Assembly (NCBI GenBank): GCA_050749465.1
Contig: JBOGRO010000017.1
Coordinates: forward strand, 1,191 to 65,190
Source: Thermoplasmata archaeon
GTDB lineage: Archaea; Thermoplasmatota; Thermoplasmata; Lutacidiplasmatales; UBA184
Length of the DNA: 64,000 nucleotides
Reading direction: 5' to 3'
Position numbers and translations under genes: made by a program. The notes beneath the pieces were generated by a model, which worked only from the letters and a program-made list of their open reading frames with translations, did no database searches and was not told where the DNA came from. Of the stretch, positions 1-64,000 are shown piece after piece (positions within the stretch are counted from its first letter, which is position 1; each line of letters begins with the position of its first letter).

Positions 1-1087
1 AGGCGATCCCGCCCGGCGGCTTGTTCGTGTACGCCGCGTCGACCTCGACGAACGCGCTCGCGAACGGGTACGAGCCGGTAATGATGTGGAAGAGCCCCGC
101 CGGGAACTTCGACGGGTTCGCGGCCGCGTCCGTGTAGCCGTGGTCGGCGAGCGTCTTGACGCGGAGCGCGGTCAGCTTGCCGTCCTTCGTCGCCCCGAGC
201 TCCGCCTCGATGTGGTAGTCGCGCGCGAACGAGTCGGCGGTGAGGTTCCCGGTCCGATCCTCGATCCACTTGACCGGCTTTCCCGTCGTCAACGCGGCGA
301 CGACCGCGATGACGTACCCCGGGTAGACCGGCACCTTCCCGCCGAAACCGCCCCCGATGTCGGGCGATATGATGCGGATGTTGTTCTCGGGAAGGCCGCT
401 CACGAGAGCGAATACGGTCCGGATCGCGTGGGGCGCCTGGGTCGTCATCCAGACCGTCAGCTTGCCCATCACGTCGACCTGGGCGACGCAACCGCACGTC
501 TCGATCGACGAGACGTGGATCCGCGGGATGTAGATCTTTTCCTTGATCACGACGTCCGACGCCTTGAGCGCTGCTTCGGTCGCCGCCTTGTCGCCGACCT
601 CCCAGTGCCAGATGTGGTTGTCTTTCTTGCCCTTGTCCGTGCGCAGGACCGGCGCGCCCGGCTCGAGCGCCTTGAACGGGTCGATGACGACCGGGAGCGG
701 CTCGTAGTCCACCTCGACCGCGGCGACCCCGTCGGCGGCGGCGTAGCGGTCGATCCCAACGACCCCCGCGACCTCCTGGCCCTGGAACATCACCGTGTCG
801 GTCGGGAGGACCATCTGGGTGTCCGACATCAGGGTCGGCATCCACGCGAGCTTCGCGGCCGCGAGGTCGGCGCCCGTGATCACGGCGAGAACCCCGGGGA
901 CCTTCAGCGCCGCGTCCTTGCGGATCGCAGTGACCTTCGCGTGGGCGTACGGACTGCGGACGAGGTCGAGGAAGAGCATCCCCGGGAGGTCGACGTCGTC
1001 GACGTAGTTCCCCTTCCCCCGGATGAAGCGCGCGTCCTCCTTCCGGAGGATCGACTGTCCGATCCCGCCCGGGACGGCGTCCGCCAT
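1..1087 (-). CDS. coxL: Mo-hydroxylase large (molybdopterin) subunit, CoxL/XdhA family. Partial: the C-terminus lies beyond the left edge.
   Basis: Hand translation of the minus strand from ATG 1087 gives MADAVPGGIGQSILRKEDARFIRGKGNYVDD...WMTTQAPHAIR...ISPDIGGGFGGK...AAYTNKPPGGIA. This is a typical a/b-hammerhead plus Mo-binding domain. The ORF is absent from the track because it runs off the window. It follows coxM-coxS in the canonical M-S-L order. Confidence 0.9.
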   Translation of the reverse strand, partial: MADAVPGGIGQSILRKEDARFIRGKGNYVDDVDLPGMLFLDLVRSPYAHAKVTAIRKDAALKVPGVLAVITGADLAAAKLAWMPTLMSDTQMVLPTDTVMFQGQEVAGVVGIDRYAAADGVAAVEVDYEPLPVVIDPFKALEPGAPVLRTDKGKKDNHIWHWEVGDKAATEAALKASDVVIKEKIYIPRIHVSSIETCGCVAQVDVMGKLTVWMTTQAPHAIRTVFALVSGLPENNIRIISPDIGGGFGGKVPVYPGYVIAVVAALTTGKPVKWIEDRTGNLTADSFARDYHIEAELGATKDGKLTALRVKTLADHGYTDAAANPSKFPAGLFHIITGSYPFASAFVEVDAAYTNKPPGGIA

Positions 1088-1089
1088 GG

Positions 1090-1626
1090 TCAAGGCCCTC
1101 CCTTCTTCGCGCCTTCGTCCATCTTCTTCGCGGCGTATTGGATCGCCTTGACGATGTTCACGTAGCCGGTGCACCGGCACAGGTTCCCCGAGATCCCCCG
1201 TCGGATCTCGTCCTCCGTCGGGTTCGGATTGTCCGCGAGCAGCGCGACGCTCGCCATCATCATCCCCGGCGTGCAGTAGCCGCACTGCAGTCCGTGCTCC
1301 TGGTGGAACCCTTCCTGGACGGCGTGCAACTTCCCTCCCACTTCGAGGCCCTCCACGGTCCGGACCGCGCGACCGTCGACCTGGACCGCGAAGAGGTTGC
1401 ACGACTTCACCGGGACCTCGTCGACGAGCACGGTGCACGCGCCGCAGTGGGCGGTGTCGCAGCCCACGTGGGTCCCGGTGAGCCGGAGCCGCTCGCGCAA
1501 GTAATGGACGAGCAGCATTCGGTTCTGGATCGTCGAGCGGTGGGCGACGCCGTTGACGGTCACGTGGAGGGTGCGGGTGGTGTTCGTTGGGGTGGAACCG
1601 GCGACCTCCTCCACGTCGATCGCCAT
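1090..1626 (-). CDS. coxS: Mo-hydroxylase small [2Fe-2S] subunit (CoxS-like)
   Basis: Internal ATG at 1626 of ORF 1090..1848 gives MAIDVEEV... Both ferredoxin cluster motifs are present: CDTAHCGAC, and CGYCTPG plus CRCTGY. The upstream 74 codons of the ORF are Arg/Ser-rich junk. Confidence 0.93.
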   Translation of the reverse strand: MAIDVEEVAGSTPTNTTRTLHVTVNGVAHRSTIQNRMLLVHYLRERLRLTGTHVGCDTAHCGACTVLVDEVPVKSCNLFAVQVDGRAVRTVEGLEVGGKLHAVQEGFHQEHGLQCGYCTPGMMMASVALLADNPNPTEDEIRRGISGNLCRCTGYVNIVKAIQYAAKKMDEGAKKGGP

Positions 1627-1627
1627 C

Positions 1628-2503
1628 TCAGTGCCCTCCCTTGGCGCGGGCGATCGCCTTCGTGAGCGTTCTCCGCGTCCAGACGCGGACCATGTCCTTC
1701 TTGAAATCGACCGGCCCGCGGTTGTCCGCGATCGGCTGCGACGCGTCCGCGGCGAGCTGGCCGGCCTGGGCGAGTTCGTCCGCGGTGCCGGACTTTGCGC
1801 GCAGGAACTCGGATGCGGCCGTCGCGTAGATCGCGGTCGGGCCGACATTGGTCAGTCCGATTCCGGCGCGCTCGATGCGGCCGTTCTTGGCGAGGAGGAC
1901 GTGCACCGCGACCGCCGCGGTCGCGAAATCCCCGACCTTGCGCTCCATCTTGGAGTACGCATTTCCGGTTCCCGGGACCGGCTTGGGGACGCGGACCTCC
2001 GTCAGCACCTCGTTCGGTTGGAGCGCGGTGACGAACGAATCCACGTAGAACTTGCGAGCGGCGATCGACCGCGCGCCTTTCGGTCCGTGGGCCCGGTACT
2101 CCGCATCGAGCGCCAGCATGCACGCGGGGAGGTCGTTCCCCGGGTCCCCGTGCGAGACGTTCCCGCCCACCGTCCCCCACCGTCGAACGGTCGGGTCGGC
2201 GATCTCGGCCCCCGCATCGGAGAGCACCGGGTAGCGGGCGCGCACGATCTCCGAGCGGGTCAGCTCCGCGGTACGGGTCAGTGCGCCGATCGCGAGGTGC
2301 TTGTCGTCCTCCCGAAGGTACGCGAGGCCGGGTATTCGGTTGATGTCGATCAGCGCCGCCGGCTGGGCGAGGCGGAGCTTCATCATCCCGATAAGGCTCT
2401 GTCCGCCGGCGAGAACCTTCGCCTCCCCCTGGTGCTGTTCGAGAAGTCCGACGGCTTCCTTCAGGGTCGTGGGCGCGTAGTACTCAAAGTTCGGTGGATA
2501 CAT
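1628..2503 (-). CDS. coxM: Mo-hydroxylase medium FAD-binding subunit (CoxM-like)
   Basis: Internal ATG at 2503 of ORF 1628..2647 gives MYPPNFEYYAPTTLKEAVGLL...AGGQSL..., an FAD_binding_5 / CO-dehydrogenase flavoprotein C-terminal architecture. It abuts coxS. Confidence 0.92.
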   Translation of the reverse strand: MYPPNFEYYAPTTLKEAVGLLEQHQGEAKVLAGGQSLIGMMKLRLAQPAALIDINRIPGLAYLREDDKHLAIGALTRTAELTRSEIVRARYPVLSDAGAEIADPTVRRWGTVGGNVSHGDPGNDLPACMLALDAEYRAHGPKGARSIAARKFYVDSFVTALQPNEVLTEVRVPKPVPGTGNAYSKMERKVGDFATAAVAVHVLLAKNGRIERAGIGLTNVGPTAIYATAASEFLRAKSGTADELAQAGQLAADASQPIADNRGPVDFKKDMVRVWTRRTLTKAIARAKGGH

Positions 2504-3027
2504 CGTTCTTCCCCCGTGCGTAAGGGTGGCACGGCGAAGGGGTCCGTTCGATATCAGTCTTCCGAGCCCCGGTGAACCAGACGGTACCCGTGCCGGCGGA
2601 GTGGGGGAGTGCGCCACCGCGAAGCGAGAGGTAGGCCGACAGCCCAAATTCGACGCGCGCCCCGCCGTACCGGCCCTTCGGTTCCCCCCTCGGGCCGTGG
2701 GGGGCGACGAGGAACGAGCTCGCGCACTTCCGAGAGAGAGCGACCTACGGAGAATCGCGCGTCGGGCGGACTCCCGGCGAGAGGGTCACCGACCGGAGGG
2801 AAGTGGAACGCACCAGGTCGGACGCGCGCTCCGTGTTCGAGGGGGTCCACCGGCTCCGGGGGGTTCCCCGGCGCAATGGTGAGGATGGGATCCCCCGTGG
2901 GTCGACGGCCGGCCGCGGGAGGGACCGGCGAGCGATCCCACCAGTCCGGGCGGATCCGGCCCTCCGCGGGGAGCGCGCACCCCGCCCAGGACAGTCAGTG
3001 CGGGTGGGCGCCTCGACCCCGAAAGGG

Positions 3028-3033
3028 TAGATA
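3028..3033 (+). promoter_or_regulatory. TATA-like box (TAGATA) 25-30 nt upstream of the xdhC ATG
   Basis: An AT-rich hexamer in an otherwise GC-rich spacer. The spacing matches the other leaderless promoters in this window. Confidence 0.35.
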
Positions 3034-3057
3034 CCGTCGACCGGATGACAATCCCCC

Positions 3058-3891
3058 ATGCAGGCGTCCCACTTTGCGAAACACCTCGCGAGCCTGGTCG
3101 AACGCCGCGAACCGTTCGCGGTCGCTACGGTGACGCGGACAGAAGGCTCCACGCTCGCGAAGTCCGGATTTAAGCTGCTCATCGCCCAGACCGGCGAGAT
3201 CGCCGCCGGCACCTTCGGCGGGGGATGCCCGGAGGGTCCGATCGTGGAAGCCGCGCTCGAGGCGATCCGTGTCGGGGAGCCCCGCGTTCTTCGAGTGCAC
3301 TTGGTCGATACGGAAAAGTCGGTGTCGGGCACGCTCCACGAGAGCGACCCGAACGAGATATGGGTGCAGACGAACTGCGGCGGGGTGCTCGAGGTCTACC
3401 TCGAGCCGATGGTCCCTACCCACCGGCTGGTCCTCGTCGGCCAAGGAGGCCGCGACGATGTCGAGGCCGCGCTGGTGCGCCTCGCGAAGACCCTCGGCTA
3501 CGACGTCGTGGTGGTCGACCCGGCCCCGGCGCTGCCCGAGGCGCCCCACGAACTGATCCGGGAGTCCCAGATCGACGGCCACCGGCTCGCTCTCTCGAGC
3601 CACGACTTCGTGGTCGTCCTGACGAAGGGGGAACGCGACGTCGCGGTCCTCGAGGCGCTGTCCCACTTCCCCGTGCGGTACGTGGGGATGCTCGCGAGTC
3701 GGCACCGCGTGAAGCAGAACGTCGACGAGCTCGCGAAGCGGGGGGTCTCGGCAGAGTTCGTCGCCTCGATCCACTCGCCCATTGGCCTCGACATCGGCGC
3801 GAAGACCCCCGAGGAGCTCGCGGTCGCGATCATGGCCGAAGTGATCGCGACGAAGTACGGGAAAGGGTCACCCCTCCCGCGTCCGAGCTGA
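3058..3891 (+). CDS. XdhC/CoxI-family Mo-cofactor insertion accessory protein
   Basis: 277 aa. The N-terminal XdhC_CoxI domain (PFAVATVTRTEGSTLAKSG) and C-terminal Rossmann-like XdhC_C domain (LVLVGQGGRDD...IGLDIGAKTPEELAVAIMAEV) are present. It sits within the cox cluster. Confidence 0.88.
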   Translation: MQASHFAKHLASLVERREPFAVATVTRTEGSTLAKSGFKLLIAQTGEIAAGTFGGGCPEGPIVEAALEAIRVGEPRVLRVHLVDTEKSVSGTLHESDPNEIWVQTNCGGVLEVYLEPMVPTHRLVLVGQGGRDDVEAALVRLAKTLGYDVVVVDPAPALPEAPHELIRESQIDGHRLALSSHDFVVVLTKGERDVAVLEALSHFPVRYVGMLASRHRVKQNVDELAKRGVSAEFVASIHSPIGLDIGAKTPEELAVAIMAEVIATKYGKGSPLPRPS

Positions 3892-3965
3892 CCGGAGCCG
3901 GGTTCCGCGGCGTGGGAACCCCGACGTCCGGTGGGGGCCGCTCGAGAATCCGAGGATCAGGGCCC

Positions 3966-4943
3966 CTACAGGTCGGATGGCTCGAGGGAGACGAGGGGAA
4001 CGGACTCGGGGTTTCGGGCCGGGTACTCCCGGACGTACCCGCCGTAGTAGGGGATGCGGAGGGCCACCACCGAGCGGAACGCCGCCCGCAACTCCGGGTC
4101 GTTGAGCCCGCGGGTGGGCACCAGGTCATCGTTGCGGTTCAGACAGCCCTTGAGCTCCCCCTGGTGCGTGATCCGGATCCGGTGACAGTTCATGCAGAAC
4201 TCCCGGTTGTAGACGGGGTCCACGAGCTCGACCTCCGCCCCGCCGAACTGGTAGATCCGGCGGTGGTGCATCTCGCGGGTGAGGACCTTGTCGGCCCGGC
4301 CCTCGAGCCAGCGCTTGACGCCGTCGATGTCGACGGCCCAATCCTTCGGGCCGACGAGCTCGGGCATGAATTGGATGAGCTGGAGGCGCAGGCCAGCGTT
4401 CCGGCTGACGAACCGGATCATCTCGGGGATGTGCGGAAGGGTCGGGCGGAAGACGACCATATTGAGCTTCACCGGCGTGAGCCCGACCCGCAACGCCGTC
4501 TCGATGCCCCGAAGGACCGGGGGCAGGGCGCCGTGCCGGATCTCCCGGAAGGCCGCGGGGTCGAGGGAGTCGATGGAGACATTGACCCGCTTCAACCCCG
4601 CGTTCCGCAGGCCCTCGGCGCGCGCGGCGAGCATCGAGCCGTTGGTCGTCAGCGAGACGTCGGTCACGTGGCGGACCGTGTGGGCGATGATCTCCTCCAT
4701 ATCCGCGCGGACGAGCGGCTCGCCGCCGGTGAACTTCACCGACCGGATCTCGAACTCGCGCGCGACTCGAACGAGGCGCTCGACCTCGGTGACGCTCATC
4801 TCCTCGGCGTGGGGGCTGCGGGGCTTCGCCACCGGGCCGAGTCCCTCGTCGTGGCAGTAGATGCAGCCGAAGTTGCACCGCTTCGTCACGCTGATGCGGA
4901 CGTCGGTGACCCCTCGACCCACCGAATCGACCAGTGTCGGCAC
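3966..4943 (-). CDS. moaA: GTP 3',8-cyclase MoaA (radical SAM, molybdenum cofactor biosynthesis)
   Basis: Radical-SAM motif CNFGCIYC and the C-terminal auxiliary cluster CMNCHRIRITHQGELKGC are present. The track ORF extends to 5015, but a TATA box at 5001-5009 lies inside that extension. I therefore prefer the GTG at 4943 (VPTLVDSVGRG...). Confidence 0.88.
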   Translation of the reverse strand: MPTLVDSVGRGVTDVRISVTKRCNFGCIYCHDEGLGPVAKPRSPHAEEMSVTEVERLVRVAREFEIRSVKFTGGEPLVRADMEEIIAHTVRHVTDVSLTTNGSMLAARAEGLRNAGLKRVNVSIDSLDPAAFREIRHGALPPVLRGIETALRVGLTPVKLNMVVFRPTLPHIPEMIRFVSRNAGLRLQLIQFMPELVGPKDWAVDIDGVKRWLEGRADKVLTREMHHRRIYQFGGAEVELVDPVYNREFCMNCHRIRITHQGELKGCLNRNDDLVPTRGLNDPELRAAFRSVVALRIPYYGGYVREYPARNPESVPLVSLEPSDL

Positions 4944-5000
4944 GGACTTGCCTCGCGGGGGCCCACCGGGGCCCTCCCCGCGGCGGTAGTATCGACGGGA

Positions 5001-5009
5001 AATATATAC
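5001..5009 (-). promoter_or_regulatory. TATA box (AATATATAC / GTATATATT) upstream of moaA
   Basis: One of the strongest AT-rich elements in the window. It lies about 60 nt upstream of the preferred moaA GTG start. Confidence 0.5.
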
Positions 5010-5124
5010 TCGCACCGGCGGGATCGGCGCCGAACCCGCTGGCCGCGCTCGAACGAACGGTCGGAGAAACGTTCATTCGACCCCGGCGGGTGGGGACCCG
5101 GTCGGGTGCCCCCGAGGTCTCGAT

Positions 5125-6018
5125 ATGGAAGAACGCGTCACCGCTCCGTGGTCGTCGCCCGCGGAGGTCGAACAGCTCCTGAGGGGGCAGGGGTACCTCC
5201 CCGACCCCGCCCTCGTCACCGCGGTCTACCTCAGCGGGAGGCTCGGCAAGCCCCTCTTGGTCGAAGGGGAACCCGGTTGCGGGAAGACCGAGCTCGCGAA
5301 AGCACTCGCGGGGGCGACCGGTGGCGAGCTCATTCGGCTACAATGCTTCGAGGGGCTCGACGCCCGCTCCGCGCTCTACGACTGGGACTATCCCCGGCAG
5401 CTCCTGACGATCCGTCTGCACGAAAGAGGCGAGTCCATCGAGACCGTGGAGAAGGAGGTCTTCAGCGAGCGGTTCCTCTTGCGTCGTCCCCTCCTCCGCG
5501 CCCTCGATGGCATCGGTCCCCATCGACCGGTCCTCCTGATCGACGAGGTCGACCGGGCCGACGAGGAGTTCGAGGGGTTGCTCCTCGAGGTCCTCTCGGA
5601 CTTCCAGGTCACGGTTCCCGAGCTGGGCACGATCCGGGCGAAGCGGATCCCGCACGTGGTCATCACTTCCAACCGGACGCGCGACCTCAGTGACGCGCTG
5701 AAGCGTCGGTGCCTCTACGCGTACGTGGAGTACCCCGAGCTCGAGAAGGAGGTCGCGATCCTCGCGGAGCGCGTCCCGGCTCTCGGCGCGACGTTCGCGC
5801 GCCAGATCGCGGCCTTCGCCCAACGGATCCGTCAGGAGCCCGAGCTCGCGAAGCGGCCGGGCGTCTCCGAGACGATCGACTGGGCGGCGGCGCTGCTCGC
5901 CCTCGGCCGGACGGGTCTCGACGCGGCGACGATCGCGTCGACCCTCGGTTTCCTCGTGAAGGACGCGCAGGACCTGCGGTACCTGCGGGAGCAGCGGCTC
6001 GCGGCGCTCACGGAGTAG
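5125..6018 (+). CDS. coxD: CoxD-like MoxR-class AAA+ ATPase
   Basis: Walker A is GEPGCGKT and Walker B is LLIDEVDR, followed by an AAA lid domain. It is followed directly by a VWA gene in a cox context. A GAGGT Shine-Dalgarno-like sequence sits 7 nt upstream of the ATG. Confidence 0.9.
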   Translation: MEERVTAPWSSPAEVEQLLRGQGYLPDPALVTAVYLSGRLGKPLLVEGEPGCGKTELAKALAGATGGELIRLQCFEGLDARSALYDWDYPRQLLTIRLHERGESIETVEKEVFSERFLLRRPLLRALDGIGPHRPVLLIDEVDRADEEFEGLLLEVLSDFQVTVPELGTIRAKRIPHVVITSNRTRDLSDALKRRCLYAYVEYPELEKEVAILAERVPALGATFARQIAAFAQRIRQEPELAKRPGVSETIDWAAALLALGRTGLDAATIASTLGFLVKDAQDLRYLREQRLAALTE

Positions 6019-6022
6019 TCGC

Positions 6023-7159
6023 GTGGTCGATCGCGGCGAGGACGTCGCGGCCATTCTGCGGAGCCGGATCTCCGGCTTCTGCGAGATCCTGCGACGGAGG
6101 GGGTGTCCGGCCGGCATCGGGGCCGAGGTCGATCTCGCTCGGGCTATGGACGCGATCGACCTGACCGACCGACTTCGATTCCGGGCGGCTTGCGGAGCGA
6201 CGTTGGCTCGCTCGCCCGAGGAGCTCCGGACGGTCTACGCCGCGTTCGACGCGTACTGGGACCCCGCTCCGCCGAGGGGCGAGCTCCCCGCGCCGGGGGC
6301 CGAGAGCGCTTCGCTCGCTCCCCGGCGGGAGCGCCCCGAAGCTCCCGGCGCCGACCGGGACGGTGCGACCGAGCTCGAGCGGCCCCCGGTCGTGATCCCG
6401 ATCGGAACCTACAGTCGCGCGGCGCCTCCCTCCCCTCGCTCCCCGCCACCGCTCGGCGAGCGCGAGCTCCGTAGGATCCGCCACGGGGTCCGCCGTTTCC
6501 GCCGTGACCTCGCGGCCGTGCCCGGACGACGTCGGGGCCCTTCCCGACGGGGGGCGGTCGACCTGCGGGACACGGTCCGCCAGAGCCTGCGTTACGGCGG
6601 AGAGTGGGTCGAACTCCGCCGGGAGCGCCCGCGCCGAACGCGCGCGGAGTTCGTCGTCCTGTGGGACGTCAGCGGTTCGATGCGCGAGCACGAGAGCCGC
6701 TTCTTCGCGCTGGTGCATGCGCTCCAGTCGGCCTCCCGCCCCAGCCGGGTCTTCGCGTTCTCCACCCGGGTCGAGGAGATCACCTCCGAGGTCCGGCGGA
6801 ACCGGTACCGACGGGCGACCGTCGCCGTCGGCCGGCGGATCGGACGGGCCGACGGCGGGACACGGATTGCCCGGTCGCTCCGGGAGTTCGACGCTCGGTA
6901 CGGCGCGTCGTTGGGGGGCCGCTCCTCCCTCGTGGTCCTCAGCGACGGGTGGGACCTCGGCGAAGCGGAGCGGGTACGCGACCCCCTCGAGCGCCTGCAC
7001 CGGCGGGCGAACCGGGTGGTCTGGGTCACGCCGTACACTCGGCGACCCGGTTTCGAGCCGCGCGTCGGGGCCTTGCGTGCGGCCCTCGGCGAGGTCGACC
7101 TTCTGCTCGGCCCGGAAGACTTCGAGTCCCGCTGGCCGCTCCCACCGTATCGCTACTGA
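6023..7159 (+). CDS. coxE: CoxE-like VWA-domain protein
   Basis: The C-terminal VWA domain has a MIDAS-like motif (VVLWDVSGSM ... VVLSDGWD). The GTG start is 4 nt after the coxD stop. A CoxD/CoxE pair is typical of Mo-enzyme maturation. Confidence 0.85.
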   Translation: MVDRGEDVAAILRSRISGFCEILRRRGCPAGIGAEVDLARAMDAIDLTDRLRFRAACGATLARSPEELRTVYAAFDAYWDPAPPRGELPAPGAESASLAPRRERPEAPGADRDGATELERPPVVIPIGTYSRAAPPSPRSPPPLGERELRRIRHGVRRFRRDLAAVPGRRRGPSRRGAVDLRDTVRQSLRYGGEWVELRRERPRRTRAEFVVLWDVSGSMREHESRFFALVHALQSASRPSRVFAFSTRVEEITSEVRRNRYRRATVAVGRRIGRADGGTRIARSLREFDARYGASLGGRSSLVVLSDGWDLGEAERVRDPLERLHRRANRVVWVTPYTRRPGFEPRVGALRAALGEVDLLLGPEDFESRWPLPPYRY

Positions 7160-7223
7160 GCACCCACCACGCCCGGAACTTTCTGGACTCGAGCGCGCTC
7201 CCGCGGAGACGAGGTCGGGCTCG

Positions 7224-7730
7224 AACCACGACGTCGCGATCGTCGGGGCCGGGATCGTCGGGTGCGCCGGCTCGATGGAGCTCGCCCGACGAGGAAAGTC
7301 GGTGATCGCGCTGGAGGCCGTGGACGGTACGAGCGACACCCGCTGCCGGGCGAGGGGCCACGTCGGCGAGCGCGACGACAACGAGGCCCCGATCTCTCTC
7401 ACGCGTTTCGGCCGAGCTCACTCGAACGAGATCGTTCCGGACCTTCCGCCCGACGTCGACCGGATTCCGATCGAGCGGACCCGGGCGGGACCGCGGCCCG
7501 CGGGCGCGGACGCGGTGCCGTTCCTCGGACCTGTCCCCGGTCGGCCCTACGTCCTGGTCGCCGCGGCCCACGAGGGAGTCGGGGTCATGACCTCGCTCGC
7601 GACCGGCCTCTGGATCGCCGAGCAGATGGAAGGACGCGCTCCGTCGATCCCCCTCGAGCCGTACCGGCCAGAGCGAGTCGGTCCGACTCCGGGGCGCGAT
7701 CCGGCGCCCGGCGGAACGCCCTCGGGGTGA
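7224..7730 (+). pseudogene. FAD-dependent oxidoreductase (DAO family) remnant, internally deleted and without a start codon
   Basis: The Rossmann N-terminus HDVAIVGAGIVGCAGSMELARRGKSVIALE joins after about 60 aa to the family C-terminus PFLGPVPGRPYVLVAAAHEGVGVMTSLATGLWIAEQM. That gives about 168 aa, versus about 370 aa for intact members. There is no ATG, GTG or TTG between the coxE stop (7157-7159) and the GxGxxG motif. Confidence 0.6.
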
Positions 7731-7734
7731 GGCC

Positions 7735-7740
7735 TTTAAT
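7735..7740 (+). promoter_or_regulatory. TATA-like box (TTTAAT) 24-29 nt upstream of the nitrilase-family ATG (leaderless)
   Basis: An AT hexamer in a GC-rich spacer, at the spacing typical of archaeal leaderless promoters. Confidence 0.45.
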
Positions 7741-7763
7741 CCCTCGGCGCGTGCCCGACGGAG

Positions 7764-8612
7764 ATGCGGATCGCCCTCGTTCAGTTCACGCCCCAATTCC
7801 CGGGCCACGACCACAACTGGGCCCGGATGCGCGAGTGGGCCGAGACGCTGGACGCCGAAGTGATCGTCTTCCCCGAGCTCGCCTCGTCCGGGTATTCGTA
7901 CCGGGACGCGGAGGCGTTCCGACCGTACACGGACACCCGGGACATCCTCGATCCGCTCGAGCACCTCGCGCGCAGCCGCGACCGACTCTTCGTCGGGGGG
8001 TTCGCGGAACGTGACGGGGACCGGATCTACAACAGTGTCTTCGCGATCTCCCCGTCCGGCACCCACGTGTACCGGAAGATGCACCTCTGGGCGAACGAGA
8101 AGCTCCTCTTCCAATCCGGAGATCGGCCGCGACAGGTAGAGTTCCGGGGCCATCGCTTCGGGATCGAGGTCTGCTACGACCTCCAGTTCCCCGAACTCGC
8201 CGCCTACTACTCGCGCGCCGGTGCGGAGGCGATCCTCGTCCCGACGGCGTGGGGCGTGGAGGACGTCGGCCCGAACGGGGGCCTCCGCTCGTACACCCAT
8301 CTCGCGATCGCCGTGGCCTATTCGCACGGGATCTACGCTGCGGTCGTGAACCGGACCGGCACGGAGGCCGAATCGGAGTTCCCGGGTCAATCCAGCCTCG
8401 TCGACCCGTACGGTCGGGTCCAGTACCTTGGGGCAGCGGAAGAGGTCCTCCGCGGTGAACTCGATTTCTCGCTCGTGGCCAAGGCGAAGCGACCGTCGGA
8501 CCTCAACGACCTCGACCGGGACGCGCGCCTCTCGATCCACTTCCCCGAGTCCGACCGGGAGCCGTCGAACGCCATGGCCGGACCGGTGCGGGCATCGCGG
8601 TACGTGGCCTAG
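7764..8612 (+). CDS. Carbon-nitrogen hydrolase (nitrilase superfamily)
   Basis: The Glu-Lys-Cys triad is present in context: VIVFPELAS, YRKMHLW, IEVCYDLQFPE. Confidence 0.88.
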   Translation: MRIALVQFTPQFPGHDHNWARMREWAETLDAEVIVFPELASSGYSYRDAEAFRPYTDTRDILDPLEHLARSRDRLFVGGFAERDGDRIYNSVFAISPSGTHVYRKMHLWANEKLLFQSGDRPRQVEFRGHRFGIEVCYDLQFPELAAYYSRAGAEAILVPTAWGVEDVGPNGGLRSYTHLAIAVAYSHGIYAAVVNRTGTEAESEFPGQSSLVDPYGRVQYLGAAEEVLRGELDFSLVAKAKRPSDLNDLDRDARLSIHFPESDREPSNAMAGPVRASRYVA

Positions 8613-8685
8613 GGCGGGTCTCGGGGACCCGTAGCCCGATCCGGGCCGTACACCGAGGGGAAATAAGAGGCGTGCCTGCGCGGGC

Positions 8686-9069
8686 ATGCACCGGGGGCTC
8701 GAGGTCGGCATCCACCTCCGACCCGGGCTCGAGGACGACAACTTCATCGCCGGTGCGCTCGCTAACCTTGCGGCGTTTCGACTCCAGCGTGAGCGGAACG
8801 AACCGCTCGTCTGGCAGGTCCTGCGGGTCGACGGGAGTCCGGGGCAGCACCACTATCGGCTCGTGATCCGCCATCCGGACCGGATCCTCGACGTCGGGAT
8901 CAAGAGCGATCTCGCGAGGGCCCTCGACCGCCTTTCCGAGGAGACCCCGGAGGGCCTCGCGCACTCCCTCGAGCAGGCGCGGCACGACGGGCTGACCCCG
9001 GTGCCACTCCGTACCGTCCACGAGGACGTCGACTTCTGGCGGGACGACTTCTGGAACTGGCTCGGCTGA
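8686..9069 (+). CDS. Hypothetical protein (127 aa)
   Basis: Third-position GC is very high through the whole frame and the composition is balanced, with Trp/Phe/His. An AAATAAGA box lies 18-25 nt upstream. I recognise no family. Confidence 0.6.
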   Translation: MHRGLEVGIHLRPGLEDDNFIAGALANLAAFRLQRERNEPLVWQVLRVDGSPGQHHYRLVIRHPDRILDVGIKSDLARALDRLSEETPEGLAHSLEQARHDGLTPVPLRTVHEDVDFWRDDFWNWLG

Positions 9070-9837
9070 CCCGGTGAGCGGGCGGCGGGCGGCCCGACGC
9101 GTCGAGGATCGTCGCCGCGACCTCGAAGAGGCGGTCGCCCACCGGGTGGAAGTGAGGGTCCCATCCGCCCTCGGTGAGCCGGTCGCTCACCACGAAGGCG
9201 GTCGCCGCCGCGACGTGCCGAACCTTCGCGAAGACGAAGAGCGAGGCCGCCTCCCTATCGACGGTCAGCACTCCGCGTCCTCGGTCGTGGAGGAGCTCGG
9301 GTCGGGTCTCCCGGTACGGCGCGTCCGTGGTCCCGGTGGGGCCGACTCGAGCGGGCATTCCCGCTTCGCGGAGGACATCCCCCAGCCACGGACGGAGCCG
9401 GGGTGTCGCGATCGCCGGGGCGCCGGGGGCGGCGTAGTGATGCGACGTCCCCTCGTCGCGGACCGCGCGGTCCGCGAGCGCGATGTCCCCCGGGCCGAGG
9501 TGCGGAGAGAGCGACCCGGCATAGCCCACCCCGATCCATTCGGTGGTTCCGACGGCGACGAGCTCCTCACAACGAGCGATCGTGGTGGGTCCGCCGATCC
9601 CCCGGGGGTGAGTCACACCGACCGAGCCGCGCCGCCCGGGGAGCCGATACGTCTCCCCCAACCCCTCGACCCGTCGAGCGCGAAAGCGGCGTACGAGCCG
9701 GACGGGTTCCAGACGACCCGGCAGCGAGCGGGAGCCTCCACGGGGGGGTGGTAGGTCGAGACGAAGTCGTGCGGAGTGACCCAGGACGGATGCCGCCACT
9801 TCTCCGCGAATCGAGGGAACGTCGAACGTCGCGGCAT
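8900..9837 (-). pseudogene. Nucleoside phosphorylase (PNP_UDP_1 family), frameshifted near the N-terminus and lacking a nearby stop codon
   Basis: The body lies in ORF 8900..9799 (RGIGGPTTIARCEELVAVGTTEWIGVGYAGSL...RDEGTSHHY...VDREAASLF). The N-terminal 55 codons lie in ORF 9613..9837 (MPRRSTF...RVVWNPSGSYAAFALDG), which has high GC3 and a TATA-like box 29-35 nt upstream. The frames join at a C5/G5 run at 9655-9659. Confidence 0.7.
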
Positions 9838-9902
9838 CGCGGGGCGGCCTACCCCCCTTCGCCCTAAGAGTTTCCGCTCAGGACCCGGGCTCGCCGGTTC
9901 GT

Positions 9903-11234
9903 CTACCAGCGGCGCGCGCGGGGAGGTCGACCGGAGTCGCGCCGCGGCGGGTACGAGTGACGGCGGCCACCAGAGCGTCCCCGGTCGAACGACCGACCCA
10001 CGGGCCGAGCCGGCTCCGACGGTGCGATCGACACCCCGGCCGGGAGCTCCGGGGTCGGGTCTCGTCGGATCTCGAACCCGAGCAGCCGTTCGATCCGCGC
10101 GAAGTCCGGGGCCTCTTCCCGGGAGACGAGCGTCAGGGCGTCGCCCCGGCGCTTGGCCCGGGCGGTTCGGCCGACCCGATGGACGTACGTCTCGGCTTCG
10201 TGCGGCACGTCGTAGTTGACCACGTCGCTGACGCCCTCGACGTCGAGGCCCCTCGCCGCAATGTCGGTCGCGACGAGGACCCGGAAGCGCCCCTGGCGGA
10301 ACCCTTCGAGGGCGCGAACGCGCTGCGCCTGACTGCGATTGCCGTGGATAACCGCGACCCCGACCCCGGAGCGCTCCAGCTGGTGCGCGACGCGGTCGGC
10401 GCGGTGCTTCGTGCGCGCGAAGACGAGAACGCTCGACATCGCGGCGTCCTGGAGGAGCGCGACGAGCACGTCGGTCTTGCGCTCGGGCGAGACCAAGATC
10501 GCGTGGTGCGTGACGCCGACCGCCGCGACGGTGGGTGCGTCCGCTCGGATGATGTGGGGGTCGTGGAGGAACTCATGGGAGAGCCGGACGACCTCGGGGG
10601 GCATCGTCGCCGAGAAGAGCATCGTCTGACGGTTCCGGGGCACCCGGGAGAGGATCCGGCGCACGTCGGGGAGGAAGCCCATGTCGAGCATGCGGTCGCC
10701 TTCGTCGAGGACGAGGATCTCGACCGAGCGGAGGTCGACGTAGCCGCGCTGCAGGTGGTCGAGGAGGCGGCCCGGGGTCGCGACGATGATCTCGGCGCCG
10801 CCCCGCAGGGCGCGTTCCTGGTCCGCCATCCCCACTCCCCCGTAGACCGCCGCACCGCGGAGGCGCGTGTGACGGCCGAGGCGGGCGAGGAACCCCTCGG
10901 CCTGGAGCGCGAGCTCCCGAGTCGGGGTGATCACGAGGGCGTAGATCCGGCCCCGAGGCCGGGTGAGGAGCCGCTCCAGGATCGGGAGCAGGAACGCGGC
11001 GGTCTTGCCGGTACCCGTCTGCGCCGTTCCGATCAGGTCCCGTCCCTCGACCGCGTGGGGGATCGTCCCCTGCTGGATCGGGGTCGGCTCGGAGTATCCC
11101 ATCTCCTGAACCCCCCGGCGGAGGGTCGCGTCGAGAGGGAGGTCGTCAAAGGTCGTCGTTGGCCGTGGCCGCGCTGTCGTCATCTGTGGGGGGTCGCTCA
11201 TGTCGATATCGGGCGCCCCAATCGGCCGTGGCAA
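9903..11234 (-). CDS. DEAD-box ATP-dependent RNA helicase (motif II reads DEGD)
   Basis: Motifs present: Q motif PTPIQ, motif I AQTGTGKT, Ia PTRELA, II VLDEGD, III SAT, VI HRVGRTARA. The C-terminal tail is Arg-rich. An alternative start lies at ATG 11201. Confidence 0.9.
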   Translation of the reverse strand: MPRPIGAPDIDMSDPPQMTTARPRPTTTFDDLPLDATLRRGVQEMGYSEPTPIQQGTIPHAVEGRDLIGTAQTGTGKTAAFLLPILERLLTRPRGRIYALVITPTRELALQAEGFLARLGRHTRLRGAAVYGGVGMADQERALRGGAEIIVATPGRLLDHLQRGYVDLRSVEILVLDEGDRMLDMGFLPDVRRILSRVPRNRQTMLFSATMPPEVVRLSHEFLHDPHIIRADAPTVAAVGVTHHAILVSPERKTDVLVALLQDAAMSSVLVFARTKHRADRVAHQLERSGVGVAVIHGNRSQAQRVRALEGFRQGRFRVLVATDIAARGLDVEGVSDVVNYDVPHEAETYVHRVGRTARAKRRGDALTLVSREEAPDFARIERLLGFEIRRDPTPELPAGVSIAPSEPARPVGRSFDRGRSGGRRHSYPPRRDSGRPPRARRW

Positions 11235-11448
11235 ACGGGGGGTTCCGGTCTCTTCGGCCCACCGGGGGTCGCCTTATGAGCTCTGTGCTACCGTGCGGGG
11301 CCGTCGCTCGGGGCGACCGCCGGAAGGCACCGCGCGGCGTGCCCGCGGTCCGAGAATCCGCGGCGCGGCGCCGCACCCACCGCCGGGGTCCCGGGTGCGG
11401 CCTTAATCTCGCCGCACGGTTCCCGGGGGCGAGGAGCGGGGTAGGTCG

Positions 11449-11961
11449 GTGTCCGGCGCCGTGCGCAGCTACGCCGACGCGTTGGACTCCCTGCTCCTCG
11501 GCCTGACCCACGGCCTGCGGGGGGTGCTCCGGCAGAACAATCTCACCGCGGTACAGTTCCTCGTGCTCCAGTGGGCCTCGACCGAAGCGCCGGCGAGCAT
11601 GACCGCGCTCGCGCTCTACCTCGGCGTGCGGCCCCAGTCCGTGACGCCCGTGGTGAACTCTCGGGTCGCCCGGGGGTGGATCGCGCGACGTCGGAGCGAG
11701 AGCGACCGGCGGCAGAACCTCCTCGACCTCGCTCCCGAGGCCCGGCGGCTGATGACCGTCTTCCGCGAGGCCCGGCGGCGCCGTATCCGCTCGGCGCTGG
11801 CCCTCGTCCCCTCGGAGAAGCTGAACCACGCCACGGAGGTCGTCCGCATCACCGCCGGGGCGCTGGTCGGGTTCCTCGAGGTCCCGCGACCTCGAGCGCA
11901 CGCCCCGCGCGACGGCCCCCGCGCCTCGCCGCGCCTTCGGACCCGGACGTCTCGCCGCTGA
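11449..11961 (+). CDS. MarR-family transcriptional regulator
   Basis: A winged-HTH core is present: LTAVQFLVLQWAS...MTALALYLGVRPQSVTPVVNSRVARGWIARRRSESDRRQNLLDL. The start is GTG with a GAGGAG sequence upstream. It lies directly upstream of an MFS pump. Confidence 0.82.
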   Translation: MSGAVRSYADALDSLLLGLTHGLRGVLRQNNLTAVQFLVLQWASTEAPASMTALALYLGVRPQSVTPVVNSRVARGWIARRRSESDRRQNLLDLAPEARRLMTVFREARRRRIRSALALVPSEKLNHATEVVRITAGALVGFLEVPRPRAHAPRDGPRASPRLRTRTSRR

Positions 11962-12213
11962 CCCGGCACGGCTCGGGGTTTCCGTCCCGCGAGCCCGGGG
12001 GCCGCGCCGGCCGGGCCGGTGGACGGAAAGCCTTCTGATTACTACGTTATGCCTGACCAATATCCATGTCGAGCCCCTCCCCGCGCGATAGCGCGCGTCG
12101 CCGATCGATCCGAGAGGCTCGATAGCCGGGCTCCCGCCCGTCCCCATCCGAGCGAAGGGCTCCGTGCGCGCATTTCGACCCCGCTTTCGGACCGGTCGCT
12201 CCCGGGGGCGGCC

Positions 12214-12762
12214 GTGACCGCGACCCCCGCGCCGCGCTCGGTGGTGGGGCCTCCGCCGTCGCCCTCGGCGACCGTCGCACCGCGTTCGCGCTGGTTCGCG
12301 ACCCTCGTCACCGCCGGCATCCTGCTCGCGCTCTTGATGGGAGCGCTCGACAACTTCGTCGCGCTGACGGCGCTCCCGACGATCCTCGAGCAGTTCCACG
12401 AGACGAACAGCGGCACGTTCGTCATCAGCGCCTACGTCATCGCATCGACCGCCAGCATCCCGATCTTTGCCCAGCTCTCGGACCTTTTCCGCCGCCGCAA
12501 CGTCTTCCTGGCCGGCCTTGCGATCTTCATCGGGGGATCGATCCTCTCCGGGCTCAGTCAGGACCTGACCGAGCTCATCGTCTTTCGCGCCGTCCAGGGA
12601 TTTGGGAGCGGGGGCTTCTTCCCCGTCGGGATCGCGATCGTCGCGGTCGTCTTCCCCCCGGAGACCCGCGCCCGAGTGATCGGAGGGCTTTCGGGGGTCT
12701 TCGGGATCGCCGTCGTCGCGGGGCCCCTCCTCGGAGCCGCGATCCTGAGCGTCACGACGTGA
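12214..12762 (+). CDS. MFS (DHA2/EmrB-QacA type) efflux transporter, N-terminal fragment ending at an in-frame TGA
   Basis: TMS1-6 are present with family motifs (LDNFVALTALPTI, FRAVQGFGSGG). The start is uncertain. The track ORF begins at 12019, but GC3 is low before the GTG at 12214. Confidence 0.75.
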   Translation: MTATPAPRSVVGPPPSPSATVAPRSRWFATLVTAGILLALLMGALDNFVALTALPTILEQFHETNSGTFVISAYVIASTASIPIFAQLSDLFRRRNVFLAGLAIFIGGSILSGLSQDLTELIVFRAVQGFGSGGFFPVGIAIVAVVFPPETRARVIGGLSGVFGIAVVAGPLLGAAILSVTT

Positions 12763-13797
12763 CGGTGGGTCTTCTACGTCAACCTCCCGGTCGGTCTGGC
12801 TGGCTTCACTCTGATCGCCCTGGTCCTGGGACCGCTGCGACCGGAAAAGGCGCGGCGCTTCGATGCCGTGGGCACCGCGCTCCGGGTCGCCGGGGTCGCG
12901 ACCCGGATGTTCCCGCTCTACGAGATCGCCGACAGCGGCTCGTCCTGGACCGACCCTCGAGTGCTCGCGCTCCTGGGCACCGCGTTCGCGCTCGTCATCG
13001 CCTTCGTGCTCGGGGAGCTCCGGGCGAAGAATCCGCTCGTCCCCGTGCGGCTCTTCGCGCACCGCGTGATCGCCTCCGGGGGCGGGGCGACGTTCTTCAT
13101 CGGGATGGTCTTCTTCCCCGTCGCGACCTTCCTGTCGCTCGTCGTCGGCCTCGTCCTCGCGCCCGGTTCGAGCAACAGCGCGGATACGGTCCGCGACATC
13201 CTCTACTTCCTCGTGATCCCGCTGGTCGTGGGGGCGGCGCTCGGCGGCCCGCTGCGGACGATGTTCTCCTACCGGGCCGTCGCCGTCGTCGGGCTCGTCA
13301 TCGGGATCGTCGGCATGGCCGGGCTGACCCAGCTCTCGGTGACCACCCCGTTGTGGAGGTTCGTGAGCGGTTTCATTCCGGTCGGCGGGGTCATCCTCCC
13401 CCGGTTCCCGCTCGGCTTCGGGCTCGGGCGGACGTTCCCGGTCTTCCTCCTCGCGGCTCAGAACCAGGTGCGCACCGAGGACGTCGGCGAGGCGGGGGGG
13501 CGGATCCAGTTCCTCCAGTCGCTCGGCGGCGCGGTGGGGCTCTCCGTCCTCGCGTCGATCCCGGCGACCCGCCTCGCGGCGCGGGACCCCTCCCCGTCCG
13601 CCGCGTGCGCCTCCCCGTACCCTCCGTTCCCGGTCTGCGCGAACTACCTCGCCTCCTTCGAGGGGTCCACGATCACCGCCTACGACCAGACGTTCGTGGT
13701 GAGGGTGGGGCTCCTCGTCGTCGCGCTCGCGTGCGTCCTCTTCCTCCGGGGACGCCTACCGAAGTCACCCGCCGGCGGCGCGCCACCCGAACGGTAG
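12763..13797 (+). CDS. MFS (DHA2) transporter, C-terminal fragment in the same frame as the N-terminal fragment
   Basis: The sequence continues immediately after the TGA as RWVFYVNLPVGLAGF..., the conserved W-R-W-x-F-x-x-N-x-P-x-G region, followed by about 8 more TMS. The first in-frame start codon is only at 12868. Confidence 0.75.
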   Translation, partial: RWVFYVNLPVGLAGFTLIALVLGPLRPEKARRFDAVGTALRVAGVATRMFPLYEIADSGSSWTDPRVLALLGTAFALVIAFVLGELRAKNPLVPVRLFAHRVIASGGGATFFIGMVFFPVATFLSLVVGLVLAPGSSNSADTVRDILYFLVIPLVVGAALGGPLRTMFSYRAVAVVGLVIGIVGMAGLTQLSVTTPLWRFVSGFIPVGGVILPRFPLGFGLGRTFPVFLLAAQNQVRTEDVGEAGGRIQFLQSLGGAVGLSVLASIPATRLAARDPSPSAACASPYPPFPVCANYLASFEGSTITAYDQTFVVRVGLLVVALACVLFLRGRLPKSPAGGAPPER

Positions 13798-13832
13798 AGC
13801 GGTTTCTCCGATAGCGCGAATTTCCCCGGCGG

Positions 13833-16800
13833 ATGGTAGGGCCGGAGGTCACAGTCCTCCGCACCGGTGAGTTCAAGGGGACCCGCCTCGCCCGATCGGA
13901 GGTCTCCACCGACCGCTTTGCCGCCACCGGGTGCCCGCCGGCGCGGGGGTCCGTGCCGAGGTGCTTCGCGCGGAAGGAGACGCTGCCGGCGACGCGGGCG
14001 CTCGCCGACATTACCGACCGGAGAGGCACGCTCTGGGACCGGTTCTCGGTCCGGATCACTCCGACGGTCGTGGCGTTCCGCGACGGGGAGGACGTCGCCC
14101 GGATCGAGCCGAATCACGCCTCGGTGAACGCTCCGCGACGGGCTCCGCGACGACCGAATCCGACATCAAGGTCCCGGGTTTGGGCGGGAGCGACCATGCT
14201 GGTCGCAGCCTTTCTGGGCACGGAGGACGGCCCGCGTCGGCGGGCGCCCCGCATGGCCCCACCCCGAGCCGGGCCTCGGCGCGCCCAGAAACCCCCCTTG
14301 CCGGCGATGGGGTGGGTCCTCATCGTCGGCGTCGCCTGCCTGATGGCGATCCCCTCGATCACAATCGGCGCGTCCGCCCCTCGAGCGCCCGCTCCCCGAT
14401 CCGAGGCCGGAGGAACGGCGAACGTTCCCTCGTTGCCTTCCGCCGCCCCTTCCGCGGTCCCGTCGCTCGGACCGCTCGCGTACTCGCTGAGTCACGCGAT
14501 GAGCTGGGTAGCGCTGCCGCCGGCCGCCCCGGTCACCGTGCAGGGCGCCGGGTTTGCGGCGCTTTCCTCGAACTCGGAGGGAGTCCTCTTCGGGGGGAGC
14601 AACGTGTCCGGCCTCCAGGATGGGTCCTACCTCTACAGCGAGACCTCCAACCAGTGGACGGACCTCGCCCCGGCTACGTCGCCCTCCGCGCGCACCGGCT
14701 TCGCGTTCGCGACCGACGCCGCGAGCAGCACCGCGGTGCTGTTCGGGGGAGAGGTCAACTCCGGGTCGGGCACTACGACGAACGACACGTGGCTCTTCTC
14801 GTTCTCCGCGGGATCCTGGACGAACGTCTCTCGCGCGGTCGCCCCCGATGCGCGACAGGACCCCGCCTTCGCGGTCGGGGACGGGATCGCACTCCTCTAC
14901 GGCGGCTCTTCCACGGCGTCGGGCGGGACCGGTACGACGACGTACTCGGACACCTGGTCGCTCGACCTCGCGACCAACGTCTGGACGCGGATTCTTCCGA
15001 CCGGTGGGGTCCTCCCGGGCCCGCTCCACGGCGCTTCCCTCGTCTGGCAGCCGAGCCGGAACGCGTTCCTGCTGTTCGGAGGCTGTTACCCGTGCTCGAA
15101 CGCGCTGTGGGCCTTCACCCCTTCCAACGACACCTGGACGGCGGTGAGCGGGTACGGGGAGGTTCCGACCGTCCGGATGGAAGCGGTCTGGGTCTGGGAC
15201 CCGGCCCAGGCGGTCGACCTCCTCTTCGGCGGCACGAACGGGACCGGCGCCCTCAATGACACGTACCTCTACTCGCCCGGAGAGGGACTCTGGACCCGCG
15301 CCCTCGGTTCGCCGACCCCGTCTCCTCGTTACGGCGCGGCCGCCGACTTCTTCGACGTCGCCGGCAACGACACGCTGCTCCTCGCCGGTGGCGGCAACGG
15401 AACCACGATCGATGCCGACTCCTGGCGGCTCGCCGCGACCGCGAATCTGACGGTCGAGGTCACGAACGCCTCCACCGGTTACGCGGTGTCGGGCGCGAGC
15501 GTCGCGGTGGGCCCCTCGCTCGTCCTCGCCACGAACAGCTCGGGAGGCGCGAGCGTCTCCGCCCTGACGGCTCAGGAGACGTCGGTCACCGTCTCGCAGC
15601 CCGGTTATCTGTCGCAGTCCCAAACGCTCTGGCTCGCACCCGGGTTGACCACGACGCTCGACTTCCCGTTGGATTGGGTGTTCCCGGCCCAGGTCCGGCT
15701 CTACGTTCGGACCGCGCTCGGCGCGCCGGTCGCCGGGGCGTTCGTCAATCTGACGGACGGTCGCCACCTCCTGCCGGGCTCCCCGCACGTCACGAACGGC
15801 ACCGGGTTCACGGAGTTCCTCGGCGTCCCGGCCGCGAACGGTTCGGTGACCGCCATGGCGACCGGCTTCCACGAGAACACTACGGCCGCGGACTTCGCCT
15901 CCAGTCAGGTGACGTGGGCGAACATCACGCTCATCCCGCTGCTTTCGCTCACCGTTCGGACCCTCGGGAAGCTTCCGAACGGCACGACCGCCACCCTACA
16001 GAACGTGCAGATCGACGTCGGGGGTCTACCGGTCGGTCGTAGTGGGCCGGGAGGATGGTTCAACACGACGGTCGACGCGACCGGGGTCGTCTCGATCTCG
16101 GCCGGCGCGTACGGCTACAAGAACCTCTCGCAGACGTTCCTCGCGCCGCTCTCGGGCGTGAAGCAGCTCAACCTCACCCTGACGGCCTACCCGTTCCCGT
16201 CGGTGACCGTCGAAGTGATCGGCCGTTCGTCCGGTTCGATCCAGGTCCTCCTCCGGAACGCGTCCGTGAACGTCACGAGCGACCAGGTCCTGCCGACCGG
16301 CCGCTACTTCGGGAACTTCTCCACGGGGATCCACGGCACCGTCGACTTCTCCCCGCCGCCCGGGAACTTCACGATCGACGCCTCCTCACCGGGGTACCTC
16401 GAGAACAACTCGGGTCCCGTGCTCAACGCGACCTCGGGGGCCCAGCTCGTCCGGACGATCTACCTGACCCCGATCGAGCTCGCGACCCTCGACGTCCGCG
16501 TCGTGAGCGCCGTCGGCGGAAATCCCCCGATCGTCGGCGCGGCGATCGCGCTCAACATCTCGGGGCTGAACCTCACGAACGGGCTGCCGTTCCCGATCGT
16601 GCACGGAGCGACCGGGACGAACGGGTGGGCGAACTTCTCGAACGTCCCCGGCACGTCGATCGTGATCATCGCCTCCGCGGCCGGTTACTCCACGAACAGC
16701 ACCGGTCTCGCGCTCTCCCCGAACCAGCGGACCGCGGTCGCGGTCGTCTACCTCCACCCGCTGCCGCTGCCGACGTACGAGGGGCTGCGGATCCTCCCGA

Positions 16801-16985
16801 CGGCGTCGGCCGACCTCTGGGTCCTCGCGCTCCTCCCGCTCGCCGCCCTCGCGGGGGTCCTCGTCTACCTCACGATGCTGCGCGCGCCGTCCTACCGGGA
16901 CGAACGCGGGGACGAGTCGCCGCCAGCGGGAGCGTCGAAATCGGCCCCAACGAAGCCCGAGGTCCCCCAGGCCGGGTCGCCGTAG
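13833..16985 (+). CDS. Large membrane-anchored surface protein: thioredoxin-like N-module, TM helix, Kelch-type beta-propeller, several CarboxypepD_reg/PEGA-like Ig domains, C-terminal TM anchor
   Basis: Repeated Kelch blades are visible (..VLFGG....NDTW.. / ..LLYGG...YSDTW.. / ..LLFGG..NDTY..). There are about 30 N-x-S/T sequons. A hydrophobic helix WVLIVGVACLMAIPSITIGA sits after a basic stretch, and the C-terminal helix is LWVLALLPLAALAGVLVYL. Alternative starts at ATG 14196, 14253 or 14307 would remove the Trx-like module. Confidence 0.75.
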   Translation: MVGPEVTVLRTGEFKGTRLARSEVSTDRFAATGCPPARGSVPRCFARKETLPATRALADITDRRGTLWDRFSVRITPTVVAFRDGEDVARIEPNHASVNAPRRAPRRPNPTSRSRVWAGATMLVAAFLGTEDGPRRRAPRMAPPRAGPRRAQKPPLPAMGWVLIVGVACLMAIPSITIGASAPRAPAPRSEAGGTANVPSLPSAAPSAVPSLGPLAYSLSHAMSWVALPPAAPVTVQGAGFAALSSNSEGVLFGGSNVSGLQDGSYLYSETSNQWTDLAPATSPSARTGFAFATDAASSTAVLFGGEVNSGSGTTTNDTWLFSFSAGSWTNVSRAVAPDARQDPAFAVGDGIALLYGGSSTASGGTGTTTYSDTWSLDLATNVWTRILPTGGVLPGPLHGASLVWQPSRNAFLLFGGCYPCSNALWAFTPSNDTWTAVSGYGEVPTVRMEAVWVWDPAQAVDLLFGGTNGTGALNDTYLYSPGEGLWTRALGSPTPSPRYGAAADFFDVAGNDTLLLAGGGNGTTIDADSWRLAATANLTVEVTNASTGYAVSGASVAVGPSLVLATNSSGGASVSALTAQETSVTVSQPGYLSQSQTLWLAPGLTTTLDFPLDWVFPAQVRLYVRTALGAPVAGAFVNLTDGRHLLPGSPHVTNGTGFTEFLGVPAANGSVTAMATGFHENTTAADFASSQVTWANITLIPLLSLTVRTLGKLPNGTTATLQNVQIDVGGLPVGRSGPGGWFNTTVDATGVVSISAGAYGYKNLSQTFLAPLSGVKQLNLTLTAYPFPSVTVEVIGRSSGSIQVLLRNASVNVTSDQVLPTGRYFGNFSTGIHGTVDFSPPPGNFTIDASSPGYLENNSGPVLNATSGAQLVRTIYLTPIELATLDVRVVSAVGGNPPIVGAAIALNISGLNLTNGLPFPIVHGATGTNGWANFSNVPGTSIVIIASAAGYSTNSTGLALSPNQRTAVAVVYLHPLPLPTYEGLRILPTASADLWVLALLPLAALAGVLVYLTMLRAPSYRDERGDESPPAGASKSAPTKPEVPQAGSP

Positions 16986-17012
16986 GGCTCGTCGCGGGGT
17001 CGCGGCGGCGGT

Positions 17013-18047
17013 CTACCGCTCCGGCGCGGGCGCGCTCACGCCGTCCGCCTTCGTCGGAAAGCTCGGGGCGGTCAGCATCTCGGGGCCCCGCGGCGGGAAA
17101 CGGACGCGACTCGAGTGGCGCGGGCGGCCCGGCGAACCGTAGAGGAGCTTCGGAACTTCGCTGACGACGACCACGACGACCACCGCGACCGCGGCGGCGA
17201 CCGTCGCGCTCAGTACCGCCCAGACGGGGGCGAGCTCGGCGGCCGCGAGGAACGCCCCCGCCCCGGCCGCGCCCACGAGCACGGGGACGAGGCCGGGCGG
17301 CCAGGGGGTGAGCGGGGGCTGCGGGGCCGAACGCTCGAGGTACACGGCCTCCTGCGCGGGCGAGAAGCCGTAGGTGAGAGGGAGCCGCGTCGCGCGGTCC
17401 GCGGCGCGGAAGGCGCGTACGGCGAGCGGGAGCACGACCCCGCGGCCCGTCTGCGGTCGGACGGTCGTGAGGAGCAGGCCCAAGAGGGAGATCGCCGTGA
17501 GGGTCGCGTAGACCGGGTCGAAGAGCTCGTGGAGCGGCAGGTTCGGCTGCGCGGCCCCCGCGACGAGTCCGCCGAGGACCTTGCTCTGGTCGGCGAAGAC
17601 CTGGAAGAAGCCGACCGTGAAGCCGTGGCCGTAGGCGCCCGCGCTCCCCGTCGCCACCAGGGAGGGGGTGGCGAGGAGGCCGAGACCCCACGCGACCGCG
17701 GCGCCGTACGCCACGAACCGGTAGCCGAGAGAGTCTCCCGGGCGCGCGGTGAAGGCGATCAGCGCCCAAGGGACCCCGAGGAGGACGCCGGCCGCGAGTT
17801 CCCCGCCGACCGGGCCGGACGCGAAGTAGCCGACCGCCGCGATCAGGACCGTGGCGCCGAAGAGGAGGAGCCCCCACTGGCCGAAGGTCGACCCGCGCAG
17901 GGTAGACCCCAACGCGACGAGCGCCCAGAGGATCGCGATCGTCACGACCCACGGGACCGCGGTGGCGGGGAACGCCGTGAGGGCCACGCCCTCGGCCCAG
18001 AGGAGTGGCAGGGCGAGGAGGACGAACCCGGTCGGCCGCTCGATCAC
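17013..18047 (-). CDS. Polytopic membrane protein (hypothetical), last gene of the MoxR/DUF58 operon
   Basis: 344 aa with about 8 hydrophobic helices. Its ATG overlaps the DUF58 stop (ATGA). Confidence 0.7.
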   Translation of the reverse strand: MIERPTGFVLLALPLLWAEGVALTAFPATAVPWVVTIAILWALVALGSTLRGSTFGQWGLLLFGATVLIAAVGYFASGPVGGELAAGVLLGVPWALIAFTARPGDSLGYRFVAYGAAVAWGLGLLATPSLVATGSAGAYGHGFTVGFFQVFADQSKVLGGLVAGAAQPNLPLHELFDPVYATLTAISLLGLLLTTVRPQTGRGVVLPLAVRAFRAADRATRLPLTYGFSPAQEAVYLERSAPQPPLTPWPPGLVPVLVGAAGAGAFLAAAELAPVWAVLSATVAAAVAVVVVVVVSEVPKLLYGSPGRPRHSSRVRFPPRGPEMLTAPSFPTKADGVSAPAPER

Positions 18048-19372
18048 GAGAGCCTCCCCGAGCCGAGCGAGCGCGCGTACACCTGCGCGACCGCGCCGAT
18101 CGCGTCATCGCGGCCGAAGAACCCGACCGTCGCCCCGGCGGCCTCGAGCGAGGAGGCGGCGCGACGCGCCCTCGCCACCTCGGGCTCGATCAGGAGCTCG
18201 AGCGACGTCCGGGCCGCCGGTTCGGCGAGCTCGGGGTACATCCGGGCGACGTCCGGCACCAACGCGTACAGTCGATGACCCGCCGCGCGGAGGCCCGCGG
18301 CCGCATCCGACAACGCGCGAGGGTCTTCGGCGAGCGCGGAGAAGATCAGGAGCGTGGTCGGCCGTTCGAGGCGGGGTCGCAGATACGCGAGGGCTCGGGC
18401 GAGCGAGGAGGGCGCGGGGCGAACTTGCGCGCCGGTGAGGCGGCGAAAGACGAGGAACTCATGGTTCGACCCTCGGCTGGCGGGGACGTAGGCGGCGACC
18501 TGGTCGGCGAACGCGAGGAGTCCCGCGCGGCTCCCTTCGTCGAACGCGACCCGCAGCGCCTCGCCGCCCGCCTCGACCGCCTTCTCGAGGGCGACGTCGA
18601 AGTCCACCCCCGTCGCCATCGCTCCGCCGATGTCGAGCACCAGGAGGAGGTCCTGCTGGCTCTCGCGTTCGTACTCCCGCACATAGAGCGTCCCCTGGGT
18701 CGAGCGGGTCCAGGCGATGCGACGCAGCTCGTCGTGGGGCTGGTACTCGCGGAGGGCCCGGAAATCGGAGCCCTCGCCCGGGGTCGAGATCGACGTCTGC
18801 CCGACGACCATGCTGGCGAGGCGGACCGGGTGGCCCATCGGCACGTCGCGCGCCCGGACGATCGCCTCGACCGTCCACGGGGTCGGGACCCGAACGGTCC
18901 GGTACGCGAGGCCGAGCGGGTCGTGCGCGACGACGACCGTGGGGCCGAGGAGGAAGAGGCCCCGGATCTCGGGGGAGACGACGTACGAGAGCGTCAGGGT
19001 CTCGCCGGCGGTCCACCACGTCGTCAGACGGTCGCTCCCTTCGAGCACCGCGAGCGGAGCGGGATGGCTGTCGAACACCTCCGCGTAGAAGCTGCCGGGC
19101 AGGTGGGAGGTGAGACGGAGCGAGACGAGGCCCGCGCCGCCGACCCCGACGAGCGCGCTGCTCTCGACCCGCTGGACCGTGAACGCCGCGGGCTCGATCC
19201 GGCGCGTCGCGACGGCGAAGGAGAGGAGCGCGGCGAGCACGAAGCCGAGGAGGAAGAGGGCGACGAGGAACACCAGGACGTTCGTCGTGTAGAAGGCGAG
19301 CAGGAGGACGACGAACCCGCCGACCAACGCGCCGGCCCCGCGGGGAGTGAGCGCGGTCGGGTTCCGGACCAT
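18044..19372 (-). CDS. DUF58 (VWA-like) domain protein
   Basis: It has two N-terminal TM helices, the DUF58 core (GEGSDFRALREYQPHDELRRIAWTRS...LYVREYERE) and a VWA-like section LLLVLDIGGAM. It lies downstream of MoxR. Confidence 0.85.
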   Translation of the reverse strand: MVRNPTALTPRGAGALVGGFVVLLLAFYTTNVLVFLVALFLLGFVLAALLSFAVATRRIEPAAFTVQRVESSALVGVGGAGLVSLRLTSHLPGSFYAEVFDSHPAPLAVLEGSDRLTTWWTAGETLTLSYVVSPEIRGLFLLGPTVVVAHDPLGLAYRTVRVPTPWTVEAIVRARDVPMGHPVRLASMVVGQTSISTPGEGSDFRALREYQPHDELRRIAWTRSTQGTLYVREYERESQQDLLLVLDIGGAMATGVDFDVALEKAVEAGGEALRVAFDEGSRAGLLAFADQVAAYVPASRGSNHEFLVFRRLTGAQVRPAPSSLARALAYLRPRLERPTTLLIFSALAEDPRALSDAAAGLRAAGHRLYALVPDVARMYPELAEPAARTSLELLIEPEVARARRAASSLEAAGATVGFFGRDDAIGAVAQVYARSLGSGRLS

Positions 19373-19393
19373 CGTCGGGCGCGCTCCTCCCCA

Positions 19394-20425
19394 CTAGCGG
19401 GGCACGTCGACCGCGTCGAGGACCTCGGTGAGGATCTGTCCCAGCGGGGTCACGGAGCTCCCCGAAGCGCCGGTCCCCGCGGCCCGACTGAGGACCTCGG
19501 GCCGGACGATGACTCGGTGATTGAAGACCGGGAACGCGAGCTCGCGGACGTCGTCGGGGAGAACGTACGACCGACCGTCGAGGAGGGCCACGGCCTTCGC
19601 CGCCTGAAGATACTGGACCGAGGCCCGAGGAGAGGCGCCGAGAAGGAGCCGTCGGTCGACCCGGGTCTGCCGGACGAGCGTCGCCAGGTAGCGGTAGATG
19701 TCCTCGTGGACGAAGACGGCGCGGTGGAGGGTCCGGAGGCGCTCGACGTCGGCGGGAGAGAGGACCGCGACCGCTCGGTCGGTCGCTTCGCGCCGCACCC
19801 GGCTTCGCAGGATCCCGACCTCGTTCTCGACCGACGGGTACCCCATGAGCCAACGGAACAGGAACCGGTCGAGCTCCGCCTCGGGCAGGGGGTACGTCCC
19901 TTCGTGCTCGAGCGGGTTCTGTGTCGCGATCACCAGGAAGGGGGAAGGAAGGGGGTGGCTCACGCCGTCGAGCGTGACCTGGCGCTCCTGCATCGCCTCG
20001 AGCAGCGCCGACTGGACCTTCGGGGGAGCCCGGTTGATCTCGTCGGCGAGGACGACGTTCGCGAAGATCGGACCCGGCCGGAACTCGAACGACTGGTCCT
20101 TCGGGCGCAGGATCGTCGTACCGAGGATGTCCGACGGCAGCATGTCGGGCGTGAACTGGATCCGGCGGAAGGTCAGCCGGAGGGTGTCGGCGAACGCTCG
20201 GACGAGCTGGGTCTTCGCGAGCCCCGGGACCCCTTCGAGCAGGATGTGGCCCTCGGAGACGAGCGCGACGGTGAGCGCGCGGATGACGTCGGTGTGCCCC
20301 ACGATCTCTCGCCCGATCGACGCGGAGAGCTGTCGGAGCGCCTCGGCGGGCTCGGCCGTTCCGGCCGATGTCCCGGCCTCCGCCGCGGCTACTTCGGGGG
20401 CCACGGGAGCGGGCTCGTCGCTCAT
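19394..20425 (-). CDS. MoxR-family AAA+ ATPase
   Basis: Motifs present: HILLEGVPGLAKT (Walker A), VVLADEINRAPPKVQSALLEAMQERQVT (Walker B and sensor), and the AAA_lid. Confidence 0.92.
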   Translation of the reverse strand: MSDEPAPVAPEVAAAEAGTSAGTAEPAEALRQLSASIGREIVGHTDVIRALTVALVSEGHILLEGVPGLAKTQLVRAFADTLRLTFRRIQFTPDMLPSDILGTTILRPKDQSFEFRPGPIFANVVLADEINRAPPKVQSALLEAMQERQVTLDGVSHPLPSPFLVIATQNPLEHEGTYPLPEAELDRFLFRWLMGYPSVENEVGILRSRVRREATDRAVAVLSPADVERLRTLHRAVFVHEDIYRYLATLVRQTRVDRRLLLGASPRASVQYLQAAKAVALLDGRSYVLPDDVRELAFPVFNHRVIVRPEVLSRAAGTGASGSSVTPLGQILTEVLDAVDVPR

Positions 20426-20946
20426 GTGCCCTCGAGAGCGGGGATCGCGCGGGAAAGGTCATCGACCACGAGAGCGAAGTCGCGCGCGGCCCGCCGCTCC
20501 ACCCGCCGCTGCCACCAGTTCGACTGGCGCACCAGCCACCCCGGTTCCTCGGCGAAGAACGCCGAGGAGTACGCGCGCGTGAGGTGACGCACGATACTCT
20601 TCAGGGTCATCGGGTGCGGAAGGACCCGGTTCGCCGCGGCCGAGTTGAGCTGGCCCGGTTCCAAGATCGCCACCGCGTACTTCGACTTCAGCAACGTGCC
20701 CAGGCGGCGGCCGAGACCGTCGACCGCGACCAGGTACTTTCCTTCCCGCAGCCGAACGTAAGCGCGGGAGTCGATCTGGATCCGCCAGAACTCCGGCGCG
20801 GATCCCGGCCGGAGCTCCGGCGCGGGCCGAGATCGGACCTGGGCCCATCGCAGTGCGCCCGCCGTGAGGGCGACCGCCAGAACGAGGGGGATCCCGAACG
20901 TCGGGTCGGTGAATATCGCGGCGATTCCACCGAGGAGATCCACCAC
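20422..20946 (-). CDS. Hypothetical membrane-anchored protein, translationally coupled to moxR
   Basis: 174 aa with one N-terminal TM helix (IPLVLAVALTAGAL). Its stop overlaps the moxR ATG (ATGA). It occupies the position held by DUF4350-type genes in bacterial DUF4129/MoxR/DUF58 clusters, but it is much shorter. Confidence 0.6.
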   Translation of the reverse strand: MVDLLGGIAAIFTDPTFGIPLVLAVALTAGALRWAQVRSRPAPELRPGSAPEFWRIQIDSRAYVRLREGKYLVAVDGLGRRLGTLLKSKYAVAILEPGQLNSAAANRVLPHPMTLKSIVRHLTRAYSSAFFAEEPGWLVRQSNWWQRRVERRAARDFALVVDDLSRAIPALEGT

Positions 20947-20961
20947 TCCCGTAGCCTCCGT

Positions 20962-21402
20962 TCAACGCCCCCGTGGGGAGGGAGCGGCCTTCGGGCTCGG
21001 CGCGGACGCGGCTGAGGGCGCCAGGTACGGGAGGCTTCGCAGTGCGGGCTCCAGGTAGATCGAGCGCAGGATCGGGAGCAGCGCCTTCGCGGAGGCGCCC
21101 TGGCCCTCGCCGTAGCGGACCGGCTCGAAGAGCACGTACAGACGCGGGAGGAGGGTCCGGATCGCTCCCATGTCGTTGCGCAGGTACTTGGCGAGGAAGT
21201 CACGGTGGGTCCACTGGCTCGGGAGCTTCATCGCGAAGGCGCGCCGCACGTCCTCCTCGGCCGTGCGGTAGGCGAGCAAGATCGCCTCGGCGTCCTTGCC
21301 CTCGCGCACGAGTTGCTCCACGCGCGTGAGCACCACGGGGGGTTCGCCCGGAGCGGGAGCCGGAGTCGGTAGAGGCCCATGCGCAGGGGTACCCGAACGC
21401 AT
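20962..21402 (-). CDS. DUF4129-like small protein, first gene of the MoxR operon
   Basis: Only the last 146 codons of track ORF 20962..22758 are plausible: ...AILLAYRTAEEDVRRAFAMKLPSQWTHRDFLAKYL... A CTAATAAT TATA box at about 21440-21448 and a GGTGAGG sequence upstream support the ATG at 21402. Confidence 0.55.
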   Translation of the reverse strand: MRSGTPAHGPLPTPAPAPGEPPVVLTRVEQLVREGKDAEAILLAYRTAEEDVRRAFAMKLPSQWTHRDFLAKYLRNDMGAIRTLLPRLYVLFEPVRYGEGQGASAKALLPILRSIYLEPALRSLPYLAPSAASAPSPKAAPSPRGR

Positions 21403-21518
21403 CAAGGGGTCCTCACCGTCCGGCCCCGAATGGGTTCCCATTATTAGCGGAACGGGTCGCCCGCGCGCGGGCGGGACCCCCCCTCGGCGGAAGCTCGCTT
21501 CGGAACGGCACCGGGGGG

Positions 21519-22676
21519 TCAGCGAGCGGGATTGCGCGGTTCGAGCGCAGCGGCGCTGACGAGCTGGGCGGCCACCGTCACGAGGCTGATCGCCTCGTCC
21601 GCCCCGGCCTTCCGCAGCTTCGCGAGGCTGCTCGACGCGGTGCCGACCGCGACGATCCGGATCTTGGGCTGCAGGCTCCGGGCGGTGATCACCGTGAGCA
21701 GGTTCTCGGCGTCGGAGTCCCCGGACGCGATGAGCGCGCGGGCTCGAGCGATCCCCACCGCGGCGAGCTCCTCCTCGGAGGACGGGTCGCCGACGTGGGT
21801 TCGATAGCCCTCCGCCTTGAGCCGCTCGACGACGGGGCCGTCGAGAGAGATCAGGACCGCGCGGACCCCCTGGGCGCGGAGCGCGTCCGCGGTCGCCCGG
21901 CCCTCGGCCGAGGTTCCGCAGATGATCACGTGGTCGGAAAGCTCCTCCATCTGCGCCCGCTCGAGGCGGCTCGCGATCCGCTCGAGCCGCCGCTCCAGGA
22001 ACGGCAAGAACAGGACGACGACCGCCGATAAGAACGTTCCCACCCCGAAGAGGATCAGGAGGATGCTGAACCACCGCGCGTCGTTGGTCAGCGGGGTATA
22101 GTTCGCGCCGTTCGTCGAGACGGTCGCGACCGTGTAGTAGAGCGACTCGATCCAGCCGCGGATCGGTGGGGCGAACTCGGCTCCGAGCTCGCGCGAGCCG
22201 ACCATGCCGAAGAGCATCGTGATCAGCGCCGCCACGACGACGAGGAGCTGGGTCGCCTCGGGACCGGTCGCAGAACCCCGGAAGAACCCGCTGCGGTACG
22301 GGTACAGCACCGCGACGAGCGCGGTCGCAGCGATGGCGGCGACGATCGAGTAGGGGTTCGGGCTCAGGAGCGCGATCCCGTCGGTGAGGACCGGGGCGAG
22401 GATCGAAAAGATCCAGGCGACGGGACTTCGGTCCCGGATCCGGAACGAGAGCGCGATCAGCAACAGTCCGGCCACGGCGTCGAACGGTGGGTCGTAACCG
22501 GCGAAGCTGTCGCGGTAGATGTTCAGCGGGAGGAACGTCGCGGACGCGACCCCCAGCACGAGGAGGAGGAGTCCGATGCCCGCCGCCAGCGCGCCGAGGC
22601 CGGGCGATCGACCCATCGAGGGGGGACCGGGCGTCGGTCTTCCGGGCGGGCTCGTTCCCTCCCGCGCCAAGGCCAT
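21519..22676 (-). CDS. K+-channel-family protein with C-terminal RCK/TrkA-N domain and a non-canonical pore filter
   Basis: TM helices are followed by a pore helix and filter (WIESLYYTVATVSTNGANYTP), an inner helix, and a Rossmann RCK domain (HVIICGTSAEGRATADAL...). Confidence 0.8.
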   Translation of the reverse strand: MALAREGTSPPGRPTPGPPSMGRSPGLGALAAGIGLLLLVLGVASATFLPLNIYRDSFAGYDPPFDAVAGLLLIALSFRIRDRSPVAWIFSILAPVLTDGIALLSPNPYSIVAAIAATALVAVLYPYRSGFFRGSATGPEATQLLVVVAALITMLFGMVGSRELGAEFAPPIRGWIESLYYTVATVSTNGANYTPLTNDARWFSILLILFGVGTFLSAVVVLFLPFLERRLERIASRLERAQMEELSDHVIICGTSAEGRATADALRAQGVRAVLISLDGPVVERLKAEGYRTHVGDPSSEEELAAVGIARARALIASGDSDAENLLTVITARSLQPKIRIVAVGTASSSLAKLRKAGADEAISLVTVAAQLVSAAALEPRNPAR

Positions 22677-22696
22677 CGCCGGCGAAAGACGCGGTC

Positions 22697-23587
22697 CTAG
22701 TTAGCGCCTCGGCGTCCGGGTCCGCTCCGGGGCCCGCCTCGGGCCGGACCGTCCCCACCGAGGGCGGCGGTTCCGCCCGCCGGTGCGGCCCGAGAGCGAT
22801 CCGACCCGTCGGGCGGACCCGGGAGCAAGTTTCGGTCCAGGATCTCCTCCAGACGATCGATCTCGAGCACGTCCCGCTCCGCGGCCGGGGGCGGCTTCGG
22901 TCCCGCGAGATATTCGTTCGGGTAACGGTCCCAGAAGCCCCGATAGAGCACGGCGCCGCAGCCGGCCCCGCGGGCGCCCATCACGTCGAGATCCCACCGG
23001 TCCCCCACGTGGAGGATTTCGGAGAGAGGGATCCCGAGTCGCCGCGACGCAGCCCGGAATATCTCGGGGTGGGGCTTACCGAGACCCACCTCGCACGACG
23101 TCAGTACGTGGCGGAGCGGCACCGACGTGCGCGGGCGGAGGAATGCCTGCCAGCTCTCCTCGCGTCGGGCCGTGTTCGAGATCGCGATGATCGGGATACC
23201 CCGGGCGTCGAGCGCTCGCGCCACTCGGTCGAACTCGGGGTTGAGGCTGGGCGGGAATTCCGCGAGTCCGGCCGCCGAGTACACCCGGGCGGCCTCCTCG
23301 GGGCTCACGGTGAAGCGGGCATCGAGCACCCGCGCGTACCGGCGGACGAGCACCCCCGGGTCGACGTCGATCGTGCCCCGCGCTTGCTCGCGGACCTGGG
23401 CGTCCGCGGTATCCTTCGCCGACGCGATCTCGGCCCTCGAGAAACTTCCCCCCGCCTCGGGAACGAGGAGCTCCCCCAGGGTCCGCAGCCGAGCCTCCTT
23501 CCAGCCGAGGTCCTCGTCGGCGTCGTGACAGAACAGGGTGTACCAGAAGTCGAACGAAACCGCACGGTAGGGAGGACCGCTCGACAC
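22697..23587 (-). CDS. HAD-superfamily hydrolase
   Basis: Motif I reads SFDFWYTLF, motif III GLGKPHPEIF and motif IV HVGDRWDLDV. I prefer the GTG at 23587, which sits 24-29 nt downstream of a CTTATA box (23611-23616), over the track TTG start at 23689. Confidence 0.8.
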   Translation of the reverse strand: MSSGPPYRAVSFDFWYTLFCHDADEDLGWKEARLRTLGELLVPEAGGSFSRAEIASAKDTADAQVREQARGTIDVDPGVLVRRYARVLDARFTVSPEEAARVYSAAGLAEFPPSLNPEFDRVARALDARGIPIIAISNTARREESWQAFLRPRTSVPLRHVLTSCEVGLGKPHPEIFRAASRRLGIPLSEILHVGDRWDLDVMGARGAGCGAVLYRGFWDRYPNEYLAGPKPPPAAERDVLEIDRLEEILDRNLLPGPPDGSDRSRAAPAGGTAALGGDGPARGGPRSGPGRRGAN

Positions 23588-23610
23588 GTCCCAGTACCGC
23601 GTTCCGGCAC

Positions 23611-23616
23611 TATAAG
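23611..23616 (-). promoter_or_regulatory. TATA-like box (CTTATA on the minus strand) for a leaderless HAD gene
   Basis: An AT hexamer 24-29 nt upstream of the in-frame GTG at 23587. GC3 is low upstream of that GTG. Confidence 0.45.
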
Positions 23617-23788
23617 CCTCGAGGCGTCGCGCAGCCGGACGAGCCTCGGAGAGGCGGAGCCCGCTCTCTCTCCTCGGACCCGTCCTCAACGCCCCCTCCG
23701 GACCCGAAGTTCCGCGAGCCGGGGGGCAACCCCTTTACGACCTTCGGACGTGCTCGCAACGGGCCGAGGCCCGCGGGGAGGGAGGAGA

Positions 23789-24253
23789 GTGTCGATCCAG
23801 CCCCGGATGCCGAACGTCGTGACCCTGTTCCCCGGAGTGCTCGACGGGATGCGAACGCTCTCGAAGGCCGCCGATGCGGCCGGGGTCCCCGAGAAGACCC
23901 GGATGTTGATCACGCTGCGAGCGAGCCAGATCAACGGCTGCTCGTACTGCGTCGACCTGCACTCGCGGGAGATGAAAGAGGCCGGGGAACCGGACGAACG
24001 CGTCTTCGCGGTGGCGGCGTGGCGCGAGTCCCCGTCCTTCACGGACGCCGAGCGCGCCGCGCTCGCTCTCGCGGAGTCGGTGACCCGCCTCAGCGACAGG
24101 GCCGACCCCGTCCCCGACGACGTGTGGAACGAGGCGGCCCGGCACTACGACCAAAGGGGGCTCGCTTCGCTCCTCCTCGCCATCGCCGTGATCAACGTCT
24201 GGAACCGGCTCAATGTCCCGACCCGCCAGCCGGCCACGCCGAAGTCCCACTAG
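23789..24253 (+). CDS. Carboxymuconolactone decarboxylase / AhpD-like family protein
   Basis: The tail of ORF 22487..24253 reads ...LRASQINGCSYCVDLHSREM...AERAALALAESVT, with the AhpD CxxC motif. The GTG at 23789 is preceded by GGAGGAG. An alternative ATG lies at 23807. Confidence 0.85.
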   Translation: MSIQPRMPNVVTLFPGVLDGMRTLSKAADAAGVPEKTRMLITLRASQINGCSYCVDLHSREMKEAGEPDERVFAVAAWRESPSFTDAERAALALAESVTRLSDRADPVPDDVWNEAARHYDQRGLASLLLAIAVINVWNRLNVPTRQPATPKSH

Positions 24254-24317
24254 CGATCTCGCCGCGACGGTCCGGGCGGAACGCCTCCCGCCGAAGTCCG
24301 TGGGCCGTGGAGGCGAG

Positions 24318-24950
24318 CTACTTCCACTTCGCGACACGCGGCCCGTGCAGCAGGAGGAGCGCCGCCCCGGCGATCAACGCCGTGGCCGCTTCCGGCGAAC
24401 GGCCGTCGGCGCAGAGGGCGTCGAACGTCTCGAAACTGGTCAGCGAAGTGAGCAAGTCGACCAGGTCGTTCGGCGGGGGGGACTTACCGGGAGGGCCCCC
24501 GACCCCGTGTCGGGCCAGTAGGTTCGCGACCGCTTCGCGCCGCCACGCGTCCCGGTTGCGCGGGCCGGCGCTGCGGGTCGGGAAGACGACGCCCATCGCC
24601 CGCATCCGTCGCATCGTCGTCCGGTCGGACGCCCAGAACCCGGTGAACGACTCCACCAGTCGCCGGACCGCCACCTCGGGGTCCCGGGCCCGAAAGACCT
24701 CCCCCATCCGATCCATCCCCCCGCGCGCGGCCAGGTGGTCCGCGAGCGCCTCGAGGAGACCGGCGCGCGAGCGGAACTGGTAGTAGACGGTCATCCGAGA
24801 GACGCCGGACTTCTGCGCGACCGCCTCCATGGAGAACCGGACGAGGTCGCCCTTCCCCCCGACCAGGGACCGGGCGGCCTCGAGGATCCCGTTCCTCGTC
24901 GCCTCGACCGCGGCCCGCCGGCGGCTCGCGTCGTACTTCCGGGGGCACAT
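24318..24950 (-). CDS. TetR/AcrR-family transcriptional regulator
   Basis: The N-terminal HTH reads FSMEAVAQKSGVSRMTVYYQFRSRAGLLEAL. It is divergent from an SDR gene. Confidence 0.88.
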   Translation of the reverse strand: MCPRKYDASRRRAAVEATRNGILEAARSLVGGKGDLVRFSMEAVAQKSGVSRMTVYYQFRSRAGLLEALADHLAARGGMDRMGEVFRARDPEVAVRRLVESFTGFWASDRTTMRRMRAMGVVFPTRSAGPRNRDAWRREAVANLLARHGVGGPPGKSPPPNDLVDLLTSLTSFETFDALCADGRSPEAATALIAGAALLLLHGPRVAKWK

Positions 24951-24976
24951 CGGCTTCGCGGTATCCCCCTTCGACT

Positions 24977-24994
24977 ATGACTGCATGCCGTCAT
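24977..24994. promoter_or_regulatory. Imperfect 18-bp palindrome ATGACTGCATGCCGTCAT, a candidate TetR operator
   Basis: 16 of 18 positions are self-complementary. It sits between two TATA-like boxes: CATAGT for tetR (about 24973-24980) and TTAATTAG for the SDR gene (24997-25004). Each box lies 23-30 nt from its ATG. Confidence 0.45.
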
Positions 24995-25026
24995 CGTTAA
25001 TTAGTCTTACAGTCTGTCCAATATGT

Positions 25027-25818
25027 ATGACCGACGGACGGACGGAGACGGACACGGTGTCGGGGACGGGGTTCGCGGGAAAGGTCGTCCTCGTGGTCGG
25101 TGCGAGCCGAGGGATCGGCGCCGCGACCGCCGAGGCGTTCGCGCGCGAGGGGGCGAGGGTCGTCCTGGGCGCGCGGGACCTTGCCGCGCTCGAGACGGTC
25201 GCCCATCGGATCCGGGACCGGGGCGGGAGTGCGTACGTTCGGTCGATGGACCTGGGGGATCCCGCGTCGATCCGCGCCACGGGCGAGTGGCTCGGTCAAG
25301 AGTTCGGCCGACTCGACATCGCGTTCAATAACGCCGGGGAAGGATACCGGCCGACGCCCCTCGCCGAGGTACCGCTAGAAGCGTTCGATCTCGTGCAGCG
25401 CGGGACGGTCCGGGGCACGTTCCTCGCGCTCCGCGAGGAGATCCCGCTCCTGATCGCGCACGGTGGGGGAGCGATCGTCAACATGGCGTCGACCGCCGGT
25501 CTGAGCGCTTTCGCCGGGGGTGGTCCGTATGTCACGGCGAAACATGCGATCCTCGGCCTGACCAAAGCCGCCGCCCTCGATTACGCGACGCTCGGAATTC
25601 GGGTGAACGCGGTCGCGCCGGGTCCGATCGATACCGAGCGTCTCCAGGTTCTCCCCGAGGAGTACCGGGAGCAGGCACGCTCGGCGGTCCCGATGCGACG
25701 GCTCGGTCGGCCGGAGGACGTCGCCGACGTGGTGCTCTGGCTCGCTTCGGACCGGGCCTGCTTCGTGACCGGGGCGACCGTGCTCGTCGACGGCGGTCGA
25801 CTCGCGGGGTTCGCATGA
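25027..25818 (+). CDS. Short-chain dehydrogenase/reductase (SDR)
   Basis: Motifs present: GASRGIGAA (cofactor binding), NNAG, NMAS and YVTAKHA (catalytic Ser/Tyr/Lys). The ATG at 25027 lies 23-30 nt downstream of TTAATTAG. Confidence 0.9.
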   Translation: MTDGRTETDTVSGTGFAGKVVLVVGASRGIGAATAEAFAREGARVVLGARDLAALETVAHRIRDRGGSAYVRSMDLGDPASIRATGEWLGQEFGRLDIAFNNAGEGYRPTPLAEVPLEAFDLVQRGTVRGTFLALREEIPLLIAHGGGAIVNMASTAGLSAFAGGGPYVTAKHAILGLTKAAALDYATLGIRVNAVAPGPIDTERLQVLPEEYREQARSAVPMRRLGRPEDVADVVLWLASDRACFVTGATVLVDGGRLAGFA

Positions 25819-26324
25819 CCGTCCCGACGGGAGCCTCCCCGTCCGTCGCCGACCTCCATCGGGCGGCGCTCCGCGCGCGGCTCGGGTATCTCGGGGTGTC
25901 GATCGTCGGCCTCCTGGTCGCCGAGTTCCTGCTCGGGATGGCGCTCAACCTCTTCGTCACCTTGCCCACCGGGTCGGCACTCCACGTTCTCGAGTCGAGC
26001 CCGGTCTTGGGGGGGCACCTGCTGGTCGCGGCGCTCCTCCTCGGGATCACCGCGAACGCGACCCGGCTCGCACTCGGGCTGCGGGAGCGCAGGGCGGTCG
26101 GGGGAGCGGCCCTCGCCCTCGTCTCCGCCATCGGGGCGACCCTCGCCGGTCTCTCCTTCACTTTCGGCCCCGGAGGCGACGCAGCGTCCTACGCGATGTC
26201 GATCGGTTTTGCGGGCGTGCTCATCGGGGCCGGGCTCCTCCTCTCGCTCGGTCGTGTACCGGCCGACCAGGGCATGCCCCGCCCGTCGACCACGGCCGGC
26301 ACCCCGGGTGGAGGAGGGCCGTGA
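25815..26324 (+). CDS. Hypothetical 4-TM membrane protein
   Basis: 169 aa with four hydrophobic segments. Its ATG overlaps the SDR stop (ATGA). Confidence 0.6.
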   Translation: MTVPTGASPSVADLHRAALRARLGYLGVSIVGLLVAEFLLGMALNLFVTLPTGSALHVLESSPVLGGHLLVAALLLGITANATRLALGLRERRAVGGAALALVSAIGATLAGLSFTFGPGGDAASYAMSIGFAGVLIGAGLLLSLGRVPADQGMPRPSTTAGTPGGGGP

Positions 26325-26719
26325 GCGCCCCTCCACCGCGGCTCCCTTCGGCGGACCGCCGCGACTCGGCCGGACGGGGTTCGGGACGCGGGTTCGCGTG
26401 GATACCGTGGGCGGCCGCGCTCGCGGTCGTCGTGGGCGCGTTGGGGATCTGGGTCTTGCTTCCCCGCGCAGGGAGAGCGCCCGCCGGCCCCTTTCCGTTC
26501 CTCTGGCCGCTCTTCCCGCTGGGCTTACTCCTGGTCCTCGCCGTGGTTTTCACGGTCGGTCGCTGGGCGTGGTGGGGGCGCGGAGGGAACGGGGGGACCA
26601 GAGGGTGCTACGGGCCGGTCGCCCGGGAGGTTCTGCGGGAGCGGTACGCCCGCGGCGAGATCAGTCGCGACGACCTCCGCGAGATGTCCCGAGTTCTCGA
26701 CGAATCCGTGGACCGCTAG
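26321..26719 (+). CDS. SHOCT-domain membrane protein
   Basis: Two TM helices are followed by a C-terminal REVLRERYARGEISRDDLREM (SHOCT). The start is GTG in a GTGA overlap, with GGAGGAGGG upstream. Confidence 0.7.
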   Translation: MSAPPPRLPSADRRDSAGRGSGRGFAWIPWAAALAVVVGALGIWVLLPRAGRAPAGPFPFLWPLFPLGLLLVLAVVFTVGRWAWWGRGGNGGTRGCYGPVAREVLRERYARGEISRDDLREMSRVLDESVDR

Positions 26720-27014
26720 CCCGACCGCAGGGCCGTCGGGCCATCGGGGCCCCGCCGACCGGACCCCGCCGGGTCCGACCCGAGGGGCGCCGGCGCAGCG
26801 ACCCGGTCGCGGAGTGCTCAGCCCGGAACCCCGTTCGCGGATCCCCGTCACGACGCCGTCGACCCGGGCCCGTCGGGGTCGCACGAGGGGACCTCCGCGG
26901 CGCCTCGCCCACCGGCCACCACCGGTGCGTGGAAGGGGAGGGAATCGGGGAGCCTCCCCTTGCGCCCCTTAAAGAGGGGACGGTGGTCGGTGGCCCCCGT
27001 CGGGGGGCGCGCGG

Positions 27015-28001
27015 TTGGACCTCTTCACCCACGTGATCTTCGCCTACCTCCTCTCGTTCATCCTCTGGGGTCCCGCGGCGCCCCAGTACATCGCAGCGGG
27101 CGCTCTTGCCGGGGGACTGCCCGACGCCGACATCCTCCTCTTCCCCTTGACGCGCTGGTTCCCCTCGCTCCACCACCGGGGGTCGGTCCACACGATCGTC
27201 GGCGTGACGATCATCGCCGCGGTCGGGAGCGTCCTCGTCCCGTACCTCCCGTACTTCACTCCCGCGTCGACGCTGCTCTACTTTGTCGCGATGGAGATCG
27301 GCGGCCTCTCGCACCTCGTCCTTGACGGCTTCACGAACTACGCGGTCCGGCCGCTCGTGCCGTTCTCGGGCCGGACCATCCGTCTCGACGCCGACGTCGC
27401 CGTCAGCCTCGTGACGATGGTGCTGACGGCCGGGACCCTGGTCGTCCTTGTCCTCGAACACGGGACCGTGCCGTTCGGGGTTTGGGTGGAGACCGCGTGG
27501 ATTCTCGTGGGGGTCTACGCCGGCTACCTCGTTCTACGGGGCGTCGCCCGCTGGAGGGCCGGCCTCGCCCGTCAGCGCCTCGGTTACCCCGACGTACTGC
27601 CGAGCACGAGCCCTTGGAAGTGGCTCCTCCTGGACGAGAGCGACACCGCCGAGCGGTACCGGATCCGCTTCCACCACCTGACGCTCGGCACGGGTACGAC
27701 GGGAGGAGAGTCGAGCCTGGACATCGCGAAGCTCCCCCCGGCGCCGGGGCCGGTCGACTCGCCCCACGAGGCGCTGGAGCGGACGTACCTCGCCGCGATG
27801 GCGAAGAGCGAGTGGCTCGCCCGCAGCTACCACTTCGGCCAGGCGGTGGCGCGGGACAAGGGCTACGAAGTGTGGTGGTACATCGTCTCTCAGGCCGTCG
27901 GGCGGCGCGTCTACGGGGTCCACGCCCAGGTCGACCGGGAGACGGGTGCCGTCGACCTCCGCTCGGGATTTCTCGAGCTTCCCCGGACGGTCCCGCGCTA
28001 A
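27015..28001 (+). CDS. Membrane-bound metal-dependent hydrolase (YdjM/DUF457 family) with a C-terminal soluble extension
   Basis: The N-terminus reads MDLFTHVIFAYLL...LPDADILL...HRGSVHT...GGLSHLVLDGFTNY, which matches DUF457 His/Asp motifs. The start is TTG. Confidence 0.7.
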   Translation: MDLFTHVIFAYLLSFILWGPAAPQYIAAGALAGGLPDADILLFPLTRWFPSLHHRGSVHTIVGVTIIAAVGSVLVPYLPYFTPASTLLYFVAMEIGGLSHLVLDGFTNYAVRPLVPFSGRTIRLDADVAVSLVTMVLTAGTLVVLVLEHGTVPFGVWVETAWILVGVYAGYLVLRGVARWRAGLARQRLGYPDVLPSTSPWKWLLLDESDTAERYRIRFHHLTLGTGTTGGESSLDIAKLPPAPGPVDSPHEALERTYLAAMAKSEWLARSYHFGQAVARDKGYEVWWYIVSQAVGRRVYGVHAQVDRETGAVDLRSGFLELPRTVPR

Positions 28002-28004
28002 CCG

Positions 28005-28039
28005 GGATTTCCGCGTAGGAACGGTTGCTGAGGAAATCC
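28005..28039. repeat. Inverted repeat GGATTTCC-N19-GGAAATCC immediately after the DUF457 stop
   Basis: Perfect 8-bp arms at 28005-28012 and 28032-28039. Function unknown; it may be a transcript 3' hairpin. Confidence 0.4.
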
Positions 28040-28223
28040 TACCCTTTGTGGGGTCTCCCCTCTCGTAAAAACCGCCCTCCGGACCCCTCCGGACTCAGCC
28101 GCCCAGAATGATAATCGCCCGGGCCACCCGCCCCACGGGCGGCTCCCGCCGCCTCCCCTTCCACCAGTCCTCCTCGATGGGGATCCCGACGCGGGGCCCA
28201 CCCCATCTTTCCCATCCCATCGA

Positions 28224-28241
28224 CCTGCTCTGTTGAATGAA
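28224..28241. repeat. Putative left terminal inverted repeat of the IS
   Basis: Matches the reverse complement of 29330-29347 at 15 of 18 positions. Confidence 0.5.
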
Positions 28242-28288
28242 TAGGTAGTGCCTGACTCCCGCCTACTCTTCCTTGCTTTCGGTGTGTC

Positions 28289-29263
28289 CTACATCGTGGG
28301 AGTTCCAAGGCCCTCGATCCGATTCTCTCCGTACTCGCGAAGCTCATCGTATGCCCAGATCCGCTGATACCCCTCGGCCACCAGACCCCCGGGCGATCGC
28401 GAGACCACATTCTCCCCGAACTTCCGCTTCATCGCCGAGAAGATCCCTTCTGTCCCGGGCCACCGCATACCCTACTGGTTCTGAGCCGCCCACGCCTCGT
28501 AGCCCAGCGCCTGATACGCCCGCACCGCCCTCCGCCGGTACTTGTTCGAATGCCGAGGGCTATGCCGGTGGCTCGCGCTCGCTCCCTTCCGAATCTGGAT
28601 CACGGGCTCTGTGCCCGTGCTGTGGAGGGCCCCGAACATGTCGTGGGTATCGTACGCCCCATCCCCGTAGAACTTCCGGACCCGGTACCCTCCCTGGGCG
28701 GCCGCCTGAACATGGACGGCTGCCGTCTGGGACTCCGAGTGCCCCTTCCCCTCGATGTAGACCTCGATCCCGATCACCTTCTTCCGTTTCACCTCGGCCG
28801 TGATCACCACGACGAGGTGCTTGCGTTGCTTCGCGTCGGGGTCCTCGTATCGAAAGATCCGGTACTCCCCGGCGTTGGAGGTCTTCCGGCCGGTGCCGTC
28901 CGAGGCCAGCTCGAGGTCCAAGTACTTGGGCATCTTCAGGGCCGGGGTCAGACCGTGGAGGCGGTGCCAGAGGGTCGTGTAGTCGGGGTAGGTGGGGATC
29001 CGGCCGAGCTGGGCCATCCGACGCGTGATCCCCTCCAAACCCCGGTAGTCGATGAGCTGCTTCCAGATGACGAGCCACCGGACGAACGACTCCGGGATGC
29101 GGTACTGCCCACCCCGCTTGCCCCGGTTCATGGTGGCGAGTTCCGGGTCCCAGGTCCGCAAGGGACCGAGGTCGAGGTAGAACTCGCCTCGGACAACGAG
29201 GGAGTCATTGTAGGTGGGCCAGTCTCGGTGGTCTCGGTAGGGTTTCCCCCAGCGGGCGGACAT
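28289..29263 (-). pseudogene. IS5-family DDE transposase interrupted by an in-frame TAG
   Basis: ORF 28472..29263 reads WPTYNDSLVVRGEFYLDL...GKRGGQYRIPESF...YRGLEG...YGDGAYD. Hand translation past the TAG (28472-28474), in the same frame, gives GMRWPGTEGIFSAMKRKFGENVVSRSP...YDELREYG, ending at TAG 28289-28291. Confidence 0.75.
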
Positions 29264-29329
29264 CCCGGAGTCCTCCCGTCCTTCGGGTAGTGGCTCCTAC
29301 CGACGGAGTGGAACCCTCCCCTCACCCGG

Positions 29330-29347
29330 TTCGTTCAACGCAGCAGG
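29330..29347. repeat. Putative right terminal inverted repeat of the IS
   Basis: Matches the reverse complement of 28224-28241 at 15 of 18 positions. Confidence 0.5.
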
Positions 29348-29447
29348 GCCCTGTGCCCCCGAAACGGGCCCGCCTCGGAGGGGCCGGGAGGGCCGCCCTC
29401 ACACCTTAAAGTCGGACGTCCCGTCCGGTTGACCCGCGGGGTCGGAC

Positions 29448-29684
29448 GTGGAGACGCTCTACCTGCTCGTCGAGATCGAGGCCGGCCGCGTGGAGGAGGT
29501 CCTCCGGCGGATGAGGGCCGTCCCGGGGGTCTCCGAGGTCCAGGCGGTCACCGGCCCGTTCGACCTCATCGTCAAGGTCGAGGCGCCGCACATCAACGAA
29601 GCGCTCGACACCGTCGTCCACAAGATCCGGCGTATCCCCGGACTCAAGTCGACCGAGACGCTCGTCACGGTCGGCGGGGGCTGA
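29448..29684 (+). CDS. Stand-alone Lrp/AsnC ligand-binding (RAM) domain protein
   Basis: 78 aa: METLYLLVEIEAGRVEEVLRRMRAVPGVSEVQAVTGPFDLIVKVEA... This is an AsnC_trans_reg fold without an HTH. Confidence 0.75.
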   Translation: METLYLLVEIEAGRVEEVLRRMRAVPGVSEVQAVTGPFDLIVKVEAPHINEALDTVVHKIRRIPGLKSTETLVTVGGG

Positions 29685-29706
29685 GTCACCGCCCCCCTCT
29701 TCGACC

Positions 29707-29714
29707 ATAAATAC
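29707..29714 (+). promoter_or_regulatory. TATA box (ATAAATAC) 22-29 nt upstream of the bcp ATG (leaderless)
   Basis: An AT-rich octamer in the short spacer before 29736. Confidence 0.5.
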
Positions 29715-29735
29715 TGGGCGACCGCTGGGCCTCCG

Positions 29736-30179
29736 ATGGTCGCGATCGGTGAGAACGCCCCGGACTTCGAAGCCCTCAACTACGACGGTACCCCGTTTCG
29801 GCTCTCCTCCACCCGGGGTTCCCCCGTGGTCCTCTACTTTTACCCGAAGGCCGACACCCCGGGCTGCACGATCGAGGCGAAAGGGTTCCGCGACGTCTAT
29901 GCCGAGTACGCCGCGAAGCAGGTACGGGTCGTCGGGGTGAGCGTCGACGACTGCCCGGCCCAGAAGGCGTTCCGGGAGAAGTACGGCCTCCCCTTCCCGC
30001 TCGTCGCCGACTCCACCAAGAAGGTCAGCACGCTCTACGGCGTACTGAGCCCGCAGCACGGGGTCGCCCGCCGCGTGACGTTCCTGATCGACGCGAAGGG
30101 GAAGGTCGTCGACGTGGTCGACGCGTCGTCGCCGGACAAGCACCTCGCGCGGGCCCGCGAACTCTTCCTTGCGAAGTAA
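29736..30179 (+). CDS. bcp: Thiol peroxidase / peroxiredoxin Bcp (PrxQ type)
   Basis: The peroxidatic motif is YFYPKADTPGCTIEA. The AhpC/TSA fold is visible: VVGVSVDD...KYGLPFPLVAD. Confidence 0.9.
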   Translation: MVAIGENAPDFEALNYDGTPFRLSSTRGSPVVLYFYPKADTPGCTIEAKGFRDVYAEYAAKQVRVVGVSVDDCPAQKAFREKYGLPFPLVADSTKKVSTLYGVLSPQHGVARRVTFLIDAKGKVVDVVDASSPDKHLARARELFLAK

Positions 30180-30207
30180 CGTCTCGGGCGTCCCCGTCCG
30201 GCGCCCC

Positions 30208-33200
30208 TCATGCGTCGACCGAAGTCGGGACCGCCGCCGTGTCGGGGGACCCCGATGCCGGCGCGAGGGTTGCCGACGGGGCAGCGGGAGTCGGCCGAGG
30301 TTTCCGGCCACTGAGGCTCCAGACGCGGTCCCCGAGCAGCTGCAGCGACGCGGGCACGAGGTACGTCCGCACGACCATCGCGTCGAGGAGCACCGCGACG
30401 GCGACGGAGAAGCCGATCGCCCGGATGAGCGTGAACTCCCCGACGAGGAGGGCGCCGAACGCGCTCGCGAGGATCACCGCCGCGGCCGTGATGATCCCGC
30501 CGGTCCGGGCGACCGCCTCGACGGCCGCCTCGCCCGACGAGCGACCCCGCACGCGCTCTTCCCGGACCCGGGTCAAGAGGAAGATGTTGTAGTCGATCCC
30601 AAGGCCCAGGACGAGGATGAACAGGATCGTCCGGACGTAGAAGAAAAGCGGGAAACCGAGCAGCTCCTGGAAGACGAGGTAGGTGACCGCCCACGCCCAC
30701 CCGATCGAGATCCCGATCGTCCCGATCGCCAGCAGTGCGATGATCCACGAGCGCAGGACGACCAAGAGGACCAGGGCGAGGCCGATCGCGACCGCGAGGA
30801 CAAGGTACTCGGTCGCGGTCGCCGTCTCGTTCGCGAGGTCGTTGATCGTCGGGGCGCCGCCGCCGAAGGCGAGCTGGGTGACCTCGGCGTGGCCGGCGGC
30901 GTACCCCGAGAAGGAATGCTCGACCGACTGGAGCGCGTTGACCGCCCCGACCGAAAGACCGCTCGCGGACGGCTGGAGCGACAGAAGGACGGTCCGGCCG
31001 TCCGTCCCGACATACGCGGAAAGGGTTCCGAGCAGGTTGGCCTGCGTCGCGGACGGCAGCGTCGCGAGGCTGAGCCACTGGGAGAGGGACGCCCCGCCCG
31101 GCCCGACGGGTGACGAGACCGCCTGGATCCCGGGCGTCGCGTTCGCGAGCGTCGTTAACGCGGCGAGGTCCGTGAACTCGGTCGAGTTCGTCACGGTGCC
31201 GACGACGAGCGGGGACGCGAACGTGACGAGCGCGAACGACGGCACGGCGAAGCCGGGACCGAAGTGCGCTCCGAGCTCGTTCAGCGCGTCGGTCGCGGGG
31301 TGTCCGCTCGGCAGTTGGGCGTAGAAGTCGTAGGAAAGGGGGACCTGGACGGCGAGGAGGAGCAGCGGTACCGAGATGAGCAGGATCACCCCGACCGTGA
31401 TGCCGGGCCGACGTTGCGTCGCCCGCCCGACCCGGTAGAAGTACGTCCGTTCGGTGCGGTTCCGCTCGCGGACGGTCTCGGCACGACGTCGGAACCGTTC
31501 GCCGGTCGTCGGCCAGAAGATCCGCGGGCCGATGAGCGCGAGGCAGGCCGGGACCATCGTGAGCGAGACGAGGACGGTGATCAGGATCGCGAGCGAGAGG
31601 ACCGCCCCCCACTGCGCGAGGAGCGCGACCCCGCTGAACGTCAGCGCGAGCGTCGCGATGATCGCGGTCGAGCCGCTGGTCGCGACCGACTGGCCCGCCC
31701 AGGACAGGGAGGCGACGATGGCGTCGTGCGAGCTCTTCCCGCCGACGAGCTCTTCGCGGTAGCGGGCGACCATGAAGATCGAGTAGTCGGTCCCGACGCC
31801 GAGGACGAACACCTCCTCGAGCGTCAGCGCGGTCGAGTCGACGTGCTCGATCAGCTCCCCGATCAGGACGGTCCCGCCGATGCCGAGACCGAGCGCGATC
31901 CCGAGGATCCCGAAGGTCACGAGCGGCGTCATCGGGGATCGGAAGTAGATCATCGAGATCACGATCAGCAGCCCGACCGTCAGCGGAAGGACGAGGGCGA
32001 TGGACGAGCTCACCGCGGTCTGGGTCAGGAGGTCGAGCGGCGCGGCGCCGGTCTGGACGTAGGAGATCGTGTGGGTCTGGTCGAGTCCGTCGACGAGGGG
32101 CGGAACGAGCGCGTCGATCCGACCGAGGTCCGCGTAGACGGGGTCCGCGCCGCTGGCGTTCGTCGAGCCGTCCGGGACCGTGAACTCGACCTGGACGATC
32201 TGGGCGGTGCCCGAGGCGTCGACGTACTGGGTGTAGACCGCCGGTGGCACGGGCAGCGGTTCGTCGGCCAAGGTCGAAGCCGCGACGAGCCCGTTGGCCC
32301 AGGCGGTCAGCGCGGCGGGGGTCGCGGTCCCCGACGGGAACGCCTGCCCGACGCGCAAGACCCACGCGCCGGGCAAGCCGGACTCGGTGCCGAGCGCGAT
32401 CGCGGTCGTGGCCTGCACGCTCGGCCAGGCGGTCGCGTTCTCGACCCCGAGGGTTGCCAGGACCGCGCGGGGGACGACGCGATCGGCGGTGATGGGGAAG
32501 AGGAGGGGGACGAGACCCGACTCGGTCGCGCGTGCCGTCCCGTCGGAGCACGGGACGACGCTCGCGGGGTCGGTCCAGCACCCGGCGGAGCGGTTGAATC
32601 CGGGCGCCGAGGCGTTGCCGTTGTAGAACGCGCCGAGGACGGTCGCCGCGGGCGTCCCGTTACCGACCTCGGAGAGCGCCCGTTCGTAGGCCGGGAAGTT
32701 CGCCGTCGCGGCCGAGGTTCCGTTCGCGACGAGCGCGTTCCAGGCGCCGAGGAACGCGGTCGGCGGCCCCCAGAGGAGCGCCGACGAGTCGTTGACGGCG
32801 ACCGGCGCCGAGGGGGTGCTGGCGAGTCCCGCCGCGACGACCCCGGCCGCCAGTTGCGCCTGCCCCGCGAGGTAGCCCGCGTACGCGGAGTAGACCGTCC
32901 CGACCGCCCCCAGGTTCGCGAGCGCTCGATCGGTCTCGAGCGCGGTGGATACGGCGAGGACGACCCCCTGCGCGTTCGCGTCGGTCATGTTCGGACCGAC
33001 CAAGAGGATCGTGCTCGCCGACCCGCCGGTCGTATTCGGGAAGAGCCGGGCGAGCTCTGCGCTCGCGAGGGCGCTCGGCGAATTCGCGGGAGTCGAGTCC
33101 TCCGAGTTCGTCGTCACCGAGCCGAGCAGCGAGAGGAACGGCGCCGAGATGAGCAGCAGGACGACCCAGAAGACGATCGGGTACCACGGATGGCGGACGA

Positions 33201-33291
33201 TCCAGCGCGCCATCCGCCCGAGGATCGGGGTCCGTGGGGGGTCCGTCGGCGGGGCCGAGACCATCGTCGGGCTCGACCGGCCCCCTCCCAT
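30208..33291 (-). CDS. MMPL-family (RND superfamily) membrane transporter with large extracytoplasmic domains
   Basis: Two 6-TM MMPL bundles are present (...GVGTDYSIFMVARYREE... and ...GLGIDYNIFLLTRVREE...), each preceded by a large loop. GC3 is high from ATG 33291. An alternative start lies at 33213. Confidence 0.85.
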   Translation of the reverse strand: MGGGRSSPTMVSAPPTDPPRTPILGRMARWIVRHPWYPIVFWVVLLLISAPFLSLLGSVTTNSEDSTPANSPSALASAELARLFPNTTGGSASTILLVGPNMTDANAQGVVLAVSTALETDRALANLGAVGTVYSAYAGYLAGQAQLAAGVVAAGLASTPSAPVAVNDSSALLWGPPTAFLGAWNALVANGTSAATANFPAYERALSEVGNGTPAATVLGAFYNGNASAPGFNRSAGCWTDPASVVPCSDGTARATESGLVPLLFPITADRVVPRAVLATLGVENATAWPSVQATTAIALGTESGLPGAWVLRVGQAFPSGTATPAALTAWANGLVAASTLADEPLPVPPAVYTQYVDASGTAQIVQVEFTVPDGSTNASGADPVYADLGRIDALVPPLVDGLDQTHTISYVQTGAAPLDLLTQTAVSSSIALVLPLTVGLLIVISMIYFRSPMTPLVTFGILGIALGLGIGGTVLIGELIEHVDSTALTLEEVFVLGVGTDYSIFMVARYREELVGGKSSHDAIVASLSWAGQSVATSGSTAIIATLALTFSGVALLAQWGAVLSLAILITVLVSLTMVPACLALIGPRIFWPTTGERFRRRAETVRERNRTERTYFYRVGRATQRRPGITVGVILLISVPLLLLAVQVPLSYDFYAQLPSGHPATDALNELGAHFGPGFAVPSFALVTFASPLVVGTVTNSTEFTDLAALTTLANATPGIQAVSSPVGPGGASLSQWLSLATLPSATQANLLGTLSAYVGTDGRTVLLSLQPSASGLSVGAVNALQSVEHSFSGYAAGHAEVTQLAFGGGAPTINDLANETATATEYLVLAVAIGLALVLLVVLRSWIIALLAIGTIGISIGWAWAVTYLVFQELLGFPLFFYVRTILFILVLGLGIDYNIFLLTRVREERVRGRSSGEAAVEAVARTGGIITAAAVILASAFGALLVGEFTLIRAIGFSVAVAVLLDAMVVRTYLVPASLQLLGDRVWSLSGRKPRPTPAAPSATLAPASGSPDTAAVPTSVDA

Positions 33292-33295
33292 AACC

Positions 33296-34255
33296 CTAGC
33301 GGGCGGCCGGAACGTCGGCGGCCCGTGTCGGCGCCGGCCGGCGCGTCTTCCAGAGCGCGGGGAACCGCGCGGGGTCGACGAAAACCCGGGTCTCTTCCAC
33401 GACCCATCCCCGGCCGCTGCCGCCCAGTTCGTCCGAGCCGTGGCGGGCGACCCCGGTCGCGATCAACTCCCCGGTGCGGGTGACGAGAGCGACGCGGGCG
33501 CCCGTGGCGAACCGCGCCGGCACCGCGAGGATCCCGCCCCGGGCGAGGCCGGCCCCGTGGGCGACCGCGCTCGCCGCGGCGTCCTTGATCACGAGCGAGG
33601 GGAACTCGCGCCATACCTCCTCGATCGGGTGAAGGAGCGCGAGGAGCGGCGCGGGGTCCCCGGCGCCACGCGCCGCGACCGCGTCGGCGAGCGCGGTCAG
33701 CGGGACGACGCGCGTTTCGTCGAACGGGCCGTTCGCGACGCGCCGCAGCTCCTCGAGGTGGCCGCCGACGCCCAGCGCTTCCCCCAGGTCGACCGCGAGC
33801 GTGCGGACGTAGGTCCCCGACTCGGCGACGACGTCGAGGAGGAGCCGGGTCCCCTCGGACTCGAGGAGCTCGAGCCGGTGGATCGTGCGGACGCGCCGCT
33901 CTCGCTTCACCGCGGAGCGGACGGGCGGAGTCTGATAGATCGGGCCGGTGAACTCGCCGAGCCCGCGCGCGAGGTCCCTCGGCGCGACCGTCCCGTGGAG
34001 CGCGACAACGCCGATGTATCGCTTCGGGAAGTCGAGGACGAGCGGCAGAAGCTTGAGCGCGGGGCCGACGCCGACCCAGAGGAGTCCCGAGACGTTCGGG
34101 TCGAGCGTGCCGGCGTGCCCGGCGCGCTCCACGCCGAGGAGGTCGCGCGCCCACGCGGTGACCTGGTGCGACGACGGTCCGCGCGGCTTATCGAGGAGGA
34201 GGAAGGCGCCGGCCGCGAGTCGCTCCGCGACCGGGTCCACGGCGGCGTCGCTCAT
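33296..34255 (-). CDS. cbf5: tRNA/rRNA pseudouridine synthase Cbf5 (TruB family) with PUA domain
   Basis: The sequence LLLDKPRGPSSHQV...HAGTLDPNVSGLL carries the catalytic Asp. The C-terminal PUA domain is present. Its ATG overlaps the cmk stop. Confidence 0.92.
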   Translation of the reverse strand: MSDAAVDPVAERLAAGAFLLLDKPRGPSSHQVTAWARDLLGVERAGHAGTLDPNVSGLLWVGVGPALKLLPLVLDFPKRYIGVVALHGTVAPRDLARGLGEFTGPIYQTPPVRSAVKRERRVRTIHRLELLESEGTRLLLDVVAESGTYVRTLAVDLGEALGVGGHLEELRRVANGPFDETRVVPLTALADAVAARGAGDPAPLLALLHPIEEVWREFPSLVIKDAAASAVAHGAGLARGGILAVPARFATGARVALVTRTGELIATGVARHGSDELGGSGRGWVVEETRVFVDPARFPALWKTRRPAPTRAADVPAAR

Positions 34256-34800
34256 CCCGGACGTCCTCGTGCCGGCCCCGCGAGGAACGCGACGATCGTG
34301 TCCGCGACCCCCGCGGCCTCCGTGTGCGTCGAGTCGACCGTTAGGTCGACCGGCTCCCGGTCGAGGTCGATCCCGTAGAACTCGCGGTAGCGGGCCCGCT
34401 CGCTCGCTTCGCGGACCCGGACGCGCTCGGTCGCCTCGGTCACGGATTGCCGGTCGCGCGCGGCGACGCGGCGCGCCCGTTCCGCCTCGTCGGCGGTGAC
34501 GACGATCGAGCGGACCGGGGTGCCGTTCCGCCGGCAGAGCACGCCCTGGATCCGGCCGTCGAGCAGACGGCCGGGACGCGCCTCGGCCTGCATCGCCCGG
34601 TCGAGCTCCCGGTCGACCTCGGGGTGGGCCTCGGCGTACCGGCCGAACGCCTCGACGTCGAGGCCCCGCCGGGCCGCCGCGGCCCGGAACGCCTCGCCGG
34701 CGGAACGGTACTCGAGGTGGAGGTGCGCGGCGACGAGCCGGCCGGCCGTGGATTTTCCGCTGCCGGGGGGTCCCCCGATCGCGACGACCCAGTCAATCAC
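34252..34800 (-). CDS. cmk: Cytidylate kinase (archaeal type)
   Basis: The GTG at 34800 is in a GTGA overlap with the upstream gene. The P-loop reads VVAIGGPPGSGKST. The position after the DUF106 gene is conserved. Confidence 0.85.
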   Translation of the reverse strand: MIDWVVAIGGPPGSGKSTAGRLVAAHLHLEYRSAGEAFRAAAARRGLDVEAFGRYAEAHPEVDRELDRAMQAEARPGRLLDGRIQGVLCRRNGTPVRSIVVTADEAERARRVAARDRQSVTEATERVRVREASERARYREFYGIDLDREPVDLTVDSTHTEAAGVADTIVAFLAGPARGRPG

Positions 34801-35615
34801 TGGCTGCCCCCGGCCACCCCGGAGGCCGGAGGGGCGGACGGGCGGGCCGCGAGGCGCTGGCGCAGCCAGTAGTTCTTCAGGACTCGGCGGAAGACGAGCG
34901 AGAACGGGATCGTGTAGAGACTGAAGATCAAGAACCAGATCGGGAAGAGCCAGATCTTGGTCGTGGACAGGTTGACGATCGTCCCGCCGAGGCTGACCGT
35001 TTGCGCCAACGCGGTCGCGTCCCCGATCACGAGCCCGACCCACGTGTAGATCAAGACCAGGAGGAAATAGGTGATCGCCATCCCCTTGAACTGGGCGATC
35101 GACACCTCGCTGGAGAGGCGGGTCAGCCGCTCCTGGTGGGGCTTCAGCGCCGCGATCCGGTCCTTCTTCCCGGAGCGGATCGCCTCCATCTGGACCTTGC
35201 GGAAGGCGGAGCTCCACTTCTGCACCTTCGCCGCCTTGATCCAGTCGGTCGTGTAGTTGTAGGCGAGCGCGGTGACGCCCATCTCGATCGCCCCCGCGAT
35301 CGCCATCGTCACGAGCAGGTAGTTGGAGTGGAATCCGATCGCGTAGTAGAGCGGTCCCGACTGACCCGGGCTGACGCCGAGGAGGCTGGCGATCTGGTTG
35401 CGCGCGGCATTGTCGATCAGCATCAGGAGCCCGAGCATCCCGAGGAAGACGTAGAGGAACGTCGAGACCTTGAACGTCGGCGGTGCCGGCCGCGCCGGCG
35501 CCGCCGTCGCGGCGGTCTCCGCCTCCTCCTCCGACTCGGCGTCCGCCTCCTCGTCGGAGCTCAGGGTCTCCCCGGCGGGGACGATCGACGGCAGCGGCTC
35601 CTCGTCCGTCGGCAC
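34797..35615 (-). CDS. DUF106 / EMC3-TMCO1-like membrane protein (archaeal Oxa1-superfamily insertase candidate) with an acidic N-terminal extension
   Basis: It has 3 TM helices and a coiled coil (WIKAAKVQKWSSAFRKVQMEAIRSGKKDRIAALKPHQERL). The position downstream of secY is conserved. Confidence 0.8.
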   Translation of the reverse strand: MPTDEEPLPSIVPAGETLSSDEEADAESEEEAETAATAAPARPAPPTFKVSTFLYVFLGMLGLLMLIDNAARNQIASLLGVSPGQSGPLYYAIGFHSNYLLVTMAIAGAIEMGVTALAYNYTTDWIKAAKVQKWSSAFRKVQMEAIRSGKKDRIAALKPHQERLTRLSSEVSIAQFKGMAITYFLLVLIYTWVGLVIGDATALAQTVSLGGTIVNLSTTKIWLFPIWFLIFSLYTIPFSLVFRRVLKNYWLRQRLAARPSAPPASGVAGGSQ

Positions 35616-35619
35616 GGGC

Positions 35620-37386
35620 CTACGACTCGCCTCCCAGGAACCGGCGGAGGAGCGGGTTCATCTCCATCAACTGCTCGCGGCCCATCGCCTCGTAGAGATT
35701 GATGATGATCCCGACCATGAGCAGGACGCCCGTCCCGCTCGCATTGCCGAGGGTCCCTATGAGGTCGGCGCCCGCCGCGAGCGCGCCCACCGCGGCCCCC
35801 GAGATGACCGTGATGACGGGGATATACCGCTCCAGCACCCGACGTAATACGCGAGGCTCTCTGCGGAACCCGGGGATCTGCATCCCGGACGCTTCGATCT
35901 GACGGGCGACCGCCTCCGGCCCCATGTTGGTCGTCTGGATCCAGAACTTCGCGAAGAGGATCGAGCCGCCGACCATCGCGCCGAAGTAGACCGCGACGTG
36001 GATGAGCCCCTGCCACCACGCGTGGCCGTAGAGGAAGCTCCCGTACTGCTGGTAGTTCAGGATCGGTAAGAGCCACGTCTCGAGGCCGTCGACCGTCGAT
36101 AAGTAGTACGCTCCCCCCGTCAGCGGTTGAGTCTGACTTAAACTATGCGCGGTCGCGTACGCCGCGGTCGGGTACTGACCGATCCACCACTGGTGGCCGA
36201 TCAGCGGGAAGTGGATGAGCGTCGGGTTCGTCCAGAGGAGGATCGTGAAGACCGAGACGTTCGCAAGCAAGGCGCTCATTAAGATGACCGGGATGTTCGA
36301 CGCGTAGATCAGCCGCAACGGATACCGACCGCGCGCCCCGCGCGCCTCGGCGTGGGAGAGCGGCAGCTCGATGCGGGTCGACTCGGTCCACGCGACGAGG
36401 AAGAAGATCGCGGCCGTCCCGACCAGCGCGATGATCGGGTTGGGGGCGCGTAACAAGACGAGCTCCCAGCCGCCGCCGGCCATCTGGGTCGCGGAGAGGT
36501 GAGTGAAGAAGTAGAGCGTCTTCGGGATCGTGCCGCTCGGGGGATTGCTGATCCCGATCGGCGATCCCGGGGTCTCGGGGATCCAGTTGAGCGTCCCCTG
36601 GATGATCTGCTGCGAGACGCCGGCGGCGATGAAGAGCGAGATCCCGCTGCCGATCCCCCACTTGGAGACGACCTCGTCCATGAGGAAGACGAGGTAGCTG
36701 CCGAAGACGAGCTGGGCGATGATGATCACGTTCGCGAGGAGGAGCCCGTTCCCCGGCGAGGCGATGCCGAGCGAGGTGACGATGCTCGTCGAGGGGGTCA
36801 GGTAGCCGAAGACCTGCGGGACCGCCTCGACGAAGATCATCGCGACGACGAGGACCTTCTGGACCCCTTGGTAGGTCGCCTTGTCCTCGTCGTCCGTAAG
36901 GTCGAGGTTGATGATCTTCGCCCCGGTGAATAACTGCATGATGATCGACCCGGTGACGATCGGGCCGATCCCGAGGTGCATGAGCGTCCCCTGCGCCCCG
37001 GCGAGGATCGCGCGGTAGCTGGCGAACAGGTCGATGACGGTCGACTGGTCGACCCCGAAGATGTAGATGTTCGTGAGCAGGAAGTACAGGAGGAGGATCC
37101 CGATCGTCCAGAACATCTTCGTCCGGAAATGGACGTGGCCCTTCGGCTGGGTCACCGCGGGCATCCGGCTCGTGATCGGTTTCAGGCCGTAGAGGCGGGA
37201 ACGGGAGCCCGCGTAGGAGAGGCCGAGGTAGAAGACCGCCATCACGACGAAGACGGTGACGGACGCGACCGCGAACGCAATGATCGTCGGGTGGCCCCAG
37301 AACCAGATCAGCGCGAGAAGGGCGACCCCAATGACCGTCAGTGCGACGGCCCAGCGGTGGTCGCGGGGGATCTCCTCGTCCGCCAT
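35620..37386 (-). CDS. secY: Preprotein translocase subunit SecY, unusually long (588 aa)
   Basis: The canonical archaeal SecY begins at about residue 64 (LYGLKPITSRMPAVTQPKGHVHFRTKMFWT...) and is preceded by two additional hydrophobic helices. The ATG at 37386 lies 26-34 nt downstream of a strong TATA box. Confidence 0.92.
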   Translation of the reverse strand: MADEEIPRDHRWAVALTVIGVALLALIWFWGHPTIIAFAVASVTVFVVMAVFYLGLSYAGSRSRLYGLKPITSRMPAVTQPKGHVHFRTKMFWTIGILLLYFLLTNIYIFGVDQSTVIDLFASYRAILAGAQGTLMHLGIGPIVTGSIIMQLFTGAKIINLDLTDDEDKATYQGVQKVLVVAMIFVEAVPQVFGYLTPSTSIVTSLGIASPGNGLLLANVIIIAQLVFGSYLVFLMDEVVSKWGIGSGISLFIAAGVSQQIIQGTLNWIPETPGSPIGISNPPSGTIPKTLYFFTHLSATQMAGGGWELVLLRAPNPIIALVGTAAIFFLVAWTESTRIELPLSHAEARGARGRYPLRLIYASNIPVILMSALLANVSVFTILLWTNPTLIHFPLIGHQWWIGQYPTAAYATAHSLSQTQPLTGGAYYLSTVDGLETWLLPILNYQQYGSFLYGHAWWQGLIHVAVYFGAMVGGSILFAKFWIQTTNMGPEAVARQIEASGMQIPGFRREPRVLRRVLERYIPVITVISGAAVGALAAGADLIGTLGNASGTGVLLMVGIIINLYEAMGREQLMEMNPLLRRFLGGES

Positions 37387-37411
37387 CGAACCGCCGACGA
37401 CCCCGGACCCG

Positions 37412-37421
37412 AATAATATAG
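37412..37421 (-). promoter_or_regulatory. TATA box (CTATATTATT on the minus strand) between the rpl15 stop and the secY ATG
   Basis: AATAATATAG at 37412-37421 is the most AT-rich decamer I found in the r-protein region. Its spacing to ATG 37386 fits a leaderless internal promoter. Confidence 0.55.
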
Positions 37422-37422
37422 T

Positions 37423-37866
37423 CTACGGGGAAGCGGCAGCGGCGGGCGGGGCCGACGTCGCCGCGACGACCGCGACCTTCTCGCGGGCGTGGCGGGTCGC
37501 ATGGGCCACGATGACCTTCCACGACCGCTCGGACTTCCCCTTTCCGAGCAATCGGTCGACCCCGGCCTTCGTGAGGTCGGCGACGAACGCCTCCCCGTCG
37601 CGCGAGAGCGCGCCCGCGGCCTCGAGCACCGGGACGAACGCGTCGAGCTCGCCCACGTTCAGCGACGTTGGCCGCGCGACGATCTCGGGCGGCCGGGTGA
37701 ACCCATGCCGGCCGAAGTGGTCGGGGGCGTAGATCAGCATCGACTTGAACTTGTACTTGTGGAGGCCCGCGTTCCCGCGTCCGCCCTGCTTCCCCGCGCC
37801 GCGGCCCGCCTTGATGCCACGACCGTGGGTGCGCAGCCCCCGGAACTTCCGCGTACGGCTCGGCAT
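37423..37866 (-). CDS. rpl15: 50S ribosomal protein uL15
   Basis: Internal ATG at 37866 gives MPSRTRKFRGLRTHGRGIKAGRGAGKQGGRGNAG... Confidence 0.93.
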   Translation of the reverse strand: MPSRTRKFRGLRTHGRGIKAGRGAGKQGGRGNAGLHKYKFKSMLIYAPDHFGRHGFTRPPEIVARPTSLNVGELDAFVPVLEAAGALSRDGEAFVADLTKAGVDRLLGKGKSERSWKVIVAHATRHAREKVAVVAATSAPPAAAASP

Positions 37867-37874
37867 CGACCCTC

Positions 37875-38333
37875 CTACATCATCCGGCGGACGAGGTCGT
37901 TGATCGACCGGCCGCGGTAGCCGAGCGCGCCGCCGAGCGCGAACGGCTTCTTCGTCGACCGCCACCCGCCCTTCGGGGCGCGCAGGCGGAAGCGTGGGCG
38001 GAGCCCCGCGATCGGCGGGAGGCCCCGCTCGGAGACCGAGCGCGTCAGTTCGGGGAGGTCCTTCGCCCGGAGCTCGTCGCCGAGGACCTCCGGGGTGATC
38101 CGCTTGCCCGCGACCGTCTCGCCGCGTTCCTTGAGCAGGAGGCCGACCGTCTCGGGCTCGGCCTCGCCCCACGTGATGTACCCCTGGACCTTCGCGAGCA
38201 TGCCCGTGAACGACGCCGCCTCGGGGAGGACGGTCGCGTGGTTCGGCCGCGTCAAGTGCAAGAATTGCAGCGTCTCCGTGATGTCGTGCCGAGCGTGTAT
38301 CGTTCCGCGGACCCGCACCACCATCCACGCCAT
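37875..38333 (-). CDS. rpl30: 50S ribosomal protein uL30
   Basis: The sequence reads MAWMVVRVRGTIHARHDITETLQFLHLTRPNHATV..., and the operon position fits. Confidence 0.93.
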   Translation of the reverse strand: MAWMVVRVRGTIHARHDITETLQFLHLTRPNHATVLPEAASFTGMLAKVQGYITWGEAEPETVGLLLKERGETVAGKRITPEVLGDELRAKDLPELTRSVSERGLPPIAGLRPRFRLRAPKGGWRSTKKPFALGGALGYRGRSINDLVRRMM

Positions 38334-38337
38334 TTTC

Positions 38338-39207
38338 CTACCTCCCCGTCGGCGGGCCCGGTCGTCGTCCCGGTCCCGCGCCCGGCGGGCCGCCCGGCCC
38401 TCCGCGACCCGGTCCTCCGCGTCCCGGGGGCCCGCCGCGCCCGCCGGGCCGTCGTCCGCCGCGGCCCCCGCGCATCGGGCGCACCCCTTCCTCCTTGGGA
38501 GGCAGGATCGACGTACCGACCGGGCCGCGGACGATCTTGAGCCGGCCCGCGTCCTCGGGTCGGACCTTGAGCTCGGAGAGCGCGACGAGGGTGCGGTACG
38601 CCGCCTGCGCGTAGTTCACGGTCGTCTTCGAGTGGCCGGCGGTGTACCCCCAGGCGTCCGTGATCCCGGCGAACCGCAGGACCGGCTTCGCGACGCCGCC
38701 GACCGCGAGCCCGACACCGCGCGGCGCCGGCTTGAACGTGACGACGACCGACCCCGAGCGTCCACGGACCTGGAACGGCAGCGTGTGCGAGCGGCCGCAG
38801 CCGCACTCCCAGCTGCCACAGCCGCGGAGGACCTCGACCACGCCGAGCTTCGCCCGGTCGATCGCGCGTCGGATCGTCGGGCCCACCTCGCGACCCTTCG
38901 CCCGCCCGAGCCCGACGAACCCATCCCCGTTCCCGACCACGACCGTGACGGCGAACTTGAACCGGCGCCCGGAGTCGGTCATCCGCTGGACCATGTTGAC
39001 GTCGAGGACCTCGTCATGGAGGCCGGGAAGGAGCTTGTCGACGATCTGCGGTTCACGGAGCGGGAGGCCGGTCGCGAGCGCGGCGCTCATCGTCGTGATC
39101 TCGTCCGCGGCGACGCGCTTGCCGAGCTCGGTCTTCGGCACCCACGGTGGCGCCGGCGCCTGCACCGGGGGACCGCCCGGACGCCCGCCGCCGAAGGAGG
39201 CGCTCAT
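38338..39207 (-). CDS. rps5: 30S ribosomal protein uS5 with a C-terminal RGG/PG-rich tail
   Basis: The core reads DVNMVQRMTDSGRRFKFAVTVVVGNGDGFVGLGRAKG...GVGLAVGGVAKPVL. It is followed by a tail of about 45 aa: MRGGRGGRRPGGRGGPPGRGGPGRGG... Confidence 0.92.
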   Translation of the reverse strand: MSASFGGGRPGGPPVQAPAPPWVPKTELGKRVAADEITTMSAALATGLPLREPQIVDKLLPGLHDEVLDVNMVQRMTDSGRRFKFAVTVVVGNGDGFVGLGRAKGREVGPTIRRAIDRAKLGVVEVLRGCGSWECGCGRSHTLPFQVRGRSGSVVVTFKPAPRGVGLAVGGVAKPVLRFAGITDAWGYTAGHSKTTVNYAQAAYRTLVALSELKVRPEDAGRLKIVRGPVGTSILPPKEEGVRPMRGGRGGRRPGGRGGPPGRGGPGRGGPGGPPGAGPGRRPGPPTGR

Positions 39208-39734
39208 GCGGCGGCCCCCTTCGGCGCGCCGAGGAGGTCCGGCAGCTTCAGCTTGTACGCCTCGATCGGGGACGGGAGGGGTTTCCCGAGATGGGTGCCG
39301 TTGAGCCGGTCCGGGCTCGGGAACCCGCCCTCCCCGTGCGGGATCTCGATCCCCGCGTCCAGGAGGCCCTTCAGCGCGGCGGCGAGCCGCCCGCCCTCGG
39401 TCGGACGGCGGAGTCCGGCGTCCAGGACCGCCGTCCCCGTCCCGTGCGCCTTTCCGCGCAGGCCGGCGAGGTACGCGGTGAGGTACGCGGCCGGCGTCGA
39501 GGCGAGGCTACCCGCCGGGAACGCGACGCCCGAGAGCTCACGGCTGTCGGCCGCGGCGAGGACGCGGTCGCCGGTCGGGGTGTAAGCGACGAGCGCGACG
39601 CGGACGCGCCGGTCGGTGAGGCGGACGACCGCGCGGGGCTCGCCCGACTTCAGAAGCCGGAGACGGACCCGGTAATCGGTCTTCCCTTCCCGTCGGCGGC
39701 GGAACGGGACGCGGTAGCTCGGGCCGCTGCTCAT
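39204..39734 (-). CDS. rpl18: 50S ribosomal protein uL18
   Basis: Internal ATG at 39734 (ATGA overlap with rpl19e) gives MSSGPSYRVPFRRRREGKTDYRVRLRLL... Confidence 0.93.
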   Translation of the reverse strand: MSSGPSYRVPFRRRREGKTDYRVRLRLLKSGEPRAVVRLTDRRVRVALVAYTPTGDRVLAAADSRELSGVAFPAGSLASTPAAYLTAYLAGLRGKAHGTGTAVLDAGLRRPTEGGRLAAALKGLLDAGIEIPHGEGGFPSPDRLNGTHLGKPLPSPIEAYKLKLPDLLGAPKGAAA

Positions 39735-40201
39735 GCCGCTTCCCCCTTCAGGTGACCGGCAAGACGGAGGTTGACGAGGAGGTGGGCGCGGCTGCGGAAC
39801 ATGCCGCCCTTCGCGCGCCGGTAGAACTGGCGGTAGGCGCCGGAGGGGATCTGCTGCTGGTCGCGCAACTCCATCAGGAGCTCGCGCTGGGCGCGGATCC
39901 GCCGCATCCAACGATCCTTCTTCGGGAGCCGGGCGCGCGGCGTGCCCCGGCGGGAGCCGGGGCCGGAGTGCCGGCCCTTCGCGACCTCGGCGGCGTGGAG
40001 CCGAGCGCGCGCGCGGGATGTTCCCGGGATCGCCTTGCGGCGGATGACGCCCGCCTTGATCGCGCTCCGCACGTCGCTGCGGGTGACGGCGTCGGCGAGC
40101 TCCTCCTGGCTCGCGGGGTCGATCCAGACGCGACCCTCCCCGCATTTGAGGAGGGCGGCGGCGAGGCGCCGCTGGTTGGAGAGGTCCGGCATCGAGCTCA
40201 C
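39731..40201 (-). CDS. rpl19e: 50S ribosomal protein eL19
   Basis: The sequence reads LSNQRRLAAALLKCGEGRVWIDP...RRKAIPGTSRARAR... Confidence 0.93.
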   Translation of the reverse strand: MSSMPDLSNQRRLAAALLKCGEGRVWIDPASQEELADAVTRSDVRSAIKAGVIRRKAIPGTSRARARLHAAEVAKGRHSGPGSRRGTPRARLPKKDRWMRRIRAQRELLMELRDQQQIPSGAYRQFYRRAKGGMFRSRAHLLVNLRLAGHLKGEAA

Positions 40202-40779
40202 GCCTCCCGCTCGGACTTAACGATTGGGTTCAGTATGTGCACGCCCAGCGTGCGGGCATGCTCCTCGAGCGCGAGGCGCCGACGTGTACCGACGCCCCGG
40301 GCGATGATCGCGGCTTCGGTCTTCGGGTCGATCCGTTCGAGGTCGCGCGGCGTGTTCACGATCACCGGTCGGAACCCGCTCGGGACGAGGCCACGGACCG
40401 CGGCCGGCGAGCGGTAGCCGATGCTGACGATCTCGGCGCGGTACCCGTAGTGACGGCGCTGCTTCGACTGCAGTCCCCGGGGGCGGCGCCAGGCGCCGTC
40501 CCGTCCGATCCGCCAGTACCGGTTCGCGGCCTGTCGGCCAAAGATCGGTCGCCGGCGATCGATCGAGCGACGTAGCGTGAGGAGGCGAGCCCGCTCGCGC
40601 GAGAGCGTCGCGCGCTTCGGCGCGGGCTTCTCCTCGGGCTTGTCCCCCTTCTTCTTCGCGGGGACCGTCGGCTCGGCGTCCTTCGCGCGGGGCGCAGCGC
40701 CCCGTCGGCGAGGGGCCGGCGTCGTCGGGGCCGGGGTAGCGGGAACGTCGGTCGCCGGCTCGGGACTCTCGTCCGCCAT
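40198..40779 (-). CDS. rpl32e: 50S ribosomal protein eL32 with a Pro/Ala/Lys-rich N-terminal extension
   Basis: Internal ATG at 40779 (ATGA overlap with rpl6). The core reads FGRQAANRYWRIGRDGAWRRPRGLQSKQRRHYGYR... Confidence 0.9.
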   Translation of the reverse strand: MADESPEPATDVPATPAPTTPAPRRRGAAPRAKDAEPTVPAKKKGDKPEEKPAPKRATLSRERARLLTLRRSIDRRRPIFGRQAANRYWRIGRDGAWRRPRGLQSKQRRHYGYRAEIVSIGYRSPAAVRGLVPSGFRPVIVNTPRDLERIDPKTEAAIIARGVGTRRRLALEEHARTLGVHILNPIVKSEREA

Positions 40780-41342
40780 CAGTTCGCCTCCTTCAGGTGG
40801 GCGCGCTCGACGAGATAGATGCCGTCCTGGAAGACGCGGGGGTCGTAGTCGCGGATGTGGGTCGCGCGCTCCACGTTCGCGGCGCTCTGTCCGACCTGCT
40901 CGACGTCGTGGCCGCTCAGCGTCACGATGTCCCCCTCGACGACCGCCTTCGTTCCGGGGAGGAGCTTCGTCGTCCGCGGGAACTTCTCGCCGAGGAAGTT
41001 CTCGATGACGAGCTCCTCGCCCCGGACGGAGACCTTCATCGGGAAGTGCGCGGCGACGACCTTCATGCGGGCTTCGACCCCGTGGGTGAGCCCGCCGGCG
41101 AGGTTCCGCAGGTGGGCGGCCCACGTCCGCAGTAGCGACTGGGAGCGCTTGCGCTCGGAGGCGACTCGGAGCGTCAGCGTGACCGAGCCCTCGCGAACCG
41201 CGAGCTCGAGGACGTCCGACGGGAACGGCCGCTCCACGGCGCCGAGGGGGCCTTTCGCGGCGAGGCGGCCCGGGGTCACGGTGAACCGGATCCCCTTCGG
41301 GACCTCGATGACCTCGCGGGAGCGGTCGGGGTCAGTAGACAT
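40779..41342 (-). CDS. rpl6: 50S ribosomal protein uL6
   Basis: Internal ATG at 41342 gives MSTDPDRSREVIEVPKGIRFTV...HFPMKVSVRGEELVIENFLGEK... Confidence 0.93.
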   Translation of the reverse strand: MSTDPDRSREVIEVPKGIRFTVTPGRLAAKGPLGAVERPFPSDVLELAVREGSVTLTLRVASERKRSQSLLRTWAAHLRNLAGGLTHGVEARMKVVAAHFPMKVSVRGEELVIENFLGEKFPRTTKLLPGTKAVVEGDIVTLSGHDVEQVGQSAANVERATHIRDYDPRVFQDGIYLVERAHLKEAN

Positions 41343-41721
41343 AGGCGAGCAGCCGACCCCCGATCTTGAGCTCCCGCGCTTCCATGTGCGAGAGGACCCC
41401 GCGGTTCGTGGAGAGGACGAGGAGGCCGAAGTCCTGGGCCAGCAGGAACCGCGCCTCATAGCGCTCGAGGCCGTCGTGCGGCACGGCGATCCGGGGCTTG
41501 ATGACGCCGCACGAGTTGATCCGGCGGCCGAGCTTGACCTCGTACTGGCCGCCGCGACCCGTCGGGACGAACGTGAACTCCTCGATGTAGTGGTGCTCAC
41601 GGAAGATCCGGAGCACCTCCGCGATCAACTTCGAGGTCGGGGCAAGGTTGACGCCGGGCTTCCCGTCGCGGTCGGCGTGCCGGAGGGTGACGAGGGCGTC
41701 GTTCAGGAGATCGTGCTGCAT
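41332..41721 (-). CDS. rps8: 30S ribosomal protein uS8
   Basis: The sequence reads MQHDLLNDALVTLRHADRDGK...GGRLLAYVY. Confidence 0.94.
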   Translation of the reverse strand: MQHDLLNDALVTLRHADRDGKPGVNLAPTSKLIAEVLRIFREHHYIEEFTFVPTGRGGQYEVKLGRRINSCGVIKPRIAVPHDGLERYEARFLLAQDFGLLVLSTNRGVLSHMEARELKIGGRLLAYVY

Positions 41722-41734
41722 GCGGTTTCCCTCC

Positions 41735-41884
41735 TCACTGGTACTTGCGGAAGCCGAGGTCGACGGCGACCTCGCGGAAGCACTGTCGGCAGACGTGGAG
41801 CCCGTAGCGGCGCACGATCCCGCGCTTTCGGTCGCAGCGCAGGCATCCTTCCTTGCGTCCGAACCGCTTCTTGGGTTTCGACAT
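41735..41884 (-). CDS. rps14: 30S ribosomal protein uS14 (Zn-ribbon type, 49 aa)
   Basis: It is not in the ORF track because it is shorter than 60 aa. Hand translation gives [49 protein letters not shown]. Confidence 0.92.
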
Positions 41885-41887
41885 CGC

Positions 41888-42448
41888 TCACTCCAGGACC
41901 GTGACGTGGAACGCGCTCTCGAGGAAGGCGCGGGTCTCCGCCGCGGTCGATCGGATCGACCGGGGGATCGGGCGGGAACGGACCCGGCGCTGGCGAACGC
42001 GGTAGCCGGCCCGTCCGACCTCGACCGCGACGTCCATGCCGTGGATGCCGATCAGGGGGTCGTACTTCATGCCCGTAAAGTCGGTGTAGTCGGCGATCCC
42101 AAAGGAGAAGTTCCCGTTCCGGTCGATCGAGTCGGCATCGAGCTGGCGGTCCCGGGCCTCGAAAGCGCGCCCGAGGAAGTCGACGGCGACCGTGCCGCGG
42201 AGCGTGACCTTCGCGCCGATCTCCTGGCCCTGACGGATCCCGAAGTCCCGGTTGGTCGAGTGGGCGCGCGTGGCGACCGGCTTCTGGTGGGTGATCATCT
42301 GGAGGACCTTCTCGGCCTTCGTCCGGTTCTCACCGGATTCGCCCACCCCGGCGTTGACGACGACCTTGATGACGCGGATCGCGCGGTGCGGGTTCCCGGC
42401 GGGCGCCGGAGCGGCGGGCACAGCCACGGAGCCCGGCGACGCGCTCAT
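41888..42448 (-). CDS. rpl5: 50S ribosomal protein uL5
   Basis: The sequence reads RVIKVVVNAGVGESGE...ITHQKPVATRAH...FSFGIADYTDF... Confidence 0.93.
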   Translation of the reverse strand: MSASPGSVAVPAAPAPAGNPHRAIRVIKVVVNAGVGESGENRTKAEKVLQMITHQKPVATRAHSTNRDFGIRQGQEIGAKVTLRGTVAVDFLGRAFEARDRQLDADSIDRNGNFSFGIADYTDFTGMKYDPLIGIHGMDVAVEVGRAGYRVRQRRVRSRPIPRSIRSTAAETRAFLESAFHVTVLE

Positions 42449-43161
42449 CGCGCGACCCCCTCGGCGATCGTGACCTCGGGCGCCGCCTGTCCGACGACGA
42501 AGACGTACTCCTTCACGGTCGAGAATCCCTCCTTGAAGTGGACGAGGTTCGGCTGCGAGGAGTTGCGGACCTCGACGCGCTCGACCCGCGCGAGCTCGCC
42601 GACGTGGGTGCCGCCCGCGACGTAGGCGAGGGCGCCCGCGGCGAGGGGCAGGTGGTTGACGACCTTCTGGCTCGGGACCTCGAGCTTCAGCGAGTCGCCG
42701 ACGTGGTAGGCACTGGTCGCCGGGACGAGGAGGTTCCGCCCGTCGTGGAGCGTGACCTCGATCCGGCCCTTCGGCACGGCGTGCTTGAATCGGACCCGTC
42801 CGATCTTGAGCGTCGCCTCGGCGGGGGGGATCCCGACGAGCACGAGCTTGCCGCGCCGGTCCTTCATGACCCGATAGTGCGCGTCGAGCGGAGCGGCGAA
42901 CGAGAGCGTGTCCATCAGCCCGAGGCCCCGGTCGAGGTCCTTGGCGACCTTCCCGTCGACCCGAACGGCGCCGGAGCGCAGGAGGATCCGCGCCTCGCGA
43001 GCGCTCGCGACGAGGTGGCGGAGGTCACGGAGAACAAGCAGGAGCGGGATCGACTGGTCCTGGGCGTGGGGGCCCGGTCCGGGCCGCTTGACCCACTTCG
43101 TACCTTTCCGTGGGATCGTCCAGGCACGCGGGGCGGCGCGGCGCTTGAGGCGGAACGTCAT
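42445..43161 (-). CDS. rps4e: 30S ribosomal protein eS4
   Basis: The sequence reads LKRRAAPRAWTIPRKGTKWVKRPGPGPH... with S4 and KOW domains. Confidence 0.93.
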   Translation of the reverse strand: MTFRLKRRAAPRAWTIPRKGTKWVKRPGPGPHAQDQSIPLLLVLRDLRHLVASAREARILLRSGAVRVDGKVAKDLDRGLGLMDTLSFAAPLDAHYRVMKDRRGKLVLVGIPPAEATLKIGRVRFKHAVPKGRIEVTLHDGRNLLVPATSAYHVGDSLKLEVPSQKVVNHLPLAAGALAYVAGGTHVGELARVERVEVRNSSQPNLVHFKEGFSTVKEYVFVVGQAAPEVTIAEGVAR

Positions 43162-43715
43162 TGCTCCTCCTCGGAGGGCGGGCTCTCGGCGTCAACGGCC
43201 TCCGCGTCGGGCGTCGGAGCCACCCGCTTCGAGGCCCGCTTCGGCGCGGGGGGGGGGAGCGCCGCGGGCTCGCTCTTCGGGGCTTCGACGGGCGCGCCCT
43301 CGGTCGTCTCCTCGACCTCGGGGGATTCTCCGCGCTCCTCGGGGGTGACGTCGGCGTCGGAGACCTGGAGGGCGCGGCGCCGCCAGGCGTCGGAGAGGTT
43401 CAGGCGCGTGATCACGAGGTGGGTCGTCCGGATCGGCAGCGGTTTCAGCTTCTCCTCGCCGGTCTTGAGCGTGACGTTGTCGAGGATCACCGAGTAGGAG
43501 CGGCGGTCGACGCGCGCGACGCGCTCCTCGCGACCGACGAAGCTCCCGGCGAGGACGCGGACGGTGTCTCCCTTCCGCAGCGGCAGCGACCGCGCGTGGA
43601 AGCGGGCCCTTAGGTCGCGCGAGAGCGGGACCGTCATGCGGCGCCTCCGCTGGAACGTGTGAGCCGTGTACAGTGCCTTGCGCTGACGGCGGGGGGAGTG
43701 GGGAGACGCGCGCAT
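43158..43715 (-). CDS. rpl24: 50S ribosomal protein uL24 with an acidic C-terminal extension of about 65 aa
   Basis: The sequence reads SPRRQRKALYTAHTFQRRRRMTVPLSRDLR...RKGDTVRVLAGSFVGREERV (KOW), followed by ...EERGESPEVEETTEGAPVEAP...SEEEQ. Confidence 0.92.
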   Translation of the reverse strand: MRASPHSPRRQRKALYTAHTFQRRRRMTVPLSRDLRARFHARSLPLRKGDTVRVLAGSFVGREERVARVDRRSYSVILDNVTLKTGEEKLKPLPIRTTHLVITRLNLSDAWRRRALQVSDADVTPEERGESPEVEETTEGAPVEAPKSEPAALPPPAPKRASKRVAPTPDAEAVDAESPPSEEEQ

Positions 43716-43730
43716 CGACCGACCCTCCTC

Positions 43731-44129
43731 CTAGACGATGATCGACGAGGCGGCCGCGATCCGCGGCCAGCGCTCGGCGGCCTCCTTCGCCACCGGGCCC
43801 TTAATCTGGGAGCCCTTGATCTCGCCGGTCTCGGTCGTGATGACCGCGGCGTTGTCCTCGAACTGGAGGCGCGTGCCGTCCGGTCGCCGGAACGGTGCTC
43901 GGGCGCGCACGATGACGGCGTGGACGACCTGCTTCCGCATCTCGGGCGTCCCTTTCTTGACGGAGACGACCACGAGGTCGGCGATCCCGGCCCGGGGGTA
44001 GCGCCGGTGCGTCCCGTGCCAGTTCATGACGGCAATGATCTCGACGACCTTCGCGCCGGTGTTGTCGACACAGTCGAGGCGGGCCCCCTTTGGCAGGTTG
44101 CGGCCCCGACGCCCGGCGAGGCCCTTCAT
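43731..44129 (-). CDS. rpl14: 50S ribosomal protein uL14
   Basis: Internal ATG at 44129 gives [34 protein letters not shown]... Confidence 0.94.
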
Positions 44130-44554
44130 TCGGCCCCCTCCTTCGCGGATGCGGGAACGGCTCGCGCGACCGTCTCCTCGCCCGAGATGCGGAGCGCCGC
44201 CTCGCCGAGGTCCTCGACGATGCAGAACGCGACGAGCTTCGAGAGCGGGCGCGTCTCGGCGATCCGGACGCGGTGCCCGACCGGCACGGGGAGGCACGGC
44301 GGCGCGTGGACGAGATAGCGTCGCCGGCGCTTCTCGTACCGCTCGAACTTCGGGACGAAGTGGAGCAGCGTGCGCTCGACGACCGCGGTGTGCTGCATCG
44401 CGGTCGAGACGACCGTTCCCTCGATCACCTGGCCCCGGAGGGAGAGACGGCCGTGGAACGGGCAGTGCCGGTCGTCGCACCGCGCCTTCGGGGCGCGGAC
44501 GTCGAGCCCGATGTCCCGGGCGCGGCGTGTCGCCGGCGTACGGGTCGGTGTCAT
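44126..44554 (-). CDS. rps17: 30S ribosomal protein uS17
   Basis: The sequence reads [37 protein letters not shown]... Confidence 0.93.
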
Positions 44555-44877
44555 CGGAACCTCCGAGGACCACCGCTCAAGAGCCGCTTCGTGCGGTCCT
44601 CGGGCCGCACGCGAAGGGTATCCCCTCTTAACGGTAACTCTCCGGCGCCGAGGACGATCGTCCCCTCGAGACCGGCCTTCGGCAGCCGCAGTGGGCGCGC
44701 GCGGCCGGGGACACGGACGACGAACGTGGAGAGGGTCTCGTCGACGATCGTTCCCTCGACCCCTCGGCTGAGGGCGGGCGACGCCGGGATCGCCACCGAT
44801 GCGCCGAGGATCTCTCCGGCGAGCGCCTCGCGATCCGCCCGGCTGAGCTCGGCCGCGGTCCCCGTCCCCGTCGACAT
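44551..44877 (-). CDS. rnp1: RNase P protein component 1 (Rpp29/Pop4 homolog)
   Basis: Internal ATG at 44877. The sequence reads ...[18 protein letters not shown]...[13 protein letters not shown]...[10 protein letters not shown]. Its position between rpl29 and rps17 is conserved in archaea. Confidence 0.85.
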
Positions 44878-44896
44878 CGGTCCACCGTCGGGCCCC

Positions 44897-45127
44897 CTAC
44901 GGACGCCGAGCCTCCCGGGAAGTCGCCGCGAGCGAGCGCTCGTTGAGGACCGTGAGGGCGCGGGCGACGTTCGTTCGGAGCGCGCGCATCCGCCCGGGGC
45001 TCGGCGGCGCGCCGCCCATCGCCGCGACGCCGCGCTCACGCAGGAGGTCGTTCTCGGCGTCCGCGATCTTCCGGCGCAGCTCGACGTCCGGGAGCTCGCG
45101 CAGTTCCTTCATCCGCAGGAGCGTCAC
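44897..45127 (-). CDS. rpl29: 50S ribosomal protein uL29
   Basis: The sequence reads MKELRELPDVELRRKIADAENDLLRER... The GTG start is in a GTGA overlap with rps3. Confidence 0.92.
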   Translation of the reverse strand: MTLLRMKELRELPDVELRRKIADAENDLLRERGVAAMGGAPPSPGRMRALRTNVARALTVLNERSLAATSREARRP

Positions 45128-45819
45128 GGGGCCCCCGAGGTTTCGGGCACGGCGACCGGCGGGAGGAGCACCGTCGGGGCCTCGATCGGCGGGAGCTCGG
45201 CCGCGATCGCCTTCGCCCGCTCCTCGACTCCCTTGACCGTGATCTCATCCGGCAGCTTCGCGGTCGGGCGCATGATCCAGACGTTGACGCCGATGACACC
45301 GGGTTTCAGCCGCGCCTGGTAGAACCCCTTCCCGATCCAAAGATGGACCGCCTCGCCGCAGTACTTGATCGTGCCGGCCTTGAACCGCTCGGTCCGGTGC
45401 CGTTCGCCGGTGAGCTTCCCCGAGAGGATGACCTGGCAGCCGCGCGCGCCGGACTCCATGATCCGGCGGACGGTCGAGTGCCCCGCGCGGCGGAAGTGCC
45501 AGCCCCGCTCGAGCGTCGATGCGAGCTTCTCGCTCATCAATTGAGCGTTGAGGCTCGGCTGGCGCTCCTCCTGCACCTCGATCTGAGGATTGTCGAGCTG
45601 GAACCGGTGCTGGATGTCCTCCGTGAGCCGCTTGATGAGCTCCCCGCGGTGCCCGATCAGGATCCCCGGCCGCTCGCAGATCAGCGTGACGCGGGTCCCC
45701 ATCGGGGTGCGGTTGATCTCGAGGCCGCCGAAGCCGGCGCGGGCGCTCTCCTGGACGAGGTAGTCCTTGAGCAGGACGCGGCGCATCGCCTCCTGGATGA
45801 CCTTCTGCTCCGCGCTCAT
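45124..45819 (-). CDS. rps3: 30S ribosomal protein uS3
   Basis: Internal ATG at 45819 (ATGA overlap with rpl22). The KH domain reads GLEINRTPMGTRVTLICERPGILIGHRGE. Confidence 0.93.
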   Translation of the reverse strand: MSAEQKVIQEAMRRVLLKDYLVQESARAGFGGLEINRTPMGTRVTLICERPGILIGHRGELIKRLTEDIQHRFQLDNPQIEVQEERQPSLNAQLMSEKLASTLERGWHFRRAGHSTVRRIMESGARGCQVILSGKLTGERHRTERFKAGTIKYCGEAVHLWIGKGFYQARLKPGVIGVNVWIMRPTAKLPDEITVKGVEERAKAIAAELPPIEAPTVLLPPVAVPETSGAP

Positions 45820-46274
45820 GCCCCCTCCTTCTTCTCGGCGAGGACGATCTCGACGTTCGTCGTCTGCTCGTTCCACTGCGTCGCCCGCCCTTGCGCGCGC
45901 GGCATCGAGGCCTTGCGGATCGTGCCGCGGGCGCTCGCGGCGACCTTGACATAGAGCCGGTCGGTGTCGAGGCTGTCATACGCCGCGTTCTCCTCGGCGT
46001 TCTGGAGGATCTGGAGCAGCTGCTTCGCGACCTTGATCGGGAAGCGGCCCGGCCCCGTGCCACGGTGGTGCGCGGTCTCCTGGTTGTACCGACGGAACGG
46101 GATCGCCTTCTTCAGCGCGACCGCATCCTCGAGGACGCGACGGGCCTTGTCGAGCGGCAGCCCGCGGATCGCGTTCAGGACCTCGTAGGTCTTCTTCGGC
46201 GACATCGGGATCTCGACGCCGCGGGCCCGGGCGACGCTGACGCCGGGCTCGTCCCGGTACGTGTAGCCCCGCAT
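45816..46274 (-). CDS. rpl22: 50S ribosomal protein uL22
   Basis: The sequence reads ARARGVEIPMSPKKTYEVLNAIRGLPLDKARRVLEDA... Confidence 0.93.
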   Translation of the reverse strand: MRGYTYRDEPGVSVARARGVEIPMSPKKTYEVLNAIRGLPLDKARRVLEDAVALKKAIPFRRYNQETAHHRGTGPGRFPIKVAKQLLQILQNAEENAAYDSLDTDRLYVKVAASARGTIRKASMPRAQGRATQWNEQTTNVEIVLAEKKEGA

Positions 46275-46290
46275 CGTTCCGTCCCGTGCC

Positions 46291-46716
46291 TCACTTGAGC
46301 GGCATGAACTTCGACGAGCGCGTGGCCCCGACGCCGGGTCCCGAGTGCTTCTCGAAGCGGCGGGTCAGCGAGAACTCGCCGTAGTAGTGGCCGACCATCT
46401 CGGGTCGGACCTCGATCTCCTTGAACTCCTTGCCGTTGTGGATCGCGACGTGGCGGCCGACGTGCCCGGGGAGGACGAGCGCGTCCCGACAGTGGGTACG
46501 GACGACCTTGCCGGAGGGAGCGCTCGAGAGTCGCTCGAAGAACGCGGTCGTCTCCGCGTTGAAGCCGCGGCGGATCGACCGGCGCGCTCGGCTCGACGCG
46601 ACCTTCGCGAACTCCTCGAGGCTCAGCGCCTGGAGCTGGGGCAGCGTGAGCCCCCGGAACGTGAACTCTCGCTTGCGGCGGGCCTCGACCTTCTTCGCCT
46701 TCCGTGCTTTCGCCAT
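46291..46716 (-). CDS. rps19: 30S ribosomal protein uS19
   Basis: Internal ATG at 46716. The sequence reads ...VRTHCRDALVLPGHVGRHVAIHNGKEFKEIEVRPEMVGHYYGEFS... Confidence 0.93.
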   Translation of the reverse strand: MAKARKAKKVEARRKREFTFRGLTLPQLQALSLEEFAKVASSRARRSIRRGFNAETTAFFERLSSAPSGKVVRTHCRDALVLPGHVGRHVAIHNGKEFKEIEVRPEMVGHYYGEFSLTRRFEKHSGPGVGATRSSKFMPLK

Positions 46717-46718
46717 CG

Positions 46719-47450
46719 TCAGGCCACCCCCTTCTGTTCCCGCAGCCGCTTCTTCACGCGCACGGACCGGGAGAACCGGCCGACCTTCGCGCCGGGCCAC
46801 GTGCCGCTCGCGACGGTGCTGGGACGTCCCACGTGCTGGTGGGCACCGCCGCCGAACGGATGGTTGACCGGATTCATCGCGACCCCGCGCACCTTGAACG
46901 GGGCCCGCGCGAGCGAACGGGTCGACCAGACCTTCTTGCCGGCCTTGATGATCGGCCGCTCGCGTCGGCCGCTGCCGCCGACCGAGCCGACCTGGGCGCG
47001 GCACGTCGCCAGGAATTGCTTGAAGGCGCCGCTCGGCAGTTGGACCGTGACGTCCCGGACGGAGTGGGCGACCACGATCGCGCTCGCGCCGGCGGAGCGG
47101 ACGAGGCGCCCCCCGTCGAACGGTTTGACCTCGAGGTTCGAGACGAGCGTTCCGTCGGGGATCTTTCCGAGCGGGAGGATCGACCCCCGGTCGACCCGCC
47201 CCTCGTGGAACGAGACCGAGTCGCCGGTGGCCAGCCCCGCCGAAGCGAGGATACGGAGCGTTTTGCCGTCCGGGCCCGTGACCTCCGCGACGGGCGCGGT
47301 CCTCCCGGGCGCGGGGACGATCCGGACGACGCGGCCGACGCCCACCATCGAGGCCGGCGGGTGGTAGATCGCGCCGTGGTGCCGGTGGCTCGGCGAGCGA
47401 TACGTGCCGGTCCCGCTGCCCCGGCGTCGGGAGATGATCCGCTTTCCCAT
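46719..47450 (-). CDS. rpl2: 50S ribosomal protein uL2
   Basis: The sequence reads MGKRIISRRRGSGTGTYRSPSHRH...VAMNPVNHPFGGGAHQHVGRPSTV... Confidence 0.95.
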   Translation of the reverse strand: MGKRIISRRRGSGTGTYRSPSHRHHGAIYHPPASMVGVGRVVRIVPAPGRTAPVAEVTGPDGKTLRILASAGLATGDSVSFHEGRVDRGSILPLGKIPDGTLVSNLEVKPFDGGRLVRSAGASAIVVAHSVRDVTVQLPSGAFKQFLATCRAQVGSVGGSGRRERPIIKAGKKVWSTRSLARAPFKVRGVAMNPVNHPFGGGAHQHVGRPSTVASGTWPGAKVGRFSRSVRVKKRLREQKGVA

Positions 47451-47713
47451 CAGAACACCCCGGCTCGGCTGCCGATATCCTCGGCCGAGAACTCCTTCGC
47501 GAGCGTGATCGTGGCGATCTTGCCCAGGCGAACGATCTTCGTGTTGACCTTCGCCACCCTACACTGATAGAGCCCCTCGATGGCGCGCTTGATCTCCGCG
47601 CGGCTGGCCCGGCGGTCGACGGCGAATTCGAGCTTGTTCAACCGCTCCATCTCGTCCATCGACTTCTCGGTGACGTAGGCGTGAAGGATCACGCGGTGGC
47701 GAAGGTCGCTCAC
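47450..47713 (-). CDS. rpl23: 50S ribosomal protein uL23
   Basis: The GTG at 47713 is in a GTGA overlap with rpl4. The sequence reads VILHAYVTEKSMDEMERLNKLEFAVDRRASRAEIKRAIE... Confidence 0.9.
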   Translation of the reverse strand: MSDLRHRVILHAYVTEKSMDEMERLNKLEFAVDRRASRAEIKRAIEGLYQCRVAKVNTKIVRLGKIATITLAKEFSAEDIGSRAGVF

Positions 47714-48543
47714 GGTCGCGCCTCCCCGAGCCGCGCGCGCAGCGACTCGACCGCCGACCGCGAGAAGATCGTGAGGCGACCGGCGGAGCCGCCGGGGGCG
47801 AGGTCCTCGGTCGCGAGTCGAGGGGCCGGGACGACCTCGACGCCCGAGAGGTTGCGGAAGCCGCGCGCCTTGCCCGGGGCGCTCGTCACGACAAGGAGGC
47901 TTCGCGGGGTCCGGCGGACGCGTCCGCGACGCTTGCCGCGCCCCGCGCGGATGTGGACCCCGTCCCGCGAGCGCGTGACGTCGGCCCACAGGTGAAGCCG
48001 TTCGAGCAGCTTGCGCGCGTCGGAAGACGAGCGGATCTCCTCGACCGGGTCGGCGAGGACGAGGGGAAGCGTAAGGCCCCGCGGCACGGTGTGACCGCGG
48101 GCGGTCGCGAGCGCCGCCTGCCGGGTCGCCCCAAGCGCCGACGCAAAGGCGAGACGCCGCTCCTTGTGGTTGATCTTCTTCGACCAGATACGGGCGACCT
48201 TCGGAGGGTGGGCCGCTCGGCCCCCGACCGTGTTCGGGGCCTGGGCTCCGCGCATCGAGTCCATCAGTCGCGGCGTCCGCGCGACGCCCTTCCCCTTCCC
48301 CGACCACCGGACGGAATGTCGGGCTCCGGCGGTCGGGCTCGTGCCGTGCGGCTGGATGCGATGGCTCTGAGCGGCGACCACGGCGCGGTGGATGAGGTCA
48401 GGCCGGAACGGAGTGGAGAACGCGGAGGGAAGCGTGACGGCCGGACCCGGATGCCCGTCGACGCCGAGGACGGGGACGTCGCCCCCCACCGACGCGGCGG
48501 CCGGTACGGACGATGCCGGGGCGGCGGCGGCGGACGGCGTCAT
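47710..48543 (-). CDS. rpl4: 50S ribosomal protein uL4
   Basis: Internal ATG at 48543 (ATGA overlap with rpl3). The sequence reads ...RPDLIHRAVVAAQSHRIQPHGTSPTAGARHSVRWSGKGKGVARTPR... Confidence 0.92.
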   Translation of the reverse strand: MTPSAAAAPASSVPAAASVGGDVPVLGVDGHPGPAVTLPSAFSTPFRPDLIHRAVVAAQSHRIQPHGTSPTAGARHSVRWSGKGKGVARTPRLMDSMRGAQAPNTVGGRAAHPPKVARIWSKKINHKERRLAFASALGATRQAALATARGHTVPRGLTLPLVLADPVEEIRSSSDARKLLERLHLWADVTRSRDGVHIRAGRGKRRGRVRRTPRSLLVVTSAPGKARGFRNLSGVEVVPAPRLATEDLAPGGSAGRLTIFSRSAVESLRARLGEARP

Positions 48544-49541
48544 GCTCCCTGCTTGGAACGCGTGCTGAAGTAACGGAGGTCCACTTTCTCGACCGAGGCG
48601 ACGCGGCTGCGTATCGGGGCGCGGAACCGTAGGAGGCGCTTCGCGGGTCCCGGTAGTGAACCGTGGAGGACGATGCAAGCGCTGCGGACCTCCCCGTAGT
48701 GCGGGAAACCGCCCGCCGGTGTCACGGGGTCGGCCCGGGGGTCGCGGACGATCTTCAGGACGCGCAGGTTGAACTGAGTTCGACGGTGGTACCCCTGCTG
48801 TCCCGCTTGCGGGATCCGATAGGTGACGAAACTCGGATTGTGCGGGCCGAGCGTGCCGATCATCCGGCGGTGCTTCGAGTTCTTCCGGGGCTGCAGCTTG
48901 ACGCCCCAGCGCTGGATGTGGCCCTGAAACCCGAACCCCTTCGTGACGCCGAGGACGTCGAGGAACTCGCCCTCTCGCGTGAGCTGGTCGGCCGAGACCT
49001 CCCGGCCGAGCTGCTTGACCGCGAACTCGCGTCGTTCGTCGAACTTGTCGCCCGATACCCGGACCTCGAAGATCTGCGGGGTCTTCGAGGGACTGCCCGT
49101 GACTAGGTGCGGTTGGGTGTGGACCAGGAGGCGGACCTCGTCCCCGGGTTTCGCCGAAAACGCGGTCAGCGCCTCGGCCTCACTCGCGGGATGACTCGGG
49201 ATGCGTCGGGAGAGCTCGGGCGCCGCGCCGGCTCCCCAGACCTCCCCCGTCACGCGCGAGCCGTAAGGGCCCCGCGTGTAGATGCGGGCGCCGACGATCC
49301 GGAGCGGAGGCACCTCGACCACGGTCACCGGGATCGCTACCTCTTGGCCGGCGGTCGTCGACCGCTTGCGGTAATCCACGATGAACGCGTGCGTCATGCC
49401 GACCTTGAAGCCGGCGAACCCTTCGATCGCCGGCTTGGCCGGCCCGGGGGGCCAGGAACGGACGCGCGGAAGCGGTCGCGCCGAGCGCGACCGGGGAGAA
49501 AAGGCGAGGGACCCTCGCCGGGGACGATGTCGACGAGCCAT
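48540..49541 (-). CDS. rpl3: 50S ribosomal protein uL3
   Basis: Internal ATG at 49541 gives MARRHRPRRGSLAFSPRSRS...GFAGFKVGMTH...VTKGFGFQGHIQRWGV... Confidence 0.94.
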   Translation of the reverse strand: MARRHRPRRGSLAFSPRSRSARPLPRVRSWPPGPAKPAIEGFAGFKVGMTHAFIVDYRKRSTTAGQEVAIPVTVVEVPPLRIVGARIYTRGPYGSRVTGEVWGAGAAPELSRRIPSHPASEAEALTAFSAKPGDEVRLLVHTQPHLVTGSPSKTPQIFEVRVSGDKFDERREFAVKQLGREVSADQLTREGEFLDVLGVTKGFGFQGHIQRWGVKLQPRKNSKHRRMIGTLGPHNPSFVTYRIPQAGQQGYHRRTQFNLRVLKIVRDPRADPVTPAGGFPHYGEVRSACIVLHGSLPGPAKRLLRFRAPIRSRVASVEKVDLRYFSTRSKQGA

Positions 49542-49578
49542 GGGTCGATAGGGGGTCCTGCCTCCGGTGGGGACGGGG

Positions 49579-49657
49579 GAGAAACGTACCCTATATAAGG
49601 CCTGCCGAGAAAACCGCCGGAGCACCGAGAGAAACGCGCCGGTTCGAGGAGAAAGCG
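49579..49657 (+). repeat. Four direct copies of GAGAAA(N)CG flanking the TATA box
   Basis: Copies start at 49579 (GAGAAACG), 49607 (GAGAAAACCG), 49629 (GAGAAACG) and 49649 (GAGAAAGCG). Confidence 0.6.
49592..49599. promoter_or_regulatory. Near-palindromic TATA box (CTATATAA), probable promoter of the rpl3 r-protein operon
   Basis: It lies about 52-58 nt upstream of the rpl3 ATG on the minus strand. It is the only strong AT-rich element in the 244-nt spacer. Confidence 0.55.
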
Positions 49658-49785
49658 CGCGTCGCCGCGACGCACTCTCGAACGCGCGCGTTCGACCGGG
49701 GCTCCCGGCCGAATTCGCGGCGCGCGGCCCAAAACGCACCCGAACGATTATGGCCCCGTGGCGTCTTCCGCGGCCCGCTACCGAA

Positions 49786-51027
49786 ATGAGCGACGTTCCC
49801 GAGCTCTCCGTGACGCTCGCGGACGTCGAGCGGGCGGCGCGGGGCCTCGCGGGCAAAGTCGTACGGACCCCGCTCATCCTCGCGCCGCGATTCCCGGGGC
49901 TTCCGGACGTTCCCGTCTACCTCAAACTCGAGAACCTCCAGCGGACGGGCGCGTTCAAGCTGCGGGGCGCGACGCACCGGATCGCGCAGCTGTCGGAGGC
50001 GGAAGCGAAGCACGGGGTCATCGCCGCGTCCGCCGGATGCCACGCGATCGGCGTCGCCTGGGCCGCGCGGGAGCGGGGCGTGCCCGCGACGATCGTCATG
50101 GCCGAGAACGCCTCTCCGCTGAAGGTCAACCTCACTCGCGGTCTCGGCGCGCGGGTCGTCCTGCACGGGACGAACTACGACGAGGCGCACGACCACTCGG
50201 TCCAGCTCGCGGCCGCGGAGCACCTCACCTACATCCATCCGTACGACGACCCGTTCGTCGTCGCCGGGCAGGGAACGGTGGGCCTCGAGATCCTGGACGA
50301 TTTGCCCACGGTGCGACGGATCGTCACCGGCGTGGGCGGCGGGGGTCTCTTCTCCGGGATCGCCGCGGCCGTACGGGGCCGGGGGAGCCACGCCGACCTG
50401 GTCGGGATCCAGCCGAAGGGGGTCGACAATCTCGGCCCTTCTCTCCGCGCGGGGAAGGTCGTCCGGGGCGGACGGCCTTCGACGTTCGCGGACGGCCTAG
50501 CCACGCGCGAGATCGGCGAGCTCCCGTTGCGGGTCCTGCGCGCGGCCGGGGTCCGTTCGTTCACGGTCGAGGAGCGGACGATCGTCCGTGCGGTCTTCCT
50601 CCTCCTCGAGCAGGTGAAGGTCCTCGCGGAGGGCGCCGGCGCGGCGGGTCTCGCGGGCGTCCTCGAGCACCCCGAGCTCGCCGCGGACGGCCCGGTCGTG
50701 GTCGTCGTCAGCGGCGGGAACCTCGACCCGTTCCTCCTCGACCGGATCCTGTTCATCGGCCTCGCGGCCGAGGGTCGCCTCCTCCGGTTGTCGGCGGCGC
50801 TGCACGACGAACCCGGGCAGCTCGAGCGGTTCCTCTCGGTCGCCGCGCGGGCGGGCGCGAACGTCCGCCACATCCTCCACAGTCGCGAGTCGCCCGACCG
50901 GCCGCCGGGCGAAGTGACCGTCGAGGTCGAGCTCGAGGTGCGCGACCGCGTCCACGGCGACGAGGTAGAGACGGCGTACCGCGCCCAGGGCTGGTCGGTC
51001 GCGCGGGTTCCGGCCCCGGCGGTCTAG
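49786..51027 (+). CDS. Threonine ammonia-lyase / threonine dehydratase (PLP fold type II) with a C-terminal ACT-like domain
   Basis: The PLP-Lys motif is LQRTGAFKLRGA and the Gly loop is GVGGGGLFSG. The C-terminal regulatory domain reads LLRLSAALHDEPGQLERFL. An alternative ATG lies at 49750. Confidence 0.85.
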   Translation: MSDVPELSVTLADVERAARGLAGKVVRTPLILAPRFPGLPDVPVYLKLENLQRTGAFKLRGATHRIAQLSEAEAKHGVIAASAGCHAIGVAWAARERGVPATIVMAENASPLKVNLTRGLGARVVLHGTNYDEAHDHSVQLAAAEHLTYIHPYDDPFVVAGQGTVGLEILDDLPTVRRIVTGVGGGGLFSGIAAAVRGRGSHADLVGIQPKGVDNLGPSLRAGKVVRGGRPSTFADGLATREIGELPLRVLRAAGVRSFTVEERTIVRAVFLLLEQVKVLAEGAGAAGLAGVLEHPELAADGPVVVVVSGGNLDPFLLDRILFIGLAAEGRLLRLSAALHDEPGQLERFLSVAARAGANVRHILHSRESPDRPPGEVTVEVELEVRDRVHGDEVETAYRAQGWSVARVPAPAV

Positions 51028-51209
51028 CTCGGTCGTCCGGTGCGAACCGGGTTACCCGGGGCCTATCGTCCCTGTAAATAGGGTGCCGGCATGGTATCCG
51101 GTGAAGGAGGGAGTCGACGGAGCCGACCGAGCCGGACGGCGAGGGCGTCCCGGACCCTCCCCGACTGTGGACCGCGGAGGAGGCGACTGCCCGCGTCGCC
51201 GACCTCGAG

Positions 51210-51620
51210 GTGCTGATGCCCCGGCTGCGGGGGTGGGTGGTTCGCCTGCGCGAGGTCCACGAAGCGGCGCACCGGCTCAGCGAGTTCTGGGGGAAGGACA
51301 TCGACGCCCCCGACCACGCCGACCACCTGTTGAAGCAGCGACTCGATGCCGAGTGGCAGAATCTGACGCGACGGCTCGAGGAAGGCGTCGCCGGCCTGCG
51401 GCGCGAGGGGATCGAGGTTAAGGACCTCGACCGCGGGCTCGTCGACTTCTACGGCCTCCAGGACGGCGAGGTCGTCTTCCTCTGCTGGCAGCGCGGGGAG
51501 CCCCGGGTCGCGCACTACCACTCGCTCGCGGGCAGTTACCGCACGCGCCGACCGATCCCCGGTGGCGCGCGGCCCTCGGCGGCGAGCGCGCGCGGTTCGG
51601 CGCCGCGCGGTCCGAGCTGA
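51210..51620 (+). CDS. DUF2203-domain protein (N-terminus apparently lacks a canonical start)
   Basis: The sequence reads ...GIEVKDLDRGLVDFYGLQDGEVVFLCWQRGEPRVAHYHSLAGSYRTRRPI. High-GC3 coding in this frame extends upstream to 51105. Confidence 0.7.
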   Translation: MLMPRLRGWVVRLREVHEAAHRLSEFWGKDIDAPDHADHLLKQRLDAEWQNLTRRLEEGVAGLRREGIEVKDLDRGLVDFYGLQDGEVVFLCWQRGEPRVAHYHSLAGSYRTRRPIPGGARPSAASARGSAPRGPS

Positions 51621-51624
51621 CCCG

Positions 51625-52548
51625 TCAGTCGAGGTCGGGCGCGGAGCCGGTCTGGGCCATCTGGACCGTCCGCAGCGCGAGCGCGAACGCGCCGGCCCCG
51701 GCGGCGATTGCCGAAACGCCCTGGATCAGCGGGAGCGCCGAGGAGAAGGAGAGGTAGAACGGGACGAACGGGGCGAGCACGCCGGCGGCCCCGCCGACGA
51801 TGCCGAGGGCAGGGCGGTCGTGCCGCACCGTCGCGATCGCGCTAAAGCCCCCGACGAGCGCGATGATACCGAGGAGGACCGCGCCGCTCCCGACGGAGGC
51901 GAGGAAGGTCTCGAGGTCGGGGAACGGCGAGAGCGACACCGTCGAGCCGTTGCCCGTCGCGCCCGCGGTGAGTACGATCGTGAGGCCGGTTGCTCCGGCG
52001 TTGTAGACGGCCGAGACGAACGTGTCGACCGTCACGGGGCTGTAGCCGATCGCGCTCACGTTGATGGCCACTCCGCCGCTCGGCACGTGCCCGAACGAGA
52101 ACGCCCCGTCGGCGCCCGTGACGACCGAGCGGGTCTGGTTCGCGTCGTTGGCGAGCGTCACCTGGGCGCCGGCGAGCGGCTCCACGACGCCTCCGACCGA
52201 GTAGCCGACGGTTCCGTCGACCGCGAACGACGCCGGCTGACCGGCGTCCCAGGCGTCGTAGACGAGTCCCGCGGCGAGCGCCGCGGCGACGACCGCGACG
52301 ACGGCGAGCGCGGCGGCCGCCGCGCCGCGGGCCCTCCAGCGCGGGGCGCGGGGTCGGGGGAGCGCGGGATATAGACCGGGCAGTATTTCCCACGTGTAGA
52401 GGGGTGGAAGGTCGCGAGGGACGACCACCGGGACCGGGACGCTGCAGTGCGGGCACGGAAACCATTGGGTCGGCGGCTCGGGGGCCAGGACGACCCGGAG
52501 CTCGCCGCCGCACGCGGGGCAGCGCACACGGACCGTCGACGCGCCCAT
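51625..52548 (-). CDS. Membrane protein: N-terminal Zn-ribbon, TM helix, CarboxypepD_reg-like beta-sandwich, C-terminal multi-TM region
   Basis: The Zn-ribbon is CPACGGEL...CPHCS. The beta-sandwich reads AVDGTVGYSVGGVVEPLAGAQVTLANDANQTRSVVTGADGAFSFGHVPSGG. Three or four hydrophobic helices follow. A GGCTAAG box lies 25-32 nt upstream. Confidence 0.65.
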   Translation of the reverse strand: MGASTVRVRCPACGGELRVVLAPEPPTQWFPCPHCSVPVPVVVPRDLPPLYTWEILPGLYPALPRPRAPRWRARGAAAAALAVVAVVAAALAAGLVYDAWDAGQPASFAVDGTVGYSVGGVVEPLAGAQVTLANDANQTRSVVTGADGAFSFGHVPSGGVAINVSAIGYSPVTVDTFVSAVYNAGATGLTIVLTAGATGNGSTVSLSPFPDLETFLASVGSGAVLLGIIALVGGFSAIATVRHDRPALGIVGGAAGVLAPFVPFYLSFSSALPLIQGVSAIAAGAGAFALALRTVQMAQTGSAPDLD

Positions 52549-52581
52549 CGGGTGCGACCGAGCGCCGCGGGGGTCTTAGCC

Positions 52582-53199
52582 TTGCGGCGCGCGCTCGGCA
52601 AACCGCACCCCCGGGTGGTGGGCGTGGACGACGGCGCGTTCGGCCGGGAGGACCGGTTCGCCCCGGTCGCGGCGGTCGTCGTCGCCCTCCCGGATCACGT
52701 CGAGGCGGTGCGCCTCGATCGCGTCCGGGTCGACGGGACGGACGGGAGCGAACGGGTCATCGCGGTCGTCGAGGCGACCGGCGCGACCGAGGGCGTTCGC
52801 GCCGTGCTCCTCGACGGGGCGGTCCTCGGCGGGTTCAACGTGCTCGACCTTGACCGGATCCACGCGGTCCTCGGCGTGCCGGTCATCGCCGTCACTCGCC
52901 GCCCACCGGATTTCGAGCGGATCCACGCCGCGCTCCGCAGCTGGTTCGGGCGGGATGCGGAGCGTCGATGGCGGCTCCTGCGCGCCCATCGCCTCCACCG
53001 GGTCGCGACCGAGGGGGCACCGCTCCTCGCCTCCGCGGTGGGCTGCCGCGCGAAGGACGCCGTCGACCTCGTTCGGCGCACGGCGGTACGCGGATTCTGG
53101 CCCGAGCCGCTGCGGCTCGCCCACTTGGTCGCGTCGGCCGCCGCTCCCGCGGGGAAGGGATTAAGGAACGGCCGACCGTCCGGAGCGTCGGGCCTGTAG
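52582..53199 (+). CDS. DUF99 (UPF0215) family protein
   Basis: The sequence reads VVGVDDGAF...VRVDGTDGSERV...VLLDGAVLGGFNVLDLDRIHAVLGVPVIAVTRRPPDFERIHAAL. The start is uncertain: TTG 52582 or GTG 52612. Its last 10 nt overlap the tRNA gene. Confidence 0.78.
   Translation: MRRALGKPHPRVVGVDDGAFGREDRFAPVAAVVVALPDHVEAVRLDRVRVDGTDGSERVIAVVEATGATEGVRAVLLDGAVLGGFNVLDLDRIHAVLGVPVIAVTRRPPDFERIHAALRSWFGRDAERRWRLLRAHRLHRVATEGAPLLASAVGCRAKDAVDLVRRTAVRGFWPEPLRLAHLVASAAAPAGKGLRNGRPSGASGL
53160..53167 (+). promoter_or_regulatory. TATA-like box (ATTAAGGA) 23-30 nt upstream of the tRNA-Arg 5' end
   Basis: An AT-rich element inside the DUF99 3' end, at the spacing expected for an archaeal tRNA promoter. Confidence 0.4.
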
Positions 53200-53296
53200 C
53201 TTAGCTTGGATCAAGTACTGGCCTTCTAAGCCAGCAAACTCGGGTTCAAAGGTCCCGGGCGCATCCCGCCCGGGGCGGAGAGTCCCGACAGGCCCG
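53190..53296 (+). tRNA. tRNA-Arg (anticodon UCU) with a roughly 32-nt insertion (putative intron) in the T-loop
   Basis: Hand fold:
- Acceptor stem GGGCCTG/CAGGCCC, 7 of 7 pairs.
- D-stem GCTT/AAGT.
- Anticodon stem CTGGC/GCCAG, 5 of 5 pairs.
- Anticodon loop CT-TCT-AA, with the anticodon at 53225-53227.
- Variable loop CAAAC.
- T-stem TCGGG (53240-53244) / CCCGA (53284-53288), 5 of 5 pairs, but separated by 39 nt instead of 7.
- Discriminator G at 53296. No CCA is encoded. Confidence 0.8.
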
Positions 53297-53304
53297 TCCC
53301 GACC

Positions 53305-54369
53305 TTACGTGGCGCCGACGCGCGCCGCGCACTCCGGGCAGAGGATCGACTTCGGGCCCGGCGGCAACGAGGCCCCGCAGAGCGGGCAGGTCGCGCGGGC
53401 GTCCGCGGCCGCGAGGAGCTCCTGGACGCTCGTGCGGAGCGCGGGGTCTCCCGCCGACGCGAACGACTCGGCACGGAACGCGGGCGCGTCGGGCATCGGA
53501 AGGAAGGCGTCACCCCGGGCGCGGTAGACACCGGTCCGGCGGTCGAACGTCACGAGCCGGTGCTGCACGAGCCCCTGGAGCGCGGAGTCGACGAGCTCGC
53601 GCAGCCCGCCGAAGACGTGGGAGAGCTCGACCGACGTGAGCCCGGGCGACTCGGCGAGCACCTCGAGGCAGCGGGCCCCGAGGAGCGACAGGTCGGAGCG
53701 CGCGAGGTACTCATCCAGCGCCCACGCGAACCGCGAGCTGCGCCGAACGCGTTTGCCCGGCGCAAGGCGGCCCGCGCGGGGGTCGCCGAGCAGCGTCGAG
53801 TGGACGAGGTCGAACTCGTAGCGGTACCGCTCCTCGGGAAGGTAGACGAGGACGGCGGCTCCGAACGGGACGAGCCCGTAGTGTCGGCAGGCCGAGAGCG
53901 ACTCCGCGGCGGTGCCGCGCAGCCGCCGTAGCTCCACCCGCGCGCCGCCGGCCGCCGCGCGCCGGTCGTCCTCCTCGGACCGAAGGAGGTAGTGCTCGCG
54001 CACGAGGACGCGCGCGATCCCCCGGATCGCCGGCCCCGGTTCGAGCGGGTGGACGTCGGCCGAGCCGTCGGCGGCGAAGCGGATCCGCTCGAACGGCAGG
54101 AGGAATCGCCACGCGGGCCCGAGCGTCGGGGCGGGGTCGAGCCGGACCTCGCCGGTCTCAAAGTTCGTCCCCCGGTCGGCGATCATCGCGTAGAGGTTCG
54201 GGTACTCCTTCCCGTCCGCCGAGATCGTGAAGCGCGCGAGCTCGGGGCGCCGGCGGGACAGGAACTCCTCCCCCGCGCGGGCGAGCGCGCGCTGGGAGTA
54301 GGCATCGTGCCGCCCACCGCCCAGCCCGGCGGCGAGCGCGTCAAGCTCCGACAGCGGGGTGGCGGTCAC
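53305..54369 (-). CDS. Hypothetical protein: unknown N-terminal domain of about 220 aa, a winged-helix domain and a C-terminal Zn-ribbon
   Basis: The wHTH-like segment reads LEVLAESPGLTSVELSHVFGGLRELVDSALQGLVQHRLVTFDRRTGVYR. The C-terminus is CPLCG...CPECA. The gene overlaps the GT4 gene by 29 nt. Confidence 0.6.
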   Translation of the reverse strand: MTATPLSELDALAAGLGGGRHDAYSQRALARAGEEFLSRRRPELARFTISADGKEYPNLYAMIADRGTNFETGEVRLDPAPTLGPAWRFLLPFERIRFAADGSADVHPLEPGPAIRGIARVLVREHYLLRSEEDDRRAAAGGARVELRRLRGTAAESLSACRHYGLVPFGAAVLVYLPEERYRYEFDLVHSTLLGDPRAGRLAPGKRVRRSSRFAWALDEYLARSDLSLLGARCLEVLAESPGLTSVELSHVFGGLRELVDSALQGLVQHRLVTFDRRTGVYRARGDAFLPMPDAPAFRAESFASAGDPALRTSVQELLAAADARATCPLCGASLPPGPKSILCPECAARVGAT

Positions 54370-55555
54370 GCGAGGGCCTCGATGTGATTGCCATCTCGTA
54401 GAGAGAGATAAAGCGACGGGCCATCGTGTCGAGGGAGCCGGTCCGACGCACGTGCTCGGCGGCGAGGCGCGCGAGCCGCCGGCGCTCGTCCGGCCGGTCG
54501 AGGAGGTCGACGATCGCGCTCGAGAGCGCGCCGGGCTCGAGGACCGAGAACCGGCGACCGGTGACGCCGTCCTCGATCACCTCGGCCGCCCCGCCCGAGG
54601 CCGGCGCGAGAACGGTCGCCGCCGAGGCCATCGCCTCGAGCAGCGCGACGCTCGACGTGTCGCTTGTCGACGGAAGCACGAAGACGTCGGTCTGAGAAAG
54701 GAGCGCGGGCTTCTCCTCCTCGGCGACGGGCCCGAGGTACCGGACCCGCTCGGAGAGGCGAGGAGACCGGGCGATCCGCTCGCGGACGGCGGCTTCCTCG
54801 GGGCCGGTGCCGCCGATGACGGCGGAGAGGTCGCCGTGCGCGAGCGCTTCCTCGACCGCGTCGAGGAAGCGGTGGACCCCCTTGTCGACCGTGAGCCGAC
54901 CGAGGTACGTCACGAGCGGGTCGGAGGGGAGCCCGCACCGGGCCCGCCAATCGGGGATGGAGAGGCCGGGTCGGAACCGATCGACGTCGATCCCGTTCGG
55001 AACGACCTCGATCGGCCGCCGGAACGGCTTCGCGGCGGTGGAGAGCAGCACGTCCCGGGCGGCGGCGCTCGGCGCAGTCGCGATGTCGCACCGCCAGTAC
55101 GTCCCGAGGTTGTACCATGCCGCGACCCGGAAGAACGTCGGTACGAGGAGCCGCCGCGGGACGCTCGAGCGCATCTCGGCGATGTTCGTGTGGAACGTCC
55201 CGACGAGCGGGCGGTGGAACCGCCGCGCCGAGAGGAACCCCGCGCTGCCGATCCCTCCGGGAGTATGGAGGTGAACGACATCCGCGTCCTCGACCCGTCG
55301 GCGGGCGCGGACGAGCGAGAACGGGTTGAGCGGCCAACGGTACTGGGAGTAGAGCGGCACCGGTAGCGAGCGGATCCGCGTGACCTCGACGCCGTCGGCG
55401 TCGCGCTCCTCCCGCTCTCTTCCGGAGACCGGGTTCGGGGCGAAGACGCGGACCGAGTGGCCGAGTCGGCGGAGCGACCGGGCGAGCCCGTCCGTGACGG
55501 TCGCGACCCCGTCCCGCATTGGGACGTAGGAGTCGGTGAAGAAGACGACCTCCAT
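54341..55555 (-). CDS. Glycosyltransferase family 4 (GT-B fold)
   Basis: The N-terminal Glyco_transf_4 region reads FFTDSYVPMRDGVATV...LGHSVRVFAP. The C-terminal Glycos_transf_1 region reads LGRLTVDKGV...VLPSTSDTSSVALLEAMASAATVLAPASGGAAEVIEDGVTG. Confidence 0.88.
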   Translation of the reverse strand: MEVVFFTDSYVPMRDGVATVTDGLARSLRRLGHSVRVFAPNPVSGREREERDADGVEVTRIRSLPVPLYSQYRWPLNPFSLVRARRRVEDADVVHLHTPGGIGSAGFLSARRFHRPLVGTFHTNIAEMRSSVPRRLLVPTFFRVAAWYNLGTYWRCDIATAPSAAARDVLLSTAAKPFRRPIEVVPNGIDVDRFRPGLSIPDWRARCGLPSDPLVTYLGRLTVDKGVHRFLDAVEEALAHGDLSAVIGGTGPEEAAVRERIARSPRLSERVRYLGPVAEEEKPALLSQTDVFVLPSTSDTSSVALLEAMASAATVLAPASGGAAEVIEDGVTGRRFSVLEPGALSSAIVDLLDRPDERRRLARLAAEHVRRTGSLDTMARRFISLYEMAITSRPSRDRHPAVGA

Positions 55556-55642
55556 CGCGCACCGCCCGACCCGGATGGCGCGCCGGAGGGTCGTATCCTT
55601 TTGGGTCCGATGGCACCGTCGCCGGGGGAAGGCTCCGCGAGC

Positions 55643-56428
55643 CTACAAAACGGTCCGGAACGCCCGCTCGAGCCGGCTCAGCTCGCGCGTGTCGAGCGAG
55701 CGTCGGTCGAACGAGACGACGAGCGCGGAGCCGGTCTGCTCGACCTGCCCGACGAGCCAGTTGACGAACTTGAGCGTCAGTTCGAGACCGTACTCCCCGG
55801 TGAGGTACTCGAGCGCGTCCACGTAGACGAGCGCACCGCCGGGCGCCTCGGTCGGCTCGCGGAGATGACCGCCGACCTCCCCGGGCGAAAGCGGGCCGCC
55901 GGCGGGGACGCCGCTCCCATTCGGAACGATGTCCGTGCGTCGATCCTTCGAGAGGCCGGGGAGCTCGGGGGGATGGAGCGAGACGATCGCCGCGCGGGGG
56001 AACTCGTGGACGTTCGCGCGCACGAGCTCGACCCCGCGCGCGGGCCGCTCCTCGCGGACGAGGAGGCTCCGACCGGGGCGGAGTCGGTTCGCGGCGACGC
56101 TCTCGGTGCCGAACGGGGCCGCCCACGGTCGCGCCGGTTGCGGCGCGCGGAGCAGTGAGTTCCACGCGGGGCGGCGGGGGGGGCCTAGCAGGCTCCGTCG
56201 CTTGAGCTCGACCTCCTCGTCGAGGCGCGCGAGTCGGCTCTCGACCAGGATCCGCAGCTCCTGCGCGGTGTGACCGCGCGACGTGTGCTGCAGGACCTCG
56301 CGGAGGCCGCTGCGGACCCCTTCCTCGTAGCCGGCGGCGTAGGTCCGGGCGAACTCCTCATCCGCCGGCGGTTCCGCGTCCGCGGGCGGCGGGGGGGACG
56401 GGCCGTTCCGCCGTTCGGGAGCGCTCAC
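55643..56428 (-). CDS. DUF835-domain protein, translationally coupled to the DUF35 gene
   Basis: The GTG at 56428 is in a GTGA overlap with the DUF35 stop. The C-terminal DUF835 region reads GRSLLVREERP...ALVYVDALEYLTGEYGLELTLKFVNWLVGQVEQTGSALVVSFDRRSLDTRELSRLERAF. Confidence 0.75.
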   Translation of the reverse strand: MSAPERRNGPSPPPPADAEPPADEEFARTYAAGYEEGVRSGLREVLQHTSRGHTAQELRILVESRLARLDEEVELKRRSLLGPPRRPAWNSLLRAPQPARPWAAPFGTESVAANRLRPGRSLLVREERPARGVELVRANVHEFPRAAIVSLHPPELPGLSKDRRTDIVPNGSGVPAGGPLSPGEVGGHLREPTEAPGGALVYVDALEYLTGEYGLELTLKFVNWLVGQVEQTGSALVVSFDRRSLDTRELSRLERAFRTVL

Positions 56429-56913
56429 GCGGACGCCCGGTCGCTCTCCGTCGCGGACGTCGCTCGGACGGCGGCGGCCGGCCGGCCCGGGGGCCGGAGC
56501 GGCGTGTCCTCGGTGGGAGCGAACTTGTAGCCGTAGTGGATGACGCCCGCCTTCCCCTCCTCCCGGAGCTTGCGGAACGTCGCGTGGACCTTCAGCCCGA
56601 TCCGGACCTCGGACGGGTCGAGGTCGACGACCTGGCCGGTCAGCGTGGGTCCCTCGACCGTCCGGACGAGCGCGAGGATGTACGGGACCTGCATCTCGAA
56701 CCCCTCCGCCGCTTCGTGGACGACCGTGAACGAGAAGACCTCGCCGTCCCCCGAGAGCTGGAACGGGACCATCTTCTCGATCGACTCGCGGTGGTGGGCG
56801 CACGTCGGGCAGACGGAGCGGGGTGGGAAGTACGCCGTGCCGCACATCGTGCAACGCGACCCGCCGAGGTTGTATCGGCGCGGGGTCTCGCGCCAGAACC
56901 GTGCGATCGACAT
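56425..56913 (-). CDS. DUF35 Zn-ribbon/OB-fold protein (scaffold of the archaeal thiolase/HMG-CoA synthase complex)
   Basis: The sequence reads RFWRETPRRYNLGGSRCTMCGTAYFPPRSVCPTC...FSFTVVH...VPYILALV...GVIHYGYKFAP. Confidence 0.9.
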   Translation of the reverse strand: MSIARFWRETPRRYNLGGSRCTMCGTAYFPPRSVCPTCAHHRESIEKMVPFQLSGDGEVFSFTVVHEAAEGFEMQVPYILALVRTVEGPTLTGQVVDLDPSEVRIGLKVHATFRKLREEGKAGVIHYGYKFAPTEDTPLRPPGRPAAAVRATSATESDRASA

Positions 56914-56922
56914 CGGTCCCTC

Positions 56923-58092
56923 CTACGCCGCCCGCTCGAGGAGCGTGACGACGCTGGTCGCGCCGGTGCCGCCCACGTCGTGGGCGAGGGCGAACGAAGC
57001 GTTGGCGACCTGTCGGTCCTTCGCCTCGCCGCGGAGCTGGCGGACGAGCTCAACCACCTGCGCGACGCCGACCGCGCCGAACGGGCGGCCCTGCGCCTTG
57101 AGGCCGCCGGACATGTTCACGGGAATGTCGCCGGACGGGCCGAAGCGGCCCGCCTCGAAATCGGGCCCGGCCCGGCCCTTCTCCGAGAAGCCGAGGTCCT
57201 CGAGCGCCACCAGCGCCGAGATCGTGTAGGCGTCGTTGATCTCCGCGACGTCGACGTCGGCCGGGGCGCGGCGCGCCCGCTCGAAGGCGCGGCGCGCGGC
57301 GACCGCGGTCGACTCGAGCGTCGTGATGTCCTGCCGGTGCTGGACGGCCATCGTGTCGCACGCGACCTGGCTCGCCGCGATGCGAATCGGGGTGTCGGTG
57401 TAGCGGCGAGCGACCTCGAGTGGCCCGAGGACCACGGCCGCCGCGCCGTCCGAGAGCGGGGCGCAGTCGAAGACCCCGAGCGGTTCGGCGACCGGCCCCG
57501 CGCCGATCACCTGCTCGAGCGTGATGCGGTTGCGGTAGTGGGCATTCGGGTTCTTCGTGCCCATCTCGTGGGCGTGGACGGCGACCCGCGCGAGCTGCTC
57601 GCGCGTCGTGCCGTACTGGTGCATGTGGCGCCGCGCGATGAGCGCCCAGAGCGCGGGCAAGGTCGCGCCGAAGACGACCTCCCACTCGTGGTCGGCGGCG
57701 GCGCTCGTGATCTGGTTGCCAGTGACGTCCGGTACATCGGTCAACTTCTCGGCCCCGCCGACGACGACGAAGTCGTAGAGTCCGCTCGCGACCGCAAGAT
57801 ATCCCTGGTGGAGCGCGAGCGAGCCCGAGGCACCGCCGCCCTCCACGCGGACCGCGGGGAGGTGACGGCCGCCGAGTCCGGCATAGTCGAGGATCAACGG
57901 ACCGATGTGCTCCTGGTCGATCAGCGAGCCCGACGCCATGTTGCCGAGGAAAAGCGCGCCGAGATCGGCGGACGAGAGCTTCGCGTTGACGAGCGCCTGG
58001 AGGCCGGCCTCGATCCCGATCTCGCGGAACGAACGGTCCCACAGTTCGCCGAACTTCGTCATGCCGACGCCGAGGACCGCGACGTCGCGCAC
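56923..58092 (-). CDS. Thiolase-like protein (archaeal SCP2-type acetyl-CoA acetyltransferase homolog) lacking the catalytic Cys/His/Cys residues
   Basis: Similarity to archaeal thiolases is strong over the full length (MRDVAVLGVGMTKFGELWDRSF..., GGAEKLTDV, DCAPLSDGAAAVVL, HDVGGTGA). The three active-site motifs, however, read VEGGGASG, NDAY and GRPFGAVG. Confidence 0.85.
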   Translation of the reverse strand: MRDVAVLGVGMTKFGELWDRSFREIGIEAGLQALVNAKLSSADLGALFLGNMASGSLIDQEHIGPLILDYAGLGGRHLPAVRVEGGGASGSLALHQGYLAVASGLYDFVVVGGAEKLTDVPDVTGNQITSAAADHEWEVVFGATLPALWALIARRHMHQYGTTREQLARVAVHAHEMGTKNPNAHYRNRITLEQVIGAGPVAEPLGVFDCAPLSDGAAAVVLGPLEVARRYTDTPIRIAASQVACDTMAVQHRQDITTLESTAVAARRAFERARRAPADVDVAEINDAYTISALVALEDLGFSEKGRAGPDFEAGRFGPSGDIPVNMSGGLKAQGRPFGAVGVAQVVELVRQLRGEAKDRQVANASFALAHDVGGTGATSVVTLLERAA

Positions 58093-58094
58093 GC

Positions 58095-59147
58095 TCAGCT
58101 CCCTCCCATGTGGATCTTGCCGCGGTACTTCGCGTAGACCCCGTAGGAGAGCTCGATCCCGCTATCGAGGTACGACTGCACGGATCGTCCGAACGAGTGG
58201 TCGTACCGCGCGATCTCGTCGGTCGTCGTGAGGTCGAAAGCGTCCGAGCCCGCGCCCGAGCCGTATCCGACCATGAGGATCCGCTCATCGGGCCCCGCGT
58301 GGTCCAGCACGTTCGCGAGACCGAGGAGCGCCGCCGCCGAGTAGGTGTTGCCGATGTACGGGGTCACCAGGCCGTAGCGCATCTGCGCCTCGGAAAAGCC
58401 GAGCTGCTTCCCCACCCGCTGCGGGAACTTTCCGTTCGGCTGGTGGAAGACGACGTGACGGTAGTCCTTCGGCTCGGTCCCGCTCGCTTCCATGATCCGG
58501 TGCGCGCACTCCGTCTCGTGTCGGAAGTAGGCGGGCTCGCCGGTGAACCGGCCGCTGTGGCTCGGGTACCGCTGGCCCTCGCGCCGCCAGAAGTCGGGCG
58601 TATCGGTCGTGTAGGAGACCGTCCGATCGACCCGCGCGATGACGTGCTCGCGCCCGATGACGAACGCGGCGCCGCCCGCGCTCGCGGAGTACTCGAGCGC
58701 GTCGCCGGGCGCCCCCTGAGAGGTGTCGGTTCCGATCGCGACGCCGTAGCGGACCATCTCCGACCCCACGAGGCCGAGGCACGTCTGGATCGCGGCGGTC
58801 CCCGCTTTACAGGCGAACTCGAAGTCGGCGGCGGTGAGGTTGGGCGTCGCGCCGACCGCCTGGGCGACGACCGTCGCCGTCGGCTTCACGGCGTAGGGAT
58901 GCGACTCGGAGCCGACGTAGATCGCGCCGATCTGCTGGGGATCGATCGCGCCGCGGACGAGCGCGACGCGCAGTGCCTCGGTCGAGATCGTGATCGTGTC
59001 CTCGTCCGGCGCCGGGACGCTCTTGCGGTGGACGTTCAGACCCTGCCCCATGCTCTCCCCGTCCGAGCCCCAGACCCGACCGATCTCGACCGGGGTGATG
59101 CGGTAGCGGGGGACATACGCGCCGTAGCTCACGATTCCTGCGTCCAT
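58095..59147 (-). CDS. Hydroxymethylglutaryl-CoA synthase (archaeal type)
   Basis: The sequence starts [17 protein letters not shown]... The catalytic Glu (GSESHPY), Cys (FEFACKAGT) and His ([11 protein letters not shown]) are present, as is GNTYSAA. Confidence 0.92.
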
Positions 59148-59162
59148 TCGTTTCCCTTCCAG

Positions 59163-59840
59163 TTACAGTTCCTCGAGCCGCTCGAGCACCGCGGGCGCGG
59201 CGAGCGACGTCGTGAGGAGGGGGATGTTCTCGACCTCGGAGAGTCGGATCGCGAGCGGGTCGACCCGGCCCGGGTTCGCAAAGACGACGGCCGCGGGCTT
59301 GAGCGGATGGGCCCGGATCGCGACCATCGGCGAGCGGCCGTACTTGACGTTCGAGAAGATCAGCGCGCGCTGGGTCGTCCAGCCGTAGACCTCCACGAAG
59401 TGCGACGCGTCGATCGAGAGGATCGCGCGGGGCGCGTCAAGTATCGTGAACCCGTGGATGTCGCGGTGGAGGTCCACGCGGCTCATCGCGCGCGCCTCGA
59501 GCCGGTCGGCGAACGACTTCAGTGGGATCGCGACCGCGAACTCGCGCATCCCGAGGATGCCGTCGGAGTGCGCGTGGACCCCGAGGCGCTGGCCGACCTT
59601 CCCGCCGTGGTCGGCGTCGACCGCGAGGAGGGCGTCGACGTAGCGGCGGATGAACCCGGCGCCGGGGCTGACCCGCCGCTCCGACTCGTAGTCGCTGACC
59701 ACGGACGGGACGGTCTGCAGATGCTTTGCGAGGTCGCGCTGGGAGATGCCGAAATCTTCCCGCCACTTGCGAAGCGTACGCCCCGGGTGGGGGGAGAGGA
59801 CGACCTCTCCGGCCATCTTCTCTCGGATCTCCGCTTCCAC
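59163..59840 (-). CDS. XRE-family HTH transcriptional regulator with a C-terminal domain, first gene of the mevalonate operon
   Basis: The HTH_3 segment reads LRKWREDFGISQRDLAKHLQTVPSVVSDYESERR. I prefer the GTG at 59840, which lies 23-29 nt downstream of the TATA box at 59863-59869. The track ORF start at 59903 would place the TATA box inside the CDS. Confidence 0.8.
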   Translation of the reverse strand: MEAEIREKMAGEVVLSPHPGRTLRKWREDFGISQRDLAKHLQTVPSVVSDYESERRVSPGAGFIRRYVDALLAVDADHGGKVGQRLGVHAHSDGILGMREFAVAIPLKSFADRLEARAMSRVDLHRDIHGFTILDAPRAILSIDASHFVEVYGWTTQRALIFSNVKYGRSPMVAIRAHPLKPAAVVFANPGRVDPLAIRLSEVENIPLLTTSLAAPAVLERLEEL

Positions 59841-59862
59841 GGGCCCGCGAGACGGACCGCGG

Positions 59863-59869
59863 TATAAAT
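59863..59869 (-). promoter_or_regulatory. TATA box (ATTTATA on the minus strand) for the regulator-HMGCS-thiolase-DUF35-DUF835 operon
   Basis: The sequence TATAAAT is at 59863-59869. An in-frame GTG lies 23-29 nt downstream, which implies a leaderless transcript. Confidence 0.5.
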
Positions 59870-59996
59870 CGCTAACCTTCCTGTCGGTCGTGGGTCTCGA
59901 CAAGTGCCGATGGCCGACGCCGGTTATCGAGGGAGTGGACCGGGCGAGACTCTCCGGGGCGGGACGCGGGCCCGCCCCCTTTGAACTCGCGACCTC

Positions 59997-60011
59997 TACC
60001 TTGCCAAGGTA
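59997..60011. promoter_or_regulatory. Perfect 15-bp palindrome TACCTTGCCAAGGTA in a divergent intergenic region
   Basis: Two 7-bp arms surround a central C. It lies between the XRE-regulator operon and the PAC2 operon and is a candidate operator. Confidence 0.4.
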
Positions 60012-60061
60012 GCGATCTTCCGCTGATCTACCGGCCCACGCCGGCCGCCGAACACCGCTTC

Positions 60062-60078
60062 CCGATAAGGGTTATCGG
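60062..60078. promoter_or_regulatory. Palindrome CCGATAA-GGG-TTATCGG
   Basis: Perfect 7-bp arms. A third TTATCG half-site lies at 59924-59929. Confidence 0.4.
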
Positions 60079-60145
60079 TCTCCCCGCGACCGACCGGTGC
60101 CGCCGCGTCCAAACGCTTATGGCTCGGTCCCGGCTCCGCCGGCCG

Positions 60146-60505
60146 ATGGCCGAAGAGGGCTCGTCCGGGGAGCCGATCGACATGCTCGTGAAGAGCACCC
60201 GCGACCTCCTGCGGCCGGAGGAGCTCGTCCGCGAGGCGACCCGCGACATCGTCAAGGACGAGATCCGACGCCACCTCGAGAAGACCCTCCACGAGGACCC
60301 GCGCCTCGAAAGCGACCTCCGCGACGCGGTCCGCGACCTCCTGGCGGCGCGGGCCACCGAATACGCCGCGCTCGTGCGGGTCGGCACGGCGACCGCCCGA
60401 CTGGGACTCCACGCGCTGCCGCCCGAAGTGCGGCGGGCGCTGACGAAGGACCTCGTCGACCTTCTCTCGAAAGAACTCGGGCAGATCGTCGAGAGGTCGC
60501 TGTAG
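60146..60505 (+). CDS. Hypothetical small helical protein upstream of the PAC2 gene
   Basis: The sequence MAEEGSSGEPIDMLVKSTRDLLRPEELVREATRDIVKDEIRRHLEK... has balanced charge. An alternative ATG lies at 60119. The 5' part of the track ORF (from 59981) has low GC3. Confidence 0.55.
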   Translation: MAEEGSSGEPIDMLVKSTRDLLRPEELVREATRDIVKDEIRRHLEKTLHEDPRLESDLRDAVRDLLAARATEYAALVRVGTATARLGLHALPPEVRRALTKDLVDLLSKELGQIVERSL

Positions 60506-60507
60506 TC

Positions 60508-61326
60508 ATGACGATGGGACCGGACCAGGTCCGGATCTACGAGATCAAGCGCGTCGACGTCGAGGGCGCGATCGTCATCGACGGCTTTCCGTCGGTCGGC
60601 CTCGTGAGCTCGATCGTCGCGAACTACCTCATCGACACGCTCGAGATGGAGCAGATCGGCATCGTGGAGTCGCCCGCTTTCCCAACCGTCTCGCTCATCC
60701 GCAACGGTGACCCGCAGCACCCGGTCCGCATCTATGCCGGGCGGCCGCCGGCCGACCGGGCCGGGCGCGGCGCCGACAAGATCGTCGCGTTCGTCTCGGA
60801 ATTCCACCCGGCGCCGACGGTGATCCACCCGCTCGCGACCGCGATCATCGACTGGGTGCAGGAGCAGCGGTGCTCGCTCCTCGTCTCGCCGGAGGGTCTC
60901 GTCGTGGAGGCCGCGCCGCCCCACGGTGGGAAGGCGCCCCGCGCCCCGCGGCTGCCCGACGTGAAGGTCTACGGCGTCGCGAGCACGCGGAAGGCGCGCG
61001 AGTTGTACATCGAGCCGAACATGACGCCGTTCGCCGAGGGCGTGATCACGGGGATCGCGGGCGTCCTCCTCAATGAGGGGCACCGCCGCGGCTTCGACGT
61101 CCTGACGTTCCTCGCCGAGGCGCAGTCGGACTACCCCGACGCGCGGGCGGCCGCGAAGGTGATCGAAACGATCAACCAGATCCTGCTGCGGACGCCGCTC
61201 GACCCGGTCCCGCTCTACGCCGAGGCGGAGCGGATCGAGCAGCAGCTGCTCTCGATCCAGCGGCACGCCGCCGAGCGCGGCCGGGCCGAGGTGCCGACGC
61301 AGGGCTCGCCGCCGATGTACCGGTGA
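60508..61326 (+). CDS. PAC2-family proteasome assembly chaperone (PbaA/PbaB-like)
   Basis: The ATG at 60508 comes 2 nt after the upstream stop. The sequence reads AIVIDGFPSVGLVSSIVANYLI...VYGVAST...GVITGIAGVLLNEG...TFLAEAQSDYPDARAAAKVIE. Confidence 0.82.
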   Translation: MTMGPDQVRIYEIKRVDVEGAIVIDGFPSVGLVSSIVANYLIDTLEMEQIGIVESPAFPTVSLIRNGDPQHPVRIYAGRPPADRAGRGADKIVAFVSEFHPAPTVIHPLATAIIDWVQEQRCSLLVSPEGLVVEAAPPHGGKAPRAPRLPDVKVYGVASTRKARELYIEPNMTPFAEGVITGIAGVLLNEGHRRGFDVLTFLAEAQSDYPDARAAAKVIETINQILLRTPLDPVPLYAEAERIEQQLLSIQRHAAERGRAEVPTQGSPPMYR

Positions 61327-62548
61327 GGGGCCGGTCCGGGATCCGCGCGAGGAGCTCCTGGATCCCGCGGACCAGCGCGTCCGCGTCCCGCCGGTCGTTG
61401 TAGAGGTAGAACGACGCCCGGACGTTCCCCGGGAGGCCGCGCCGCTCGTAAAAGGAGTGGACGCAGTGCATCCCCGAGCGGACCATGACATCGTACCCCT
61501 CGTCCAGAAAGAGCGCGGCATCGTGCGGGTCGATCCCGTCCAGCACGAACGCGAAGATGCTCGGCCGTTCCCGGGGGTCGCTCGGGCCGAGGAGGTGCAC
61601 CCGCGGTTCGCCCGCGAACGCTCGGGAGACGCGGTCGTTGAGGGCGCGCTGGCGGCCTTCGATCTCGTCGAGCCCGACGCGGTCAAGGTAATCGACGGCG
61701 GCGTGCGCGCCGAGGACCCCCGCGTAGTTCTGGAGCCCGGCCTCGAACCGGTGGGGCGGCGGCCGCAGCTCGTAGCCCGTGAGGCTGCTCCGCTCGACCG
61801 TCTCGCCACCGAGGAGGAGCGGTCGCAGAGGATCGAGCGCGCCGGGGGCCGCGGCAAGCACCCCGACCCCGGTCGGTCCGAGCATCTTGTGGGCGGAGAC
61901 GGCGTAGTAGTCGACGCCGAGTCGCTCGAGGTCGACGCGGAGGTGGGGCGCCGCTTGGCAGCCGTCGAAGAGCACGGTCGCCCCTCGGTCGTGGGCGCGT
62001 TCGGTGATCTCGCGGACGGGCAACGAGCGCCCGTCGAGGTTCGACGTGTGGAAGAGGCTCACGACGCGGACCCCGCGGGCGAGCGCGGTCTCGAGCGCGT
62101 CGCCGTCGAAGGTGCCGTCGTCGGTGAGCGCGAGGGTCTCGAGGCGGATCCCCCGCTCGGCGGCGAGGCGGTGCCAGACGATGAGGTTCGAATTGTGCTC
62201 GCGGTCGGAGACGAGGACCCGGTCGCCGGGCGCGTAGGAGAGCCCCTGCGCGACGAGGTTGATCGCTTCGGTCGAGTTCCGCAGGAAGACGATCCCGCTC
62301 GGGTCGGAGCGCCCGAAGAACCGGGCGAAGCGGGCGCGCGCCGCCTCATACCGGCGGCCGACCTCTTCGGCGAACCGATGCAGACTGCGGCCGGCGCACC
62401 CGGGATAGTCCCGGTAGTACTCTTCCATCGCGGCAAGGACCGGAGTGGGGACGAGCGACATGCAGGCGGAGTCGAGGTAGACCGGAGCCGGCCGTCCCGG
62501 TCGGTCCGCGAGCGCCGGGAAGTCGCGTCGGGCGTCGCCGACCCTCAT
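61172..62548 (-). CDS. Cysteine desulfurase (class V aminotransferase, SufS/NifS-like) with a long low-complexity read-through tail
   Basis: The ATG at 62548 is in an ATGA overlap with the M20 gene. The PLP-Lys motif is AVSAHKMLGPTG and the catalytic Cys motif is RSGMHCVHS. The last 50 or so codons are Ala/Arg/Pro-rich with low GC3 and run antisense to the PAC2 3' end. Confidence 0.85.
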   Translation of the reverse strand: MRVGDARRDFPALADRPGRPAPVYLDSACMSLVPTPVLAAMEEYYRDYPGCAGRSLHRFAEEVGRRYEAARARFARFFGRSDPSGIVFLRNSTEAINLVAQGLSYAPGDRVLVSDREHNSNLIVWHRLAAERGIRLETLALTDDGTFDGDALETALARGVRVVSLFHTSNLDGRSLPVREITERAHDRGATVLFDGCQAAPHLRVDLERLGVDYYAVSAHKMLGPTGVGVLAAAPGALDPLRPLLLGGETVERSSLTGYELRPPPHRFEAGLQNYAGVLGAHAAVDYLDRVGLDEIEGRQRALNDRVSRAFAGEPRVHLLGPSDPRERPSIFAFVLDGIDPHDAALFLDEGYDVMVRSGMHCVHSFYERRGLPGNVRASFYLYNDRRDADALVRGIQELLARIPDRPLTGTSAASPASAPRPGRARRRAAGSRAAAARSAPPRRRAGPGRAASAAGSG

Positions 62549-63741
62549 GGGGGGCTCCGCTGGAGCGCGTCCGCCGCCGCCGCGAGAGCCGCCGCCCCGA
62601 TCACGAGGGCCCGCTCGTCCGGCGCGAACGTCGCACTGTGAAGGCTCGCCGGCCGGTTCGGCTCCCCGACGCCGAGGTGGAGGAACGTTCCGGGGACCCT
62701 CTCGAGGTACCGAGCGAAATCTTCCGCGCCCATCACCGGCTCGGCGACCTGCGTGCAGTGCGCGGTCCCGAACTCGGCCTTCAGCGCGTCCGCGACCACG
62801 CGCGTCGGCCCCGGAGCGTTCACGAGGGTCGGGTACCCGTGCTGATACTCGATGCGGACCCGCGCGCCGAGGCTCGCCGCGAGGGCCTTCACGCGTCGGT
62901 GAAAGACTCGGTCGATCAGCTCCCGCGTCGGCGCGCGGAACGTCCGAACCGTGCCTTCGAGGACGACCTCGGCGGGGAGGATGTTGTTGCGCGTGCCGCC
63001 GTGGATCGAGCCGACGCTGATGACGACGGGGTCGAGCGGGTCTCGGACCCGGCTCACGAGCGCCTGAAGGCCGTTCACGATCTCGCTCGCGACCACGATC
63101 GCGTCCGGCCCCTGGTGGGGCGACGCCGCGTGCCCCCCACGGCCCCGGACGGTGATGCGGAAGAAGTCGGCCGCCGCCATGAAGACCCCGGCTTTCCAGC
63201 CGACGTTCCCGAGTGGGAGGTTCGGCTCGACGTGCTGGCCGACCACGAAGTCGACCTTCGGGTGCTCGAGGCAGCCGTGCTCGATCATCGGCAGCGCCCC
63301 GCCGCGGAGTCCCTCCTCCTCGGCCGGCTGGAAGATCAGGGTCACCGGCCCCCCGGGTCGACGACCGCCCCGCGTCATGATCGCGGCGGCACCGAGCAGA
63401 CACGCCATGTGGACGTCGTGCCCGCACGCGTGCATGCAGCCGGAGAAGCGGGACTGGAACGGCAAGCGCGTCGCCTCCTCCACCGGCAGCGCGTCCATGT
63501 CCGCGCGCAGCGCGACCACCGGCCGGTCGTCCCCGCCGGGGATCCGGCCCACGACGCCCGTGAACCCATCGAATGTCTGCGTCGGGATACCCAGCTCCGC
63601 GAGGGCAGCGACGACCTTGTCGCGGGTCCGTTTCTCCTTGAGCGAGAGCTCCGGCTCTTGATGGAAGGCGACGCGCCACGCCCGCATCGCGGGCAGCGCG
63701 CGTCGGGCGGCCGGGGTCCACGCGTCGGCCAGCCGCGTCAT
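62545..63741 (-). CDS. M20D-family amidohydrolase (N-acyl-amino-acid amidohydrolase / hippuricase-like)
   Basis: The sequence reads FHQEPELSLKE...RADMDALP...HACGHDVH...QPAEEEG...HGGTRNNILP... Confidence 0.88.
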   Translation of the reverse strand: MTRLADAWTPAARRALPAMRAWRVAFHQEPELSLKEKRTRDKVVAALAELGIPTQTFDGFTGVVGRIPGGDDRPVVALRADMDALPVEEATRLPFQSRFSGCMHACGHDVHMACLLGAAAIMTRGGRRPGGPVTLIFQPAEEEGLRGGALPMIEHGCLEHPKVDFVVGQHVEPNLPLGNVGWKAGVFMAAADFFRITVRGRGGHAASPHQGPDAIVVASEIVNGLQALVSRVRDPLDPVVISVGSIHGGTRNNILPAEVVLEGTVRTFRAPTRELIDRVFHRRVKALAASLGARVRIEYQHGYPTLVNAPGPTRVVADALKAEFGTAHCTQVAEPVMGAEDFARYLERVPGTFLHLGVGEPNRPASLHSATFAPDERALVIGAAALAAAADALQRSPP

Positions 63742-63799
63742 CGGCCGTCCAGCCGGCCGCGCAATATAATGGCCCCGATAGGCGACGGGCGCGAGCGGT

Positions 63800-64000
63800 T
63801 CATCGAGACGAGGACCGGCGCTCGAGCAGGGCGTCCAGGTCGCGCCGGGGCCGGAACGCCGCGAACTCGGGGGCCGCGGGGCCCGACGGGCGGGTAAGAG
63901 GGAAGCGATTGAACCAGACCGCGGGGATCCTCGCGGCCCGCGCGCCGACGAGGTCGCTCGCCCAGGAATCCCCGACCATCACCGCGTCGTTGGGGGCCAC
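63800..64000 (-). CDS. HAD-superfamily hydrolase. Partial: the N-terminus lies beyond the right edge.
   Basis: The C-terminal HAD motif IV reads VMVGDSWASDLVGARAA. The ORF is open at the window edge. Confidence 0.7.
   Translation of the reverse strand: MAPNDAVMVGDSWASDLVGARAARIPAVWFNRFPLTRPSGPAAPEFAAFRPRRDLDALLERRSSSR

Follow-up and report, generated by a model that had tools for sequence, protein, structure and literature searches.

The window, a stretch of 64,000 nucleotides from a soil archaeon of UBA184 (Thermoplasmata archaeon), contains a compact operon whose genes are all encoded on the minus strand (Table 1). The cluster probably opens with a helix-turn-helix (HTH) regulator gene, which stops 16 nt short of the start of the gene for the archaeal HMG-CoA synthase (HMGCS). 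The thiolase-like gene begins with a GTG codon 2 nt past the HMGCS stop, and the DUF35 gene begins with an ATG codon 9 nt past the thiolase stop. Besides HMGCS and the regulator, the surroundings comprise a DUF835-like protein and a GT4 glycosyltransferase. Among 80 Lutacidiplasmatales loci, 75 have the regulator directly upstream of HMGCS, and 58 of 80 metagenomic HMGCS loci have it close to the operon. The GC contents at the first, second and third codon positions of the thiolase-like gene are 0.75, 0.48 and 0.91, respectively. An earlier note on this DNA had described a conserved HMGCS/thiolase/DUF35 arrangement with a full-length thiolase gene of high GC3; the length of 389 residues, the GC3 value and the synteny of the three genes in 77 of 80 species-level related genomes all bear this out.

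Table 1. Genes of the operon and altered motifs of the thiolase-like protein, with positions in the window.
Feature	Position	Strand	Remarks
XRE/HTH_3-type transcription regulator, 246 aa	59163..59903	(-)	Pfam HTH_31, HTH_3, HTH_19
Archaeal HMG-CoA synthase (HMGCS), 350 aa	58095..59147	(-)	NF003274, TIGR00748, match to 6ESQ_I
Thiolase-fold protein, probable pseudoenzyme, 389 aa	56923..58092	(-)	Probable orthologue of the complex thiolase (6ESQ_A), catalytic residues gone
DUF35 protein (zinc ribbon and OB fold), 162 aa	56425..56913	(-)	Pfam zf-ChsH2, OB_ChsH2_C
GGC GGC GGT, Gly85-Gly86-Gly87	57832..57840	(-)	Gly87 at the place of the nucleophile Cys85 of 6ESQ_A
NDAY replacing HDCF	57226..57237	(-)	His to Asn, acid/base Cys to Ala, Phe to Tyr
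GRP replacing GHP	57082..57090	(-)	Oxyanion-hole His336 to Arg

Both partners of the thiolase-like protein appear fully equipped. HMGCS scores 534 bits against NF003274 (cutoff 244) and 514 bits against TIGR00748 (cutoff 353); it matches the Methanothermococcus thermolithotrophicus enzyme (6ESQ_I) with 470 bits and keeps the motifs GSESHPY, FACKAGT, FHQPNG and GNTYS. The DUF35 protein matches 6ESQ_E with 127 bits, retains all four Cys residues and ends in a C-terminal tail of ~28 residues. The intactness of the HMGCS catalytic residues and of the four-Cys zinc ribbon, which the same note had pointed out, extends well beyond the window: the HMGCS tetrad Glu81, Cys113, His235 and Asn267 is invariant in 74 genomes, and the four Cys residues are invariant in 75 genomes, among which DUF35 ranges from 136 to 163 residues in length. 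Extra DUF35 and HMGCS matches at two related loci (L061 and L070) turned out to be frameshifts rather than paralogues.

A phmmer search against the PDB matched the thiolase-like protein over residues 1-385 to the M. thermolithotrophicus thiolase (6ESQ_A), with an E-value of 5e-106 and 47% identity. An AlphaFold2 model built on a 100-sequence alignment has a pLDDT of 97.4, shows an intact fold and superimposes on 6ESQ_A and 6ET9_C with a TM-score of 0.96 and an RMSD of 1.1-1.2 Å. The protein scores 496.6 bits against the equivalog NF053570 (AcCoTHIOL_METTL), under the cutoff of 600; the only NCBIfam level that it passes is the generic subfamily NF004720, with 498 bits against a cutoff of 420.

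Compared to the M. thermolithotrophicus thiolase, the protein has Gly for Cys85, Asn for His284, Ala for Cys286 and Arg for His336. Direct reading of the DNA gave gtg gag ggc ggc ggt gcc tcg ggc for VEGGGASG, atc aac gac gcc tac for INDAY (Asn286 codon at 57237-57235) and cag ggc cgc ccg for QGRP (Arg336 codon at 57087-57085). The alignment to 6ESQ_A is free of gaps near the motifs, with RVEAACASG facing RVEGGGASG, AEVHDCF facing AEINDAY, and KAAGHALGA facing KAQGRPFGA. The earlier note had reported the three motifs as VEGGGASG, NDAY and GRP, and both the DNA and the alignment uphold this reading, placing Gly, Asn, Ala and Arg rather than any Cys or His at the catalytic positions.

The same loss is common to 201 unique relatives from ~80 species-level genomes of the order UBA184/Ca. 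Lutacidiplasmatales, so that the Cys-less variant, of which the earlier note had proposed to see whether it forms a clade, is an order-wide state. At the nucleophile position, Gly occurs in 200 of the 201 clade members, compared to Cys in all 64 canonical relatives. Among the 201 sequences, the His position of the HDCF loop is occupied by His (155), Asn (33) or Asp (13), the Asn of the window being a minority form; the Cys position holds Ala (178), Ser (13) or Gly (10), the Phe position Tyr (200) or Phe (1), and the position of His336 Arg (180), Gln (12), Cys (7) or Ala (2). Three of the four ex-catalytic positions thus vary within the clade (H/N/D, A/S/G and R/Q/C/A), which fits a relaxed constraint at those positions alone. 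Of 38 positions conserved to at least 90% in the 64 canonical relatives, 32 are kept in the clade; the six changed ones are C85, H284, C286, F287, H336 and T341, which include all four catalytic residues (hypergeometric p ~2e-4, 561/2,760,681). The loss is therefore more than chance and is restricted to the catalytic set.

The gene is under purifying selection. Over 2286 genome pairs, dN/dS is 0.19 for the thiolase-like gene, compared to 0.14 for HMGCS and 0.23 for DUF35, and the reading frame is intact in 81 of 81 loci. Nothing beyond the odd residues themselves speaks for an error of sequencing or assembly or for a pseudogene in decay, and these readings are refuted because the 201 relatives share both the loss and the synteny, the Cys-less state recurs in 120 database clusters and in 80 species-level genomes, obtained independently in different studies and by different technologies, the frame is intact throughout, and dN/dS (0.19) and GC3 are those of a maintained gene. 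With the catalytic residues lost and with fold, length and purifying selection kept, the protein has the features by which a pseudoenzyme is operationally defined; it is probably an orthologue of the archaeal complex thiolase that has turned into one.

Across archaeal HMGCS operons, this state is widespread and recurrent. Cys-less thiolases turned up in 36 of 70 metagenomic HMGCS operons, a biased sample; one of the 36 loci belongs to Heimdallarchaeaceae. In the HMGCS tree, the Cys-less loci fall into one large clade and at least 4-5 isolated tips beside canonical neighbors, which indicates several independent losses, with the gene always retained. The pattern of loss across the 70 operons is all-or-none: where Cys85 is kept, C286, H336, F287 and T341 are kept as well (34/34), whereas its loss goes along with loss of C286 in 33 of 36 operons and of H336 in 28 of 36. 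By contrast, His284 is kept in 34 and Asp285 in all of the 36 operons without Cys85, as expected of residues with a binding or structural role. The nucleophile site of the Cys-less lineages is occupied by G, S, D, A or N, and another of the altered sites by D, Q, N, Y, F, R or H. The dead thiolase is thus more than an oddity of one genome, a point that the earlier note had missed: the state is order-wide and recurs beyond the order.

If the thiolase-like subunit has lost its activity, another enzyme would have to supply acetoacetyl-CoA. In the 64,000-nt window, tblastn found no paralogue of the thiolase, HMGCS or DUF35, and no Cys-containing thiolase was detected within 10 kb of the operon at 80 related loci using archaeal-type and classic thiolase queries. 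In one Cys-less lineage with Ser at the nucleophile site (L081), an intact AtoB-type thiolase and a 3-hydroxyacyl-CoA dehydrogenase adjoin the operon divergently; as judged from its sequence, this lineage has a separate working thiolase. The same gene pair is located elsewhere, not beside the operon, in two further loci (L089 and L090), and operon adjacency, confined to the L081 lineage, was rejected as a general rule. A database search with the L081 classic thiolase gave no match on a known Lutacidiplasmatales contig, nor did a search with a synthetic GC-shifted consensus, which recovered Nitrososphaerota. High-GC canonical thiolase cluster representatives, considered as Lutacidiplasmatales candidates, proved to belong to Actinomycetota, Chloroflexota and haloarchaea. 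In the supplementary KO tables of the Lutacidiplasmatales paper, K00632 stands at 0 in the inferred ancestor.

Altogether, the reading that we favor, with a probability of about 0.62, is that an orthologue of the complex thiolase became a pseudoenzyme and is kept as a scaffold and CoA-site partner of HMGCS. Such a subunit could neither form the acetyl-Cys intermediate nor deprotonate acetyl-CoA, and hence would no longer make acetoacetyl-CoA. We propose that HMGCS needs it as a structural subunit, which would be why its gene is kept and is translated together with those of HMGCS and DUF35. With DUF35, it would build the dodecameric assembly, and it would form one half of the fused CoA cleft that HMGCS would use to bind its CoA substrates. 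HMGCS, with its Glu-Cys-His-Asn set intact, would still condense acetyl-CoA with acetoacetyl-CoA drawn from a free pool. That pool might be fed, for instance, by a separate thiolase of the bacterial type or by β-oxidation, whose final 3-ketoacyl-CoA is acetoacetyl-CoA. The operon, the translational coupling and the co-conservation suggest that the three proteins physically assemble, and what has been published on the M. thermolithotrophicus complex suggests, by analogy, that the subunit completes the CoA site of HMGCS. Loss of the catalytic residues combined with strict conservation otherwise means that the protein probably survived as a structural partner of HMGCS. Among the options raised in the earlier note, that of a pseudoenzyme or scaffold is the one favored by the purifying selection, the tight coupling, the repeated loss with retention and the restriction of the changes to the catalytic set. 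A search of the literature returned no earlier report of a Cys-less complex thiolase.

A neofunctionalized enzyme, whose remodeled pocket would catalyze a Cys-independent acyl-CoA reaction and possibly feed HMGCS, appears rather unlikely. Candidate reactions would be retro-aldol or lyase chemistry, as in Ltp2 or Sal, and malonyl-CoA decarboxylation, as weakly seen in the Trypanosoma brucei protein TbSLP. Cys-less members of the fold do have real activities, as exemplified by Ltp2 (PDB 6OK1), Sal (PDB 9MYR) and TbSLP (PDB 5AB4-5AB7), with which our model shares TM-scores of 0.83-0.91. Within the clade, Gly86/87, His95, Trp149, Tyr289 (200/201), Gln334, Phe338 and Val341 are fixed and Arg336 is present in 90%; Tyr289 and Arg336, together with ~10 further residues near the former pocket that are invariant in the clade and specific to it, could mark a functional remodeled site. 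His284 and Asp285 also persist in nearly all Cys-less lineages. However, most of the changes specific to the clade are small or hydrophobic, and the equivalents of the Ltp2 residues Tyr294 and Tyr344 (positions 286 and 336) vary in the clade as N/H/D and R/Q/C/A, respectively. The third motif residue, the catalytic Cys in Sal, is Ala, Ser or Gly in the clade, and at every locus the gene sits in the mevalonate-entry operon rather than in a catabolic cluster. Moreover, the unrelated residues found at the same sites in different Cys-less lineages argue against one new chemistry.

It also seems unlikely that the protein is a regulatory or sensor subunit, in which the dead site would bind an acyl-CoA (acetoacetyl-CoA, HMG-CoA or free CoA) and allosterically gate HMGCS. 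Such a role would suit the retention of His284 and Asp285 and of a conserved framework to which Asn181 and Lys13 belong; the Cys-less TbSLP can bind acetoacetyl-CoA and malonyl-CoA, according to its PDB titles, and the conserved HTH regulator gene that accompanies the operon hints at a controlled entry into the pathway. On the other hand, sequence by itself cannot separate a sensor from a scaffold.

Considerably less probable is a thiolase-independent entry into the mevalonate pathway across much of Thermoplasmatota and some Asgard archaea, in which the former thiolase pocket, remodeled rather than empty, would present another C3/C4 donor across the fused CoA site or capture acetoacetyl-CoA from β-oxidation. 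The donor may be malonyl-CoA, held by Arg336 for a decarboxylative condensation on the acetylated HMGCS. If true, either route would take the place of the endergonic Claisen step, whose difficulty is the presumed reason for the canonical complex.

That the protein is still a thiolase, with a different nucleophile or with a Cys recruited to the site from elsewhere, is very improbable. Two Cys residues, Cys210 and Cys245, do not vary within the clade; however, Cys210 is equally conserved in the canonical enzymes and is thus not a replacement nucleophile. In addition, the protein lacks both catalytic Cys residues and the oxyanion His at once, the Gly at the nucleophile position has no side chain, and in the sister lineages this position is taken by Asp, Ser, Ala or Asn.

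An entire soil-abundant order thus appears to carry an obligately retained yet catalytically dead thiolase subunit. A thiolase that is dead and still retained implies that the complex must serve a further purpose that is not catalytic, which we take to be the dependence of HMGCS on its partner. The automated label acetyl-CoA C-acetyltransferase (JGI names) is accordingly wrong for pathway reconstruction, and the origin of acetoacetyl-CoA for the membrane lipids of these archaea becomes a directly testable question.

The dead thiolase beside an intact HMGCS is a variant of an already known complex. The operon shares with that of M. thermolithotrophicus the same three genes in identical order, the same HMGCS catalytic residues and the same DUF35 zinc ribbon, but its thiolase lacks Cys85, Cys286, His336 and also His284. 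The archaeal thiolase/HMGCS/DUF35 complex reportedly pulls the unfavorable thiolase reaction by channeling acetoacetyl-CoA into HMGCS. With the catalytic residues absent, the channeling of an endergonic step that defines the known complex cannot operate.

Similar to the window protein, Ltp2 bound to ChsH2(DUF35) and Sal bound to Shy(DUF35) have an SCP2-thiolase fold without the nucleophile Cys and a DUF35 partner. The earlier note had cited Ltp2-ChsH2 as a precedent, which is not supported as a mechanism. Catalysis by Ltp2 depends on Tyr294 of the YDHF motif and Tyr344 (PMC12329534), and an aldolase reading of the Ltp2 type fails because both of these Tyr positions are occupied by other residues (N/H/D and R/Q/C/A). 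More generally, the catalytic Tyr of the YDHF/YDCY motifs and the Tyr344 or Cys304 of these enzymes are absent here; position 336 follows the motif at a distance of 50 residues, the same as between 294 and 344 in Ltp2 and between 302 and 352 in Sal, an equivalence by spacing, not by structural superposition. Their DUF35 is a domain of a MaoC-type hydratase, whereas that of the window is free-standing and consists only of zf-ChsH2 and OB_ChsH2_C. In addition, no steroid, bile-acid or catabolic genes are present at the window locus, and the TM-score of the model to Ltp2 (0.84) is clearly below that to the mevalonate-complex thiolase (0.96).

TbSLP and Sulfolobus tokodaii ST0096 (PDB 4YZO) likewise have the thiolase fold but no Cys at the nucleophile position; RVDNTSGSG of ST0096 aligns with RVEGGGASG of the window protein. 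TbSLP keeps the Cys of its YDCF motif and ST0096 keeps HD.. and GHP, whereas the window protein has NDAY and GRP. To our knowledge, neither of them is a subunit of an HMGCS complex. In the KS/CLF pair of type II polyketide synthases, an active condensing enzyme requires, as its structural partner, a thiolase-superfamily paralogue that has lost the active-site Cys. This pair belongs to another branch of the superfamily, and CLF is a paralogue within one heterodimer that has no DUF35 bridge and controls chain length.

The bacterial complexes PhlABC (PDB 5M3K), MucABC (PDB 9VBO) and the ACAT/HMGS-DUF35 complex of P. fluorescens (PMC12960953) are repurposed tripartite assemblies. Like the complex proposed here, they are tripartite and keep one of two thiolase-fold subunits in a dead state, the complex being needed for their activity. 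However, it is their HMGS that lacks E-C-H-N and their ACAT that keeps its Cys, whereas here the ACAT is dead and the HMGS intact; moreover, they serve secondary metabolism, and the window operon serves primary lipid biosynthesis. The complex predicted for the window is thus a mirror image of PhlABC and MucABC, and jointly they offer a system for studying the loss and repurposing of subunits.

The thiolase-like protein has as its top PDB match (phmmer) the thiolase of the Methanothermococcus thermolithotrophicus complex of thiolase, HMG-CoA synthase (HMGCS) and DUF35 protein (6ESQ_A, E = 5e-106 over residues 1-385), with no gaps around any motif. In 6ESQ_A numbering, RVEAACASG becomes RVEGGGASG (Cys85 to Gly), AEVHDCF becomes AEINDAY (His284 to Asn, Cys286 to Ala, Phe287 to Tyr) and KAAGHALGA becomes KAQGRPFGA (His336 to Arg). 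The codons, read directly from the DNA, are GGC GGC GGT at 57840-57832 in VEGGGASG, AAC GAC GCC TAC in INDAY and GGC CGC CCG in QGRP, so that the earlier note, which had described the nucleophile, HDCF and GHP motifs as all changed, was correct in every detail. The protein scores 497 bits against the NCBIfam equivalog model of the M. thermolithotrophicus thiolase, below the cutoff of 600. Modelled with AlphaFold2 from 100 aligned sequences, it reaches high confidence (pLDDT 97.4) and superimposes onto 6ET9_C/6ESQ_A with a TM-score of 0.96 and an RMSD of 1.1-1.2 Å, compared to only 0.84 and 4.2 Å for the aldolase Ltp2 (6OK1_A).

The gene is tightly packed between its partners, with a 2-nt gap from the HMGCS stop to its GTG start and a 9-nt gap from its own stop to the DUF35 ATG. 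Both partners are intact, as previously proposed: HMGCS aligns to 6ESQ_I with 470 bits, retains its catalytic motifs and passes both NCBIfam equivalog models, and DUF35 aligns to 6ESQ_E with 127 bits and keeps both CxxC pairs. Among genomes of the clade (the Cys-less relatives of order UBA184 / Ca. Lutacidiplasmatales), no variation occurs at Glu81, Cys113, His235 and Asn267 of HMGCS or at the four cysteines of DUF35. The window DUF35 ends in a Pro/Ala/Ser/Thr-rich tail of ~28 residues (~135-162) that is missing in the M. thermolithotrophicus protein; clade members have DUF35 proteins of 136 to 163 aa. A 403-aa ORF overlaps the DUF35 region in another frame and leaves it uncertain where the downstream DUF835-like gene starts. 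A homologue of the XRE/HTH_3-type protein lies directly upstream of HMGCS in 75 of 80 Lutacidiplasmatales loci and adjoins the operon in 58 of 80 metagenomic HMGCS loci; it sits upstream in most inspected loci, follows DUF35 in several lineages with a canonical thiolase (Cys/His/Cys/His kept), and may be a conserved regulator of mevalonate-pathway entry.

Features of the window and of comparison loci (L-numbers). Residues are those at positions 85/284/286/336 of 6ESQ_A.
Locus	Feature	Coordinates	Strand	Remarks
Window	XRE/HTH_3-type regulator gene	59163-59903	-	Ends 16 nt upstream of HMGCS
Window	Archaeal HMGCS, 350 aa	58095-59147	-	Pfam ACP_syn_III_C + HMG_CoA_synt_N
Window	Thiolase-fold protein, 389 aa	56923-58092	-	Pfam Thiolase_N + Thiolase_C_1
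Window	DUF35 protein, 162 aa	56425-56913	-	Pfam zf-ChsH2 + OB_ChsH2_C
Window	403-aa ORF	55643-56854		Another frame than DUF35
Window	MMPL-family transporter, 1027 aa	30208-33291	-	
Window	DDE transposase-like ORF	28472-29263	-	
Window	Kelch-repeat/CarboxypepD_reg protein, 1050 aa	13833-16985	+	
Window	Molybdenum hydroxylase cluster	2-7159		
L061	DUF35, split by frameshift	11181-11590		Long-contig MAG assembly
L070	HMGCS, split by frameshift	8946-9994		Long-contig MAG assembly
L081	Intact bacterial-type (AtoB/PhaA-like) thiolase	5645-6811	-	NKVCGSG, NEAY, GHP, CLGGG; 450 bits to TIGR01930
L081	3-hydroxyacyl-CoA dehydrogenase	4783-5628	-	Next after AtoB-type thiolase
L081	HMGCS-thiolase-DUF35			Thermoplasmata; Ser/His/Ala/His
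L084	HMGCS-thiolase			Asp/His/Cys/His; no DUF35 match on 5.2-kb contig
L085	Partial HMGCS (contig end)-thiolase-DUF35			70% GC; Asp at 85
L086	HMGCS-thiolase-DUF35			Thermoplasmatota; Ser/His/Ser/Asn
L087	HMGCS-thiolase-DUF35			Thermoplasmata; Ala/His/Ser/Asn
L088	HMGCS-thiolase-DUF35	5998-8613		Heimdallarchaeaceae (Asgard); Asn/His/Ser/Asp

Database searches revealed that the nucleophile Cys is absent in all 120 best clusters, which have 82-93% identity and mostly carry the name "Thermoplasmata archaeon". The nucleophile motif reads GGG in 105 and AGG in 12 of them, the HDCF loop is HDAY in 91 and NDAY in 16 besides minor forms, and the former oxyanion His is R (101), Q (9), C (7) or A (2). 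With each GTDB species represented by a single genome, relatives turned up in 410 genomes; the best 80 (76-93% identity) are MAGs from soil, peat and sediment, among them Thermoplasmata archaeon UBA184 and Candidatus Lutacidiplasma silvani, which assigns the window to the order UBA184 / Ca. Lutacidiplasmatales. The order has ~69% GC and ~2.1-Mb genomes (PMC9287336); the window has ~71% GC. The order HMGCS-thiolase-DUF35 is kept in 77 of these 80 loci, the thiolase being Cys-less at every one. The Nei-Gojobori dN/dS over 2286 genome pairs is 0.19 for the thiolase-like gene, 0.14 for HMGCS and 0.23 for DUF35. Frameshifts split one DUF35 and one HMGCS gene in two MAG assemblies, most likely through assembly indel errors rather than as pseudogenes.

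To locate the loss, 201 unique clade sequences were compared with 64 canonical relatives. Conservation in the canonical set reaches 90% or more at forty positions, of which two are trivial (start codon and a gap column); the clade keeps 32 of the other 38. The six changed are Cys85, His284, Cys286, Phe287, His336 and Thr341; that so few changes should take in the complete catalytic quartet has a hypergeometric probability of ~2e-4. Three of the four former catalytic positions drift within the clade (H/N/D, A/S/G and R/Q/C/A), and Gly87, Tyr289 (own numbering) and Val341 are fixed. Small or hydrophobic side chains predominate among the further clade-specific invariants (Gly86, His95, Leu145, Trp149, Ala211, Gln334 and Phe338), and no new Cys/His/Asp/Glu/Lys constellation occurs.

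Catalytic loss extends beyond the order. Among 50%-identity cluster representatives, identity drops from 81% in the clade to at most 52% in the next relatives, many of which are likewise Cys-less, and an HMGCS operon surrounds every Cys-less near-relative whose context was examined (six loci); the Heimdallarchaeaceae operon is a loss outside Thermoplasmatota. A metagenome scan anchored on an HMGCS consensus alignment, not on the thiolase, gave 70 loci at which a complete thiolase gene adjoins HMGCS, 34 canonical and 36 Cys-less, a ratio that is biased and no Archaea-wide estimate, as the consensus came mostly from Cys-less lineages. The 36 (GC 0.34 to 0.71) comprise GHND (8), GHNQ (7), DHSH (3), SHNH (3), Lutacidiplasmatales forms and others. 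Across the 70 loci the loss is all-or-none: all 34 loci that keep Cys85 also keep Cys286, His336, Phe287 and Thr341, and the 36 that lack it have lost Cys286 in 33 cases and His336 in 28. His284 and Asp285 stay in both groups (34/36 and 36/36 of the Cys-less loci). The HMGCS neighbour-joining tree contains one large, wholly Cys-less clade, and further Cys-less tips adjoin canonical neighbours, which indicates several independent losses. The 145-kb human-gut contig OROK01000039 (L103; 41% GC) encodes a GHND thiolase in an HTH-HMGCS-thiolase-DUF35 layout and groups with 55-61% GC loci on the HMGCS tree; Methanomassiliicoccales would fit as its source, in which case the Cys-less state could be tested in cultured organisms.

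The thiolase-like protein is thus likely a pseudoenzyme that serves as a scaffold of HMGCS, since repeated inactivation always left the gene, its position, the framework residues and selection in place, no other part of the conserved framework has changed and HMGCS stays intact. The subunits of the complex are interdependent, according to the statement in PMC12960953 citing Vogeli et al. 2018, HMGS (HMGCS) alone being inactive and ACAT (thiolase) alone insoluble. The dead subunit would be retained because HMGCS needs it for assembly and for binding CoA substrates. Alternatively, the remodelled site may catalyse a new reaction unlike that of Ltp2, or sense a ligand: Tyr289 is fixed and Arg336 reaches 90% in the clade, His284 and Asp285 persist, and the Cys-less relative TbSLP binds acetoacetyl-CoA and malonyl-CoA (PDB titles). 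The residues that the various Cys-less lineages carry at these sites are unrelated, which speaks against one common new activity. The C-C lyase that the earlier note had set beside the scaffold is unlikely. Ltp2 depends on Tyr294 of YDHF and Tyr344, and Sal on Tyr302 and Cys304 of YDCY (PMC12329534), whereas the positions that match these by motif and spacing are N/H/D, A/S/G and R/Q/C/A, variable within the clade; moreover, the window DUF35 is free-standing and no catabolic genes surround the operon. Residual thiolase activity is effectively excluded by the replacement of Cys85, Cys286 and His336, as is assembly error or gene decay by the Cys-less state in 120 clusters and 80 species genomes at a dN/dS of 0.19.

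With the thiolase subunit dead, HMGCS would have to draw acetoacetyl-CoA from the free pool. No second thiolase was found in the window, in the 10-kb flanks of 80 related loci or in database searches for a classic thiolase in Lutacidiplasmatales. In the 40%-GC Thermoplasmata locus L081, where the operon thiolase has Ser for Cys, the intact AtoB-type thiolase and the dehydrogenase are transcribed divergently from the adjacent HMGCS operon; the pair lies elsewhere in the related genomes L089 and L090, and the adjacency is not general. Acetoacetyl-CoA is the last 3-ketoacyl intermediate of β-oxidation. β-oxidation may supply it in Lutacidiplasmatales, most genomes of which are reported to carry β-oxidation genes (PMC9287336). 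As JGI names the thiolase-like protein acetyl-CoA C-acetyltransferase, the "atoB" KO calls of that study may partly be the pseudoenzyme.

Elsewhere in the window, the DDE transposase-like ORF, probably an insertion sequence, occupies the only clear GC dip (0.66 vs ~0.71). The molybdenum hydroxylase cluster encodes large and FAD subunits (xanthine/CO-dehydrogenase family), XdhC, a MoaA-like radical SAM protein, and CoxD-like AAA and CoxE-like VWA accessory proteins, in keeping with the aerobic heterotrophy that has been proposed for Lutacidiplasmatales. The Kelch-repeat protein is likely at the cell surface. MMPL proteins are lipid exporters in bacteria, and the one in the window may be of interest given the unusual lipid-precursor genes of this archaeon.

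Full-text literature searches of incomplete coverage returned no description of an archaeal HMGCS operon whose thiolase is catalytically dead, and in a preprint on archaeal fatty-acid synthase ketothiolase/DUF35/HMGCS figures as a module that is conserved and active. The Cys-less operons challenge the generality of the channelling rationale for this complex, expose systematic mis-annotation, and raise the experimentally tractable question of how these archaea start isoprenoid lipid synthesis. Two Cys-less members of the fold, ST0096 of Sulfolobus tokodaii (4YZO, "thiolase-like protein") and TbSLP, have been crystallised, but not as HMGCS partners; 4YZO, a structure without functional assignment, reads RVDNTSGSG at the nucleophile motif (Ser for Cys) and keeps HD.. 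and GHP. The bacterial PhlABC/MucABC and P. fluorescens complexes are the mirror image, with HMGS as the dead partner (PMC12960953). The nearest known counterpart is the M. thermolithotrophicus complex, of which the window operon probably encodes a version whose thiolase subunit is dead.
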